This document shows, in pieces, positions 1-64,000 of a stretch of 64,000 nucleotides of DNA. The notes beneath the pieces were generated by a model. The model ran no database searches, was not told where the DNA came from, and was given only the letters and a program-made list of their open reading frames with translations. How positions within the stretch are numbered: position 1 is the stretch's first letter; each line of letters opens with the position of its first letter. This DNA comes from Nemertoderma westbladi (lineage: Eukaryota > Animalia > Xenacoelomorpha): assembly GCA_032718475.1 (NCBI GenBank), contig JAUCBJ010008352.1, positions 1 to 64,000 of the forward strand, in the 5' to 3' direction. The position numbers and the translations under genes are program-made.

Positions 1-34
1 CAAACGAATCAGTTATCCCACAAAAGCTTTTACA

Positions 35-116
35 GTAGCGCCCACCCCTACCCTCGGGTAGCAGCTATCGAAAGAGGAGCCTTCGGGTCGCCTCCGGCTT
101 TGGCCGACTGTTTGCT
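35..116 (+). repeat. Probable 3' part of a SINE/LINE-tail-type interspersed repeat
   Basis: GC-rich segment (gtagcgcccacccctaccctcgg...gagccttcgggtcgcc...) ending in a T-run; resembles retroposon 3' tails seen in invertebrate genomes, recognised by eye only. Confidence 0.3.
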
Positions 117-914
117 TTTTTTTTTTCCCCCTGTCTTGAGTTTTTACGTTTGTTATAAATAGTATTACATTTTATTTACAAAGAATTTTAAAAAGTTGTC
201 TGATACTTTTATGCAGGGTGGCTATCTAGACACCCACAGAAATTTTCAGACTAATTGCTCAAAAATTGTATAAGTAGTATACGGTTTTGAAGTTGGCAAT
301 TTCATAATAATCGACCTTTCATTATACATAGTAATAGTAATTTCAATAGGTCTCCCTAAATGGAAATTTGTTATAACTTGAAAACTAAAAGAGTTATTAA
401 ATAGCGGGTTTCAGATTTGGAAACACCATATATAATCGATTAAAAATAATTTCGCATTATTTTGGACCAAAATGGTGTAATAAATAATTGATATCACAGT
501 TAGTAAAGTAAATAATTATTCACAAAAAGTATAAGGAAACCGGGCAATAATTTATCTACTGTACTTTTACCAACTACAGTAGTGCTAGTGGAGCAACTTT
601 GCCATTTACAAACCACTAATGATTTATAGCATTGTTTTACTGTAGCTGTTTCAACGGAATGGGTAATGTTACTTGAAATATATTTCAAATTAGAATCACT
701 GGCTGTTCTCAAACAAAAATCCCGAAATAACGTGTACTAACGTGGCGCCAGATTTTAGAATTTCGAAGACATACTATTAACCTGTAGATAATGATAGAGA
801 ACAGTAAAGGCGAAATAACCGACCCTTGACGTCATACACCGTTCTGACTGGAAATGACTGCGAACTTGTGGAACCCCATTTTACTCAACAACTTTGTTCT
901 CTATATTTATATAC

Positions 915-1073
915 TACGGAAGCCCATAACGGCCATGTCGCGCGCAAACTTCCATGTCAAGCGCGCAAATTTTATGCCATTTCCGTGTAGAAACATTTGC
1001 GCGCGCGACATGGAAGTTTGCGCGCGCGACATGGAAGTTTGCGCGCTCGACATGGAAGTTTGCCATATAAACA
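915..1073 (+). repeat. Left terminal inverted repeat of the IS3EU element, with 21-bp subterminal units
   Basis: About 155 bp that are near-identical in inverted orientation to the segment ending at 30995. Confidence 0.9.
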
Positions 1074-1084
1074 AGAAAGTTTGA

Positions 1085-2158
1085 CATTAAAGCCGTATTC
1101 CAAGATATAGGTTTATCCATATGTAATGTGGTGTGAACATAATCACAAAATCCTATTAAATGCACATCAATTTCTTTGCTTTCCGGTAGGGTTTGGTGAA
1201 CCTCGTTTATCATAGGCTGGCTAACCTGTAATGCCAGTTCGGCCTCTCCGCCTCTAACAGTTGGGTTATAAAAGTTGCAAACTGGTTTACCGGGTATACA
1301 TTTATAGGTTGACTTTCTTATTGTATGAGTATTCCAGTCCCTGACAATGTCATTAAGTTCACCCTGTAAAATATCGGCGAAACAATACCACATGATATCT
1401 CGTTGAATAATGGAATGAACATCAAAATCTCCGGATTCCATCATCGTGTTAAACAAATCAATCCAAAAATTAGTCCATGACTTCCGTAGGTACGACCACC
1501 AGGCCTCGATGCGTTGGTTGTGTGGTGAGGGGACATATTGATGAGCGTTGTCGTTTTGGCGATAATAGCATTGGGCAGCAGCCATACCACTGTTCTCGGT
1601 ACCTAGATCAGTGGACAGTTTTAAGGGACAACCAAATTCCTTGATTGCTCCAAGGTACAGTTTGGTGATTTCATTTGGATCGTTGTTCGTTCGACATACC
1701 TTAAGCCATATTATCATCCTAGACCAACCATCAATACAGCCGTGTATTGGGAAACTGAAAGTCTTCAGTTTGTCGTAGCCATCGGCATGCCAAGACCCAT
1801 TTGGCCCAAGACTATGGTACTCTCTTCTATGTAATTTACGTTTTTTTTCTTTCTTCGGTAGCGGCAGGATCTATTTCTCGCAATAATATTTGCACCGTTT
1901 TACGCGTTACAGAAAACCCATTCTGGACTAAATAGCGCCACATGTGCCGATATCCCCACGTTGTGCCTGCTCCTTCTATTATTATTCTGATAGCCTTTTC
2001 AACTAAAATGGTATCTTCATACGCATTTCGTCGATAAAGACCTAGAACTACTAACTGACGTCGGAGGGATCGCTCGGAAATTTGAATATTGAATTTGTTT
2101 CTAGTATGGCTGAAATCTCCTTGTGAGAAAGTCCATCATTGATATATGTTTTTATTAT
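1085..2158 (-). pseudogene. IS3EU DDE transposase (HTH-like N-terminus plus integrase core), frameshifted
   Basis: Manual translation upstream of the 914..1717 ORF gives ISERSLRRQL..GYRHMWRYL..YHSLGPNGSWHADGYDKLK.FSFPIHGCIDGWSR, then STDLGTEN and HNQRIEAWW (D, D, E triad). Apparent frameshifts lie near 1850 and 2095. Confidence 0.8.
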
Positions 2159-2708
2159 GTATTAGGTGTAAAGGGTCTTTTTTTTTATTTGTTTTTTATT
2201 GTTTTTTTTTTTAAGGTCATTTGAATATTATTAAAATTCGGACGAGCCGATAGGCCTATAGCAGTAAAATATATATACGCAGTAAAATAGCACAATATGC
2301 ATTGCATACCGGTAGGCCTATGTCAGTGTGTTATGTACGGTAATGGTACAGTAGTACAGGAACGGTACCACCAGCAGACCGGTACTGGTTAACAGGTGTG
2401 ATTTACAAATTTATCTGTTTATTGCTATGCTATTTACCTCTCTGAGCTACTCTCACACTGACTGTACAGCAATTGTTACCTAACACCTACACTGTCAGAC
2501 TACAGCACTGCTACACTGCTGCTAAACCAGTACGCAGTCAGATACCGGTACTCAAACTGCTGAACTGTTTTCCTGTTCAAAATACTGCATTACTAACAAC
2601 TGAACAGTCAAACAGTAGGACAAGTAAATTCAAATTTCCCGCCCAGACAAAAATTCAAAACGGATATTATATTAAGTTTGCGGGCGACATGGCCGTTATG
2701 GGCTTCCC

Positions 2709-3128
2709 CATGTCGCGCGCGCAAACTTCCATGTCGCGCGCGCAAACTTCCATGTCGCGCGCGCAAACTTCCATGTCGCGCGCGCAAACTTCCATGTCGC
2801 GCGCGCAAACTTCCATGTCGCGCGCGCAAACTTCCATGTCGCGCGCGCAAACTTCCATGTCGCGCGCGCAAACTTCCATGTCGCGCGCGCAAACTTCCAT
2901 GTCGCGCGCGCAAACTTCCATGTCGCGCGCGCAAACTTCCATGTCGCGCGCGCAAACTTCCATGTCGCGCCCGCAAACTTCCATGTCGCGCGCGCAAACT
3001 TCCATGTCGCGTGCGCAAACTTCCATATCGCGCGCGCAAACTTCCATGTCGCGCGCGCAAACTTCCATGTCGCGCGCGCAAACTTCCATGTCGTGCGCGC
3101 AAACTTCCATGTCGCGCGCGCAAACTTC
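2709..3128 (+). repeat. Tandem array of ~20 x 21-bp CpG-rich units (CATGTCGCGCGCGCAAACTTC)
   Basis: Directly visible. Same unit as in both TIRs; preceded at ~2678-2708 by an internal copy of the right terminus that lacks the final GTA. Confidence 0.95.
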
Positions 3129-3484
3129 ATTATACTCGCGCACATAAGCGCAGACCAGACTAGCTGGCATTTATTAATAAAATTGTGACAAATATACGAT
3201 TATAAGGTTACACTATTATAACATCAGTAAAACAATCAGGATAAATATCACCACTAAATTATTAAATAAAATATATGTCGATAGTTGGCTAAAATAAAGC
3301 TTAAATTAAAATTGCAACGGGGTACGGTTAATATAACACAGGGACGACACGTTATAATAAACATTAATACAAATACAGTTATTGCGACAGTAAAAGTTTG
3401 TGTACGGTTCGAATTAACACCAATTGAGAGTATGCACTAAAGGAACAAACTTAAAATCCGTAAAATTGTAGTATTCTATTATGT

Positions 3485-6435
3485 TTAGTTTTGTTTAGTT
3501 CCATGCAGATCATAGCAATTCTTTACGAAATTAGCACAAATTATGTTGTTGAGTGAGTTAATGCCAGTTTGGAATCCTGTCATGAGTGCACGTTTGTTAT
3601 ATTCACATGTTAGTATTGACCACATAGAAGGGATTTGGTACGTTTCCTTTGCTCGTCTGTAGGTGCTCATAAGGCCCCTGTATAATGTGTAGGATATTGC
3701 GTTATCCAAAGCGAGTTTGTAAGGTGAATATAGGGCATCTAAGTATTTGCAATGACGTGGAAACGGCGCTACGATAGGCCATGGTGTTAAGAGGCAACAT
3801 GTTCAGGAGCTCGTATAATGTGTCGTTGTTCATATAGACTCCAACGTTGCAGAAGTCGGCGTAGAGCCTGTCAATACGAGATGGCTGAATCAATACGAGA
3901 TATGTCATTCTTGCTCAGGCTACCGATCGTGTACTTTAGCTTGTATGTCAAGCTTGGGATAACAAGTGACTTCCAGAGATATGATAATGTTTCAGTATCT
4001 AACCATTGCGATGTCCACCCCTTCTGCTGAAAAATTCCTCCCAATTTCCATATGTGCTGAGTGCACTCTGCGGCGGTGTGTGCGCTGGTTTTGTTGGATG
4101 AAAGAGTGTAGCCCAGGAACTCGATTGTCTGACTTTCGGGTATTAGATGTCCATTAATACTGAGGAAACACAGTATGTAAGTGTTGGTGTTGACTTCGCT
4201 GTACATCCAGTGACATTTAGTCGGCTCGAACATTAGTTGTAATTTATTGAGCCCCATGTTCAGTATAGTTGACATGCGTTAAATTTCGTGTTTAGTAGTG
4301 GCTAAAAGAAATACATCGTCAGCATACATTATGCACCCAAACCAGATGTCGTTGATCATGCACCCCAGTCCGGATTCAGTAAGCGACTGCATGATGCTGA
4401 TGGTGTAAAGATTAAATAAGCATGGTGACAGTACTGATCCTTGCATGATCCCTCTCGGCATATTTATGCCAACCGTGTCAATCAGATTACTGAATTTGAG
4501 GTACACCATGGCGATGCTGTAGTAGTGAACCAGTACACAGCAGATGAATGGGTTTATAATACCTGATAACTTCTCGAAGAGAACTGCGTGGTCAACTTCA
4601 TCGAAAGCAGATTTGATATCTAGTTGGCACATGAACAGACCTGATCCTAGTTCACTAAAGTGCTGTATACATTCCAGTATCAAGCCAATGGCGGCCTCGC
4701 ATCCCACTTGTTCTTTGTAGGCTAACTGATAGTCGTTTCTCGGAAGGACATTCTCAAGGAAACCCTTGTATATTATACGCTCGAGTACCTTTGCTAATAG
4801 ACATATGCTGGCAATCAGTCTATAAGAGTTAGTTCTCATGGGATCTTCCTCTTCCCTTTGTATAAGCTTGTTATGCTCCAAAAACATATGGTACCATGCC
4901 AATACGTATACTTGCATTATACATATTTGCTAACAGGTGACACATAGTCACGGGGTTGGCGGATAAAAGGTGCTCCACTGTTATGGAATTGAGGTCCGGT
5001 GATTTCCCTACCGATAGAGATAATATGGATTTCCTTATAATTTCTTCAGATATGGTTGGTACAGTAGTATTCTTGCATTGTCTGTCTAAATTTTTGATGA
5101 TATTGGAAGTGCTAGTAACGTTTCTTGTAATTCTGTCCCTATATGACTGGCGTATTTGATCCTGAATCTGAGTTGGTGGTGTGCTTGGTGAACCCTTGTT
5201 TGAAAATTTTCGCCAGAAACCCTTTGGGTTGCTCTTCAGCTTGTGAGTTACTTCACCGACTGATCTTGCAACGTGCATCTTCATAAGTAAATTTTTTAGT
5301 TGTCGTACTCCACGTTTGGACTGTTTGAAGGCAATCCCCACCTCATCATTAGGATCTTTCCCATTATTGACCCATAGGTTGTACAGGCTGCGGGTGGTTC
5401 GACATCGTTCCGAAAGTGTAGTTGAGCGTATTCTATAGTTTTTAGTAATTCTTTTCTTTTTGATTACATTAATAGTTTCAAGTGCTGATTTGTGTAACGC
5501 AGTGTTAATGTTGTTGGCAAAAGTATTGAGGTCATCTATGGTGTCGATAGCGAGTAATGCCATTCCCTCAAGGTAATTATCTAGAGTTCGACAGTACATG
5601 TCTTTCCGCTTCTTGGATGCGCTACTCCAATTGAACCATATAGGTGTCTGTTTTGTAGCTGTTTTTTTCACCAACTCTTCCTTTACAGAATCACAGTTGA
5701 TGGAAATCACGATTGGTAGATGATCAGACAAATTATCTGCTTCATCATATTCTATGATGTATCCCCCTATGACTTTAAATGGTCCATTGATTGGCATCAC
5801 AATGTGGTCGATATAACTCCGATGAGCACCCCCAGTATAAGTATATGCTGGTCCTGTCACATTGTCAAGTGTGTCTAAAGCTGTAATATTGTATTTGAGT
5901 AGGAAGTTGTTCAGAATGAGGTCACGGTCTGTTGCATTGGGTCTGAGGAATCGTGGTCCTTGTTCTGACCCCAAGTCCGCATTAGTGTCCATCATAATAA
6001 TGGGGATTGCTGCTGGGTACATAGCGATTAAAGCAGTATGCCGACCAAGGTACTCATTATAACTTTGATTTTTTTTGTTAGAGTCTGGTGCATAGCCTGA
6101 AAGTAGAAGAACTCGAACGTTGCCAGTGTCACCGATTATTCCAACAATGTCGTCTCCAGAAGCGACTTTGGCCCAGTTACATACTTTATCTTTATGGAAT
6201 GCCAAGGCTACCCCTCCAGCACCTCTAAACCCTATTAGGGTTGTTCATTAGATCACTAGTAGAGTAGAAGAGCTCGAAGATTTCATTGAGTGATTCCTTG
6301 GCATGATCGAGCTCTATAGCATCCATCCAGTCCTCCTGAATTCCAATGACATCACATACTTCAAGCAGTTTGTCTATCTGATCGATGCTACTCGAGTACC
6401 CATGGCAGTTTAAGGATCCTAATGTCAATTTTACT
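3485..6435 (-). pseudogene. LINE ORF2: apurinic-type endonuclease plus reverse transcriptase, with frameshifts and stops
   Basis: EN motifs LGSLNCHG, IGIQE, MDTNA, SYIDHI, NLSDHLPI; RT motifs LDIKSAFDEV, GIMQGSVLSP, GLGC...IMYADD (GxGC pattern typical of RTEX-like elements). Confidence 0.85.
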
Positions 6436-6825
6436 TTACGAGATTTATAATTCGTGTTGTTAGTACCAGTGTTCTTATTCGCTGCAGAGTCTAACTTTGA
6501 AAATGGAAAATCCTTTGGTGGTGTCTTGGCATGAGTTTCTGTAAGGGTGGGGCCAGTGCAGTATTCTGTATATTCGGTTATTTTAGTATCTGCGACTGGC
6601 ATATCCATTGTTAAAAGTAAGACCTGTTCAAAGGATTCCTCGACAGATAGTAATCCTGTGGGATCTGGTAGTGTGTCATGTAATCTCGCTTATGTTGTCT
6701 TGTGTCTTCTTTGGAGTTTTCCAACCCACTAAAATCATGCGTGGTTGCATTGTAGCATTTCAAGTCACTTTCTGCTCTATAGTTATGTTTCCTTGATTTC
6801 TCATGGAAACTACGGGAGTGATCAT

Positions 6826-7820
6826 CTATGAAAGGTTCTTTTGGGGCATCTGGGAGTCATGCTGTTCCCTGTGGTTCAGTGCAAAGCTATTATCAGATTG
6901 CTTTCCTGAATGTCGTCCTTGCCAGTTATTAGTCGCATGTCTGTCTGGGTTTGTTTGGGATTCTTTACATACAATCCCAGAAGGCCAGAATGCATTGTGC
7001 ATAAGAATATCTTTAAGATTGGAATCTGTGGTTAGGCGAATGCTTTTCCCATCTCCATGAAGGCGGGTTGTGATTCGATGCACATTAATTTTCCTTTCAA
7101 TAAGGAAATTTACTACATCATCCTAAGTGTTATTCTTATTAATACCAGAAATAAAGAGTTGTACTTTGAGGTGTGATTCGGCACACCTCAATGGGATTCC
7201 ACATCTTTCAGATTGGATTAAATTGTCCTCACCCTCGCGATTATTTACCGAGTTCACTGCAATTCTTTTGGTAATCCCCTTTGGTTGATGTTGGATGGCA
7301 TGCTGTTGCTGCTTACCTTTGCGTTCAACTGTGTGTATGCTGGTAGTGTCTGACATTGTATTATCGGTATCGATATTACTTAGTAGGTGATAAGGATTGG
7401 GGCCAATGATTGTACTACCAATGTCCCTTTGCTGTGGCCATTGTTTTGCGACATGTTTGTTCCTCGGAATGCTGAATGAAGTACTATATTCCTTTAATTG
7501 CTGGTTACTGTGCTCATCTAGGAACTTTACTTGAGGTAAAATTGGTTCAGATGAATGAAAAGTACCTGGTATGTCTTCATCATCATTAATTGAGTCTATT
7601 ATCAGCCATTCAGATTCTGTTTCATTGCTTGGGGTCAAGGTGCATTGTGTGCCTATGGCAGGGTTGCCTTGTTTCCTGGTCGATATAATGTTCCGAAACT
7701 TTTCCTCCAATACAATCCAGTAGTTATGCTCATGGTTTAAATCTTGTTCTATTGTCTTATTTCGCTCTTTTAGTTTGTCGTTATTGGTTTCGAGTAGGCA
7801 AATGCGATGGTGCTGTATGA
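6826..7820 (-). pseudogene. LINE ORF1 C-terminal part: coiled coil plus RRM-like domain
   Basis: VQLFISGINKNNT*DDVVNFL...SIRLT...FWPSGIVCKE is the RRM-like pattern of LINE ORF1 proteins; a heptad-like stretch lies at ~7700-7820. Confidence 0.6.
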
Positions 7821-7967
7821 GTCCAAATAACTTGGTGCATTGCGAGGATTGCTGTTCCTGTATGTTGTTGTGCTTGGTTGTGTTGGTTGGGCTGCTAATG
7901 TCGGGGTCATATTATAGGTTGGGGCATTGAAGTCGGGTAGGAGGATGGAATCCAGGGTATCTGGATC

Positions 7968-8603
7968 TCATAATTTATGGTCCACGAGGCACTGTAGTAA
8001 CCATTGTCGCAGGTTAACATTTTGTATCTTACCTGATAGACTATTACCGGTAGATACCATTGTCGCATATAGGTATGCGAATACGCCGCAATCATTGCTT
8101 AGAGGTTTTTGGAGGGGGTAATTGTTGATGTGAGAGACGACAGTCCATAAACTTTTTGCCCCTCCAGAGACATATTCGATTGAGTTTAGCAGTTTACAAA
8201 TTCGCCGAGTCACTGTAGATGGTCGAGTCATTGCATTGATGCTGCACAAGGTATAAACACTATGATCGCTGAGATCAGCAATATGCAGAACGAAATGGTC
8301 ATTAAAGCAGTCAGGAAAGAGGCACAGTGATGTAGATCTTATGTTGCAGGTAGATGTAATATATTTCAAGGCACTTGAAAAATCGAACCTTTCTTGATGC
8401 AACTTACTACAAAGACTTGAGTCGATACAGCCTATTCTATTATTTCCCATTGAGTTATTTAAAATAGATAAAAAAGAATACACAATGACAGTTGAAAGCT
8501 TGCATCCTGGTTGTAGGTAGTCCCAGTCTGGATCTGATGACTTAATAATCACTTTGCTGTTTATTACTGGTGTTTTGAGGATGGCTAATTCGCGCATCAT
8601 CAT
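7968..8603 (-). pseudogene. Ulp1/SENP-like (peptidase C48) cysteine protease domain
   Basis: LFPDCFNDHFVLHIADL (His), PLQ...NDCGVF (oxyanion Gln and Cys). The expected Asp of Y-x-D-S-L reads YTLCSI. Confidence 0.65.
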
Positions 8604-9559
8604 GCTCTAAGTCTGTATCAGGATATAATTTATATTCTTCTTGTGAATTATTGCATTCTCCCTTGTACACCACATCCTTGTTACGGTTAATGGTTGGTGT
8701 TACTGTATAATTAGTGTTTTCGGTCGATGTAATGATGGTGGTTGCACTGGTTGGATGGTTGGGAGTTGTTCCTCCCTTCTTATGTATAGTAGGTTTGAAG
8801 AAGTCAGAAATTTTACTTCTTTTTCCTTTGGACATAAGTGCTTGTGTGTCTGTGACAGCTAGGGGTAGCTTGAGGTCACCTGTCACCTGGAGCAATGCAT
8901 CGTCAGAAATGTCTATCAACTCTGGAGTGGATAAACCGGATGGGCGACTAGTTGGTTGGAGATACCCCCCACATGATTGGTCTTTCATGTAAATCCCTGA
9001 TTGAGTGGCTGCTCGATCAGTATATAGCATGCTGTCCAAAAGTTTGGAATTCGGAACAGGAATTGGGGTATCCCTGACTGGCCTGACTGTAACCTCCCTA
9101 TGCCTCCATATGCTGTCACTATGACGATCTTCGACCATGACATCAGTAAAATGGGCTGGGTGGTTTATTAACGGATGCTCTGTGATGTTCAGTTGGGGCA
9201 ATGGTGATTAGAGTTCCTGGTGTAAAGGTGTGTGGTGTGTCAGAAAAGTTGGTGCAGGGTTTGCCTGGGGAATAGGTATGGTGTTATATGATGTTTGTAT
9301 ATGAGTTGTGGGACTATTAATATTACCTATTATATGTGAGTAACTAACTAACCCATTGTTTGTGTCACATTTAGGGCGGAATAGGTTGTTATGAGAAAAC
9401 CCAATCTCTGAGCTTTCCTGGGCTGGGTCATAGGCTGTATGGATACCCGGGCCTACCCAGCCCGGGAGCTGTGCAGAGGTTGAGGTTAGCGTTGTGTCGG
9501 TAACGTCTGCCTGCTGTTGCCGGATCCCCATCGATGCGTTGGCCCTGTTACGGATAGTG

Positions 9560-10120
9560 CTCGGGTCGGCAAGTTTGTCCCGGATCATCCTCGGCTCGCC
9601 AGGTTTGTCCCAAATTGTCATTGGGTCAGTGGGTTCATCCCGGATTGTCTTCGGGTCAGCCGATTCGTTGGGGATCAACTTCGGGTTGGCCGGTTCGTCC
9701 TGGATCATCATCTGGTCGACGGGTTCGTCCCGGATCATCCCCCAGTCGGTGGGTTCATCTGGGATCATCGTCTGGTTGCCAGGTTCATCCTGGATCATCC
9801 TAGGGTCAGCGGTTTCTTCAGGGATAAATTTTGGGTTGGCCAGTTCAATCCAGATCATCCTTTGGTCGGTGGATTCATCCCGGATCATCCTAGGGTCGGC
9901 GGGTTTGTTGGGGAACAATTTCGGATTGGCCGGCTCGTCCCAGATCGTCCTTTGGTCGGCGGGTTCGTCCTGGATCGTCCCCAGGTTGGCGGGTTACTCC
10001 TGGACCATCCTCCGGTTCGCGGGTTTGTAGAGGATCAACTTCAGGGCGGCCGGTTCGTCCCAGATCATCCTCTGGTCGATGGGTTCGTCCTGGATCATCC
10101 TTCGGTCGGCGGGTACATCC
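9560..10120 (-). repeat. Coding 30-bp (10-aa, MIxDEPADPR-like) tandem repeat, left part
   Basis: Repeat visible in the DNA and in ORF 9208..9918; it resumes at 29960-30370. Confidence 0.9.
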
Positions 10121-10131
10121 CATGTCGATGT

Positions 10132-12392
10132 TGTTGTGTCCTCTACGGTAGGAACTACCCTACAGCCTACAAATCTACAAATACGAAGCTATAGAATATC
10201 TCTATCCGTAAAGTCCAGTAGTATTCCGCTTACCAGATCCTAGTAACGATGTATCTTACTGTAAGACTCTAGTAATGAAACGGGCTCGTACAGTATCTGA
10301 CAACAAATCCCAGTCCAGGATATCTAAACAAACAGATACAATACACAAACTACTACTGGCGAGGAGCAGAGCCTGGTGTCTATTCTATGTACGTGGGCGG
10401 ATCTAATGCCTACGTACTAGACAAAAGGATACCTGTCCTCTAACCGGTATGGCAGATGTACAGTTACAGTAACATACCAAACTCACGGGAAAACAATCCC
10501 CGCGCAGCAAATCCTAACTATCGCTGACAGTCCTAAATACAGTAACTTGCCGCGGTGTGATTTATATGGTTTATATACGAGCTAGGTGGGTTGCAGACCT
10601 AGTGTAACAATACTGATCCCCCTGTCTGAATCAGCCTAAAAGAGGTCGTACCTAAATGTAACAATAACTGATCCCCCTGTACGAAATCAGTCTAAAAGGT
10701 CGGGCCTAAATGTAACAATACTGCTGCGCAGAAAAACAACAGTTTAATAACGAATATGAAATACTCCTTCTTGCCGTAACTAAATATCTGATCCTAATTT
10801 ACAAATACAGATAAATTCTGCCTAAATCTAAATTGCGCCATCTAGTAGGAACTCTAAGGGTAAATATGTTTTAGGGCGTGTGTGTGTGGGTGGGTTACAA
10901 TAAAACAATTTTGGTGTATATCATTTACTAGGTTTTAGTAATTCTCTGACCGAAATAATACCGTGTGCTAGCTACTAAAATAAGCTAGTCGCGTTTTGTA
11001 GAGCTTTATACTTACAAATGACGTCAAAGCTCTCTCCTTCCTATCCACAACTCAACTGGGCAACCACGGTGTTAGTAACTACACCCGTGATCGGCACAAA
11101 TACCAGATTCTGGTTGTAAGATAAGAAATAGGGGTTAATTGCTACCGTACGTTAGCTGATCTGGTATACAAATTTGATTCTAGAACTTTGTTGCTGCGGT
11201 AGTTAGCAGCAATACCTATCAGTACATGGCAAGGCGCGGTAGGATATTAATAAAACCTCCCTAGGCCAAGCGGTGTGCCGGTAGCAGAAATACTCCTTGC
11301 CTGATCAAATAACTAACTTCAGGCGGGGGTAGGGTACTAATGTATGCTCTACAAAGCGAACCGGTACCAAACAGTCAGTACTACGAATCACTAAATTATG
11401 GAACATATGCTGTCCGTACCTAATGTGTACTCGCGTACTGACGAATGGCAATAATTCGCACCTGTGAGGTATACAGGCAACCCAGGGGTTCGTACTACTG
11501 ACAAGGGGGGGGGGGGGGGGGGGTTCTGCCAAAATATAGTTATTTGATCCTAAATTTGCGGCGTCCAAGGACGGCGTCACGCTTACCCTTATCTATAGGT
11601 CTTACGTCGGGCAAGGGCGTCAAACAAAGTCTTACCTTCCTCATAAAGCGGGCGCTGCATGTCAAGTGGAGCATTTCGAAGGGCGAAGGGGGTGCGCGGT
11701 CTAATCTAATGTGGGCGCTAGCGTGTTGTGGACATCCTTTCCCTGCGTTGCTGACGGCCTAACGGTCTAGGCGGCCAACTTCCTGATGCTTTGCTGTCCC
11801 AAAGTTGGACAAATGCAGAAAAACATGTTCAGAAGTTTATAGTATATTTACAGTTTACAAAACTTTATCAAACAGAATTGCCAAATAGTTTCAACAAGAA
11901 ACATAATAAACTGAATGAATCAAGTTTAACAAGAGTAGTGAACTGTAAGTTGTACTAACTAAGAATGGTGTAGAGTGATAACCGAAGGCAAACCAGCCCT
12001 TTATATACTAAATCTGGGACATAGAATCTACTAGAACTTTCTAGAGTATTCCATGGCCTCACATTGGAGCAATAAGATATTCCATGCCCTATGATTGGCC
12101 TAACTCATTGTTCCATGTGTTGTACGCACCTCATTGGTTTGTCAAATTGTATGAAATGAAAATAAATTGCCCCAAAATGCAAATTTCCCGACTGGGATTC
12201 GAACTCGTAACCTATGTAATGCAACCAACGCCTTAACCATCTGACCACTACACCACGAGATTAACTAGGGGTTTTATGTGTACTGATATGAGTAGGCATA
12301 TTACATTACTGTAACTTAATCAAAATGCGTCGGATTTTCGAAAGTTTTTACGTTATACTACAAATGCTATCCTATAGTGAAATAATTCATCA
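10132..12392 (-). repeat. 3' LTR of element A (2261 bp)
   Basis: 10507-12392 matches 28066-29950 with scattered substitutions; preceded on the minus strand by the purine-rich tract GGAGCGG. Confidence 0.88.
12185..12258 (-). other. tRNA-like (A box / B box) segment inside the LTR; second copy at 29744-29817
   Basis: Minus strand reads GTGGTGTAGTGGTCAGATGGTTAAGGCG...GAGTTCGAATCCCAGTCGGG; no clean cloverleaf. Confidence 0.55.
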
Positions 12393-13321
12393 CCGCTCCA
12401 TGAAAACAGTAAGTAAGACTGTTTTCACCAATCGAAATACAAAACTATTTACAAATACTTCTAAATCTACTGGTAGGGCCTAAAATATAAAATAATCACT
12501 ATCTAATTATTGCATACTTAATATTGCAGGTACGGCGTAAATATAATCCATCATACTTACAAAATACAAATTTACCAATCAACTTTAGTGCATAAAATAC
12601 AAAAAAAGGCTTTCGGTTATCGAGATAAACAAATTAAACAAATCAGAACGAAATAAATCAAAACGAATCGAACAAATAATTTCAAATCTTTCAACAAGTT
12701 TTATATATTGTAAATACACATAATAAACTTCCACCAAATTAAATCAGTCCGAAATATAAAATAAACATAATGCGCTAAAATCTTTCAAATAAGTCTTAAA
12801 GTGTCCTCCTGACGATCTCAATAGTTCGTCCTGCTGGTCTGGATGTCTTCTCCTGAGCACTAATTGCTACCGGTAAGCTCGCAAGCCTTCCTTCTCTATC
12901 TCACTCCTCCAAACTCAACGTTCGATATAGTCGCTTTCGTCCTTCTGGGCTCCTCCCGGAGGCGCACCCACGAGGCGGACGTGTTTCCACCACCCCTGGG
13001 GCCAGTCTGACTGATGTTATTATCAGACCGGGCAGGAGGGTGGCCCGATGCTTCCCGGGTTCTGTTTTCGGTCCCCAGATCACACCAGCACAGCTCGTCG
13101 AACGTGTAGCCAGATGGTCGGCTACTGTCAACTTACTGTGGCCTGACTGTACATTGAGCCAACTCAAAGAGTCAACCGGCAGGTGGACCAGTCGATAGCG
13201 ATCGAGCACCAAGGTCGCCCTTGGTCCTAACCGACGGTCTTGTCCCAAGCGGGCTTGCGCTACCCAACATTGGAATTTTGACTCGTTTTCACCTGCCTCG
13301 CCGGCAGTATTGAGGGGAAAT

Positions 13322-14108
13322 AAGTTCCGCAAACAATACTGACTAGCTCGAAAGCTAGGAACAAGTAACCACTTACCAGTCACTGTACACGTGTACTCAA
13401 CAGATGTTCACAAAATCAAGTACACAACGGTAAGCACAAAATCGAACACATACCATGCACATACAGAGGACATAATCGGGAAAGACAAAATCGGGGTCAA
13501 TTCAGAGGGGAGCAATTGTATCGACCAACAGGCTAATCGAGAGTACCTTATTTTGCAATCAGGGCAAAATAACTTTGTGTGCACAAAGTATGCTGGGGCG
13601 CAGTAGAGATATGGTCCTACTAATACCAGCGGCGTCTGGACCAACTGGCAAGGGTTCCCATACTCACTCACAGTGGCCACACATACAATCACGTGTACTC
13701 ACGTACCCACAGCAACAGAAAGCTCAAAGACCCAAACAAATCCCAAAGACCAATCAGCTGAACATGGAGACCATAACATATAGTATCAAAAAAACGGAAC
13801 AGCTGATGGTCAGTGGAACCCATCCAAGCCCCAAGCAAACTGCCACTGATCGCCCACATACAAAACATAGTTCACGCCACATGAACCACAAATCATGCCA
13901 TGCCACCACCCCTACTGTGTACAGGACTGGCAGTATGGCAACAGGCCGACTAGACGGTACCACGGCACCATGGCAATTCATGGTTCGTTAGACACGAGGG
14001 CCTTCAGTGACACCCTAGGACTATATTATAATTTAACGTGCCCCCAGACTCTCACGAGTCCGCCGCCGCCTGCTTAGGACACCCCTATAGAGACCTCACC
14101 TCTTTAGG
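13322..14108 (-). repeat. Segment shared with element B (about 44148-45059), possibly decayed gag C-terminus
   Basis: Long near-identical blocks, e.g. aagttccgcaaacaatactgactagctcgaaagctag and cacccctatagagacctcacctctttagg, at both places. Confidence 0.85.
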
Positions 14109-14204
14109 CATCCCAATATAAATCCCAAATATAAATCCCAAATATAATGTCCAATACAAACATCCAAATCGGTAGGCTCGCAAGCCTTCCTTCTTTTCTC
14201 TTTC

Positions 14205-17200
14205 CTATTCCTTGGCCGAACGGGCTCGTCCACATCCTCTAGTACGACTGGGTGGTGGTCGAGATTGAACTGGACTCGGACTTCGGTGTCGAGTTGCCGG
14301 TGGTTCCAAAACGCTAGGAAAGGGGACGACGGGAGTCTCGCACATCCGTCGTGCGCTCAGTCCTCTAAATCCTCGTCCGATTCCAACTGTCGGCTTAACA
14401 TCGGATCGAGTTTCTACAATGCTGGGAGGAAGTCGAAAGGGTGGGACCGTTCCGTCCGTTGACACCTCGCTCTCTGACGTCGTTTGAATCCTAATGGGTT
14501 CCGGCAAAGCGTATCCTGTCCCTCCGCGTGGTTCTCTAGCAAGGGAAACCGTGCCCCGAGTCATCCGGATTTGTGACTTCGATGTCGTGCTCTCGGCGAC
14601 ATTTACTACTTTCTTTATCTCTTGTCCAGCCTTTTGGGCTCTGAGTATACGAAGTTGCGGATCATCCTGTGGGTGACGCGTCTTTTCAGCTAACGGCGTG
14701 GCCTTGAAGCCAGTCTCACGCAAAACGTCGGTCTCGTCTAGAATGCACGAGGTTACGCGTTTGTGATAAAATGCGCTCCTGTATGCCCAAGCTATCGAAT
14801 GCCAGGCTCCTCGATTCCGCTGTTCAACTCGCAATTTGTCGAATTCCCCGGCGGTAATCTTGTTCACCACAGTTTGAAAGTTCCAAGTATTCTTGTTGTC
14901 GGGGTGTACCTGTATAAAGTAGTCCCGCACAACTTTAAATCCGCTATCCAGTGGCAATATATCCAGCACCTCCAAAAGTTCGTCGTATTGAGGCATAGCC
15001 GACACGTATCCTTCCTTCGACATTATGAGAGGGTTTACGGCCCAAAATCCTAAGTGTGCTCTCATAGGGAAACGGCGTCGCTGCGTTGATACATGCTCGT
15101 CTGCTAGATTCTCCCAATGGTCGAATAGCTGTCGAACGATTTTAACTGACATATGCTCATAGGGAACGTCTCTAAGTTGACATACGGACGCCCTATGGCC
15201 TTTAATATTACAATACGTGCACTGCGCCATGAAACGCCAGCAAGTGTAGAAAGTGTGCGAATGCTGATCCCCGCACCAGTTGTATACCAAGTCCGGTAGA
15301 GATATGTGTTTCGCTCCGCATTTCTTTGCGTGGTGGCCAGTTGCCCCGCATCTGCCACAAATAGTGTTGGCAGGGTACCAAACTCGCTCATAGATAAGAT
15401 CTCTGATGGGGCGAGCGCTACCGTCCACATGATAATTCTCATCATCCGGGTCAGTCAGTATGTTCGTCTCCGTGGGTTGTACTCAAACCATGGCATCGCT
15501 TTTCTCCAACTCGCGTATCTCAGTTCGCGTCTTCCTCGGAAGATTCTCCTCTATTTCTATGAGTTGCCGCAACGGTTCGTCTATTAGCGCCAACTCGGTC
15601 GGATCCACATCGTCGTGATGGGCGGTAGGCTCGTGAGCCTTCCAGGATCCTTCCGGGCCTTCGAATTCCGCGTGGCGTTCCCCGTCATAGGGTACTAACG
15701 TTAACATCAACGGTCTGTCGACTAGGCTTCCCGCGTGAGTGAGATAGACGTCCCTGAAAACGCTAAGTCCCGCTCGCGTGAAAACTTCGCAGTGCGCATC
15801 GGTGTTATAAAAGGGTTGAAGAAATCGTCGGAATACATCAGTATGCGTCCTTCCTCCATCGTAAAAGGTATGTCCTTCACCGAGACATAACGGATGTCGC
15901 ATTAGATTCCTAGACACAACATCGGCGATGAAGCAGACGTTGACCGAAGATTCTATCGCCAAGTAGTATTGTAAGATTATTCGCGGAGGTGAAGTAATCG
16001 CCCAGTACACGCAACCTCGCCACTTTAGCTGTGACTCGAACTCGTTTACGTCGGGAGTGTCTCCCTCTCCGTATACATCCGTGTATTTGCTCTTCTTACT
16101 CTCCTTATAATCCCAACTGAACATTAGATATGAGATATAACCCGTCCCAGTTTTTAGCGTGTTATACTCCCTAAAGTATCCTTGCTCGATAGCCCAAAGC
16201 AACAATGGTCTAGTATCCACGTACGGCGTAGGCAATCGATCCTCTTCCGTGGGCATCCCTGCAAAGTCGCTAATAAGGTCATCCCGTACACCGGATCCGA
16301 TCTTGACGATGCTTTTGTCTAACACAACGTCTCGCATGGCCTTTGGCAACATCCTAGCTTCTATGCTACAAGCCAGGTCCATGGATTTAACTATCCGTTT
16401 TATCATCGCGTGTCTTTGCGTCGTTCCTTCCGGCATAGGCATCTTTCTATCGCTTCTTTGTCGGCTGAAGACATGTAACACGCCATCTGGTGCTCTAATC
16501 TGTATAGTCTTCGAAGTGAGGCTTTGCTGGTGGCTTCCTCCTTCATTATCGTAAAACATGTAACCATTCTCCTTCAGAGATCGGCTAGTCACGTCCCAAT
16601 CGTCGAGTAAATCGTCGGTAGGGTTCCAAATTCTCCCAATCGACTTTTCATCATCGAAACTAATAGGTTTACCGGTCTAATTGGTCGCGATGTCGGTGTC
16701 GGTCTCAAATGTCCCGACTCCGATCCATAATCGAATCGTTCTTGTCAGATATCCTCGCAAGATACAAGGTACGATATCCGTCCCTGCGCGATCCACTTCC
16801 TTAAAGTCCGTAATATGTGGAGGCACGTTGCGTACGATTTTCTGAACTATTGTTCTACGCAACTCGGCTGACTCTAACACATCACCATAGGTAACCGATG
16901 GGAGGAAATCCAGGTTCGAAATGATCTCCGGGTGTTCAACTATAGGGATCTCGTAAGTTGTCTCCTTCCGGGTCGGTATACTAATAGGAAAACTAGTTGG
17001 TCTCGCAACCGGTACTATCGTTCCAGCAGAATGGGGTTGAGGTTCTCGTGTCATCTTGACATGAGGTATCTGTAGTCTCTGCGACAAACGCTGAGCAAAG
17101 GTGATACTATCGAAGAGCTCGGGTGTCATCTCCTTAGGTTCGGTTTGATCGTGGGATATCCAATAGAATGGTAGGTTTCCCTTTCTCGTACGCCTTGTAC

Positions 17201-17961
17201 GCCCTGTAGAGGCTCAAAGCTTCCCGTTTCTCTTGCGTCGACTTGTTAGATTCGTCCACTACCATGCTGTAGACATCTGGTTCGACTAATTTAGGTTCGT
17301 AAATAACAATCTCACCCGCGTTCGGTCCACTCATTTTAAATGAATGATACGGATTCGTCAAAGGGTATCCGCCTTCTTGGTAACGTAGACTTTGGTGGTA
17401 TGAGCATCGCGCTAATATCGGCTCGGGGTTCTCCGAGTTCAACCGCATAGGAATCGCGTTGTCTTGCTCGCGCATACATGCTCCACATTTATAAAACAGT
17501 TTGTATATGGAGAACGCGTCCTTTGCCTCTGGATCCGCTCCTCGAGCGCGTCTATAAAGATGCATTCCTTCAAATTCGTCTCTGGCTGCAGGTAAGGGTT
17601 CATTTACCATCAAATATTGCAGCATATGATATAATCGGCGTATTTCGGTGTCTGGATCCTCACAAATGTCACTAGCGTCGCATAACGCGTCGTAAGGATA
17701 TAACGCATTGAACACCGCGCGTAATTCCTCCGTTCTTTTGTTATAAGCGTCCAATCGCTGTCGCGTAACATTCGGGTCAGCCTTGGATTTAGCGAGCTTG
17801 GCTGTACTCCTAGCCATACTCTCCACTCCAAACACACTAAAGTTTTTAGCTCCATAACGATTAAACGGCGCCTGGTGCTCTTGTTCCTGCGTAAACCCTT
17901 GATGTAACTCCTTATAAATCTTCTCCGCCATCATATACGCGTATATATGGTTACATATCAT
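14205..17961 (-). pseudogene. Accessory gene of element A: Cys/His motif, DEDDy-like 3'-5' exonuclease and three zinc knuckles (~1250 aa when repaired)
   Basis: ORFs 17129-16677, 16592-15483 and 15428-14205 share one frame and are separated by single stops; one frameshift joins 17961-17134. Motifs: FYDNEG, IVKIGSGVRDDL, YVDT, YLAIE; CGRCGATGHHAKKC, WCGDQHSHTFYTC, CTYCNIKGHRASVC. Confidence 0.7.
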
Positions 17962-18673
17962 TACGTTTCTACTAGATGAAGCACAAAATAGAGGTTAGAT
18001 GTGAGGTGACTTAGAGTTTGTCGGCTTTTGGCTCAACTTTGCTCTAAAACCCCAACCCATTTGCCTAATGACTTCGGGTTTGCGTGATTTCGCACTGGCT
18101 CCTAATCCAAAAAAATGTGCCAATAAAAAACGAATTCCGGATAAACTAGCCGCGAGTCTAAAATACTCACCTTTTAATTTCCCAAACTACATTCCCAAAG
18201 AAATAATGCAGTCGAGAATTAATTTGGTCTAAATAATAGTAGACACGACTACGTAGAACAAGGCCGATTTTCTTTTTCCAAAAAAAATTTATTTATCGGT
18301 AGGCTCGCAAGCCTTCCATCGCTCTTGTCCTCCCAAATTTTAATTTTTATCTAGCTGTATTCTAGAATTCGCATTCACTGGAGAATCATTTTTCTTAAAT
18401 TTAAATCCAACTAAATGGATTTGTCTAATAATTTTTGAAAAATTGTCTCACTTGTGGGTTCCAAGTGGAATTCCATTCCTACTGTACACACAATCCCGCT
18501 CCTATGTGATACATAAGGGTACTACCCTCCATGTTCACATATAAAGACAATGGAATTCCACCGCTGTCTCTATCTACAGTGAAGAGGATTACAAATGCAC
18601 ATACAGTAATACAAAATACTAAATTACTAAAATACGGTAAGTCTATGTGGCGGCCATCAAGGGTCCCACATTT

Positions 18674-21600
18674 CTATTTACTAATATTGGGTGGAGATTT
18701 GTAGTCTCCTGTCTCGTTTCTAGTCTCCTCAAGGAGCACGAGACATTGTACAGGTCTGTCTACGGTACGACCGTCGATAGTCCTTACAGTAACTGTCCTT
18801 ACTACACCAGATGTAGGGTGCGTGGTCAAAATGACTCCAGTCAGCCAAAACCGTCTTTTCAGATTGGCTTCAGCCAATAAAACGTGGTCACCGTGTCTCA
18901 AACATCGGGTATTAAGATACCAAGAGGTTCTGGTTGAAATAGAGGGCAAATAATATTTCTGCCATATTTCCCAGAATTTATTTACAAGCAATTGAGTGAT
19001 TTTCCAAGCTTTGTTGCCGTATCCGTCGCTATTAACGGGTACCGAAATGGGCAACAATGTCGTCGGCGCCTGCATAAGCAGGTGCGCTGGTGTCAAGGCA
19101 AACTGTGCGTCGTTATTGTCTGGGATCAAAGCGATCGGTCTAGTGTTCAAAATCGCTTCGATTTCTATTAACAACGTCGTCAGTTGGTTGTCTGTCAAAA
19201 TGTGTTGCGTCGGTATTACTTTAGCCATAGCTGTCTTGATTGAGCCAATCAGCCTTTCCCAAACGCCGCCTCTCCACGGACTGTCTGGAGTATTGAAATT
19301 CCAAACAATTCGGTGAGGACGTAGTTCCTCGGAAATCTGGTTTTGGTCCAACTTTCTCAAAGCTCTGGTTATTTCGTTCCGTGCACCCACAAAGTTTGTC
19401 CCTTGGTCGCAATAAATGGATTTGACCAATCCACGTCTAGCGATAAATCGCCATAAGGCTAGGATAAAGGCATTGGTGGTCAAATCTGTCACACGCTCTA
19501 TATGGACAGCTCTGCTGGCCATGCAAGTGAAGATCAATCCCCAACATTTTACCTGTACCCTTCAGCGTTTCGCGATTATGGGTCCAAAACAGTCTATCCC
19601 TGTCTCAGTGAAAGGGGGTCTAAATGCCTGTAATCTCACTAGTGGTAGTTCAATCATTTCTTGGTGTCCTATCCTCGCGTGCACCTTCTTACAAATCATA
19701 CAGTTCCGTGTTACCGAACTCAGTGCCTTGCTAGGTCTAATCAGTACAAACCTCGATCGTAAGTGTGATAGACAGTGGTGTCTACCCACGTGTTTGAGTT
19801 GTACATGTGCGTCCAGTATCATAGCGCGCTGTAATTCATGGTGTTGCGGTATGATGATAGGATACCTAAAGTCAAGTGCTGGACTTGTGACAAAGTAAGC
19901 CCCGGTAAATAATCGGACTCCAACTCAAAATCGGTGAAGACTTAATCTGTTTACCTTGGTTGATCGCTGTGAACTCTCGTGCGAAATATCGCAATTGATA
20001 ATGGCGAATGATATCAACTTCACAATGACCAACTTCCCTTAAGGTAAGTCTTCTATGAAAGTCGCGTTTGCCTCTGGCATATTGTCTCAAACGTTTGAGC
20101 CATGCTAACTTGCGGCACGCGTCAGTCCATGATCTAGTTAGGTTTACTATCCTGTCAACGTAAGTGTTAGTGACGTCATCAGGTAAGGTATAGTCATAGT
20201 GTGGATACTTGTCTGGACTTGGTAGGCCCACGGGCCTTCCGGTAGGTTTGTCTGAGTCCCCAAGTATGTCAATCTCCACGGTCTTACCTTTACCGTCCGC
20301 ACCTAATGTGTCGACTGGCAGTAACGGTTTCAACTCTACAGTACCAGTGAGTTCCTGTGAGCCTGTAAACTTCCTAACCTTAGTCACACGTTTACCTGTA
20401 GGTGGTAAGTCAAGTACCTTCTTTGAGCGGAGTGTGATCGCTGTGGCCACACCTTTGTCGTCCAAAGAAGTCAAATTTGGTAAGTCTCTAAAAGTCCGCT
20501 CCAATGGGTCTTCTAGTGGAGTGTCTAGTAGACAGTCTGGTTAAGCGTCCGGTGAACATCTGGCGAGATGTCTGGTGAAACATAGCGCGGAAATGTCCTG
20601 TCGTTGGTCCCAAAGAAAATCTGGCGTAACTTCTGTCAGAAAGTCTGGTCCAAAGTCTGGTGGACAGTCTGTCGAAATGTCTGGTGGAAAGTCTGGTGAG
20701 ACGTCCGGTAGACATTCTGTCGAGAGTTCCATCAAACAGTCTGGCGAACCATCCGGAGAACAATCTGGTGTCGCTTCTGGTGAATAATCTGGCGAATAAT
20801 CTGGTGAACAATCCGGCGAAACGTCTGGTGAAATCTCCCGCGGAACATCCGGTGAAAGATTTGTACAAGCGTCTGGTCGAGTGTCTGGTGAGACGTCTGG
20901 CGTAATGTCAGGTCTGGCGTCCAGGTCATCGGATTTCGTCCGTCCTTGTTTCCTCTTGACCTTGGCGTTGGCTTTCGCTTTGGACTTGACAACCTTGTCG
21001 ATTTTTATCTCGGCACCCTCTGGTATGGTGTTGGTTGTCGCGTCGAATAACGGTGGCCATTCGTCTGATGGTCGCTGTAGGAAATCGGGTCCTCTAAACC
21101 AAAAGGATTTATTGTCCGGTTTACAAAAGTCAAGCGGTTGCATCCCCCGTGACGCGATGTCAGCTAGGTTCAGCTTCCCTGGACAGTGACGCCAATCTTG
21201 TTTGAGCGACCGGTCTAATATTTCAGCCCATCTGTTGGCTACGAAAGTCTTGAACTCAAATGCTTCGTTGTTTATGTACCAAAGTACCAACGTCGCATCC
21301 GTCCAATATGTGACCTTCAAGTTAGCCTCCAGCTCGCGTTGAACTAGACTGACAATATCGGTGGATATCGTCCCGGCTTGCAGCTCTCCACGAGGTACAG
21401 TCATATACTTCAACGGCATTGTTCTAGCCCTAGAAGTAACGAAAGACACATCGTAGCTGTCCGATGTCACTTGTCGTCTAAGGTATAAGGTAACCCCCAA
21501 TCCATCCTTGCTAGCGTCACTAAAGCTGTGAAGCTCTAAATCGGCAGGAAAGGTGGTCTGCAAAGGAAAGTATACCCTCGGTATTGTATAGTCTTGTAGG

Positions 21601-24356
21601 AACGTCAGTTGGGCTTCCCAGTCCCTCCATTGCTCAGCTAACTTTTCTGGGATGGGATCGTCCCATTCCAGTCCGGCTTGCCAAATGCTGCGGAGTATGA
21701 TCCTAGCATGTAGGATCACTGGACTAATGAAACACAATGGGTCATACAATCGACTCATGGTCGATAAGCAAGTCCTCTTAGTGAGAGGTCTAGTCTGGTC
21801 ATTGGACCTTACACGTACCCTAAAATTGTCGGTGTTAGGGTCCCAACTAAGTCCTAATACTTTGGTCGTCGGCAGAGGTTCTAGGTCTAAGTCCAAGTCA
21901 CCTCCGCTACGATCCATCGGGTCAAATGAGTTCACTAGTTCAGGCTCATTGGAAGCGAACTTCGTAAGGCGGAATCTTCCCTCAGCGAGACAATCCTGGA
22001 GTTGGTGTGCTACGGTTGTAGCGCGCTCCAAAGTGTCACAACTTTTGAGGCCATCATCCACGTAGAAATCTCGTTCCACTGTCAGAACTACTTCTGGGTC
22101 AAATTGGTCTCGTCTGTCCAATGCGGTTTGCTTTAAGGCGTACATGGTGCAGTTGGGGCTGTCCCTGGCTCCAAATACTCTTACCTGCATTTGGTAAGTT
22201 TCTGGCGGAAGTTCTAAATTTCCGTCCGGATACCAAAGAAACCTCAAGCTGTCCCTGTCCCGCTCCAAAGCCTTAACCTGGTGAAACATGGCCTCTACGT
22301 CATAGGTGAAAGCCACTTTGCGTTGTCTAAAACGCATTAGGACTCCCATGAGGTAATTGTTCATATTCGGTCCGTCCATCAATTCACTGTTCATAGACAT
22401 CCCTTGGTAAAGCGCGGTGCAGTCGTTGACTACACGCACCTTGCCAGGTTTGTCCGGGTGTCGAACAAAATGATGTGGCAGGTAATATGTCTGGTTTGTG
22501 GTTACCTCGGGATTTAACATCCTAATGGCGTATCCCTTTTGGAGATACGTCTGAAGTTGCGCATTGTATTGCATATGGGCCGTCTCGTCTCGCAACAATC
22601 GCTGCCTTATTGATTTGAGTCGCCTCAAAGCAAGCGGGTAATTGTTAACGAGCTTAGGTTGTCCATTGCGCCACAACATACCAACCTCATAGTGACCATT
22701 CGCGGTCTGGCGAATGGTATCTCTCATAATATTTAATGACCGTTTTTCCTGTTCTGACATAGCGGTCTCGTAACTACCGGGTTCTGCTGAGTCCTGTTCC
22801 AACCATTGAATGGTCCGTTCAGTCAGCAGTCGGTCAAGCGCTGCTTGCACTGTGCCATGGTCCTCGTCCACATCTTCGTCCGCTGCGGTGGCTAGTGTCA
22901 ATGCGTCTGGTAGGCTCGCAAGCCTTCCGGTGTCACTAGTCGGCGTCGAATCGTCGTGCGGCGGTTTGACAACTTCTTGATCTATCGGTAGGCTCGCAAG
23001 CCTTCCAAGATCAACGACCGGTGTCGAAGCCCGGTGGGTGGGGTCAATGACCTTTGGATTTTTCGGTAGGCTCGCAAGCCTTCCAAAATCCTCGTTCATC
23101 GAGTCATCCACAGCAACAACCCTTTGGTCTTCGGTAGTCAATACAACCTGGTGTACTGCAAGTAGTTGTAAGTCAGAGGTCCGTGTGGTCGTGTCCAGAT
23201 CAGTTATGTTAGTATCGGTGGCGTCTGCATTAGCGACGCAAGTCTGTCGTAGTGCCGTCCGTACAATTGGACCACGGGAGTGTGAAGGAGAGTTATCTAT
23301 CGTAGTAGTCAATAAACTACATGTACTCAAAACGTCGTCCTCCTGGTCACTTACCTCTAGTGAACGTATTGGTGCTCTAGTATACCAAACTATGGGAGTT
23401 CTACATGCGTAGGGATTGCCCGCTGTAATAACAGATGGGCGTGTCTCCCATACCTGATGTAAGTTAAACTGGTCTGTCCCAATTAACATCGCAATGGAAC
23501 GATAATTAACAGGACATTCCGGTATTCCAAGATGTCGGAAATACTTACGATCTTCCGGTGATTGCTCTGGCACAGGGCCAAGCAAGTTACTAAAGTCCTT
23601 CGTAGCTGCAAAGGTTAAATTTCTTACCGGAAGTAATGAGCGCTCCTCCTTGCTGTGTTCCGCTTTGGAAAGAAGAGTGTCTAAGGTTAGTTTCACTCTT
23701 GTCACAGGGATCGCTCTCTTACCATGCATGCTGCTTACAGTATACTGAGCAGTCTTACCTTGACTCATGTCCGTAACCACGTCGGCTACTTGTTCGTCGA
23801 CATAACTGTGTGATGAAGCAGAGTCTAAGATAGCGTATATACGCTTGCTCCCTCGGGTTCCGGTAATCTTTATAGGAATCACGCTAAACCCTTTCAATTG
23901 GTTCTGTGTGAGGAGCGTTACCGATGGTTGTTCCTCACCCGCATGCACATAGAAAGTGTCGTCTTCCTCCTCGTCCTCGTCCGATGATCCTGACTGATCC
24001 ATACAGTCCGTATAAAACGTACGGATCTCGCGCGGCGCATGCTCCTTGTATAGTGCGTCGCATCTAGCCGCTTTATCTGGATGCTCTTGTCGAAAGCGTC
24101 TGGTCGGAGTATGACTAGTAGTGTGAAGTAACGCGTCATGGTTACGTCCACACAGAGGACATGTATCGTCGCTCGGGCAATCCTTCCTGATGTGTCCTGG
24201 CTTCGTACATCTCCAGCAAGAATCTAAAGATCGGATTTGGAGTCTCCTCTCCTCGATTCCTAACTCTTTAAAAGCGCGACATCCACAAAGTTTATGTCCG
24301 CTATGGTTTCTGCCATTCCGCTCGCAATATGAGCATCCCACAAAGTCCGCTGGCAA
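18674..24356 (-). pseudogene. pol: BEL/Pao gag-pol C-terminal part: CCHC knuckles, aspartic protease, RT, RNase H (Pao peptidase A17 region), integrase
   Basis: CWRCTKPGHIRKDC, AILDSASSHSY, YYLPHHFV, DVEAMFHQV, FYVDDGL, HSFSDAS, YWTDATLVL, HVGRHH..CMIC, TGIDCFGP, YCDQGTNFVG, WRGGVWERLI. Broken by frameshifts near 20520, 19870 and 19560. Confidence 0.95.
20505..20920 (-). repeat. 12-bp (PDxS) coding tandem repeat between RNase H and integrase
   Basis: PDVSPDCSPDYSPDYSPEATPDCSPDGSPDC in the 1271-aa ORF. Confidence 0.85.
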
Positions 24357-26578
24357 CTGTTGTCGTGGCTGCGTGGTGCCGATAGGCGTCAGAACTTTAG
24401 AAGTCTCAGTAGGGGTGGCGTAGGTAACGGCTTTCGCGTTCGTCGGAAACGGTTTAGTCCGAGTCGGCGCAGAAATAGCTATCCCTTCTGCCGCGATATG
24501 ATGATCGGTATAATTCGATCGAGTCTCGATAATGGCCTCCCGCGAAATCAGTTGATAGACGTCGGTGAGTTTTAATAGCCCGCCGGCCTCTTCACGCTGG
24601 TACTGGATGCGTCGCCATTCTCGTCGAAGTCGATGATGAAGTCGACCGATTATCCTGATGAGAACCGTTGGTGCGTTAGTGTACTCGAGTTGTCCAATGG
24701 ACCGTAAAGTCCCTATAACATTTTTTATTTCGTCCGCGAGTCATAGAAGATCGATCGGTTTCGAAATGCTGCCTCCTCTACAGAGGTCTTCGATAATGGA
24801 TTTAGCCATGGCGACGTTACCGCCGTAAATCGAATACAAACGGTCGTACGCCAACTCAAAGGCATCGGGAACACCAATAAAGGTTTCCGCTAATCGTTTC
24901 GGCTCACCAGACAGGACTAGGAGCAAGTAATTAAACTTCTCCGTCGAGGTGAAAGCACACTTAGCGATCTGGGACTCTACGTAGTCTACCAGTGTGCGCC
25001 AGTGTTTCGCGTTGCCAGAGAACTTTGGCGGTTGCTGTGCCAGTAATCCGTGTCTAGCCACGAATTTCGCAATCTCGCTAACCAAATCCAACTGTCCGCG
25101 TCCCTGTTCGGTGGCGTCGTCCAGTCGTTCCCTTCCGCACGTTGTTCGTCGGTAGGAATTATTAACGGGATCTTCTTCTCGATGTGTCGGAGTCTGTCTA
25201 GTCTCCTGTTCTCGCCTTGGTGGTCGATGTTGTCTAGGTTGTTCTAACTCCACGCTGGTTCGTGATCGATCCGATGGTTGCGCTTCAAGTCGTTCTTCGA
25301 GTTGAGCTAGTCGGTCCGTCATCTCGGCGAACTGTTTGGCGCTGATCGTTTCCGCTGGTTGCAACGTGGGTTTCTGCTGGGGTGTTTCTCGTGGAGGATT
25401 GTCGATGTAGGGGTTCGTCGATCATTCCTCTCGTTTGTAATCCGCTGCCGCTGCCGCTCCAGTACGGAATATTTCCCGTTCCGTCGACTCCGAGTCACTG
25501 GATGAGTCGCTGTCGTCCGGATAAGGTGGCTGGCGGGTTCGCGTCCGGCGTATTACCTTTTGTCTCACTCGTTGGGGTCCAGAATCTATGGTTCTCCGTC
25601 ATTCGGTAGGCTCACAAGCCTTCCACGAAGTCGTAGGTCTCGTTAAACGTTGTTCGATCCCGTGGGTACTACCCACATCCATCCTCCTCCGTTGTTCGGC
25701 AGGCTCGCAAGCCTTCCACGAAGTCGTAGGTTGCGTCGAACATTGTGTCAAAGGTCGAGTAAAGTAGTCGGGTTTCGTAGTCGGTCTATAAATAACTGGG
25801 TTCGCACAGCACGTCACAGGTTTAACTACTAACGGCTTACTTACCTGTTTAATTGTCATAAACGCAGGTTCCTCTCTTCCTACAAGTAGACTACGACTTA
25901 CTGTAGGTGGACTAGTTACGTTACCTGCTAAAATTGGCGATGAAGTCGCCCTAGGTTGTGGTATTTCCGTCACAACAAACCTGCTACCTTGCGTCGAGCG
26001 CACAGGTGTTATTTCCTTAGGTTTCGTAACAAAGACCAGTTTTATCGGAGTCGTGGGTTTGAGCATAGGAATAACTTGGGGAAAACGTTTACAGTAATCC
26101 TCGACGAACTCCTCTCCTCGATCTATCGCTCCCACACTTCCTTCCTCGATTCGCTTCTGAATTCCGCGATATCGAGTTTCCATGCGATCCAGGGCAGACA
26201 AGTCGTGTCCAGCTCGCAATCTTATAGATCTATCTCTCGCGTCGAGTTCAAGGTCCGCTTGCGCATTCGCTGCCTCGCGCGATCTACGATTTAGTTCGAA
26301 CTGTAGTTGCATCTCCCTTTCACGTCGATCCGCTACTTGTTGTTGTGCCGCTAACTCCGCGTCCTGTATAGCTAAACGTGATTTTATTTGCCGTGCCTCC
26401 AACTGAGCACGTGCGTCAGATGCCTCTTTCTGTCGTGCTAAGTCCTCCTCTAATCTTCTCATCTCCGAGGCTTCGACTTCGGCTTGCGCCTTGATTTGCG
26501 CAATTCTCGTCTCGTCTTCTCTACGTTGTTTCTCTCCCTCGATGGCGATCTGTGCCATCCGACGTTGTGCTTCTTCAC
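24357..26578 (-). pseudogene. gag: BEL/Pao gag (coiled coil plus DUF1759-type capsid region), 5'-truncated
   Basis: PPKFSGNAKHW...EKFNYLLLVLSGEPKRL...AYDRLYSIYG; N-terminal E/R/Q-rich coil. Confidence 0.85.
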
Positions 26579-28064
26579 AAATCTTCACAAAATCAGGTTT
26601 TGAGAAATTTACCCACACCACCAATCAATCAAAGAAAGGGGGACAGTACGTGTTCACCCCTTTTAATCTCCCCCCCCCCCCCCCCAACCCTTCCCAACCA
26701 CCAATACATAACCGCGACATCTACCACCCACGGAAGGGTAGCACGAACTTATTTCCAATCGCACTTTAAATATGCAAAGCCAGGTGGTTTATAGGAATAT
26801 AATAAACGCAGTACTCGTTTTCATTATAAGCCTCTTTGCGTTCGTCCTGTTTTGTATTTAAGTATATTTCTTAAACGCAGGCTAGGTTATAATAATAATA
26901 ACTAGGGATGCGATCAATATGTGAAGCCAGGTGGTTTATTTAATAATATAGTCAACGCAGTTCTCGTCTTCTTTATATGCCTCGTTGCGCTCGTCGCTTG
27001 TCCTGTTTTGTCATAAAATATTTTTCCTAAACGCAGACTGACGATCTTTATACAGTTATAACTATGCGAAGTTTCGAAACTGTGCGAGTAACTGTTGATA
27101 CATCTATGTGGAGATGTGTGATATGTGGAGATGTGTGATACAACGCCAACGCATCTTATGCCGATGTAGTAATATGGGCATTGAAATAATATTAAATCAA
27201 TGTACACTCTTAAAGCTGCAGCGAAAAAATGTAGCTAATTTCCTAGGTTACATATAAAATAATAATATTATTTTTAAGAACATTAATTTTACTACTTTGC
27301 AAAAATTCAATTAAAAAATAACCAGACATATACATTGTGGAATAAACTATTTCAGAAGAACTATTTCAGCCATGCCATGGATTGTATTTATGTTATTATA
27401 TCTGTCATTTACCTGTGATAGCAATACAACACTTATAGTAGAGTCAATAGTCAATTCCTCTCTGGTTAGTCTACAGCCACAACTCCCAGCAAGCTCCACA
27501 CCAGCAGAGACTTGACCAATAATCATTCCCAGCACCTGGCTGCCTTAACACACATCCTTCCATCTATGTACCAGCATGTTGGCCAATAAATGAGCAGTAT
27601 TTAATGAGAATCAATTTTTTACACAGTTTTAATTACTTTAGATCAATTAAAGACACAATTATTAAAGCAAATCACTTGAACTAATTAAAAACTATAATAG
27701 AATGGCGCATGTGGATTACATCTGTATAATTTTTAAGTATAATTATTTAAATCTTATACTGTAAAACAATTAATTTCCTTTAAAAGGCAGGTTGAAAATG
27801 GTGTTTTTACCGTAATCAACTTAATTAACTAATTAACTGCTATTATCTTAGCTTCTCGAAGGCCACACGGAAATTCTACTTGGAAAATTTCTAAACTTTT
27901 GCCAAACAACATGTGTACCAAGTTTGGATAGATTTCATCAAAGATTGGCCGAGTTATTAACGTTTAAAATTGAACGCGACAGAACGACAGAACGACAGAA
28001 CGACAGAACGACAGGTTGATTAATGGTACCACTACGCTAAGGCTCACTCACTTTGTGAAGATTT
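26579..28064. mobile_element. Non-autonomous DNA element (Helentron/DINE-like or MITE) replacing the LTR-gag junction of element A
   Basis: 13-bp inverted ends AAATCTTCACAAA / TTTGTGAAGATTT, a (GACAGAAC)n microsatellite, an ...aataactcggcc...aaacttggtacacat core, and an internal ~150-bp duplication. Confidence 0.5.
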
Positions 28065-28065
28065 T

Positions 28066-29950
28066 GCGAATCCTAACTATCACTGACAGTCCTAAATACA
28101 GTAACTTGCCGCGGTGTGATTTATATGGTTTATATACGAGCTAGGTGGGTTGCAGACCTAGTGTAACAATACTGATCCCCCTGTCTGAATCAGCCTAAAA
28201 GAGGTCGTACCTAAATGTAACAATAACTGATCCCCCTGTACGAAATCAGTCTAAAAGGTCGGGCCTAAATGTAACAATACTGCTGCGCAGAAAAACAACA
28301 GTTTAATAACGAAGATGAAATACTCCTTCTTGCTGTAACTAAATATCTGATCCTAATTTACAAATACAGATAAATTCTGCCTAAATCTAAATTGCGCTAT
28401 CTAGTAGGAACTCTAAGGGAAATATGTTTTAGGGCGTGTGTGTGGGTGTGTTACAATAAAACAATTTTGGTGTATATCATTTACTAGGTTTTAGTAATTC
28501 TCTGACCGAAATAATACCGTACGCTAGCTACTAAAATAAGCTAGTCGCGTTTGGTAGAGCTTTATACTTACAAATGACGTCAAAGCTCTCTCCTTCCTAT
28601 CCACAACTCAACTGGGCAACCACGGTGTTAGTAACTACACCCGTGATCGGCACAAATACCAGATTCTGGTTGTAAGATAAGAAATAGGGGTTAATTGCTT
28701 CCGTACGTTAGCTGATCTGGTATACAAATTTGATTCTAGAACTTTGTTGCTGCGGTAGTTAGCAGCAATACCTATCAGTACGTGGCAAGGCGCAGTAGGA
28801 TATTAATAAAACCTCCCTAGGCCAAGCGGTGTGCCGGTAGCAGAAATACTCCTTACCTGATCAAATAACTAACTTCAGGCGGGGGTAGGGTACTAATGTA
28901 TGCTCTACAAAGCGAACCGGTACCAAACAGTCAGTACTACGAATCACTAAATTATGGAACATATGCTGTCCGTACCTAATGTGTACTCGCGTACTGACGA
29001 ATGGCAATAATTCGCACCTGTGAGGTATACAGGCAACCCAGGGGTTCGTACTACTGACAAGGGGGGGGGGGGGGGGGGGGGTTCTGCCAAAATATAGTTA
29101 TTTGATCCTAAATTTGCGGCGTCCCAGGACGGCGTCACGCTTACCCTGATCTATAGGTCTTACGTCAGGCAAGGGCGTCAAACAAACTCTTACCTTCCTC
29201 ATAAAGCGGGCGCTGCATGGCAAGTGGAGCATTTCGAAGGGTGAAGGGGGTGCGCGGTCTAATCTAATGTGGGCGCTAGCGTGTTGTGGACATCCTTTCC
29301 CTGCGTTGCTGACGGCCTAACGGTCTAGGCGGCCATCTTCCTGATGCTTTGCTGTCCCAAAGTTGGACAAATGCAGAAAAACATGTTCAGAAGTTTATAG
29401 TATATTTACAGTTTACAAAACTTTATCAAACAGAATTGCCAAATAGTTTCAACAAGAAACATAATAAACTGAATGAATCAAGTTTAACAAGAGTAGTGAA
29501 CTGTAAGTTGTACTAACTAAGAATGGTGTAGAGTGATAACCGAAGGCAAACCAGCCCTTTATATACTAAATCTGGGACATAGAATCTACTAGAACTTTCT
29601 AGAGTATTCCATGGCCTCACATTGGAGCAATAAGATATTCCATGCCCTATGATTGGCCTAACTCATCGTTCCATGTGTTGTACGCACCTCATTGGTTTGT
29701 CAAATTGTATGAAATGAAAATAAATTGCCCCAAAATGCAAATTTCCCGACTGGGATTCGAACTCGTAACCTATGTAATGCAACCAACGCCTTAACCATCT
29801 GACCACTACGCCACGAGATTAACTAGGGGTTTTATGTGTACTGATATGAGTAGGCATATTACATTACTGTAACTTAATCAAAATGCGTCGGATTTTCGAA
29901 AGTTTTTACATTATACTACAAATGCTATCCTATAGTGAAATAATTCATCA
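28066..29950 (-). repeat. 5' LTR of element A, truncated at its inner end
   Basis: Direct repeat of 10507-12392; the counterpart of 10132-10506 and the PBS are missing. Confidence 0.9.
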
Positions 29951-29955
29951 GATGT

Positions 29956-30519
29956 CATGTCGATGGGTTCGTCCTGGATCATCCTTCGGCCGGCGGGTAC
30001 ATCCTGTATCATCCTAGGGACAGCGGGTTCGTCGTGGAACAATTTCAGATCAGCTGGCTCGTCCCAGATCATCCTTTGGTCGGCGGGTTCGTCCTGGATC
30101 ATCCCCCGGTTGGCGGGTTCATCCTGGACCATCCTCCAGGCCGTGGGTTCATTGGGGATCAACTTCAGGTCGGCCGGTTCGCCCCAGATCGTCCTCCGGC
30201 CGACGGGTTCATCCTGGATCATCATCCGGTCCGACTGTTCGTCCCGGATCCTCCTCCAGTCGACAGGTTCATCCCAGATCATCCTCCAGTCAACGGGTTT
30301 GTCCACGATTGTCCTAGAGTCGGCGGGTTCATCAGGGATCAACTTTGGGTCAGCCAGTTCGTCCTGGATTGCTAAATTCCTCTCGGTGTGCCTTGAGACA
30401 CAGCGCATAACACGCTCAGCACAGATTAGTAGTTCACTGCGACTTCCCATTGTGGAGACCTGGTGTGCAGCCAACATCTTTTTAAGACGCACCGTTGTCA
30501 GCTTTCTAACGTTCTCCAT
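29956..30519 (-). pseudogene. N-terminus of the repeat-containing ORF: SAP-like domain plus 10-aa repeats
   Basis: VRKLTTVRLKKMLAAHQVSTMGSRSELLICA fits the SAP pattern; followed by the same DEPAD repeats as 9208..9918. Confidence 0.6.
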
Positions 30520-30779
30520 GATAAACCGTATGGTATGGTGCCGGTAGAAATAAAAAATAAAGCCGTAAAAATAAAAACTCGTCGATTTTCTTCATAAATC
30601 GGTATGGCGAGCGTGTGGTCCAGCCTCCAGCGAGGTTTTGTCTCAGCCAGAGACCTTAGCACAAGTTTGGTTTAATTTCGTCTGTGATAGACCTACTTAT
30701 TTCGTTTTTTTTAGATATATAGATATAGATATTTCTGCAAAGGAGATACAGTCTGACAGTATCGCCAATGGGAATATCT

Positions 30780-30995
30780 GCGCGCAAACTTCCATGTCGC
30801 GCGCGCAAACTTCCATGTCGCACGCGCAAACTTCCATGTCGCGCGCGCAAACTTCCATGTCGCGCGTGCAAACTTCCATGTCGAGCGCACAAACTTCCAT
30901 GTCGCGCGCGCAAATGTTTCTACACGGAAATGGCATAAAGTTTGCGCGCTTGACATGGAAGTTTGCGCGCGACATGGCCGTTATGGGCTTCCGTA
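30780..30995 (-). repeat. Right terminal inverted repeat of the IS3EU element, with ~6 21-bp units
   Basis: Inverted match to 915-1073. Confidence 0.9.
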
Positions 30996-31054
30996 ATATA
31001 CTCATGAACAACCTTAGAAATAACGGCGAGAAGCCCTTCTTGATGAGTTCCATG

Positions 31055-31718
31055 TGTTGACAGAATTTGGAAATTTTGTTTAAAAAAATGTTTGGCATTT
31101 TTCGACTCAAAATTACCGAAAAGTAAAAGTAAAATTTTTGTATTTTTTACACAAAAAATGCCATAACTTTTTTTAAAACAAAATTTTAAAAACACAATTT
31201 TGCGCTGAACGTTCCTCTACATAATTATGCAAACAGAACGAAAATCGGTTGTGTAGTTACAAAGTAGATAGAGAAAGTGTCCCAAAAAAGAGAAAGAGAA
31301 CGCGAGAAAAATGACATTTAAATTTCCTCCTGATTACAACTAACCAAACATGAACCACATTTGTGCATGCACCACACAGTGAACAATTTTAAAAATTTTT
31401 CAAAAATGATCTTCTTCTGCGGGTAAAATAGGAATACCTAGGTCAATAGGTCAATTGTTGGCGCTGATTGTGAAAATAGTAAAATATTTCAAAAATTTTG
31501 GGTGTTTGGTGGTCTGTTTTGGTATCAAATGTGGTGCTGCACCAAAATTAAGAAGTTTTCAAATTTTGGATGAAAATTACAAAAGTTGCCATAACTCGAG
31601 AACAAAACAACTTATCGAAAAACTGATTTCCGATACGGAATCACCATAGAATGTTACATTGGAAAACACATTAAAAGAAAATCTGATGAAAAAAAGAATG
31701 GGGGTGAACACCTTTAAG
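31055..31718. mobile_element. Possible non-autonomous DNA transposon fragment (Kolobok-like end)
   Basis: AT-rich repeat-like sequence ending CACCTTTAA (TTAA|AGGTG on the minus strand); partner end not identified. Confidence 0.3.
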
Positions 31719-31846
31719 TACCCACCTTAAGTAACTTACTTTTAGTATAAGTCTAACCGGTTTAAAAGCTTGATTACTACAGTACTTTGTCCGAAAATTG
31801 TGTAATGTTATCACTTCTACGCATTAACGAATTAAATTTGACCTAG

Positions 31847-32000
31847 GTATATGATGGCCCTTATAGCACAGACACCCAACTGGCCGTCTGGGAAGGCAGT
31901 GGGATTTCAGCTCAAATTACATCGAGTTCTAATGATATTACCCTCATATTTCAAACTGATTCGAAAGTTGTTACTACAGGATACTCTATCGACTATACAG
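31847..32000 (+). CDS. Host-gene exon: C-terminal half of a CUB domain
   Basis: ctag|GTA...ACAG|gtaagt; translates VYDGPYSTDTQLAVWEGSGISAQITSSSNDITLIFQTDSKVVTTGYSIDYT (YDG, SSSN, FxTD, GY of CUB); ends in phase 1. Confidence 0.85.
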
Positions 32001-32094
32001 GTAAGTCAATATCATACTTTCTATAAACTATTAGAATATACATCATACATACAATATATCATACAATATACATCATACATATAAACGTTAAAGG

Positions 32095-33185
32095 AATGTA
32101 TGGCACCCTAGGGTGTTATGTCAGGCGAATAAGCAAGGCCGAATGAAATAGAGATTTTGTTGAGGTATAGGTTGTTGCCGTTAGGTCCAAGAAGGGGGGC
32201 CACCAACCATACAGGTGCACCGACCGTGACGGTGACCGGATAACTCACGCGGACGGTAAACTGCTCGGTTGAGGAAGAGCACTAGGCAAGACTGGGTCGC
32301 CTCGTACAGCACAGCGAATACTACTACTAGGATCGGCATGCTGTATTGCAGCTGCATTTTTTAGAATGCTGTGCCGGCTTATCGACAAAATTGCACCGCC
32401 ACAACTCCCTATCACCCATGACATTTGCTAGATCATCCGCATCTTCAACGCCAGTGTCCTTTAAGATGCGTCTCAAGAAAGTCCTGGGCTGTCCACCATG
32501 CTTAATCACTCCATGAGGCTGCCAAAGTACAAGATTATGCACTGGCTGGTCCTCACGGCGAAAGCAATGTCCTGCAAAGCGGAGGCGATTTTGTTCTAGT
32601 GTCAAGCTTGGGGGAACCAATGAGACACCTCCAATGTTATATAGTGTCTGGTTAAAGATGAGTGCATTGAAATTGACACAATGAACCCGGCGTAGCATCT
32701 TGTGAATGTGCCGTCCAGAGATTTGGTGTCCTCAGCAGTTAGAGCCCAGCATGGACTCCCATAGAGGAGTACTGGAACTACTGCTGCTCTAAATAACCGG
32801 ACCTTTCCGATGAATTCTCGGTGACTTCCAAATCCTGGAACGCCTATTCAAGGCTGCCCATGCCTTTCCCTTACGTATTCGAAGGTCCTTACCTGACTTC
32901 CGGATCCATGATCCCAAGTAACATAAGTCATCCACATGCTCCAGCATACCATCTTTTGAGCTTATGCTCATCCGATCAGAGACTTGCTGAGGACTTTCAA
33001 AGTTAACTGTCAAAATTTTGGTCGTTCTGGAGTTAATAAAAAGACCAACACTAGAAGCAGCATGTTATAATGAGCTGAGGAGCCGTTGGGCTCCCTCTAG
33101 TGATTCTGAGAGTACTCATCAGCAAAGTCTAGATCAGTTAGGTACTTGGCAGGATTTCCTCGAGCACAGCGAGTACTAGCCACTG
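32095..33185 (-). mobile_element. 5'-truncated, decayed RTE-clade LINE
   Basis: TDLDFAD, VDDLCYLGSW, RKGKAWAAL, RLRFAGHCFRREDQPVHNLVLWQP, DRELWR. Confidence 0.8.
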
Positions 33186-34926
33186 GCTGAATATGAAATA
33201 TATATAAATACGTTCAAATATGTATAGTACGGTATTACAGTATCAGTAGTGTAGAGATACAACCCAACTACCATTACAAGGCATTCAATAGCTGATCATA
33301 ATTATTAGCACCTTGTACTGTACAAATAGAAAGTAGGAAATGTGGGGGCTGCTATCTACCGAGATTTGCAGTCAGATAATAAACAAAATAATCCGGGCGA
33401 GCCCCATTATTACCATCCCAGTTTAACACCACTTCCCTGGGATACGATGCGAGGTACAGTAGCATCCCATAATCAGGGAAGATGGACTCGCACTGGACTT
33501 CAATGGAGTAATGGATATGGCGAACAACGTACAAGCATAATGGATATGACTAAAAACAAGTACAAACTTAAAGTATATATCATGACCCCTTGCAAGGCAG
33601 AGGTGGTGATTCGAGTGGTCAAAAATATAAATAACCGAATTTGGTTTCAATACAAATACAGACACACATATAGATATATTAAACAATGATTGTAGAGGCA
33701 AAAAGACCCAAAAAATTAGATTGCTACACAAAATTGATATCTCCCAAAAAATGATACTGTATCTCCTAGAAGGGGCAAAATGAGCTACACATCGGAAAAA
33801 ATCCCTATCCTATTTCAAGGGGTGAATAAAAATAGCAGAAAATTTAACAAATTGCTCAATCAGAATACAGTACTGTGTATGTAATATATATAATATATCG
33901 GAGTAATCTGAGTACTGATTCGGTTTCGTCGGCAATGCTTCTTGAGCCAGCTGGTGATTTGTACGACTATCAAGGAGGCAAACCACCATCCTGAATAGAC
34001 CCAGAATTGTCCAAGCAACGGATCCCAGGGGCTGAAGAGAAGTGAAGGTGATGTAAGCAGTGGTGGATCAACAACATCATCAGCAGGAGATCCTCAGAAT
34101 GTTTCTACTGTTTTCATATCCAGATTTCTTGGAGAAATCAGACTACAATGGTGCAGATACAGATGGAACCTCCATGTGAGACAATGTCCAACAATAACAT
34201 ATAAAACCGTGTGAAACTGAACCTATAAAATCATATGAAAGAGGGTCCCATTACCTCAGGCTCAGCCTGAGCCAACCAACATCTGAGAATCGTGATATAG
34301 AGGTGTTAGATAGTGATCCAAAACATATCTCATTAAGACAGACGAGAATGTAAGCCTTGCAGCTATTGTACATCAGAGGGTAGCTTCACATCGTTATCTC
34401 CCCAACATCGCCAACACTGAATCGGATCTCTCAGAATAATCGAAGCCTGAAGCATCAGCCATATTATGTTCAGTACTAATAAGCATATGGCCGTTATGAC
34501 AAAGTGTATTACCTATGAGGTTCAAAATTGCTTGGTGTCTTTTACTAATACTAAAATAATTAATTGTCAAATATTTTTTTTTATATTTTAACAGACGCCA
34601 AGTTCCAAAGCATATTTAAGAACATATTCATGCCCTCATACATTGCAATTTGACATTTTTTATTTGTTTATTTGTTTTTGTTTTTTTGGTTTAAGCATTC
34701 TCCATGTTTCCTTAGAAACAGAGAAATGGCACAAGTAAAACTCGGTCTGTCATCAGTCGAATAATAATTTCGATTCCACTCCAAAAATTAGTTAAGGGGT
34801 AACTTTTAATTCTAGGTAATTATTTGCATACACATATATACATAGTACATACACATACATACCACCACCAACACATAATTAACATACATAAATATTGTTT
34901 TCACAGCAGAAGTCTTTTTTCAGATT

Positions 34927-36870
34927 TTGCCTATCGTCCATAATTACCTTCTTGGTGGCCTGCAGCCATCTCAAGCAACACAAGACGTTGAATTGGACAT
35001 TGTAATGTTGAACCATTTAAAAGCTGTAAAGTTAAAGAGCGAACCAAACCACCATCACCTTTGTGAATTTCTCGTACTAGAGCAAGCAGCCACTTACGAC
35101 GAGGGATATTGGGCTCGTCAACTATAACGAGATCAAAAGCTAGGTTTGGGGCTTTTGAAAACCATTTGGTTATTGTTTGAATTGTGGGAAGTTAGTGTTC
35201 CTTCCAAATACCCCAAAAGACATATTATTCTGCATGTAAGGCGACTGACTGCCTTATATAAAGCTTGGAGGTAATAGGCTTGTCTGTCACCATCCTCATG
35301 GCGTTCATATACCTGTAATGGGGATGGCCGGGGATTTATAAAATGAGCAGGGGTTATTGCCTCTATGCCATACGGATCATTTGATTTTCGGATTGATGGC
35401 AGGTGGTTAATAGAATCTGCAATCTCTAAAAGGAGCGTACGGAACATCTCATCCGAAAAATCTTGTTTTGATGCTATTATATTTGCCAATCAAAGCAACT
35501 GTGATTGAATGAATTAACCACTCATAGGCACTATCATACCATGGAGCATGGGGTGGGTTAAAGTGCCAGGGTTGATAGACCAACTGGAATTCAACCAACT
35601 TCTGTTTGAGAACAGGTTCATTCCGGTTCTCAATGAACTGCTGCAGTTCCCTTGGGAGCTGCAATAAAGTTAGAAGTTAGAGCCACAGTCTGAACGATAT
35701 TTGGTTGCACCCCCTGTCGATGCTACAAAACACTGAAGACAAAGCATACAGCTTTGCATGTCAGCATGATCGACAACATCAAGATACACAGCTCTAGTTG
35801 TAAACCAAGTAAATATTATCGCCCAATGTTTATATGTACGGTAGCCACAGCATACACTAAAGGTGCCAAACATATCCACACCAGTGGATGTGAAGGCTGG
35901 CTTCCATATTTGAAGACGTTCAGGTGGTAGATGGGCCTGAAGCTGCTCACAAGGACGTGCAAATAACCTATCTACAGGGTAGGCATTGATCTAGAATGTA
36001 CCGTAGAAATTTACATGTGCGAATTAAGTAGTAATGTTGACCAATGAACAGATCGTTTAATCCATGTAATAGCCCTTGCAGCTCTATTAAAGGATCGATA
36101 ATGCTGTATAAGATCAAGTAATAGGGGACTAACATTTTTTGGTAGTTTGAGGAAAGGTTTCATTATGAGGGTACTACAATCCGCAGCAGATTACTAAGGC
36201 TTAAAAACTTAATTTGTAATGCAGAATTGAAGTCTGGAACAGCCAATATCAGAGGCTTCACCTTGAGTTCCGCTCCCTTGCCGAGTGCAGTGTCAGATAG
36301 GGGAGGAGGCCAGTATTCTGATCCTTGTCATAAGAATTCTGGCCCATCAAACCAAAGTTTACACTCTAAGAATTTGTCACAAAGTAAATGGGGAATTGGC
36401 AGGGAGTTGGTCACCTGGTATATGCCTCCACTGAGCTACAACAGTGGAGAATGAAAGAATACCTTGAAATCGGTTTGCAACATAAACTACAAACTGAGCA
36501 GTCTCGTTATGTAAGTACTGCAGAACTAAGGATGCATCTGTCCACAATGCAAGTTTGGCCTCAGCCCATATGAGTTCTTTATGTACAGTAGAGTTCTAGC
36601 TAATTCAACAGCATATATTGCAGATTGCAATTCTGCTCTGGGTATGGGTAGCCCTTTTGTAGGCATGATATGAGTTTTGCTGCCTAACTATGTAGTACCA
36701 ATATTCTGGTCATCATCCCAAAAGAGATATGCAAATGGAACCGCTCCCATGCCTAAACTGCTTGCATCACTGAATGCGTAGAATGCCACAAATGGGGTAG
36801 GCTGAGGATCAGGCAAATGTTAACGTGGCAGGATCATAGTGTCCAAGTAGTGTAAGGCTGTTTCCCATTT
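34927..36870 (-). pseudogene. Heavily decayed BEL/Pao pol fragment (RNase H plus integrase)
   Basis: AFSDASSLG, TGVDMFG, WAIIFTWFTTRAVYLD, SDCGSNF, WHFNPPHAPW, ITPAHF. Confidence 0.8.
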
Positions 36871-37004
36871 AGAAAAGAAAAGAAATAAAGAGCTTGGCAT
36901 GGCATTGGCGGCAAATCAAACACGCAAAGCTTTTACAAATTTTATAATTCTTAACTTAGTACAGTAAGCTTACTACTGTACATAAACATTATATTGTGTT
37001 GCAG

Positions 37005-37160
37005 CAAGTTTCTGGTCGGAATGGTCGGAATGGCTATGGGATAGTGAGTGTGGTAACAATCGAAGAGCTGTGACTCGTTTCTGTCACCCCATTGTGGGGT
37101 ATACGGGATATCCAAACCAATGCGTTGGTAATGATAAAATCTGTCAGTATGTACCACCAG
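37005..37160 (+). CDS. Host-gene exon: thrombospondin type-1 (TSP1) domain
   Basis: ttgtgttgcag|CAAG...CCAG|gtaaag, 156 bp, phase 1-1, in frame with the CUB exon; SFWSEWSEWLWDSECGNNRRAVTRFCHP...QCVG. Confidence 0.8.
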
Positions 37161-37556
37161 GTAAAGTAATAAAATAAATGTATAAGTATTGGCCTACATG
37201 AAGTACTTAATTTATATACAAAATATCATTATACGTCTTTTATAAATCATTAAGAAGGATAATTAGTGGAGCGATAGTGCGAACAATAAATTAAATTACA
37301 ATTATCCAATCAATCTTCCAAAAAGGCGGATAATAATAACTATTTCTTTTACAAAAAGAAAGTAACATTTATTCTTAAATTGTTACCTTTTCGCTCGAAT
37401 ATGCCCCAAAATCGGGAGAAAAAGTTAAACTTTTTTTCAAAAGTAAAATAAAATATTTTTGGTGGAGCAATTGTTGAAGGAGCAACGATGTAGAAAAGGC
37501 TTGCTAGTAATTTCAGCAAAATCCATGCACGCCCACAAAAGATATTACAACGTTAG

Positions 37557-38690
37557 TGTTCGCGCTTTTAGACCTTTAGCAGTTTAACCTGCCAATTTTA
37601 GTTGTCTTCTTGTTTATAAATCGACTTTAGCCTAGGACAATTATTTAGTGTACTGAAGTTACATCCGCCAAAGCCAGTCTGTGCGCGATAATTCACCCAC
37701 AGTTAAGGGAGACTGGATTCGGGTGCTTTGAAGTTATTGCGGCACAGACCTACTGTATTATTCGATTGATCGTTAATGTATAATATCTGACAAATATATT
37801 TACTTTCGGGGAAATATTAATAGTTCCTTTAGGACGTGGCGCTTTAAGTATAAAAACAGAGTTATGACTTATACTAATCACAACTAGAAGGCTATAGAGT
37901 TTCGTAAATAGCGCATTCTTTAGGAGATGCTTTATTATCTGTTAAACTACTTCACACGACTTCCCACTACTTCACACTACTGCACACTGATCTGCCGACC
38001 GTCACTGAACTTGATCATATATAAGGAAGATTGCAACGGACACTTATAGGGATTATGAAATAGCATTTAATTCACACAAAAACCACTATAATGTAAGTTG
38101 CAGTTGCTACCGGTAACCTGTTCCTCTCACCTTCAGTAATCAAGAAGATTGGGGGTTTTATGATTATTCATCGGTATTATCCAAATATATCAGCAATATA
38201 CATCCATATAACAACAATTAATAATAGAAGTAAAATAATGCGGTGAACAATCAGTATGTGTTACGTAATGCAAAGACCGTAAGTTAAATGCAGTTTTTGC
38301 AGTGTAGTTCTTCAGGTAGTTCTTCAGGTAATAGATTTACGTTCCTATAATCAAAGCCTTCAGATGTTCTTAGGCCAAAGTCTGAAACTTCCAAAACAGA
38401 AGTAACAGAAGATTTCAAGCCGGTTCTTAGGCTCAGAAAGGTAAACAAAGACCGTAATGCATTGCGCGGTTTTCCATAGGCCTCTGTACAACATAAAATG
38501 AAAATCGCTCTGATTGGCCGAATTAGGCAGAACAAAGAAAAGTTCCACGTTTACAGGAAATCAGCTGACAGATTTCGTCATCTGAGCTCCATCTTTTAGA
38601 GTATTATGCGCATTGCGACAAAAATGACTTGTTATGTCCGCAAAAGCACCTACACTGCGCATTGAGGGGAAAAATGAAAAAGCTTTTACA
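37557..38690 (-). repeat. 3' LTR of element B
   Basis: Bounded by the TSD and the purine tract; only 38101-38690 is repeated at the other end. Confidence 0.7.
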
Positions 38691-39121
38691 CCGCTCCCAG
38701 AAAATGGGATTTAAGTCTATAAAATATAAAAAATCACAGTTTCTAAAATACAAAAATACTCTAAACAATTAGTCCTTCTTACATGAACGGCGTTTATGAA
38801 GTTTTTTGAGGCTAGCAAGAGTCCTTTTCTCTTTGGGGCGAGCCACTTTACTAGGAGGGCTATAACTCCTGGGTGAGGGGTGCAATACAATTGCATCGGA
38901 AGGTTTCGGATTGCGGTCGGTGTATCCGCCGGTCGAGGTACCCGGTTGATCGATATCCACCTCAGTGGAACGAGGTCGAACAACCTTTAGAGCGCGTTTT
39001 AAGACAGCAGCTCTTACTGGTCCCTGACGAGTCGTTTGCACGAGAGCGGTAGGTGGACCGTGAGTAGTGAGAAACTTCCTCGGTTTGATGTTCTTTCTAA
39101 CTCGCGTTCTCGGGCTCTATA

Positions 39122-42100
39122 TTAATAGGGTCGTCTATGAACTTCCTGCAGTTCTGGATGTGAGTTGATGAACAAGTCACCATATTCCGGGTCTTGACGA
39201 ATGAAGTTGATCAAGTTATAGGAATTAAGGTCATTAGGATTGATGTTCCTGAGATACTTGCGAACAAATTTGGTCGAAATATTCTCGCCAACACGCTTCA
39301 TTAGCTCGTAGCTCGGTGTACGAGATTTTTGCTCAACGGAAGCAAAGAGATACGGGTGAAACGCATAAACTCCTTCATAGGCACGTCCAGGGTAGTATCG
39401 ATGACGTGACTCACAATGGAGATCCGCGTTAGCTTCCCAGGCTCGAATGTAGCGCAGGGCAACCATTTCATCTACGCTTTCCAGATCTCGGTTGAAAGGG
39501 AAATCAAAACTTGCGTGTCCTTTAAACTGGCAATGATGGCATTGAGTCATAAATTGAGGGCAGACTGCGAAGATGTGTAAGTTATTGAGTCTACAATACG
39601 CACAATAGATCTCCATTGTGGGTTGATCTTGAAAGTAGGAGCAGGGTACGCTGGAGTCCACCGGGGTGAAATGGTCTCTCGATGCGCATAATTGGCAACG
39701 TTTCCTAGAAACATAGTTGACATGCCGATAATCGTATGCGGTGAGACATTGTGGACCTTGATACCATTCCAGGATGTAGTCGTTGTCATTGCTCGTGGGT
39801 GCTGTGGGTTGAATCTCCTCGGACTCTAAGCAAATTGGTTCGTCTTCCAATTGCATAGCTGAGATAGGTATAGCTGTCTTCTCAAGCGAACCCACTGTTT
39901 GAACTTCCACGATAGAATAACCTGTGGGGATTCGGGGTCTTTGTATAACAGAGGAATGTAAATTCTGTATACAAACGTCCTTGAAAATGGCGAATCCAGC
40001 GCTGTCTAACTTCTCAGCAGCTGAGTCTCTTAGGCTGAGCTTAGTCAGAGCGCGGTCCTTGAACTGACTATCAACGTTACGGAACGGAGTCAGAAAGCGC
40101 CTAAAGCATTCGAAGCGGATGAATTTATTGTGTTCATCTAGCTTGGCGAGTTTGGTTCCAAGTAACAAGGGATGGGCGCGTATAGTACGACTGCACACAT
40201 CGGCTAGCCAACCGGCAAGTGCGGCGTTCTCGAAGATAGTGTATATAGCTAATGAGGGACGAAGTGGAACACTCATGAAGCTATAAACGACGCCAGGTGC
40301 GGTCAATGGTCCGTCGAAGTATAATCGAGAATAATGATCTCCATATACTTGTTGATAGTTGATAGGGTTTCCGACTTTGAAATTCCATCCGTATTCTTGA
40401 AAGGCAAGATGTCCAATGGAGGTTCGTTGTACTTTAGTGATGCCGCTGGATGTATTGGCATACATAGTGCGGAAGAAACCTCGGCCTTCTGCCCAGGGAG
40501 CAATCAGCTGGGTATCTACGAAAGGATATGGAATATTCTCCATGTTCCTGAAATCATTCTGGAGATCTCCATAAACAGCTGAGCCGATTTTAAGGATTCT
40601 TTCGTTAAACAACATCTCGAGCACTGGCTGGGTTAACATCGATCCATCTATACCCATGGCCGGTTTGCGCTCGGTATCGGTGACGTAACGCTGTGCGAGT
40701 TCGAATTGTCCATGTCGGAGTTTCTTTTGGATCTCGGTGAGGGTCTCAAAAGAATAATCGATCACGTCGGAACACGCTCGGGTAAACACATGGGTAGAAC
40801 CAGCTAATCCACGTATGTGTATCATTCGCGTAGTTCCCAGTTCTCCAACCGGAACGCTACCTTCGTTATCGTAAGTGACAACTCTATACATTTCGATAAC
40901 TTTAAGAGTTTTGTTCAGTCTTTGGTGGCATTTTCTATGGTCATACCCACCGGATGCCATAAGGTGGCGCGTTCGCTAGCATTAGGTAGATCGCTATACT
41001 TCAGATAATGTGTAGTATACGTCTCTACATCTCCATATCGCTGTATTCTCTCTTCCTCGAATAATACGTCGAGATTCCAATGGACTAATCGAGTTTTAAT
41101 AAATCCATCGAGATTATATGGTGGAATTATATCCTTTTCTATTCTAGAAACATTATAAGGTTTTCTGAATGAGTTTACTTTCACTAACTGATCCAGATGT
41201 TTCTGTAGTTGTTCGAGTTCAACAAGATCGAGGGGATTTAGCAGTGGTAGAAACCTCAAACTGTGTGTAGGATCTTCCGGTTTCACCATATAATATTGAG
41301 TTAGATTGACATAATAAGGATGGTCTTTGATCCCATAAAATGAGTTCGGTAAAGGTCTAGCGCGTAGGTTGACCTCGTGTACCATACGACGGACAAGATC
41401 CACTCGATTGTCCAGAGGTTCAATGAGTATACCGTCGACACGAGCGGCCTCGATTGGTGGACGTTGTAACATAGGTGCGTCAGCGATAAGATCTCGAGAT
41501 CTTAGGTTGATATCAACTGGTTGGGGTTGTACCGTGGCGAAGAGTTTGTCTCCGAAATGGGGAAACATCGAGGGATGAATGATGGTTTTAGAATAGAGAT
41601 CAGTCATAAGGATTTGAGCTTCTGGTTGGGCTAAAGCTGCTTCTTCTCTCTCGTCTATTTCGATGTGCTTCTCCTCGAGCTGATTTTCCTCCGCTTGTCG
41701 TTGGAAGTGTTCGTCCAAAAACTCTTGCAGAGAATAGGTTCGCCCAAGTTCGATGTCTTCCTCGAGGTTCTGCATTTCTCGATCAAACTGGGGTAAGGCC
41801 AATTCCTTTACTGCTTGGACTTGCTGCTGCAATTTATGTTTATCTAAACAATCGTAAATTCCTTTTCCGATCTTTTGCCGAATAGCATCTAACGCGTTTC
41901 GTACAACGCTCTCCTCGACTTCGGTGACGGGTTGTATCGGGGTTAAACCGGGACGATTATACGGGTTGAACAGAGATATTAAATGTCCGCGTCCCAATCC
42001 GGCTAGGTAGAATGGGTGAATATCTAGAGAGCCCACTACTGGAGTGCCACCGATTAATTGTTTGGGTAACACTAGATCTTTGAACAGTGAGTACAGTTCG

Positions 42101-43020
42101 GGAGGATCCGTGATACTATTAGGATCAAGAGTCTGAGGTCTCACCAGGGAATGAGGAGGTCTGACCGAGTATTCCGGAACTCTGATCATCGGTTTATTTA
42201 AGGATCGTTTGAGTCGAGCGAGCGTAGGTGATAGGTCGAACAAGTTTCGCTTGAAACTCCCGTAAGTACAGCGAGTAAAACTGTGTTTAGCGCAACGTCT
42301 CCGCAGATGTTTATGTCTTTCCGTTTGTTGGTTGGGTCTAGGGCATTCATCGCAATAATACCAAAGACGCACGTCTTGTAAGGGAAACGCGGGTGATCTT
42401 TCTCCAGTTTTACAATATTCCTCCATCTGTTCGAAGCTATCCGGTATAACAGGTAGCGGTCGATCGGCGGTAAGATACATCATAGTGAAATAGAGTCATT
42501 TGAGTTCTATCATAGGGTCATGATGTATACCTTGAGGATATCGAGTTTCTAGATTTTGTTGACTGGCTACATTGAGATATGTTTCTCTCAAGAATTCTAA
42601 ATATTCATTGAAGTCACTGCGTTTATCCGGCTCTTCAACGTCTTCTCTTTCAAGTCGGTTTCGAATAGAATTTTCGTGTTCGATTCTCAGTTTATTGTTC
42701 CGACTCCGCTGGGTATGATATTTAAATAGAATCATTTCCCTTTCGGTGTCTACATCGTCCGTATCGTATAAATCGATAGGATGACCAGTAGTTAAGAAGT
42801 CCATATACGTACCATTACGATGCGTATAGCGAGCGGTGAATTTTCTATAGTCCAATTCATGCGTGAGCTGTTCCTTTGACATTGGCATTTCGATATAACG
42901 GCCATCGTCCTCCGTAGTGGGTTGACTAGCATCGCCGCGTATTAAACTATCAACAAATGCTTGCAATGGTAGGGTATATCGCTCCCTGATACCAAGATCA
43001 TCTTCTATCAACTCAGTCAT
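39122..43020 (-). pseudogene. Accessory gene of element B: Cys/His motif, DEDDy-like exonuclease and three zinc knuckles (~1300 aa when repaired)
   Basis: 43020-42496 and 42483-40915 are in frame across one TGA; one frameshift leads to 40960-39122. Motifs: TYDNEG, ILKIGSAVYGDL, FVDT, YTIFE; CQLCASRDH, CAYCRLNNLHIFAVC, CHHCQFKGH. Confidence 0.72.
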
Positions 43021-45035
43021 AGCTGCTATATGAGTTTATCGATATTATAATTAATTATATTTAGGCTAGCGGTCGTCGCTGCCTCCCCCTCAATGCCCCC
43101 GGACAGAGCAAGATCCTCAGCGCTGATGTACTGTCATCGCTGTGCCTCTCGCCAATGTAGTAGCTACACAACGACAACAATAACCAGCGCGAGTCACTCC
43201 ACTGTCCGTCCCAAGGGCTTAGAATTACTTCAAGTTCTTGCTACAGAGGTAGGGCAACTTTCACAACTGCGACTCGCTACTGTAAACACACTTTAGTAGT
43301 AACATTCACCTATAAACGCACAAATTCCACACAACTGTCACAAATTGTACACATTCGGGCCATTTGTCCGTTAGTCAAGTGCCTTCCAGAATGCCACGTT
43401 ATTATTATGTATCCCTGGATACTAACAGTGTGCTATTTATTCCATATGCTATTCAATGGGGCGAGCTTTCTATTGTTCTTTTAACTCGCTTCTAATTCTA
43501 GCGTGGTTGTTGCTATGGTGACATTATGGAAAGCTAGCAGTAGAATTAGGGTAATTCTCATGCATACAGATCTGGGATGCTATTTTTAATAGTAATTCTT
43601 TAATTGTCAATATTCCCCTTTATACATGATTTTATGAATTTTATTGGCTATTGACTATATATTGGAGATTCTCGCACAGTAATATACTTAATAGGGTGAA
43701 TCTCCGCTCCCATGATCTATTAATTAATTGAATTTTGGGAATGTTATAAATTGTATAAAATGACAATTTATCAAATTCATGAGAGGATATGAATTTAAAT
43801 TTATTCCCATAAATTTTATTATTTAATATTAAAATAAACACAATTTATTTCCAGAACATGTCTGGGAACTAGGATCCTTAATTCTAGGAAATTTGTCTTT
43901 TTAAGAGTATCGGTAAGTGCTACGATATCTTAATCGCCTAGAATTTTAAAGGATCTGAATTTTAACAGATTTGGATTTATAGATTTTCTTGGTTTACAAC
44001 TCCTTAGAGTTTATTTGTCTGCATTTACTCTATTATAACATTTGTTTTAATAGATTTTTATAAATATTAAATATTTAATATTTAAGATGGGCACCGATTT
44101 ATTCCAGAATATGTCTGGGGACGTTAACCACTGATCAAGTTCCGGTGCAAGTTCCGCAAACAATACTGACTAGCTCGAAAGCTAGTAACCACTTACCAGT
44201 CACTGTACACGTGTACTCAACAGATGCTCATGAAATCAAGTACACAATGGTAAACACAAAATCGGACACATACCATGCACACACAGAGGACATAATCGGG
44301 AAAGACGAATCGGTGACAAAATCAGAGGGGACAAAATTGTATCGACTGATAAAAGAGTCGAGAGTACCTTATTTTGCCGTCAGGGCAAAATAACTTTGTG
44401 TGCACAAAGTATGCTGGGGCGCAGTAAAGATATGGTCCTACTAATAACCAGCGGCGACTGAACCAACCGGCAAGGTTTCCCACACTCACTCGCAGTGGCC
44501 ATACACATACACACGTATACCACGTACCTACAGCAACAGAAAGCTCAAGCCAACTGTCACTGATCGTCCACACACAAACCACAGATTCCAGAGTATCATT
44601 CACTCGGACCACACTACAACACCACCCCCTCCTTGCAGCAGATATTCCAGGTGCTACCTCCATTCCAATAGTTGTACCAACAGAATCATCAGAATCCTGC
44701 CCATTCTGATGCAACACCTCCATTCCAATAGTGCGACCCTGGGAAAAGACACGTTTCGGCAACCGATCGGAGACAGCAAAGAGTCTGGTCAACTCATACA
44801 TACCAAACATAGACCTACCACATAGACCACATAGACCACAGATCATACCAAGCCACCACCCCTACTGTATACAGGACTAGCAGTACGGCAACAGGCCGAC
44901 TAGACGGTACCACGGCACCATGTTGATTCATGGTTCGCAAGACAAAAGGGCCTTCAGTAACTCCCTTGCACTATAGAAAGGATTTAACGTGCCCCCAGAC
45001 CCTCACGAGTCCGCCGCCGCCTGTTTTAGGCACCC

Positions 45036-48000
45036 CTATAGAGACCTCACCTCTTTAGGTACCTTACTTTCAGAAGTCTTCTCTCTAGACTGTTTTAGGA
45101 GTTGTAATCTTACCTCTCTGTTTAAGAATGACAGAAGGTCTGTCATGGTTGGATCTCTATGTTGTTGGTCCATCAAATAGAGAACCTTTTTGTCCCAGCG
45201 AGTACCTACTCCATCCTTTAGCAAAGTTGATGCTAAGGCTCCTACAACCATAGAATTCTGGTATTCATGAGACTTACCCAACCAGTCTAACTGTATACAG
45301 ATTTCCTGAATCTCGTCGGAAAACTCTATAATCCTGCTGCTAAGAAACTTTCGGGGCGCCATTAATTTCGCATACAGATACCTAGCTATGTTAGTCCTAT
45401 TACCATACCTGATGTTTAGCGTATCCCAAACTTGTCTTAATCCATCTGGATGTCCAATAAACTTTAACGCCATTAACTTGGGAGGTCCTTCCAAGCACTC
45501 GATGAGGAATCTAAGTTTCTCTCCGTTGGATAGTACATAGTTCTGTATGTTATCTTTATAATATTCATTAAAAGGTAACCATTTCATCTCATCTCCATTG
45601 AACTTGACGACCTCTCCTACCTTTACCGTTTGATGGGCTTCGGTTCTAGCCATTTGACGCGTAAAACTTTCTTGGGCCATCGTATTATTTAATATCGAGT
45701 TATCGGTATATAAATTTCTCGGATTATGATCAGGTCGATATGGAATATCATTATCAACAGGTTTATAATTACCCTTAATAGGTTTACTATAGGAGTTTCT
45801 ACTTCACTAGCAGTATAGATGCGTGTAGGCTCCACACCTTGCGCATGAAATACTTCAGACCTAACAGGTTGACACATTGTTACAGGTGGTGGTGGTATAC
45901 CCTTTTGTATATTTACTAATTTATCGCATTCTAACGCGATACTCTGCTGCACTTCTTGCAACTCTAACCTACTCTCTCTTACTGTTCCCTTTAACTGCTG
46001 AACAGTCCCTTCCAACTCTCAGACCTGCTGGGAGGAACGTAAACGATGTTCCTCCAGTTGCCCGAGCAGGAGATCCATCCCTCGCCGTCCCTCATCCACC
46101 CACTCTACTGCCGAAGCGGGAGCCACCAACATAGTAGCGGGTAGACGAGGGACGACGTGCGACAAATTGTTGATGTCTTGCTCGGCGTCCTGGACCGGGA
46201 TTGATTCAGGGGCTGTTCTACTGGGCATAGGTATTTTAGTACTGTGCAAAGGGAATTTAGAGTTAGGTTCCGGAAGTACAGGTTCTCTATCACAGAGGGA
46301 GTGGCTCCGAGAACAGGCCTAATTATTTCAGGCTCATCTACTATAGTAGGGAGTCTGTCTACTCTAATAATTTGGTCAGTGATCTCTTGATTACCTAAGT
46401 CTACACTAGCCAGTTGCCTTCTCACCGCAGGAGGTAAATTAGGTAACTTCTGATGGTGTATCGTTCTTCTACGTCTGCTTGAACGAGATTTATTACCTCT
46501 ACCTTCGGGATCTGTTGTATCACCCTCATCGGAGGAGGTAAATCCCTGTCTTCTGGGAGTAGATCGACTCAGTAACTGCATCTGAGTAGCTGTCCTTTGT
46601 TTCTTCAAGTAATCTTGTTTCGCCTGAAGGTTCTCCAGCACTAGTTGGGTAGTCGCTTCAGATGCCCTCAGTTCTGCTTCTGCCACTGCCGCCTTTCTTT
46701 CAGCTTCTGCAGCTAACGCCTTCCTCTCAGATTCTGCCGCTGCTGCTGCCTCTGCAGCTTTTCTTTCAGCCTCTGCAGCTGACACCTTCCTCTCAGATTC
46801 TGCCACTGCTGCTGCCTCTGCAGCTTTTCTTTCAGCCTCTGCATCTGACGCCTTCCTCTCAGATTCTGCTGCTGCTGCTGCTGCTGCTGCTGCCTTTCTT
46901 TCAGATTCCGCAGCTGCTGCTGACCTTCGGTCTTCTATTTGTCGTTTCTTTAATTGTTCTTCTTGATCCATTGCTATGAGGATGCTTTCATCAAATTTAG
47001 CCTGCTCCGCGGCTAATATTTCTGCATCTAATGAGTCCAACACAAATTTGGCTCCCTCACTATTAGGATGAAGTCCAGCTAGCTGTCTCCTTAGCTCTTT
47101 GTCACCTATAAATCGTTGATAGTCCGACAGATAGATGTCAATAGCATCCTTCTTCTGAGGTTTTTCGGATGTAGCTTCGCCTTCCACTTGAGAAAAGGTA
47201 GCATCTGTTGATTCTCCGTGGGTCGCGCGCTCAGTTAGCTGAACTTTCCATTGTGTCGTTCCCTGGACTTTAAGACTCACCCGTTGGAACCAAGTCTTTA
47301 CGGCTGCTTATAACGATATGTCTTGGCTTCTCTTCGAGGCTTCCTCAAAGGCTGAAAGGATTAGCCTGATCCATAAGATTCGTTCTCGCACTTGATAAAG
47401 CAGCTCTCCCTGCTCTTGAGGTCCTTGACATTGTTGAAACAGGTGTTCCTCTAATCGCTCCAAAGAGCTGAAGAATCCCTGGACATATCCTGCTGCTGAC
47501 CTCTTCCACACAGCTGGATCTCGAGTGTCTCTTACTACTCCCATCCTGTGTAAGTCCTCCCAGGCAGCTTCCGATAAGTTAAACGGGAGTCCGGGTCCGG
47601 GGAAGTTCCATTGCGCCTCGACAATAGACCTTAATTCCTCCATCGTGTAGCCCGCATAACTGTTCTTGGTCTATCGCTTACTTCTCGCCCAATCGATTTG
47701 ATGTTCTTCCACAGTGATCAATACTCTAGGGAGTACGGCTCCAGGAAGAATTAGAAGTGGATCAGGATAAACCGCTTCTGCCATCCTTGCTCCAATCTCG
47801 GGTGTCAACTCTACAGTGTCTGAACTACTGGAGTTATCGGGCTGTTGAGAAATAAGTTCTCGGTTCGGGTGCTGCTGCTGTTTAACAGCTGCCTCTTGGT
47901 CCCGCTTGACTTGAGCCCTAGTGCCTATAATAGACTTATGGTGCTTTACTAGCCTACGGTCTGACACTACTACTGTAGGGATGACCTTTCTTACAGTAGG

Positions 48001-48102
48001 AGGGGACTTGGACTTCGGTCTCAGATTTTCTATACTCCTATCTGTGTCACAGACGGTTCTTTCTAGGAGACTATCTGACAGTGTTTGCTTTGTGTCAGCC
48101 AT
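45036..48102 (-). pseudogene. gag: gag region of element B (fragmented; Ala/Glu-rich coil plus DUF1759-type domain)
   Basis: KFNGDEMKWLPF...GEKLRFLIECLEGPPK...WDTLNIRYG; AAAAESERKA repeats at ~46680-46920. Confidence 0.75.
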
Positions 48103-49850
48103 GATATATATTGCAGTTGAATGCCTACTACTATAACGACAGTTAAAGTAAGTCTAGTAATTCAGTATCAACTGTAAGCCTAGTAATTAATTACCGATAC
48201 CGTTACTCTGTGTAACGTGATATATGATATATATTAAAATACCGGTATACTTATAGGATATATAATTATTACAGACTAGGATTAGTCACAGAATACCGGT
48301 ATATAATTTCAGCCTAAATTTATATAAATGTATATAATAAGCCTACCGTGAATACCGGTATACACCTATAGTATATATAAGTATTATTACAGACTAGGAT
48401 TAATCACAGAATACCGGTATATAATTTCAGCCTAAATTTATATAATGTATATAATAAGCCTACTGTAAATACCGGTAATGTCAATTATTTATAATAACTG
48501 AATTTCTGAATTTTAGGGTTACTTCCCTTTACTTTATTACTGTTATTAAGCAGTAGTTCAACTGATATTAAGACCTAATTGATGTATAACAGGCCTACTA
48601 TTTTATAAATCGGTTTGAGTTGATTTATAATAAATCATGTACCCGTACAAGGGTTTTTGACAATGTTTGAAATAAATGTTATTATTTCTAGATAAGGAGT
48701 CACTACACAGAAGCTGTACGCTCTCAGTGGAGTGCTACTTGCTGGACACTAAAACGAATAATTCTACTTTACTAAGTTACTTATCACTACAAATTACTTA
48801 CAATTACAGTTTGAGATTACAATCTCTAAATAAACAATAACAAGTTACACATACAATTTGTTATGGTAATTTTACAAGAAATCTACAAACCAGCCTAACA
48901 AGGAGTTAGAATTTCTGGTTCTTACAAACTGACAGGAAACTACGGTATTTGAAAACAATAAAGCAGTAGTAAGTAAATTGCGTTGTCCAGATAAGAAAAT
49001 ACCACCGTCTGACGACTTATAGTCTTAGCTCTATAAGTACTACGTTATGTACCCGGAGTGTCCTTACCTAGAAGTTAATTACTGCAGCCAACCAGAGCTA
49101 ACGTGCCTATTAACCACTTTACAACACAAATATACTGCCTACACACTAAATTACTTTCGGAAAGCACTGTACTCTAAACCCTAAATTAGGTACAAGTACT
49201 TATACAACAAATAACTAGCAGTTAAATATACTTGAACAGCCAAAAGAACCACGGTATCTGCTGGAGTGACCGGAGCACAAAATCACCAGTCTTTACCTAC
49301 GCCAAGCAGCCCTGGTGTAGTACCGGGGTTAATTTAACTATAACGGTATGTATAACAAGCACAATTACTGTAGGAATAAACTTGGGGAATTGGTGGTTGC
49401 GAATACTCGCATCGACTCTGAATAATAAATATTACGCTACCCGTGCAGACTATACAAACAAAATACAGACCAAATGCTGGCAGACTACTGGCAAGCCTAA
49501 ATAAACTACAGTATATGCAGACTCCGAAATGGTTAGTTAGTAGGCGTTCTAACCCAGTAGTACGACTTATTCTTTCGGGGGGATTTACCTTACAACACTG
49601 GATGCCCCCACCTTCTTAACTAGCACTTTATCGGACAGACACTCTACACACACTGCAATCGCTTCAGACCTAACAACAGTCAGACAACAATCCGGCCTAC
49701 AAATTATTTATACAATCTGAGCTGGCTTACACGCCTTCTGCTCAATATTACACTTACAGATAAATAAAACTGACAGAAATAAGTAAACCATACAAAGGAA
49801 TAAGGGGTGATCGATCCCTAATCCCCTAACAGCCTACAATATACAATATT

Positions 49851-50108
49851 GAGCAGCTTGGTCTAGTGGTGACATTACTGTGCTTCCGATTAGGGAGCCC
49901 GGGTTCGATCCCTAGATGGGGCAGCTCTATTTGGGCACAGTGCTTTAAATGCTGCAGCCTAGCCCAACCCCGGCTTTCATCCTTCAGTGGTCAATAAATG
50001 GGAACCAAGGCAACTTGGGAAACAGAGTGGAAGGGTTTACTGTGGAAGATCACCCATGGTGGTGAACAGGCATTCCTTGGCTTAACGAGCCTAAAAGATT
50101 CTCCCATT
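49851..50108 (+). mobile_element. tRNA-derived SINE
   Basis: A box TGGTCTAGTGG, B box GGTTCGATCCC, 14-bp TSD CAATATACAATATT (49837-49850 and 50109-50122). Confidence 0.85.
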
Positions 50109-50147
50109 CAATATACAATATTTCTCAATCGAAATAATACTAAGTCA

Positions 50148-50714
50148 CAGTTGCTACCGGTAACCTGTTCCTCTCACCTGCAGTAATCAAGAAGATTGGG
50201 GGTTTTATGATTATTCATCGGTATTATCCAAATATATCAGCAATATACATCCATATAACAACAATTAATAATAGAAGTAAAATAATGCAGTGAACAATCA
50301 GTATGTGTTACGTAATGCAAAGACCGTAAGTTAAATGCAGTTTTTGCAGTGTAGTTCTTCAGGTAGTTCTTCAGGTAATAGATTTACATTCCTATAATCA
50401 AAGCCTTCAGATGTTCTTAGGCCAAAGTCTGAAACTTCCAAAACAGAAGTAACAGAAGATTTCAAGCCGGTTCTTAGGCTCAGAAAGGTAAACAAAGAAA
50501 CATAAAATGAAAATCGCTCTGATTGGCCGAATTAGGCAGAACAAAGAAAAGTTCCACGTTTACAGGAAATCAGCTGACAGATTTCGTCATCTGAGCTCCA
50601 ATCTTTTAGAGTATTATGCGCATTGCGGCAAAAATGACTTGTTATGTCCGCAAAAGCACCTACAGTGCGCATTGCGTGGAAAAATGACTTGTTATGTCCG
50701 CAAAAGCTTTTACA
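50148..50714 (-). repeat. Matching part of the 5' LTR of element B
   Basis: Near-identical to 38101-38690 apart from small indels. Confidence 0.85.
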
Positions 50715-50719
50715 GTTAG

Positions 50720-51991
50720 TGTCTGCAATGGGGGATCGATTCGACCCCCCCCCCCCCCCCTCTCCCCTTAATATCTCGGCCCCGTTTCGGTCAATCGTCA
50801 TGAAATTTGGTACATATATACTATGATATATACACTACAAGTTTATGAAGTGGTAACACCTAGATACTGTCGGTTCGTGAGTTTTGGCTGTCTGGCTGTC
50901 TGTCTGTTGTCTGTTCTTTTGGATGTACATAATACGTAAATATTTTATCATGGCTTAGTTTCATTCAACAACATACTCACCCTTTGTGGATAATGTTTTC
51001 TTTACCAACGAATGACGCTCTGGTCTGCCAGTCTGTACGTCTGTTCAACTTTGTCTGTCTGCTTGTCTGTCAATTAGAATTACAGTAATGCTTGTAAAGT
51101 TCTATATAATTTTGGAAACAAACACAATATAATTTCAATAATTAGATATTATTGATTTACTCATATGAATTTTATGCTTGTTGATGAGTGCAGCATTTAC
51201 CTTATATAATGAACAGACAGACCGACAACAAGACAGACAGACATACTGACAAAGAGACAGACTTACAATAAATTACAGACACAACAGACGTCATAAAATG
51301 TCTGTTTGAAACAATTGTATGTTCTTATACTGCAATTTAGTAGATAAATGTACTTGACTAAAATAGAAAGACTGATCGACAAACAGACAGACTGACAGAC
51401 AGACAGACAGACATGATTGTCTGTCTATATTTTTAAAAATCATGTCCGATCGGTAGTGAAACTACTGCCTGCATATGAGGAAATTATCACAAAATTTCAG
51501 CCCCTCAAGTCTTATCAGTTTTTCACAGCACCAACGCACACACTAACTAACAAACAGACAGACAGATATAAATTAATTTGCTGTCCACCACTTGTATTCT
51601 CACAGCACAAGGTTGAGTATAGGTTGATCCTGCCGGTGGAAACTGTGCCCAGCAAGCATCAGGCGGCGTCTCTGCAGGGTGATGCTGGGTTGTGACAATG
51701 ATATGTTACCATAGTTGTATAACACACCATTGCTTATTTGTGCGTCATATGCAACGTTATGCAATTTATACAATTTATCCTTTAAAAGTCTTGATTTAGT
51801 GGTATAATTTTATGTCTCATCATTTTATCATTTCATTGTATCATATACATACAATCTAAAATGAGCAGAGAAACTGACAGACAGTCAGTCAGTCAGACCG
51901 ACAGACAGGGTGTTATACTGATATGAATTTTATATTTCATTGATAATTGTAGCATACCAGAGAAACAGACAGACGGCGGACAAACGGACAT

Positions 51992-52030
<39 letters not shown>

Positions 52031-52130
52031 TAAACGTCGTATAAATTTCAAAGACCTCACACGTTATAAAATATCTCAAGTACCAATATCGACAGATCGA
52101 CCAACACACGGAAGGACGGACAACGGTTGA
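50720..52130. repeat. DINE/Helentron-like repeats with (ACAG)n/(GTCT)n microsatellites
   Basis: aatatctcggcc...atgaaatttggtaca core and several GACA/GTCT tracts in both orientations. Confidence 0.4.
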
Positions 52131-53378
52131 AAAAAATAAAAAAACTACATATACAATACTGTACGGTAAGCAGTATTGCTGTATTATAGAATACTGAATT
52201 CATGATTTAGAGAGTTGCTCGGACATTTTGCGTGTTGTCCCCAGACGCTCTGATTAACTGTTGTTAATTACTTTTAGGACTGCGATATACTATTATTCAC
52301 ATTCTTTGTGGCCATTTTTGACAATGTTCAACCATTCGTTCACTGTGGCTGATTGTTTTCACCGTTTTTAGGTGTTGTCACAAATTCCACCTATCCCGAC
52401 TGATATTCCAGAACGTTAATCAAATAATTAAACCAAAAATTTGATTAAACTAGCTTCTTGAGTAAAATATCATACAACTTAATTAACATTTTAATGCTAA
52501 ATTTATTAATAATTACCAACGTAATTACTTAGAATATATAATGAGAAATAATTTAATATTATTTGTTATTAATCAGCAACAAATCAATAAAGATTATTGT
52601 TGGTAAATCGTCACCACATCAAATATTGCATAACACTTAATACAGAAAGTAGTGACAAAAATCCTATTATTATTATTATTATTTTAATTCAGCTAAAAAT
52701 GCCATATCTAAAAAATAAAACAAAATAGAGTAACTAATTAAAATCACCAAAATAGGTATAAATATGATTGAAAATGAATTTAAATAAAATAAATATATAT
52801 AAAGATAAAAGCAGATGCAATAGGCTAAAAATACAATTAACTTTAGGCACGACTCATTCTATTAAAAGTAGTAAAAATTGTAGATACATGACGACAACAG
52901 CACGAATCATTGAAACTATTATATTGGTTGACTGGTCTACTCTTCTACTGTATATAGACTAACTAGGGACAACGATTTCTCTAATGGATCTAATGTTGTA
53001 ATTTAAAAGCATCGTGCTTGCGTTCTTTATGGTCTCTGTTTCACAATTATATAATTTAATGCCAAATAAAGATCTCACGGCTCTGTGTAGACCGACACGT
53101 CAATTCGGGAATTCATTGGTGATTGTCTGTGTGTGTAATCATGCCTATGCAGCTACTACTGGTGTAGGCTATGCTAGCACTCTGTCTCTGACTGCCTGAC
53201 TGTGGACTGAATGTACGAACTTTGAACTCTATAACTTACCCCATCGCCTCATCTTCACACGGCCGTATTTAACTTACGACTCAAGTAAATTTGGCTGCAC
53301 AGGAAATTCCCGTTATCATAACAACCCAACCTACCGGCCTAGTCTACCGGTACTACCATACGCGCCGGCGCCGGAACC

Positions 53379-54163
53379 ATGTCGTCGCAAATACATAAAA
53401 TCGAGGCCCTAATTGAGCGGAAATTTGCTGCACTTGAAAATGACATCCGAGTCCGAGTCGGCTGTCCGAGTCGAATTATGATTTGCAACAGTATATACGT
53501 AGAAACTGTGTTCTATTTCACGGGATCCCTGAATCTTCCTTCCATAATGATTGGATAAAGATCGTAGAATTACTGACATGCATCGGGATAAATCCTGATG
53601 TAATCGACGTTGTACATCGGCTCGGGAAATACTTCCCGGCAACGGCACACGGCACTAGCTCGGGTTCCTCCGCTTCTAATAGTCCCTCAGGTGGGCCCAA
53701 TACGACGCAGGGTAAAGTAAGACCAGTCATTGTTCGCTTTCTTGGTCATTCGACTCGCTATGCAATTTTCGGAAAGCGTAAGGAGTTTCCGAAGGGGATT
53801 TACGTTAGCGACCACCTGACTCCGGCGAGGGCTGAAATTCTACGAGAAGCTAAGTCACACAAACGGGCGGGTCGGATTCATGCTGCGTACTCGATAAATG
53901 GCGTAATAAACATCCGTGTCAAAGAAGGACCTGATGCTGGTAGTCGACCTCACGTTGTTCGCAGCATTAAAGATATCACTTCTCTCCTGGCTGCCGGTAC
54001 GGGTAATCCAATTTCCGTTTCTGATAATGCCGAAACCAATTCCATAAATCGGGAGTTTCTTGGAGTTTCCACTCGTTCTCGGAAGACTAACAGCACCATT
54101 GTAAGTACCAGCACTGGGACGAGTAACGGGTTCGATGTATTGACGGACGATTGTGATCAGTGA
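53379..54163 (+). pseudogene. LINE ORF1 (RRM plus CTD type), one apparent frameshift near 53450
   Basis: QYIRRNCVLFHGIPE, VHRLGK, RPVIVRF, IYVSDHLT; the ATG at 53379 is out of frame with the main ORF. Confidence 0.7.
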
Positions 54164-54652
54164 ATTCAGACTGAGTGAGTAATTATCTGTACGATCAAGT
54201 GAACCTAACATATTTACTCCTGTAAGAGCCCTTTAAATACGGTAGGCCTATATATATCCTATAAATATCGTGAATTGCAGAAGAGCTTCCATGTCTTACT
54301 ATATTTTTTAGAATCTTGTCAGAAAATTATGTCATCAGGGAGCTATTTACTATTTTTTTTCTTTTTTTTTTTGTAATTTAGTACCAGCTTTTGCGCTATT
54401 TACTATTACTTGGATGCATAATGGGGAAATTTTAAAGTACTACGTATCGTGTGCATTCAGTCCGATATCGCTTTATAAATTACATTTATAATTGGCTGGA
54501 GACAGTGGGCTGGCAGGTGGCCATTCCAATAGCGCCAATTCCTAACAACGTAAGAATCTTGTATTGTTCTATGTGTGTGTACGTACACATATTAACCGAC
54601 TTGTAGGTACTGTAGTGTTAGTAGGATCTATAGAACTACATTATATATATCT

Positions 54653-57600
54653 ATGTCAGTAAAAGTAAACCCTAATAACCAACAACCGAATATCAACCTA
54701 ACACCTGATTCATGCTCACTATGTTTTAGTTGTTTTTCTTATAAGGACCTAAACCGATTCTATTGTTCTATTTGCGAATGTAATTTTCATTTACAATGTG
54801 GAACTTGTATGTCTCTGGATGATGCCTATCATAATTTATCATCCACTAATTATGGGGCTTTGTATTGTATATTTTGTTACAGCTCCATTTTCCCCTTTTT
54901 TAATGTACCAAGCACGGATAGTGATGTATTTCACAGTACGAATAATGTAGATAATATACTTGAATCTGGCAACTTTTTTGCTGACATTGACCCTGATGAT
55001 AACTTAGTTGACGCCAGTATACCTGGTGGCTATTATGACCAAGACCTCTTTAATAATAAATTTGGTGACACGGAAAAAAATATATCGTTGATGCATTTAA
55101 ATTGCCGAAGTTTGGCAACAAATATACGGGATATATCCGAATATATCGCGGGTCTAGATAGTCAATTCGATGTACTGGCTTTTACTGAGACGTTCTCTAA
55201 GGACGATAATCGAATTAAATTGCTAAATATTGACGGTTACAATGACCCAATATTTGACCATCGCGATTCAGGGGAAGCTCGTGGTGGTTGTGCCATTTAC
55301 ATTAAGAAGGGTTTATCTTTTACACCAAGACCAGATTTAAAAATTCCGGGGCATGATAATTTATGGGTTGAATTACCTTATACGACAAGTAAGAAAACCC
55401 TGATTGTGGGATGTATATATAGATCAGAGAAACTTTTTCCATACGATATATTTATGCAGAAACTCGATGACACCCTAACTAAACTTAGTAAAAAAAATAA
55501 TGATATTTTAATTTGCGGTGACACTAATATAAATCTGCTGAAACAAAGTGACCGATCTCAAACCTACAAAGACCTACTATCTTCTTTTGGTTATAAGCAA
55601 CTAATTACTGAGGCCACACGTATATACAAAAACAGTAAATCTCTTATTGATCACATTGCCACTAATATTGGTGCCCAAGTAATCCACAGCGGAGTATTTC
55701 TAACGCAAATTGGAACAAGTGATCACTATCCAATTTTCTGTCTTATTAAAGATTACTCGAATTACTTTTCACAAGATAAACACTACGGTTACGATTATAG
55801 TGCCTTTGATTCAGCAGCTTTTTTAAAAGATTTAAGAAATCCTAATACATGGACATACCGCAATGAATCTATACACACATCAGATATGTTCAATACCTTC
55901 AATGACAATTTTACTAAAATTTGTAACTATCACCTTCCTCTAAAAGAGCTTAAATATAAGAATGCGACCCCGCGCAGGCCATGGATAAGTACTGGGATAT
56001 TAAAGTCAATTTATATAAAGAATAAATTATACATAAAATATTTGAAAAAACCAACTTCAGCCAATCTTGAAATATATAAACGGTATCGCAACAAGCTCAC
56101 CTACATTCTGAGGTTGGCTGAGAAGCGGTATTATGAAACTAGATTTAGACAATGTGGTGGAAATATAAAAAGGACATGGCGAGTCATTAATTCTGTAATA
56201 ACGGGCCGCTCAAAATCGAATAGGCCACAGAAACTGATAGTAGAAAATAATAATACAAAATGTGATATAATAGATCCCCAAAGTATTGCTAATTCATTCA
56301 ATAGTTTTTTCGCTAATATTGGGAAGCAATTGGATGTAAAAATCCCGGTATCCAGATTGAATCCATTAAGTTTCATTCCCAGACGTTGCTCAGTATCTTC
56401 GTCTTTCGCACTAATTGAAACTTCATCGGCTGAGATACAGTATCATATTTTGAACCTTAGTGAATCCAGTGCGACTAATGATACCTTTCCGTGCAAATTA
56501 GTTAGAATGTACTACAGGGAATTATCATGTCATCTTGAATACCTAATAAATATTTCATTTCGATTTTCATCATTCCCTGACCAACTCAAACAAGCACGTG
56601 TAATACCAGTATTTAAAAAGGGCGAGCCAACTGATAGAGGTAACTATAGACCGGTATCAATTTTGCCTTTATTTAGCAAGATATACGAGAAAATTATATA
56701 TGACCAGCTACTGTCCTTTTTTGGGAGAAACAACATTCTAAATCCGAAACAGTTCGGATTCCGTAAATCTCACAGCACTTTTCACGCAATTTTAGAAATT
56801 ACTGAAAAAATCAGAGAAACTCTGGATAGTAGTGAATCAGCTTGTGGCGTGTTTGTAGATTTAAAAAAAGCATTCGATACGATAAACCATCGTATTCTTC
56901 TCGATAAACTGAACTGTTATGGAATTAGAGGGAGGCCTCTCGAGTTAATAAAAAACTACTTATCAAATAGAACTCAACATGTTGCATTTGGCTCACTTAG
57001 TTCAGGCAGTCTTAAAATTAGTTGCGGTGTGCCACAGGGTTCAATTCTAGGTCCGTTATTTTTCCTCATATACATAAATGACCTACCGCAAGCAACATCC
57101 TTGACCACTGTGTTATTTGCTGATGATACTAGTTTTATTTATAGTTCTAAGTCGGATGCTGAAATACAACATAAACTTTGCTCTGAATTAACCGGTATTA
57201 GTTATTGGCTCATATCAAATAGATTATCCTTAAATCTGTCTAAGACGGAGTATGTAATTTTCACGAATAAACAAAATTATAATATTAACATATCAGTAGA
57301 TAACACCGTTTTAAAGGAAGTATGTGCAGTAAAATACCTAGGTATTTTTATTGACAACCATCTGTCTTGGAATTCACAAGTGAAACATGTATTAAGTAAA
57401 ATCTCTAAGGTTTCTGGTATTTTTTACAAATTAAGATATATTTTCCCTCTACATGTACTAAAACTTCTTTATTTCTCGCTTGTACACCCCTACATTCAAT
57501 ACGGCCTAATCTGCTGGGGTTCTGCTGGTGTGTCTAAAATTGAAAAAATTCGAGTGAAAATAAATAAAATACTCAGGTGTATAACGTTCGCAGAATATAG

Positions 57601-57955
57601 ATCCTCATCATTTCCCATATATAAGTCACTAGGTATCCTACCAATTCAACACTTATATAGGTTACAATTAGCTACATTTATGCACAGTATACATTACCGT
57701 TATGACAAAACTGGCATGTACAACATGTTTGAGAAAATACATACAAAACATTCGCATAATACAAGAGCCGCGTCTAACAATTTATTCTTTATACCTCGCA
57801 GAGAACTGGTCGTTGGTCAAATGTCCTTAAGTTACATGGGTCCAGTAACATGGAATGCTTTACCTAACGAACTTCGCAATATACGAGGGAAGCGTCTGTT
57901 TGTAAATAAGTTAAAAGCTCATCTACTTAATTCAGATGGCCTATCTGCTTCGTAG
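54653..57955 (+). CDS. LINE ORF2, intact 1100 aa: PHD-like finger, APE endonuclease, reverse transcriptase
   Basis: CSLC..CSICECNFHLQC..CIFC; HLNCRSL, FTET, CGDTNI, LIDHI, SDHYPI; DLKKAFDT, GVPQGSILGP, LFADDT, KYLGI. Confidence 0.93.
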   Translation: MSVKVNPNNQQPNINLTPDSCSLCFSCFSYKDLNRFYCSICECNFHLQCGTCMSLDDAYHNLSSTNYGALYCIFCYSSIFPFFNVPSTDSDVFHSTNNVDNILESGNFFADIDPDDNLVDASIPGGYYDQDLFNNKFGDTEKNISLMHLNCRSLATNIRDISEYIAGLDSQFDVLAFTETFSKDDNRIKLLNIDGYNDPIFDHRDSGEARGGCAIYIKKGLSFTPRPDLKIPGHDNLWVELPYTTSKKTLIVGCIYRSEKLFPYDIFMQKLDDTLTKLSKKNNDILICGDTNINLLKQSDRSQTYKDLLSSFGYKQLITEATRIYKNSKSLIDHIATNIGAQVIHSGVFLTQIGTSDHYPIFCLIKDYSNYFSQDKHYGYDYSAFDSAAFLKDLRNPNTWTYRNESIHTSDMFNTFNDNFTKICNYHLPLKELKYKNATPRRPWISTGILKSIYIKNKLYIKYLKKPTSANLEIYKRYRNKLTYILRLAEKRYYETRFRQCGGNIKRTWRVINSVITGRSKSNRPQKLIVENNNTKCDIIDPQSIANSFNSFFANIGKQLDVKIPVSRLNPLSFIPRRCSVSSSFALIETSSAEIQYHILNLSESSATNDTFPCKLVRMYYRELSCHLEYLINISFRFSSFPDQLKQARVIPVFKKGEPTDRGNYRPVSILPLFSKIYEKIIYDQLLSFFGRNNILNPKQFGFRKSHSTFHAILEITEKIRETLDSSESACGVFVDLKKAFDTINHRILLDKLNCYGIRGRPLELIKNYLSNRTQHVAFGSLSSGSLKISCGVPQGSILGPLFFLIYINDLPQATSLTTVLFADDTSFIYSSKSDAEIQHKLCSELTGISYWLISNRLSLNLSKTEYVIFTNKQNYNINISVDNTVLKEVCAVKYLGIFIDNHLSWNSQVKHVLSKISKVSGIFYKLRYIFPLHVLKLLYFSLVHPYIQYGLICWGSAGVSKIEKIRVKINKILRCITFAEYRSSSFPIYKSLGILPIQHLYRLQLATFMHSIHYRYDKTGMYNMFEKIHTKHSHNTRAASNNLFFIPRRELVVGQMSLSYMGPVTWNALPNELRNIRGKRLFVNKLKAHLLNSDGLSAS

Positions 57956-57989
57956 TCACATATTTTTTACGTTTCTCCTAATAATATAT

Positions 57990-58665
57990 ATTATGTTACA
58001 TACGGCCTACTGTAACTTATCCATTTGTAACTCATCCATCTCTACCCGGACACGGGGAAATGTTACATAAGGCCTACTGTATCTTATCCATCACTACCCG
58101 GACACGGGGTCATGTTACATAAGGCCTACTGTAACTTATCCATCACTACCCGGACACGGGGTCATGTTACATACGGCCTACTGTAACTTATCCATTTGTA
58201 ATTCATCCATAACTACCCGGACACGGGGTCATGTTACATACGGCCTACTGTAACTTATCCATCACTACCCGGACACGGGGTCATGCTACATAAGGCCTAC
58301 TGTGACTTATCCATATCCAGTTGTAACTCATCCATCTCTACCCGGACACGGGGTCATGTTACATAAGGCCTACTGTGACTTATCCATATCCATTTGTAAC
58401 TCACCCATCTCTACCCGGACACGGGGTCATGTTACATATGGCCTACTGTAACTTATCCATATCCATTTGTAACTCATTCATCACTACCCGGACACTGGGA
58501 CATGTTACATTGGGCCTACTGTAACTTATCCATCACTACCCGGACACGGGGTCATGTTACTTAAGGCATACTATATTTTATCAATTTGCTACATATCCTT
58601 ATCCATCACTACCCGGGCACGGGGTCATGTTACATAGGGCCTACTGTGACTTATCCGTTACTATC
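57990..58665 (+). repeat. Minisatellite of ~50-75 bp units in the LINE 3' UTR
   Basis: Recurrent catgttacata.ggcctactgtaacttatccat...actacccggacacgggg, about 10-11 units. Confidence 0.9.
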
Positions 58666-59089
58666 TGTGTGCGGTGTCAAGTAACAAATTACGTTTAATT
58701 GGTTTTTTTGTGAATAAAGAGATTCGGTATTAAATCGCTCAATTGTGTACAAATTTTTTAATTGAAAGTGATATTTGGTTGTTTGTTTTATATTTTGTTC
58801 CATTTTCATTGGGATACTATTCATTTACTTTAAAATCAAACTATGATTAATACGTGTATATGACTATAATACGTATTGTATATAATTTTTTATATTTTAA
58901 GGGGTACAGCACCTACTAGCAAATTGTGCTATCTTGCTGGCCCCGCCATTGAGTAGGACTGCCCACTGTCTCTTTTTTATATCCTTTTTTGGGTGTTGTT
59001 TTGGTTTATTTAGTGGTGCAGGGTATGTTTATCGACAATTATTAAATAAAACAATAAGTCAAGTCAAAGTCAATAAGTCAAGACACAGA

Positions 59090-60950
59090 CCTTATTAAAA
59101 ATAGACTGTAAAATACACTTCGGACCACAAAGCACAACCATAAATTGTAGAGCAAAAGCTGTTGAAAAGATATTGTTTTACGTTAACGCTACAATAATTA
59201 AACTTTCTAATCAAAATATTTGAGCGACAGTAAAATTTGCAGGTTTGAGCATTTATAATCCCTATCATCACAGAAATCCGATGAAATTAAATGTCTTAAA
59301 TAATTAATTCATCTACAACAGCTAAAGCATGAGAATTCAAATACACTGTAGCAAAACTAAAGAAGTATCGACTTTTACTACGGAGGTACACATATTTAGA
59401 TTTCTTTGTGTTAAATGTCATAGAATTATGTGATGCAAATTCCATACACACATCTAATAAGGTCTGCAATGCACACGGATTAGTCGTTATTATAGAAATA
59501 TCATCCTCGTAGATTAAATGGTTTACCAACAATCCATTTAGATTACATCCTATACCAAGCTCATTAAGATTAATGCTAAGTTTGTTAATATAAAAAGTAG
59601 AAAGACGCGGAGACAGAGGGCTTCTTTGCCTAACGCCGTTAGAACAAGGAAATGGCTCAGATTTGAAACTATTCCACACCACACGGCACGTATACACTGG
59701 ATGGGAATACATACAAACTAAAATACTCACTAAAAATATTGGTATATTACATTCTATTAGTTTGTGAAATAAAATACGGTGATTTACATTATCAAAAGCT
59801 TTCGAAGCATCTAGAAAGGGAATATATATTCGATCCGTTGTTTAAATAAAAATTAATAAACTCTTTTAATGTATATATATACATTATTCGGTACCGTGAA
59901 CTTTATAAAACCAAATTGGTTGGCAGTAGTTTTAATAATAATTCTAGTCTAGCTAATATAATTAACTCGTATAACTTAGAAGTAATATTGGCAACCGCTA
60001 CAAGGCGATAATTACTAGTTTCAGAACCAACACCAGCTTTATCTTTCACAATCGGTGAAATATTAGACTTCACTAAACTGCTAGGTACAAATCCATGTAT
60101 ATTAAAACTGGTAAAAAGCAATGAAAGCACAGTGACCAGCCGATCTGAGGAATTAATATGCTCAGTATGTAACCAGTCAGGTCCTGGTGCTTTCTGCAAC
60201 TTCATTATTATTGAAATGCATTTCAGCGCTGTACTTTATTTTTTCGAATGTCTTACTCAGCTCATTAACTTCACATTGTGAGTCATTAACCCCGTTAATT
60301 ATACCCCTATAGTGGTCTCCCCACATGTTTGCTATATTGGATGTCCCAGTGACACCTCAAATTGTTTCAGGTGGTTTCACTTTAGATTGGTTATTTTTCG
60401 CACATTTGCCCAGAACTTATAACAATCATTGTCATCTAAAGATGTAACCAGTTTATCGCTCCGAATTGTGTCTGCATTACGCTTAATGGCCAGTAATCGA
60501 AGTTTAAACTTTGCCCGCGAGCGAGTCATTAATTGGAACGGTATCCCCGTCCGAGGGCTCCGAGGGCGTGTGCACTGATGTAGTTCTTCAACCTCATCAT
60601 TCCACCCGAGTACATTGTGCGAATTGCCATTGCCAGATGAATCCTAGGTATGGGGAACTGACTGCGCAGCCGACTCAGTAAGAATGTCAGTTATATTCTC
60701 ATACAGTAGGTTGAGGTCATCCCTGTCTGTGATTTCCTTTTGTACAATAGGGATCTCTACATGATAGGGCGTACAACGGCATCCCCAGAGCAGAAATGGC
60801 GTTGTTAGTGGCAGCCTTGTACTTTCCAAGGTTAAACATGGTTTTCTCCCATTGTGTTCTTGGATAGTATACTGGCGACCCTTCTGTGTCATTTGGAGCT
60901 GGTCCATTTACATGTATTATATGACAAAAGGTGTCGAAAGGGTCTATTGT
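59090..60950 (-). pseudogene. Decayed RTEX-like LINE ORF2 fragment
   Basis: KAPGPD, SNYRLVA, LDASKAFD, NGVRQRSPLSP, GIGC, LIYEDD. Confidence 0.75.
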
Positions 60951-61135
60951 GACCAACTCTGGTGACAAAGGGGTCAACTCTGGTGTCAAAGAGTTCCACT
61001 GAGACAAAGGGGTCCACTTAGACGACAAAGTGATTCACTCTGATGAAAAAGGAAAGGGGTCCACCCTGGTGTGAAAGGAGTTCACTCTGGTGACATAGGA
61101 GTCCACTATGACAAAGATGTCCACTCTAGTGACAG
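60950..61135 (+). repeat. Degenerate ~20-bp tandem repeat (GTCCACTCTGGTGACAAAGG-like)
   Basis: Directly visible. Confidence 0.75.
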
Positions 61136-61138
61136 AGC

Positions 61139-61678
61139 TGTGACGGGATCCAGGAGGGATCCCGGTTTATCCGGTGTTTAGCTTACGCGTCCCCGGCGTG
61201 TGTAAAGAGTAAATGGAAACGGTAAATGAGTTCTGATGTTCGCTGTATATAATTGGTATAAGATATAGATATGATCTGATGATAGTATAATATATGGAAG
61301 GCGGGATACGGTAACTAAAAGTCCCGTGCTCCCCTATCTAAACTAACTAACCTAAGCTAGCACTACTGCACTTGAGATAACTGAATTACTGATTAATAGG
61401 TTACTGATTATATTACACGGTTGGCCTAATTACTACCTAATCGATGCCTTGCCCCCCTCTGATTGGTTGATACCCTTGTTGGCGCCCCGTGGAGTGTTCC
61501 CGTTCACTCCACCTGTTCTCTCTGGGTTAGGGGTTTGGCCCCTGACCCTCTATTGTGTGCTTCCTTCCCATTCTTATTGGGATGGCACGAGTTGGTTAAT
61601 TGCCCAATCTCGTGGCTCCCAATATTGCTTATCGGCTTATAACTTTATGGGGTGTTAGCGGGATTGAATAAGCTAACA
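61139..61678 (-). repeat. Probable 3' LTR (540 bp) of a third LTR element, C, continuing beyond the window
   Basis: TGT...ACA ends, immediately preceded on the minus strand by the polypurine tract GGGGGGGAG. Confidence 0.65.
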
Positions 61679-62341
61679 CTCCCCCCCATGCTATCTTCCC
61701 GGTAAGAAGATAGCATCAACCAAAAAGTGCGCTACAATCCCGCTGGATCCCGATCTAGTATCGGGTGTGGGGTGGAATTCTTTTCTCTCGGAGACGGCTT
61801 TCCAGGCCGCCCCCTATGGGTATGATAACGCTACCCTGTGTGCCTGGCGTCTCATGTCGGGCTGATCGCGCTCACCTCACGCAACTTTTGTTTCCCCAAC
61901 ACTTCCGCCCTATCTCCTCTTCACTCTCACCCTAACTCTCTCATATATTCGGACCTCCTCGTCCCTCACTCAGCCTCTTATTCTCCCCCCCCCCCACACT
62001 CTAGGATTGCATTCACACTCTTACTCCGTTCCTCAACCCCACTTTGACTACCTCATCCCTTCTGATGAATCTCACCCCCCTCCCATGCCGTCGCATTCAA
62101 GAAGTGTGAAATCGTCTGGTGTCTCGTCCATAGTGCCATAGTCAGTTTACCCCCCAGTCCCAGTAGCTAGTTGAGAAAGGTTGTATGACTATAGTACTTA
62201 CTCCGAACGTAAATATTTCTAAATTACTGATTACTACGTACCTACATACAAACTGTACTTATATGATTATTTACATTAATTAAATTTGTACATAGTTCTC
62301 ACGTCTCGCGTGGCGCCTTCCAGGCGCACTGCATCAGAGCC

Positions 62342-63076
62342 TCAGTCCATCCCTCCATGGCGTCCGTGGTGTCCCCGAAAGTTGCACTTCGGACATCGGT
62401 TCTGCAACCGTGGACACGCTCCCATCCTGTGGCTCGTCTCGTGGCAGTAGAGACAGCTGGTCCCTTTCTGGAACCGGTACAAACAGCTCCTTTCCTGGTG
62501 GGTCTGTCTCCCACAGTAGTCGCAACCGAGTACCAATGTCTCCCGCCCCACATCGTTTTTCATCCCAAGCGATCTCCGCGGTTTGCGGAGTCGCTGATAG
62601 GCGAACTTCTGGACGCTAGCGTCCCTGTCTACGTCGATCTCCTCGCCCCTCCCGGGCATCGTCTCTCCGAATACTACCCGTGGTGTCGTCCCTGGTTGCT
62701 TGCCCAACCTGATAGTGCTCCCCGCGAAATCCATCGCCGGCTCCTCGTGCACCCAGGCCCGCTTGCCGGGTTTGTCCCAGAAGGCTCTCGCCCCACTGGC
62801 CGTCACTACCCTCCCGCCAACCCAGTCCGTGTCCGAGTGGCCTATCCTCTCGATGGGCGGCATCTCTCCGAACTCGTCATCGTCCTCGTCCTCCTCTCGC
62901 AGTGGTTCCAACCCCGGTATCCCGGTGGACCCACTATGTCCCTTCCCGCCTTGGCTCTTGCCTATAGCTCTCCACCCCTCTAGCTCCCTTAACTTCCTTT
63001 GCGGTTGTTCGCCCTCGGCGCCCGCTGGTATGGGCATCGTTTGCAATCCCGACGTCGACTGTTTCGGTGATCCCAC
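62342..63076 (-). CDS. Accessory ORF of element C with C-terminal triple zinc knuckle
   Basis: CDYCGRQTHQERSC...CLYCHETSHRMGACPRLQNRCPKCNFRGH. Confidence 0.55.
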   Translation of the reverse strand: MGSPKQSTSGLQTMPIPAGAEGEQPQRKLRELEGWRAIGKSQGGKGHSGSTGIPGLEPLREEDEDDDEFGEMPPIERIGHSDTDWVGGRVVTASGARAFWDKPGKRAWVHEEPAMDFAGSTIRLGKQPGTTPRVVFGETMPGRGEEIDVDRDASVQKFAYQRLRKPRRSLGMKNDVGRETLVLGCDYCGRQTHQERSCLYRFQKGTSCLYCHETSHRMGACPRLQNRCPKCNFRGHHGRHGGMD

Positions 63077-63649
63077 CGTCCACCCCAGTTCTTTCCCTAG
63101 AGACTCCCCCGCACTCCCTGACGAAGCCCAACGAAGTCCGTCTAAGGCTGCTTATTCCTCGAAGCCGTAGCTCTGCGCCCTAGCTTCCTCCTCCCTCTCC
63201 TCTGCTTCTCTCCTCTCTCACAAGTTTACCTGCCATCTTGAACTCTGCCCGATCGCTCACCCGTAGGTGGTGCCTTGCCAAGGCGCAAACGTGATGAGTG
63301 ATGGGTTTAGATGGTTTAAGTTCTGTTCGATGGCCTATCTCTTTCTGAATTTCTGAGTTATTGCCTATTCTTACTACTGTTACCATAATTTGTTCCCCTT
63401 CTTAGCCCTATTCTTATTCTAATTTATCTTAATTTCAATCCTACTACCTTACTGTTTCCTATTACTTATGGATTATTCTATTCTCTAATCCACATTCTGG
63501 CCTACTCTGTGGGCCTATGCAGTACAGCAGTGTGCGTCGTGTGGCCACACGATTTACCCAGCTGTACTCATATGCCCCCCTCTCGCTACTAACGCTACTT
63601 ACTGCTAACTAATATCTATATCTTATATACCCTTCTACCTCTTACTCTC

Positions 63650-64000
63650 TCTCTCTCTAACTAATGGTACCACGTACCCTCTAACTCTAACTCTTCTCTA
63701 ACTAACGGTACTACGTACCCTCTAACTCTCCTCTAACTAACGGTACTACGTACCCTCTAACTCTTCTCTAACTAACGGTACTATGTACCCTAACTCTAAC
63801 TCTTCTCTAACTAACGGTACTACGTACCCTACTCTCTCTTCTCTAACTAGCGGTACTACGTACCCTCTGACTCTTCTCTAACTAACGGTACTACGTACCC
63901 TACTCTCTCTTCTCTAACTAACTCTAGGTACTACGTACCTACTAACTGACTAACTAACTCTAGGTACTACGTACCTACTAACTCTCTAACTAACTCTAGG
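63650..64000 (+). repeat. ~35-bp tandem repeat (ctcttctctaactaacggtactacgtaccc)
   Basis: Directly visible, about 9 degenerate units. Confidence 0.9.

Follow-up and report, generated by a model that had tools for sequence, protein, structure and literature searches.

In bdelloid rotifers, RNase D-like DEDDy exonucleases have been described as the third ORF of the LTR retrotransposons Juno and Vesta and also in Athena/Terminon (Rodriguez et al. 2017, PMC5408684); the available part of that report cites Malik et al. 2000 and states that DEDDy exonucleases were previously unreported in retrotransposons. The initial annotation of the locus analyzed here knew of no such gene in BEL/Pao elements. 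The rotifer ORF3 makes the novelty smaller than assumed, and what stands, as far as the available text of the rotifer study goes, is the novelty of such a gene in BEL/Pao elements. The literature search found no description of such a gene with a BEL/Pao host, a triple zinc knuckle, the size seen here or a DEDE site. A nematode Cer element is said to have been drawn with an exonuclease-like ORF in Malik et al. 2000 or related work, the chances for and against being about balanced.

The window (the whole stretch of 64,000 nucleotides that was analyzed) contains two LTR-bounded elements, A and B (Table 1). By its LTRs, target duplication and gag-pol domains, element A is a member of BEL/Pao (Belpaoviridae). 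Bracketed by the 5-bp duplication, element A sits in an array of 30-bp repeats that belongs to a LINE-like element, and this array is present on both flanks. The LTRs of A are 1.2% apart (23 mismatches in 1883 aligned bases), and the inner 375 bp are absent from the 5' copy. A primer-binding site (tRNA-Arg/Gly) was not seen in A, where its region is missing or replaced by other repeats; contig depth is high at 26675-28008, between gag-pol and the 5' LTR. The Pfam matches of the A gag-pol are PF03564, PF05380 (E 1e-39), PF17921 and PF18701, and pol has the order PR-RT-RH-IN with BEL-typical domains. In element B, the ORF list and a Pfam search reveal no pol ORF in this copy, and no matching target duplication was found around it; B is 12.6 kb long. 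The gag between its LTRs is what suggests a BEL/Pao assignment for B, which is probably a chimera or recombinant copy. A 7-base purine-rich run just before the 3' LTR is common to both elements. In each of the four DNA runs, both elements show coverage in every one of their 30 bins; in run X1, 29,593 and 91,341 contigs aligned to the two elements (depth is not used as copy number), some of them differing by about 20% across the exonuclease and knuckle blocks.

Table 1. Features of elements A and B in the window; each core residue is placed at the first base of its minus-strand codon.
Feature	Positions	Strand	Details
Element A, BEL/Pao LTR retrotransposon	10132..29950	(-)	19,819 bp; GATGT on both flanks, TG...CA ends
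A 3' LTR, ~2.26 kb	10132..12392	(-)	10132-10506 inferred from target duplication only
A 3' segment	13322..14108	(-)	87-88% match at 44149-45059 of B, the place expected for pol
A extra gene, ~1,250 codons	14205..17961	(-)	open in four parts (17994-17134, 17213-16677, 16676-15483, 15482-14205), interrupted by one frame change and two in-frame stops
A three-knuckle CCHC cluster	15180..15359	(-)	middle knuckle without first Cys
A candidate DEDDy-like core	15951..16565	(-)	D 16550, E 16544, D 16280, Y 15965, E 15953
A conserved N-terminal block	17365..17667	(-)	LYHML...EPLP helix followed by Cys/His residues; matches B 42528-42253 (tblastn, E 3e-7)
A gag-pol, broken	18674..26624	(-)	DUF1759 gag, CCHC, protease, RT (YVDD), RNase H, integrase; Pfam and motif order
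A 5' LTR	28066..29950	(-)	98.5% to 10507-12392; inner end missing or replaced by other repeats
Element B, LTR-bounded, without pol	38092..50714	(-)	12.6 kb
B 3' LTR	38092..38690	(-)	9 mismatches in 559 aligned bases vs 50141-50714
Basic 115-codon stretch, probably B gene tail	38769..39116	(-)	other frame; absent from initial annotation
B extra gene	39122..43020	(-)	open in three parts (43035-42496, 42495-40915, 40975-39122), interrupted by one stop and one frame change
B three-knuckle cluster	39482..39697	(-)	two knuckles degenerate
B candidate DEDDy-like core	40229..40885	(-)	D 40870, E 40864, D 40567, Y 40243, E 40231
B gag remnant, BEL-type	45036..48153	(-)	ends before knuckles; PF03564 E 3e-12; 27% to A gag
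B 5' LTR	50141..50714	(-)	

Between pol (A) or gag (B) and the 3' LTR, each element carries a broken sense-strand gene of about 3.8-4.2 kb. A gene of ~3.8-3.9 kb had been reported in this place in both elements, and the peptides quoted from it are indeed there; the coordinates of the open pieces also confirm that A and B are broken at different points. An ancestral ORF of ~1250-1300 aa was originally proposed; the frame span of B may lie closer to 1,400 than to 1,300 codons. A blastn comparison of the two genes detects no DNA match, and tblastn identifies three collinear protein blocks (E values for the 64-kb window only), namely an N-terminal block (29% over 103 aa, E 3e-7), an exonuclease block (30% over 323 aa, E 1e-29) and a knuckle block (25% over 181 aa, E 1e-13). 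Thus, the claim that the proteins align in order while the DNA does not holds for these blocks, but most of the N-terminal halves are unaligned, and the suggested DIVPCIL/DIIPPYN pairing is not significant by itself (no blastp match at E<=0.1).

Identity between A and B by codon position is 0.54/0.54/0.28 over 295 codons, so that third positions are saturated, and 12 of the 14 differences shared among copies are silent, compared with 6 of the 20 copy-private ones (Fisher p 0.002). Because third positions are saturated and shared differences are mostly silent, these substitution patterns indicate that selection has kept the extra gene. The same silent-site evidence, together with the equal position of the gene in two families with gags 27% alike, makes it very improbable that this is a passively captured host gene of no benefit to the element, even though both window copies are broken and the intact relative described below is known here from its protein alone.

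The extra gene does not appear to encode an env protein given that it lacks a transmembrane segment: none of the seven open pieces contains a transmembrane or signal segment (best 19-residue hydropathy 0.46-1.48), as had been noted at the outset, and an env-like fusion glycoprotein was rejected on this hydropathy (best value 1.48). Both proteins instead contain the triple knuckle of the initial annotation, although all four ligands are kept in only two of the three knuckles in A and one of the three in B. In A, the knuckles are followed by a conserved helical block and then by a basic, Pro/Ser-rich tail.

A search of 1.84 billion proteins recovered, blind, one relative (P0001, 648 aa, intact, from an ENA assembly) with E 3e-5. 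This protein consists of an exonuclease domain, a low-complexity linker and three knuckles, all with complete ligands, which match the HIV-1 nucleocapsid (E 1e-4); its exonuclease domain is 29% identical to that of B over 150 aa (pairwise E 1e-12) and shows a weak match to PF01612 (E 0.2). P0001 resembles A and B in the order of exonuclease and three knuckles and in the motif Y-x3-E, and differs in being half as long, intact and without the long N-terminal part. Its N-terminal helix resembles the LYHML...EPLP block by eye, with no blastp match. A three-row alignment search identified P0001 as the sole relative among 7,995 candidates, and word-based protein searches with the B piece yielded none among 7,994 and 4,286 candidates. 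Locus scans detected no relatives in metagenome or viral contigs, and PHROGs gave nothing meaningful.

The exonuclease block is very probably a DEDDy-type domain of the RNase D/WRN-like kind, as suggested by several profile comparisons. The B domain matches the NCBIfam profile TIGR01388, RNase D, with E 0.0015 over 47 residues of the Exo II region only; A alone matches nothing in NCBIfam. An hhalign comparison of the A+B profile with the RNase D profile gives a score of 37.7, which exceeds all 100 shuffles (maximum 20.4). Atlas queries with both copies put PF01612 clusters at the top (0.88 and 0.89), which are leads only, and EXD2 and RNase D are among nine weak PDB sequence matches (E 0.84 and 1.8). 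An orphan fold with a chance likeness to the motifs would be consistent with the lack of any Pfam match at E<=10 for either window domain and of a significant exonuclease match in PDB sequence searches, with Atlas scores below 0.9 and with the low confidence of the predicted structures (pLDDT 31.0 and 37.5). Such a fold is nevertheless quite improbable because five partly independent lines agree, namely NCBIfam, hhalign with shuffles, Atlas for both copies, the PF01612 match of P0001 and the weak PDB matches. The DnaQ-like fold that the initial annotation expected modelling and Foldseek to reveal was thus sought in low-confidence models, for which Foldseek gives no match at E<=0.001 (the top row, EXD2 at E 1.6, is not counted) and VIA-align gives a best Z of 4.1 over helix fragments only.

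Of the Exo I-III motifs originally read in these proteins, D-x-E and the Exo II Asp are kept. Exo I follows a hydrophobic strand in all three sequences, A, B and P0001 (YDNE, YDNE, IDVE), by motif reading outside the region aligned by hhalign; MAFFT does not align it cleanly with P0001, and in A and B it is followed by an insertion of 22-35 residues. The Exo II Asp is aligned with that of RNase D by hhalign, and the spacing of Exo II and Exo III is gap-free relative to RNase D in 3/3 sequences. Exo III departs from the original reading: it is Y-x3-E, not the canonical Y-x3-D, in all three, and hhalign favours another register about 15 residues upstream that has no acidic ligand. A conserved 90-residue block follows the core, for which an HRDC domain is indicated neither by Pfam nor by a narrow RNase D HRDC profile (0.2% probability). 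The search found no published DEDDy enzyme with a DEDE site. Given Y-x3-E, the domain would at best work like a DEDDy enzyme without being a canonical member.

Egalitarian and EXD1 are examples of DEDD domains that serve as RNA-binding adaptors. A weak or dead domain that exports, localises or protects the genomic RNA would be compatible with Glu in place of the last Asp, with the alternative Exo III register devoid of an acid, and with the combination of three knuckles and a basic tail; Cer1 CERV, a spliced accessory protein of a nematode LTR element, is required for genomic RNA export according to the available part of PMC10309623. Such an adaptor is unlikely, however, because the five candidate catalytic positions are kept in 3/3 sequences at 23-34% identity, which is above the expectation for a dead site. 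On balance, the domain is probably catalytically active.

ExoN serves large RNA viruses in copying long genomes, and the nucleocapsid protein is a chaperone of reverse transcription. By analogy, an active nuclease could trim or proofread RNA or cDNA of the element at the 3' end, in primer removal or strand transfer, and thereby aid the copying of an unusually long genome. The knuckles resemble nucleocapsid protein, and element A, with 19.8 kb and an LTR of ~2.26 kb, is outside the range described for Belpaoviridae (4.2-10 kb, LTR 0.2-1.2 kb; PMC8742986), which is typical and no criterion of descent. Processing of 3' ends is also the function initially suggested for the ORFs of rotifers in the available text of PMC5408684. 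Yet the length of A is due in part to the extra gene itself, the long LTRs and nested repeats, and because the gene lacks a fusion to gag or pol, its product has no evident way into the particle; a helper of replication thus appears rather unlikely.

Our preferred, tentative reading is that the extra gene likely encodes an RNase D/WRN-type 3'-5' exoribonuclease with three NC-like knuckles, which would act in the host cell to blunt small-RNA silencing of the element; as the main role, counter-silencing has somewhat less than an even chance. The one line of support for it is the analogy with Mut-7, EXD1 and Maelstrom, which connect DEDD domains with small-RNA pathways (PMC5408684, available part); the same source reports no clear link between the rotifer DEDDy ORF3 and copy number, which counts against this role. 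Under the counter-silencing reading, the protein would be translated from an mRNA of its own, either spliced or started internally, because the gene lies 0.7-1.1 kb behind the preceding segment; one simple, crude pattern finds no splice acceptor upstream of either gene. The knuckles would grip single-stranded RNA, and the acidic residues, with Glu replacing the last Asp, would bind metal and trim the RNA from its 3' end. The nuclease, which stands alone and has a basic tail, may act outside the particle on element-directed small-RNA precursors or guides. It is a good deal more doubtful that a giant, high-copy BEL/Pao lineage has turned its env slot over to an active DEDE exoribonuclease with three knuckles that destroys piRNA/siRNA precursors. 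Should this be so, the protein would be a one-protein counterpart of a nuclease plus an Air2-like RNA adaptor, and an enzymatic suppressor of small-RNA silencing in animals that is encoded by a retrotransposon.

Taken together, these observations support the core of the initial annotation, that is, a conserved, element-encoded, non-env gene with a predicted DEDDy-like domain and NC-like knuckles, tied to BEL/Pao LTR elements. A DEDDy cargo under apparent purifying selection in BEL/Pao suggests recurring acquisition across LTR lineages, beyond rotifers; because similar cargo is carried by BEL/Pao elements, it does not seem to be a rotifer curiosity. Such cargo touches the open question of how animal retrotransposons counter small-RNA defence. 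Element A extends the described size of BEL/Pao elements twofold, and the locus adds a predicted orphan family of nucleases whose fourth ligand is unusual. The unbroken domains at 15483-16676 and 39122-40975, together with P0001, an intact natural relative, open the question to in vitro work.

Compared with Belpaoviridae that carry an env-like third ORF (Roo, Tas, Atlas and the elements with a Chuviridae-like glycoprotein; PMC8742986, PMC13524379), the elements described here have an extra sense ORF in an equal position, but one with enzyme-like motifs and without a hydrophobic segment, in an element of twice the described size range. With cellular RNase D (TIGR01388), WRN, EXD2 and Mut-7 (PF01612), the candidate domain shares Exo I D-x-E, Exo II K-x7-D-L and the Exo III P-L-x6-Y spacing; it differs in Y-x3-E, the insertion after Exo I, the knuckle cluster and the absence of a detected HRDC domain, and is below all curated cut-offs. 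The closest counterpart is the bdelloid DEDDy ORF3, compared by description only from the available part of PMC5408684: it is likewise an ORF of its own, placed after pol and before the 3' LTR (as in element A), has no transmembrane or coiled-coil env features and largely keeps the catalytic residues. The bdelloid hosts are not BEL/Pao, and a zinc-knuckle fusion is not named in that part of the report, whereas the protein described here has ~1,250-1,400 aa, a long N-terminal part, three CCHC knuckles and a putative site that reads D-E-D-E (third acid Asp, fourth Glu) in place of the bdelloid DEED.

Element A, a BEL/Pao LTR retrotransposon, and element B, a second LTR-bounded element, each carry near the 3' LTR a broken sense-strand gene (the extra gene) that, in line with the initial annotation, is real, conserved and tied to the elements. 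As had been claimed, the DNA of the two extra genes does not align and the encoded proteins are alike in order: a search within the window detects three collinear blocks, with E values of 3e-7, 1e-29 and 1e-13, and no alignment of the N-terminal halves outside the first block. In the exonuclease block, where 295 codons align, identity is 0.54 at first, 0.54 at second and 0.28 at third positions, and only 5 of 33 fourfold sites match at identical residues: the protein has been kept, whereas silent sites are saturated. An env identity is rejected because none of the seven open pieces contains a hydrophobic segment (best value 1.48), in agreement with the reported absence of env features. Both proteins seem to possess basic C-terminal tails.

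A profile of A and B, run against 1.84 billion protein representatives, identifies exactly one match, P0001 (E 3e-5), an unnamed intact protein of 648 aa that is a singleton on a 9.4-kb contig from an ENA assembly. P0001 has the same layout as the A and B proteins, namely a nuclease-like domain, a low-complexity linker and three complete CCHC knuckles, which match the nucleocapsid of HIV-1 (E 1e-4) and show a weak likeness to Air2 (E 0.06). The open stretch near the window end, which contains no exonuclease, is possibly a third, deleted relative that is cut off there.

Features of elements A and B and of their surroundings
Feature	Coordinates	Strand	Description
Element A	29950 to 10132	-	flanked by two GATGT copies; TG...CA ends
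A LTRs	10507-12392, 28066-29950		
A gag-pol	26624-18674	-	DUF1759, Peptidase_A17, integrase zinc finger, DUF5641; order PR-RT-RH-IN
Repeat run in A pol	20488-20907	-	12-bp repeats (PDxS-like peptides) inserted between RNase H and integrase
A extra gene	17994 to 14205	-	four open pieces
Recurring A motif	12868-12908, 14168-14206, 18288-18323, 22909-23085, 25603-25718		
LINE-like element interrupted by A	3871-10131, 29951-30591	-	10-residue repeat region; endonuclease, RT preceded by weak SAP (E 0.08), Ulp1/C48 peptidase-like (E 0.09) matches
Element B	50714-38092	-	0.6-kb LTRs; BEL-type gag remnant
B extra gene	43035 to 39122	-	three open pieces, plus basic stretch to 38769
Segment common to A and B	13322-14108, 44149-45059		87-88% identity
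SINE-like insert	49837-50122		14-bp target duplication; just inside B 5' LTR
Open stretch	62342-63151	-	269 codons; at its end the three-knuckle module again, with 36% to P0001 across 55 aa
35-bp tandem repeats	63649-64000		upstream of open stretch
LINE ORF2	54596-57955	+	intact, 1,119 codons; Cys-rich N-terminus, endonuclease, RT
Integrase-core ORF	914-1870	-	PF24764, E 7e-31; adjoins 21-bp repeats
Same 21-bp repeats	2624-3211, 30687-31022		

The nuclease-like domain is very probably of the DEDDy 3'-5' exonuclease type. The profile of A and B scores 37.7 against an RNase D profile built from 79 enterobacterial RNase D domains (maximum of 100 column shuffles, 20.4), the corresponding values with P0001 included being 44.1 and 22.5; PF01612 clusters rank first for both Atlas queries, below the 0.9 line; and the B domain matches the RNase D model TIGR01388 with an E value of 0.0015, over 47 residues only and far below the model cut-off. 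In A, B and P0001 alike, Exo II (K, with Asp eight residues later) and Exo III (Pro, Leu/Pro, and Tyr eight residues after Pro) are gap-free and in register with RNase D. The earlier reading of Exo III as Yxxx[D], however, does not hold: the residue four past Tyr is Glu in all three proteins, which thus depart from the strict Y-x3-D form of DEDDy enzymes. Against the DEDDy assignment count the choice by hhalign of an earlier Tyr for Exo III, with no acid behind it, the position of Exo I outside the machine-aligned region, followed in A and B by an insertion, and the lack of any match in a Pfam search of the A and B domains. No HRDC was detected in the extra-gene proteins. The structure models, too, weigh against the assignment: both are of low confidence (pLDDT 31.0 and 37.5), and structure searches with them found nothing. 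The putative DEDDy domain is fairly likely to be catalytically active.

A and B are multi-copy families with related subfamilies. In four public DNA runs (at most three samples under one species label, the best perhaps the window's own sample), contigs in the tens of thousands cover every one of the 30 bins of A and of B, and some of these contigs diverge by about 20% within the exonuclease and knuckle blocks. Among the differences examined (40 of 2,029 and 40 of 1,811), 37 lie inside the extra genes; three at break points were omitted, and 34 were classed by shares from one of the runs, X1. In this small, tool-selected sample, 12 of the 14 differences common to part of the copies are silent, compared with 6 of the 20 private to the window copy (Fisher p 0.002), a pattern compatible with purifying selection as long as lineages are active and with decay once a copy has inserted.

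The gag-pol domains and their order identify A as a BEL/Pao element. It lies within an array of 30-bp repeats that belongs to a LINE-like element, and its insertion is young, given that its LTRs differ at 23 of 1,883 aligned bases; in its 5' part, other repeats have taken the place of the inner LTR end and of the primer-binding site. With a length of 19.8 kb and an LTR of about 2.3 kb, A is twice the upper end of the size range described for BEL/Pao elements (4.2-10 kb), which are described from animals alone (PMC8742986), so that an animal host is likely. A motif of ~20-30 bases has at least seven copies in A, which lie within gag, within pol and to both sides of the extra gene; it might serve as an RNA signal in packaging, splicing or the binding of proteins.

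In element B, the LTRs differ at 9 of 559 aligned bases, the gag remnant is 27% alike to the gag of A, and pol is absent. The pol position is occupied by the segment that is shared with the 3' region of A, over which contig depth falls to A-like levels; from these features, and from the lack of a matching target duplication, this copy is probably recombinant. The + strand of the shared segment reads like a frame rich in Thr, His and Cys that is interrupted by stops and has no Pfam match; it may be an antisense ORF in decay. The segment adjoins the truncated gag end in B.

We propose that the extra-gene product would be a 3'-5' ribonuclease that is guided by its knuckles and attacks small RNAs of the host or the precursors of these. 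This is our tentative preference for the main role, given the free-standing gene with no evident particle route, the basic tails and the work of DEDD relatives in small-RNA pathways (PMC5408684, in the accessible part of its discussion). Less likely is a helper role in which the protein trims ends or proofreads during copying of the long genome, and somewhat less likely still is an RNA adaptor that does not cut, as with CERV, an accessory protein of Cer1 (PMC10309623, accessible part). Gene position, conservation, motifs and knuckles are observed; from these we infer the rest.

Neither the ICTV BEL/Pao profile (PMC8742986) nor the accessible main text of PMC3118150, PMC2774666, PMC13524379 and the Atlas-virus preprint (10.1101/2021.11.23.469668) uses the word "exonuclease", and the open full-text literature (Repbase, GyDB, subscription papers and supplements lie outside this coverage) yielded no report of a BEL/Pao exonuclease gene. 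According to the accessible part of Rodriguez et al. 2017 (PMC5408684), the rotifer elements Juno, Vesta and Terminons carry, as a third gene, DEDDy ORF3s that resemble RNase D and have a DEED motif, their activity being untested there; the account is repeated in the accessible parts of PMC5718144, PMC6431247 and PMC6338049. The extra gene would work like these rotifer ORF3s and is at most a candidate member of their group.
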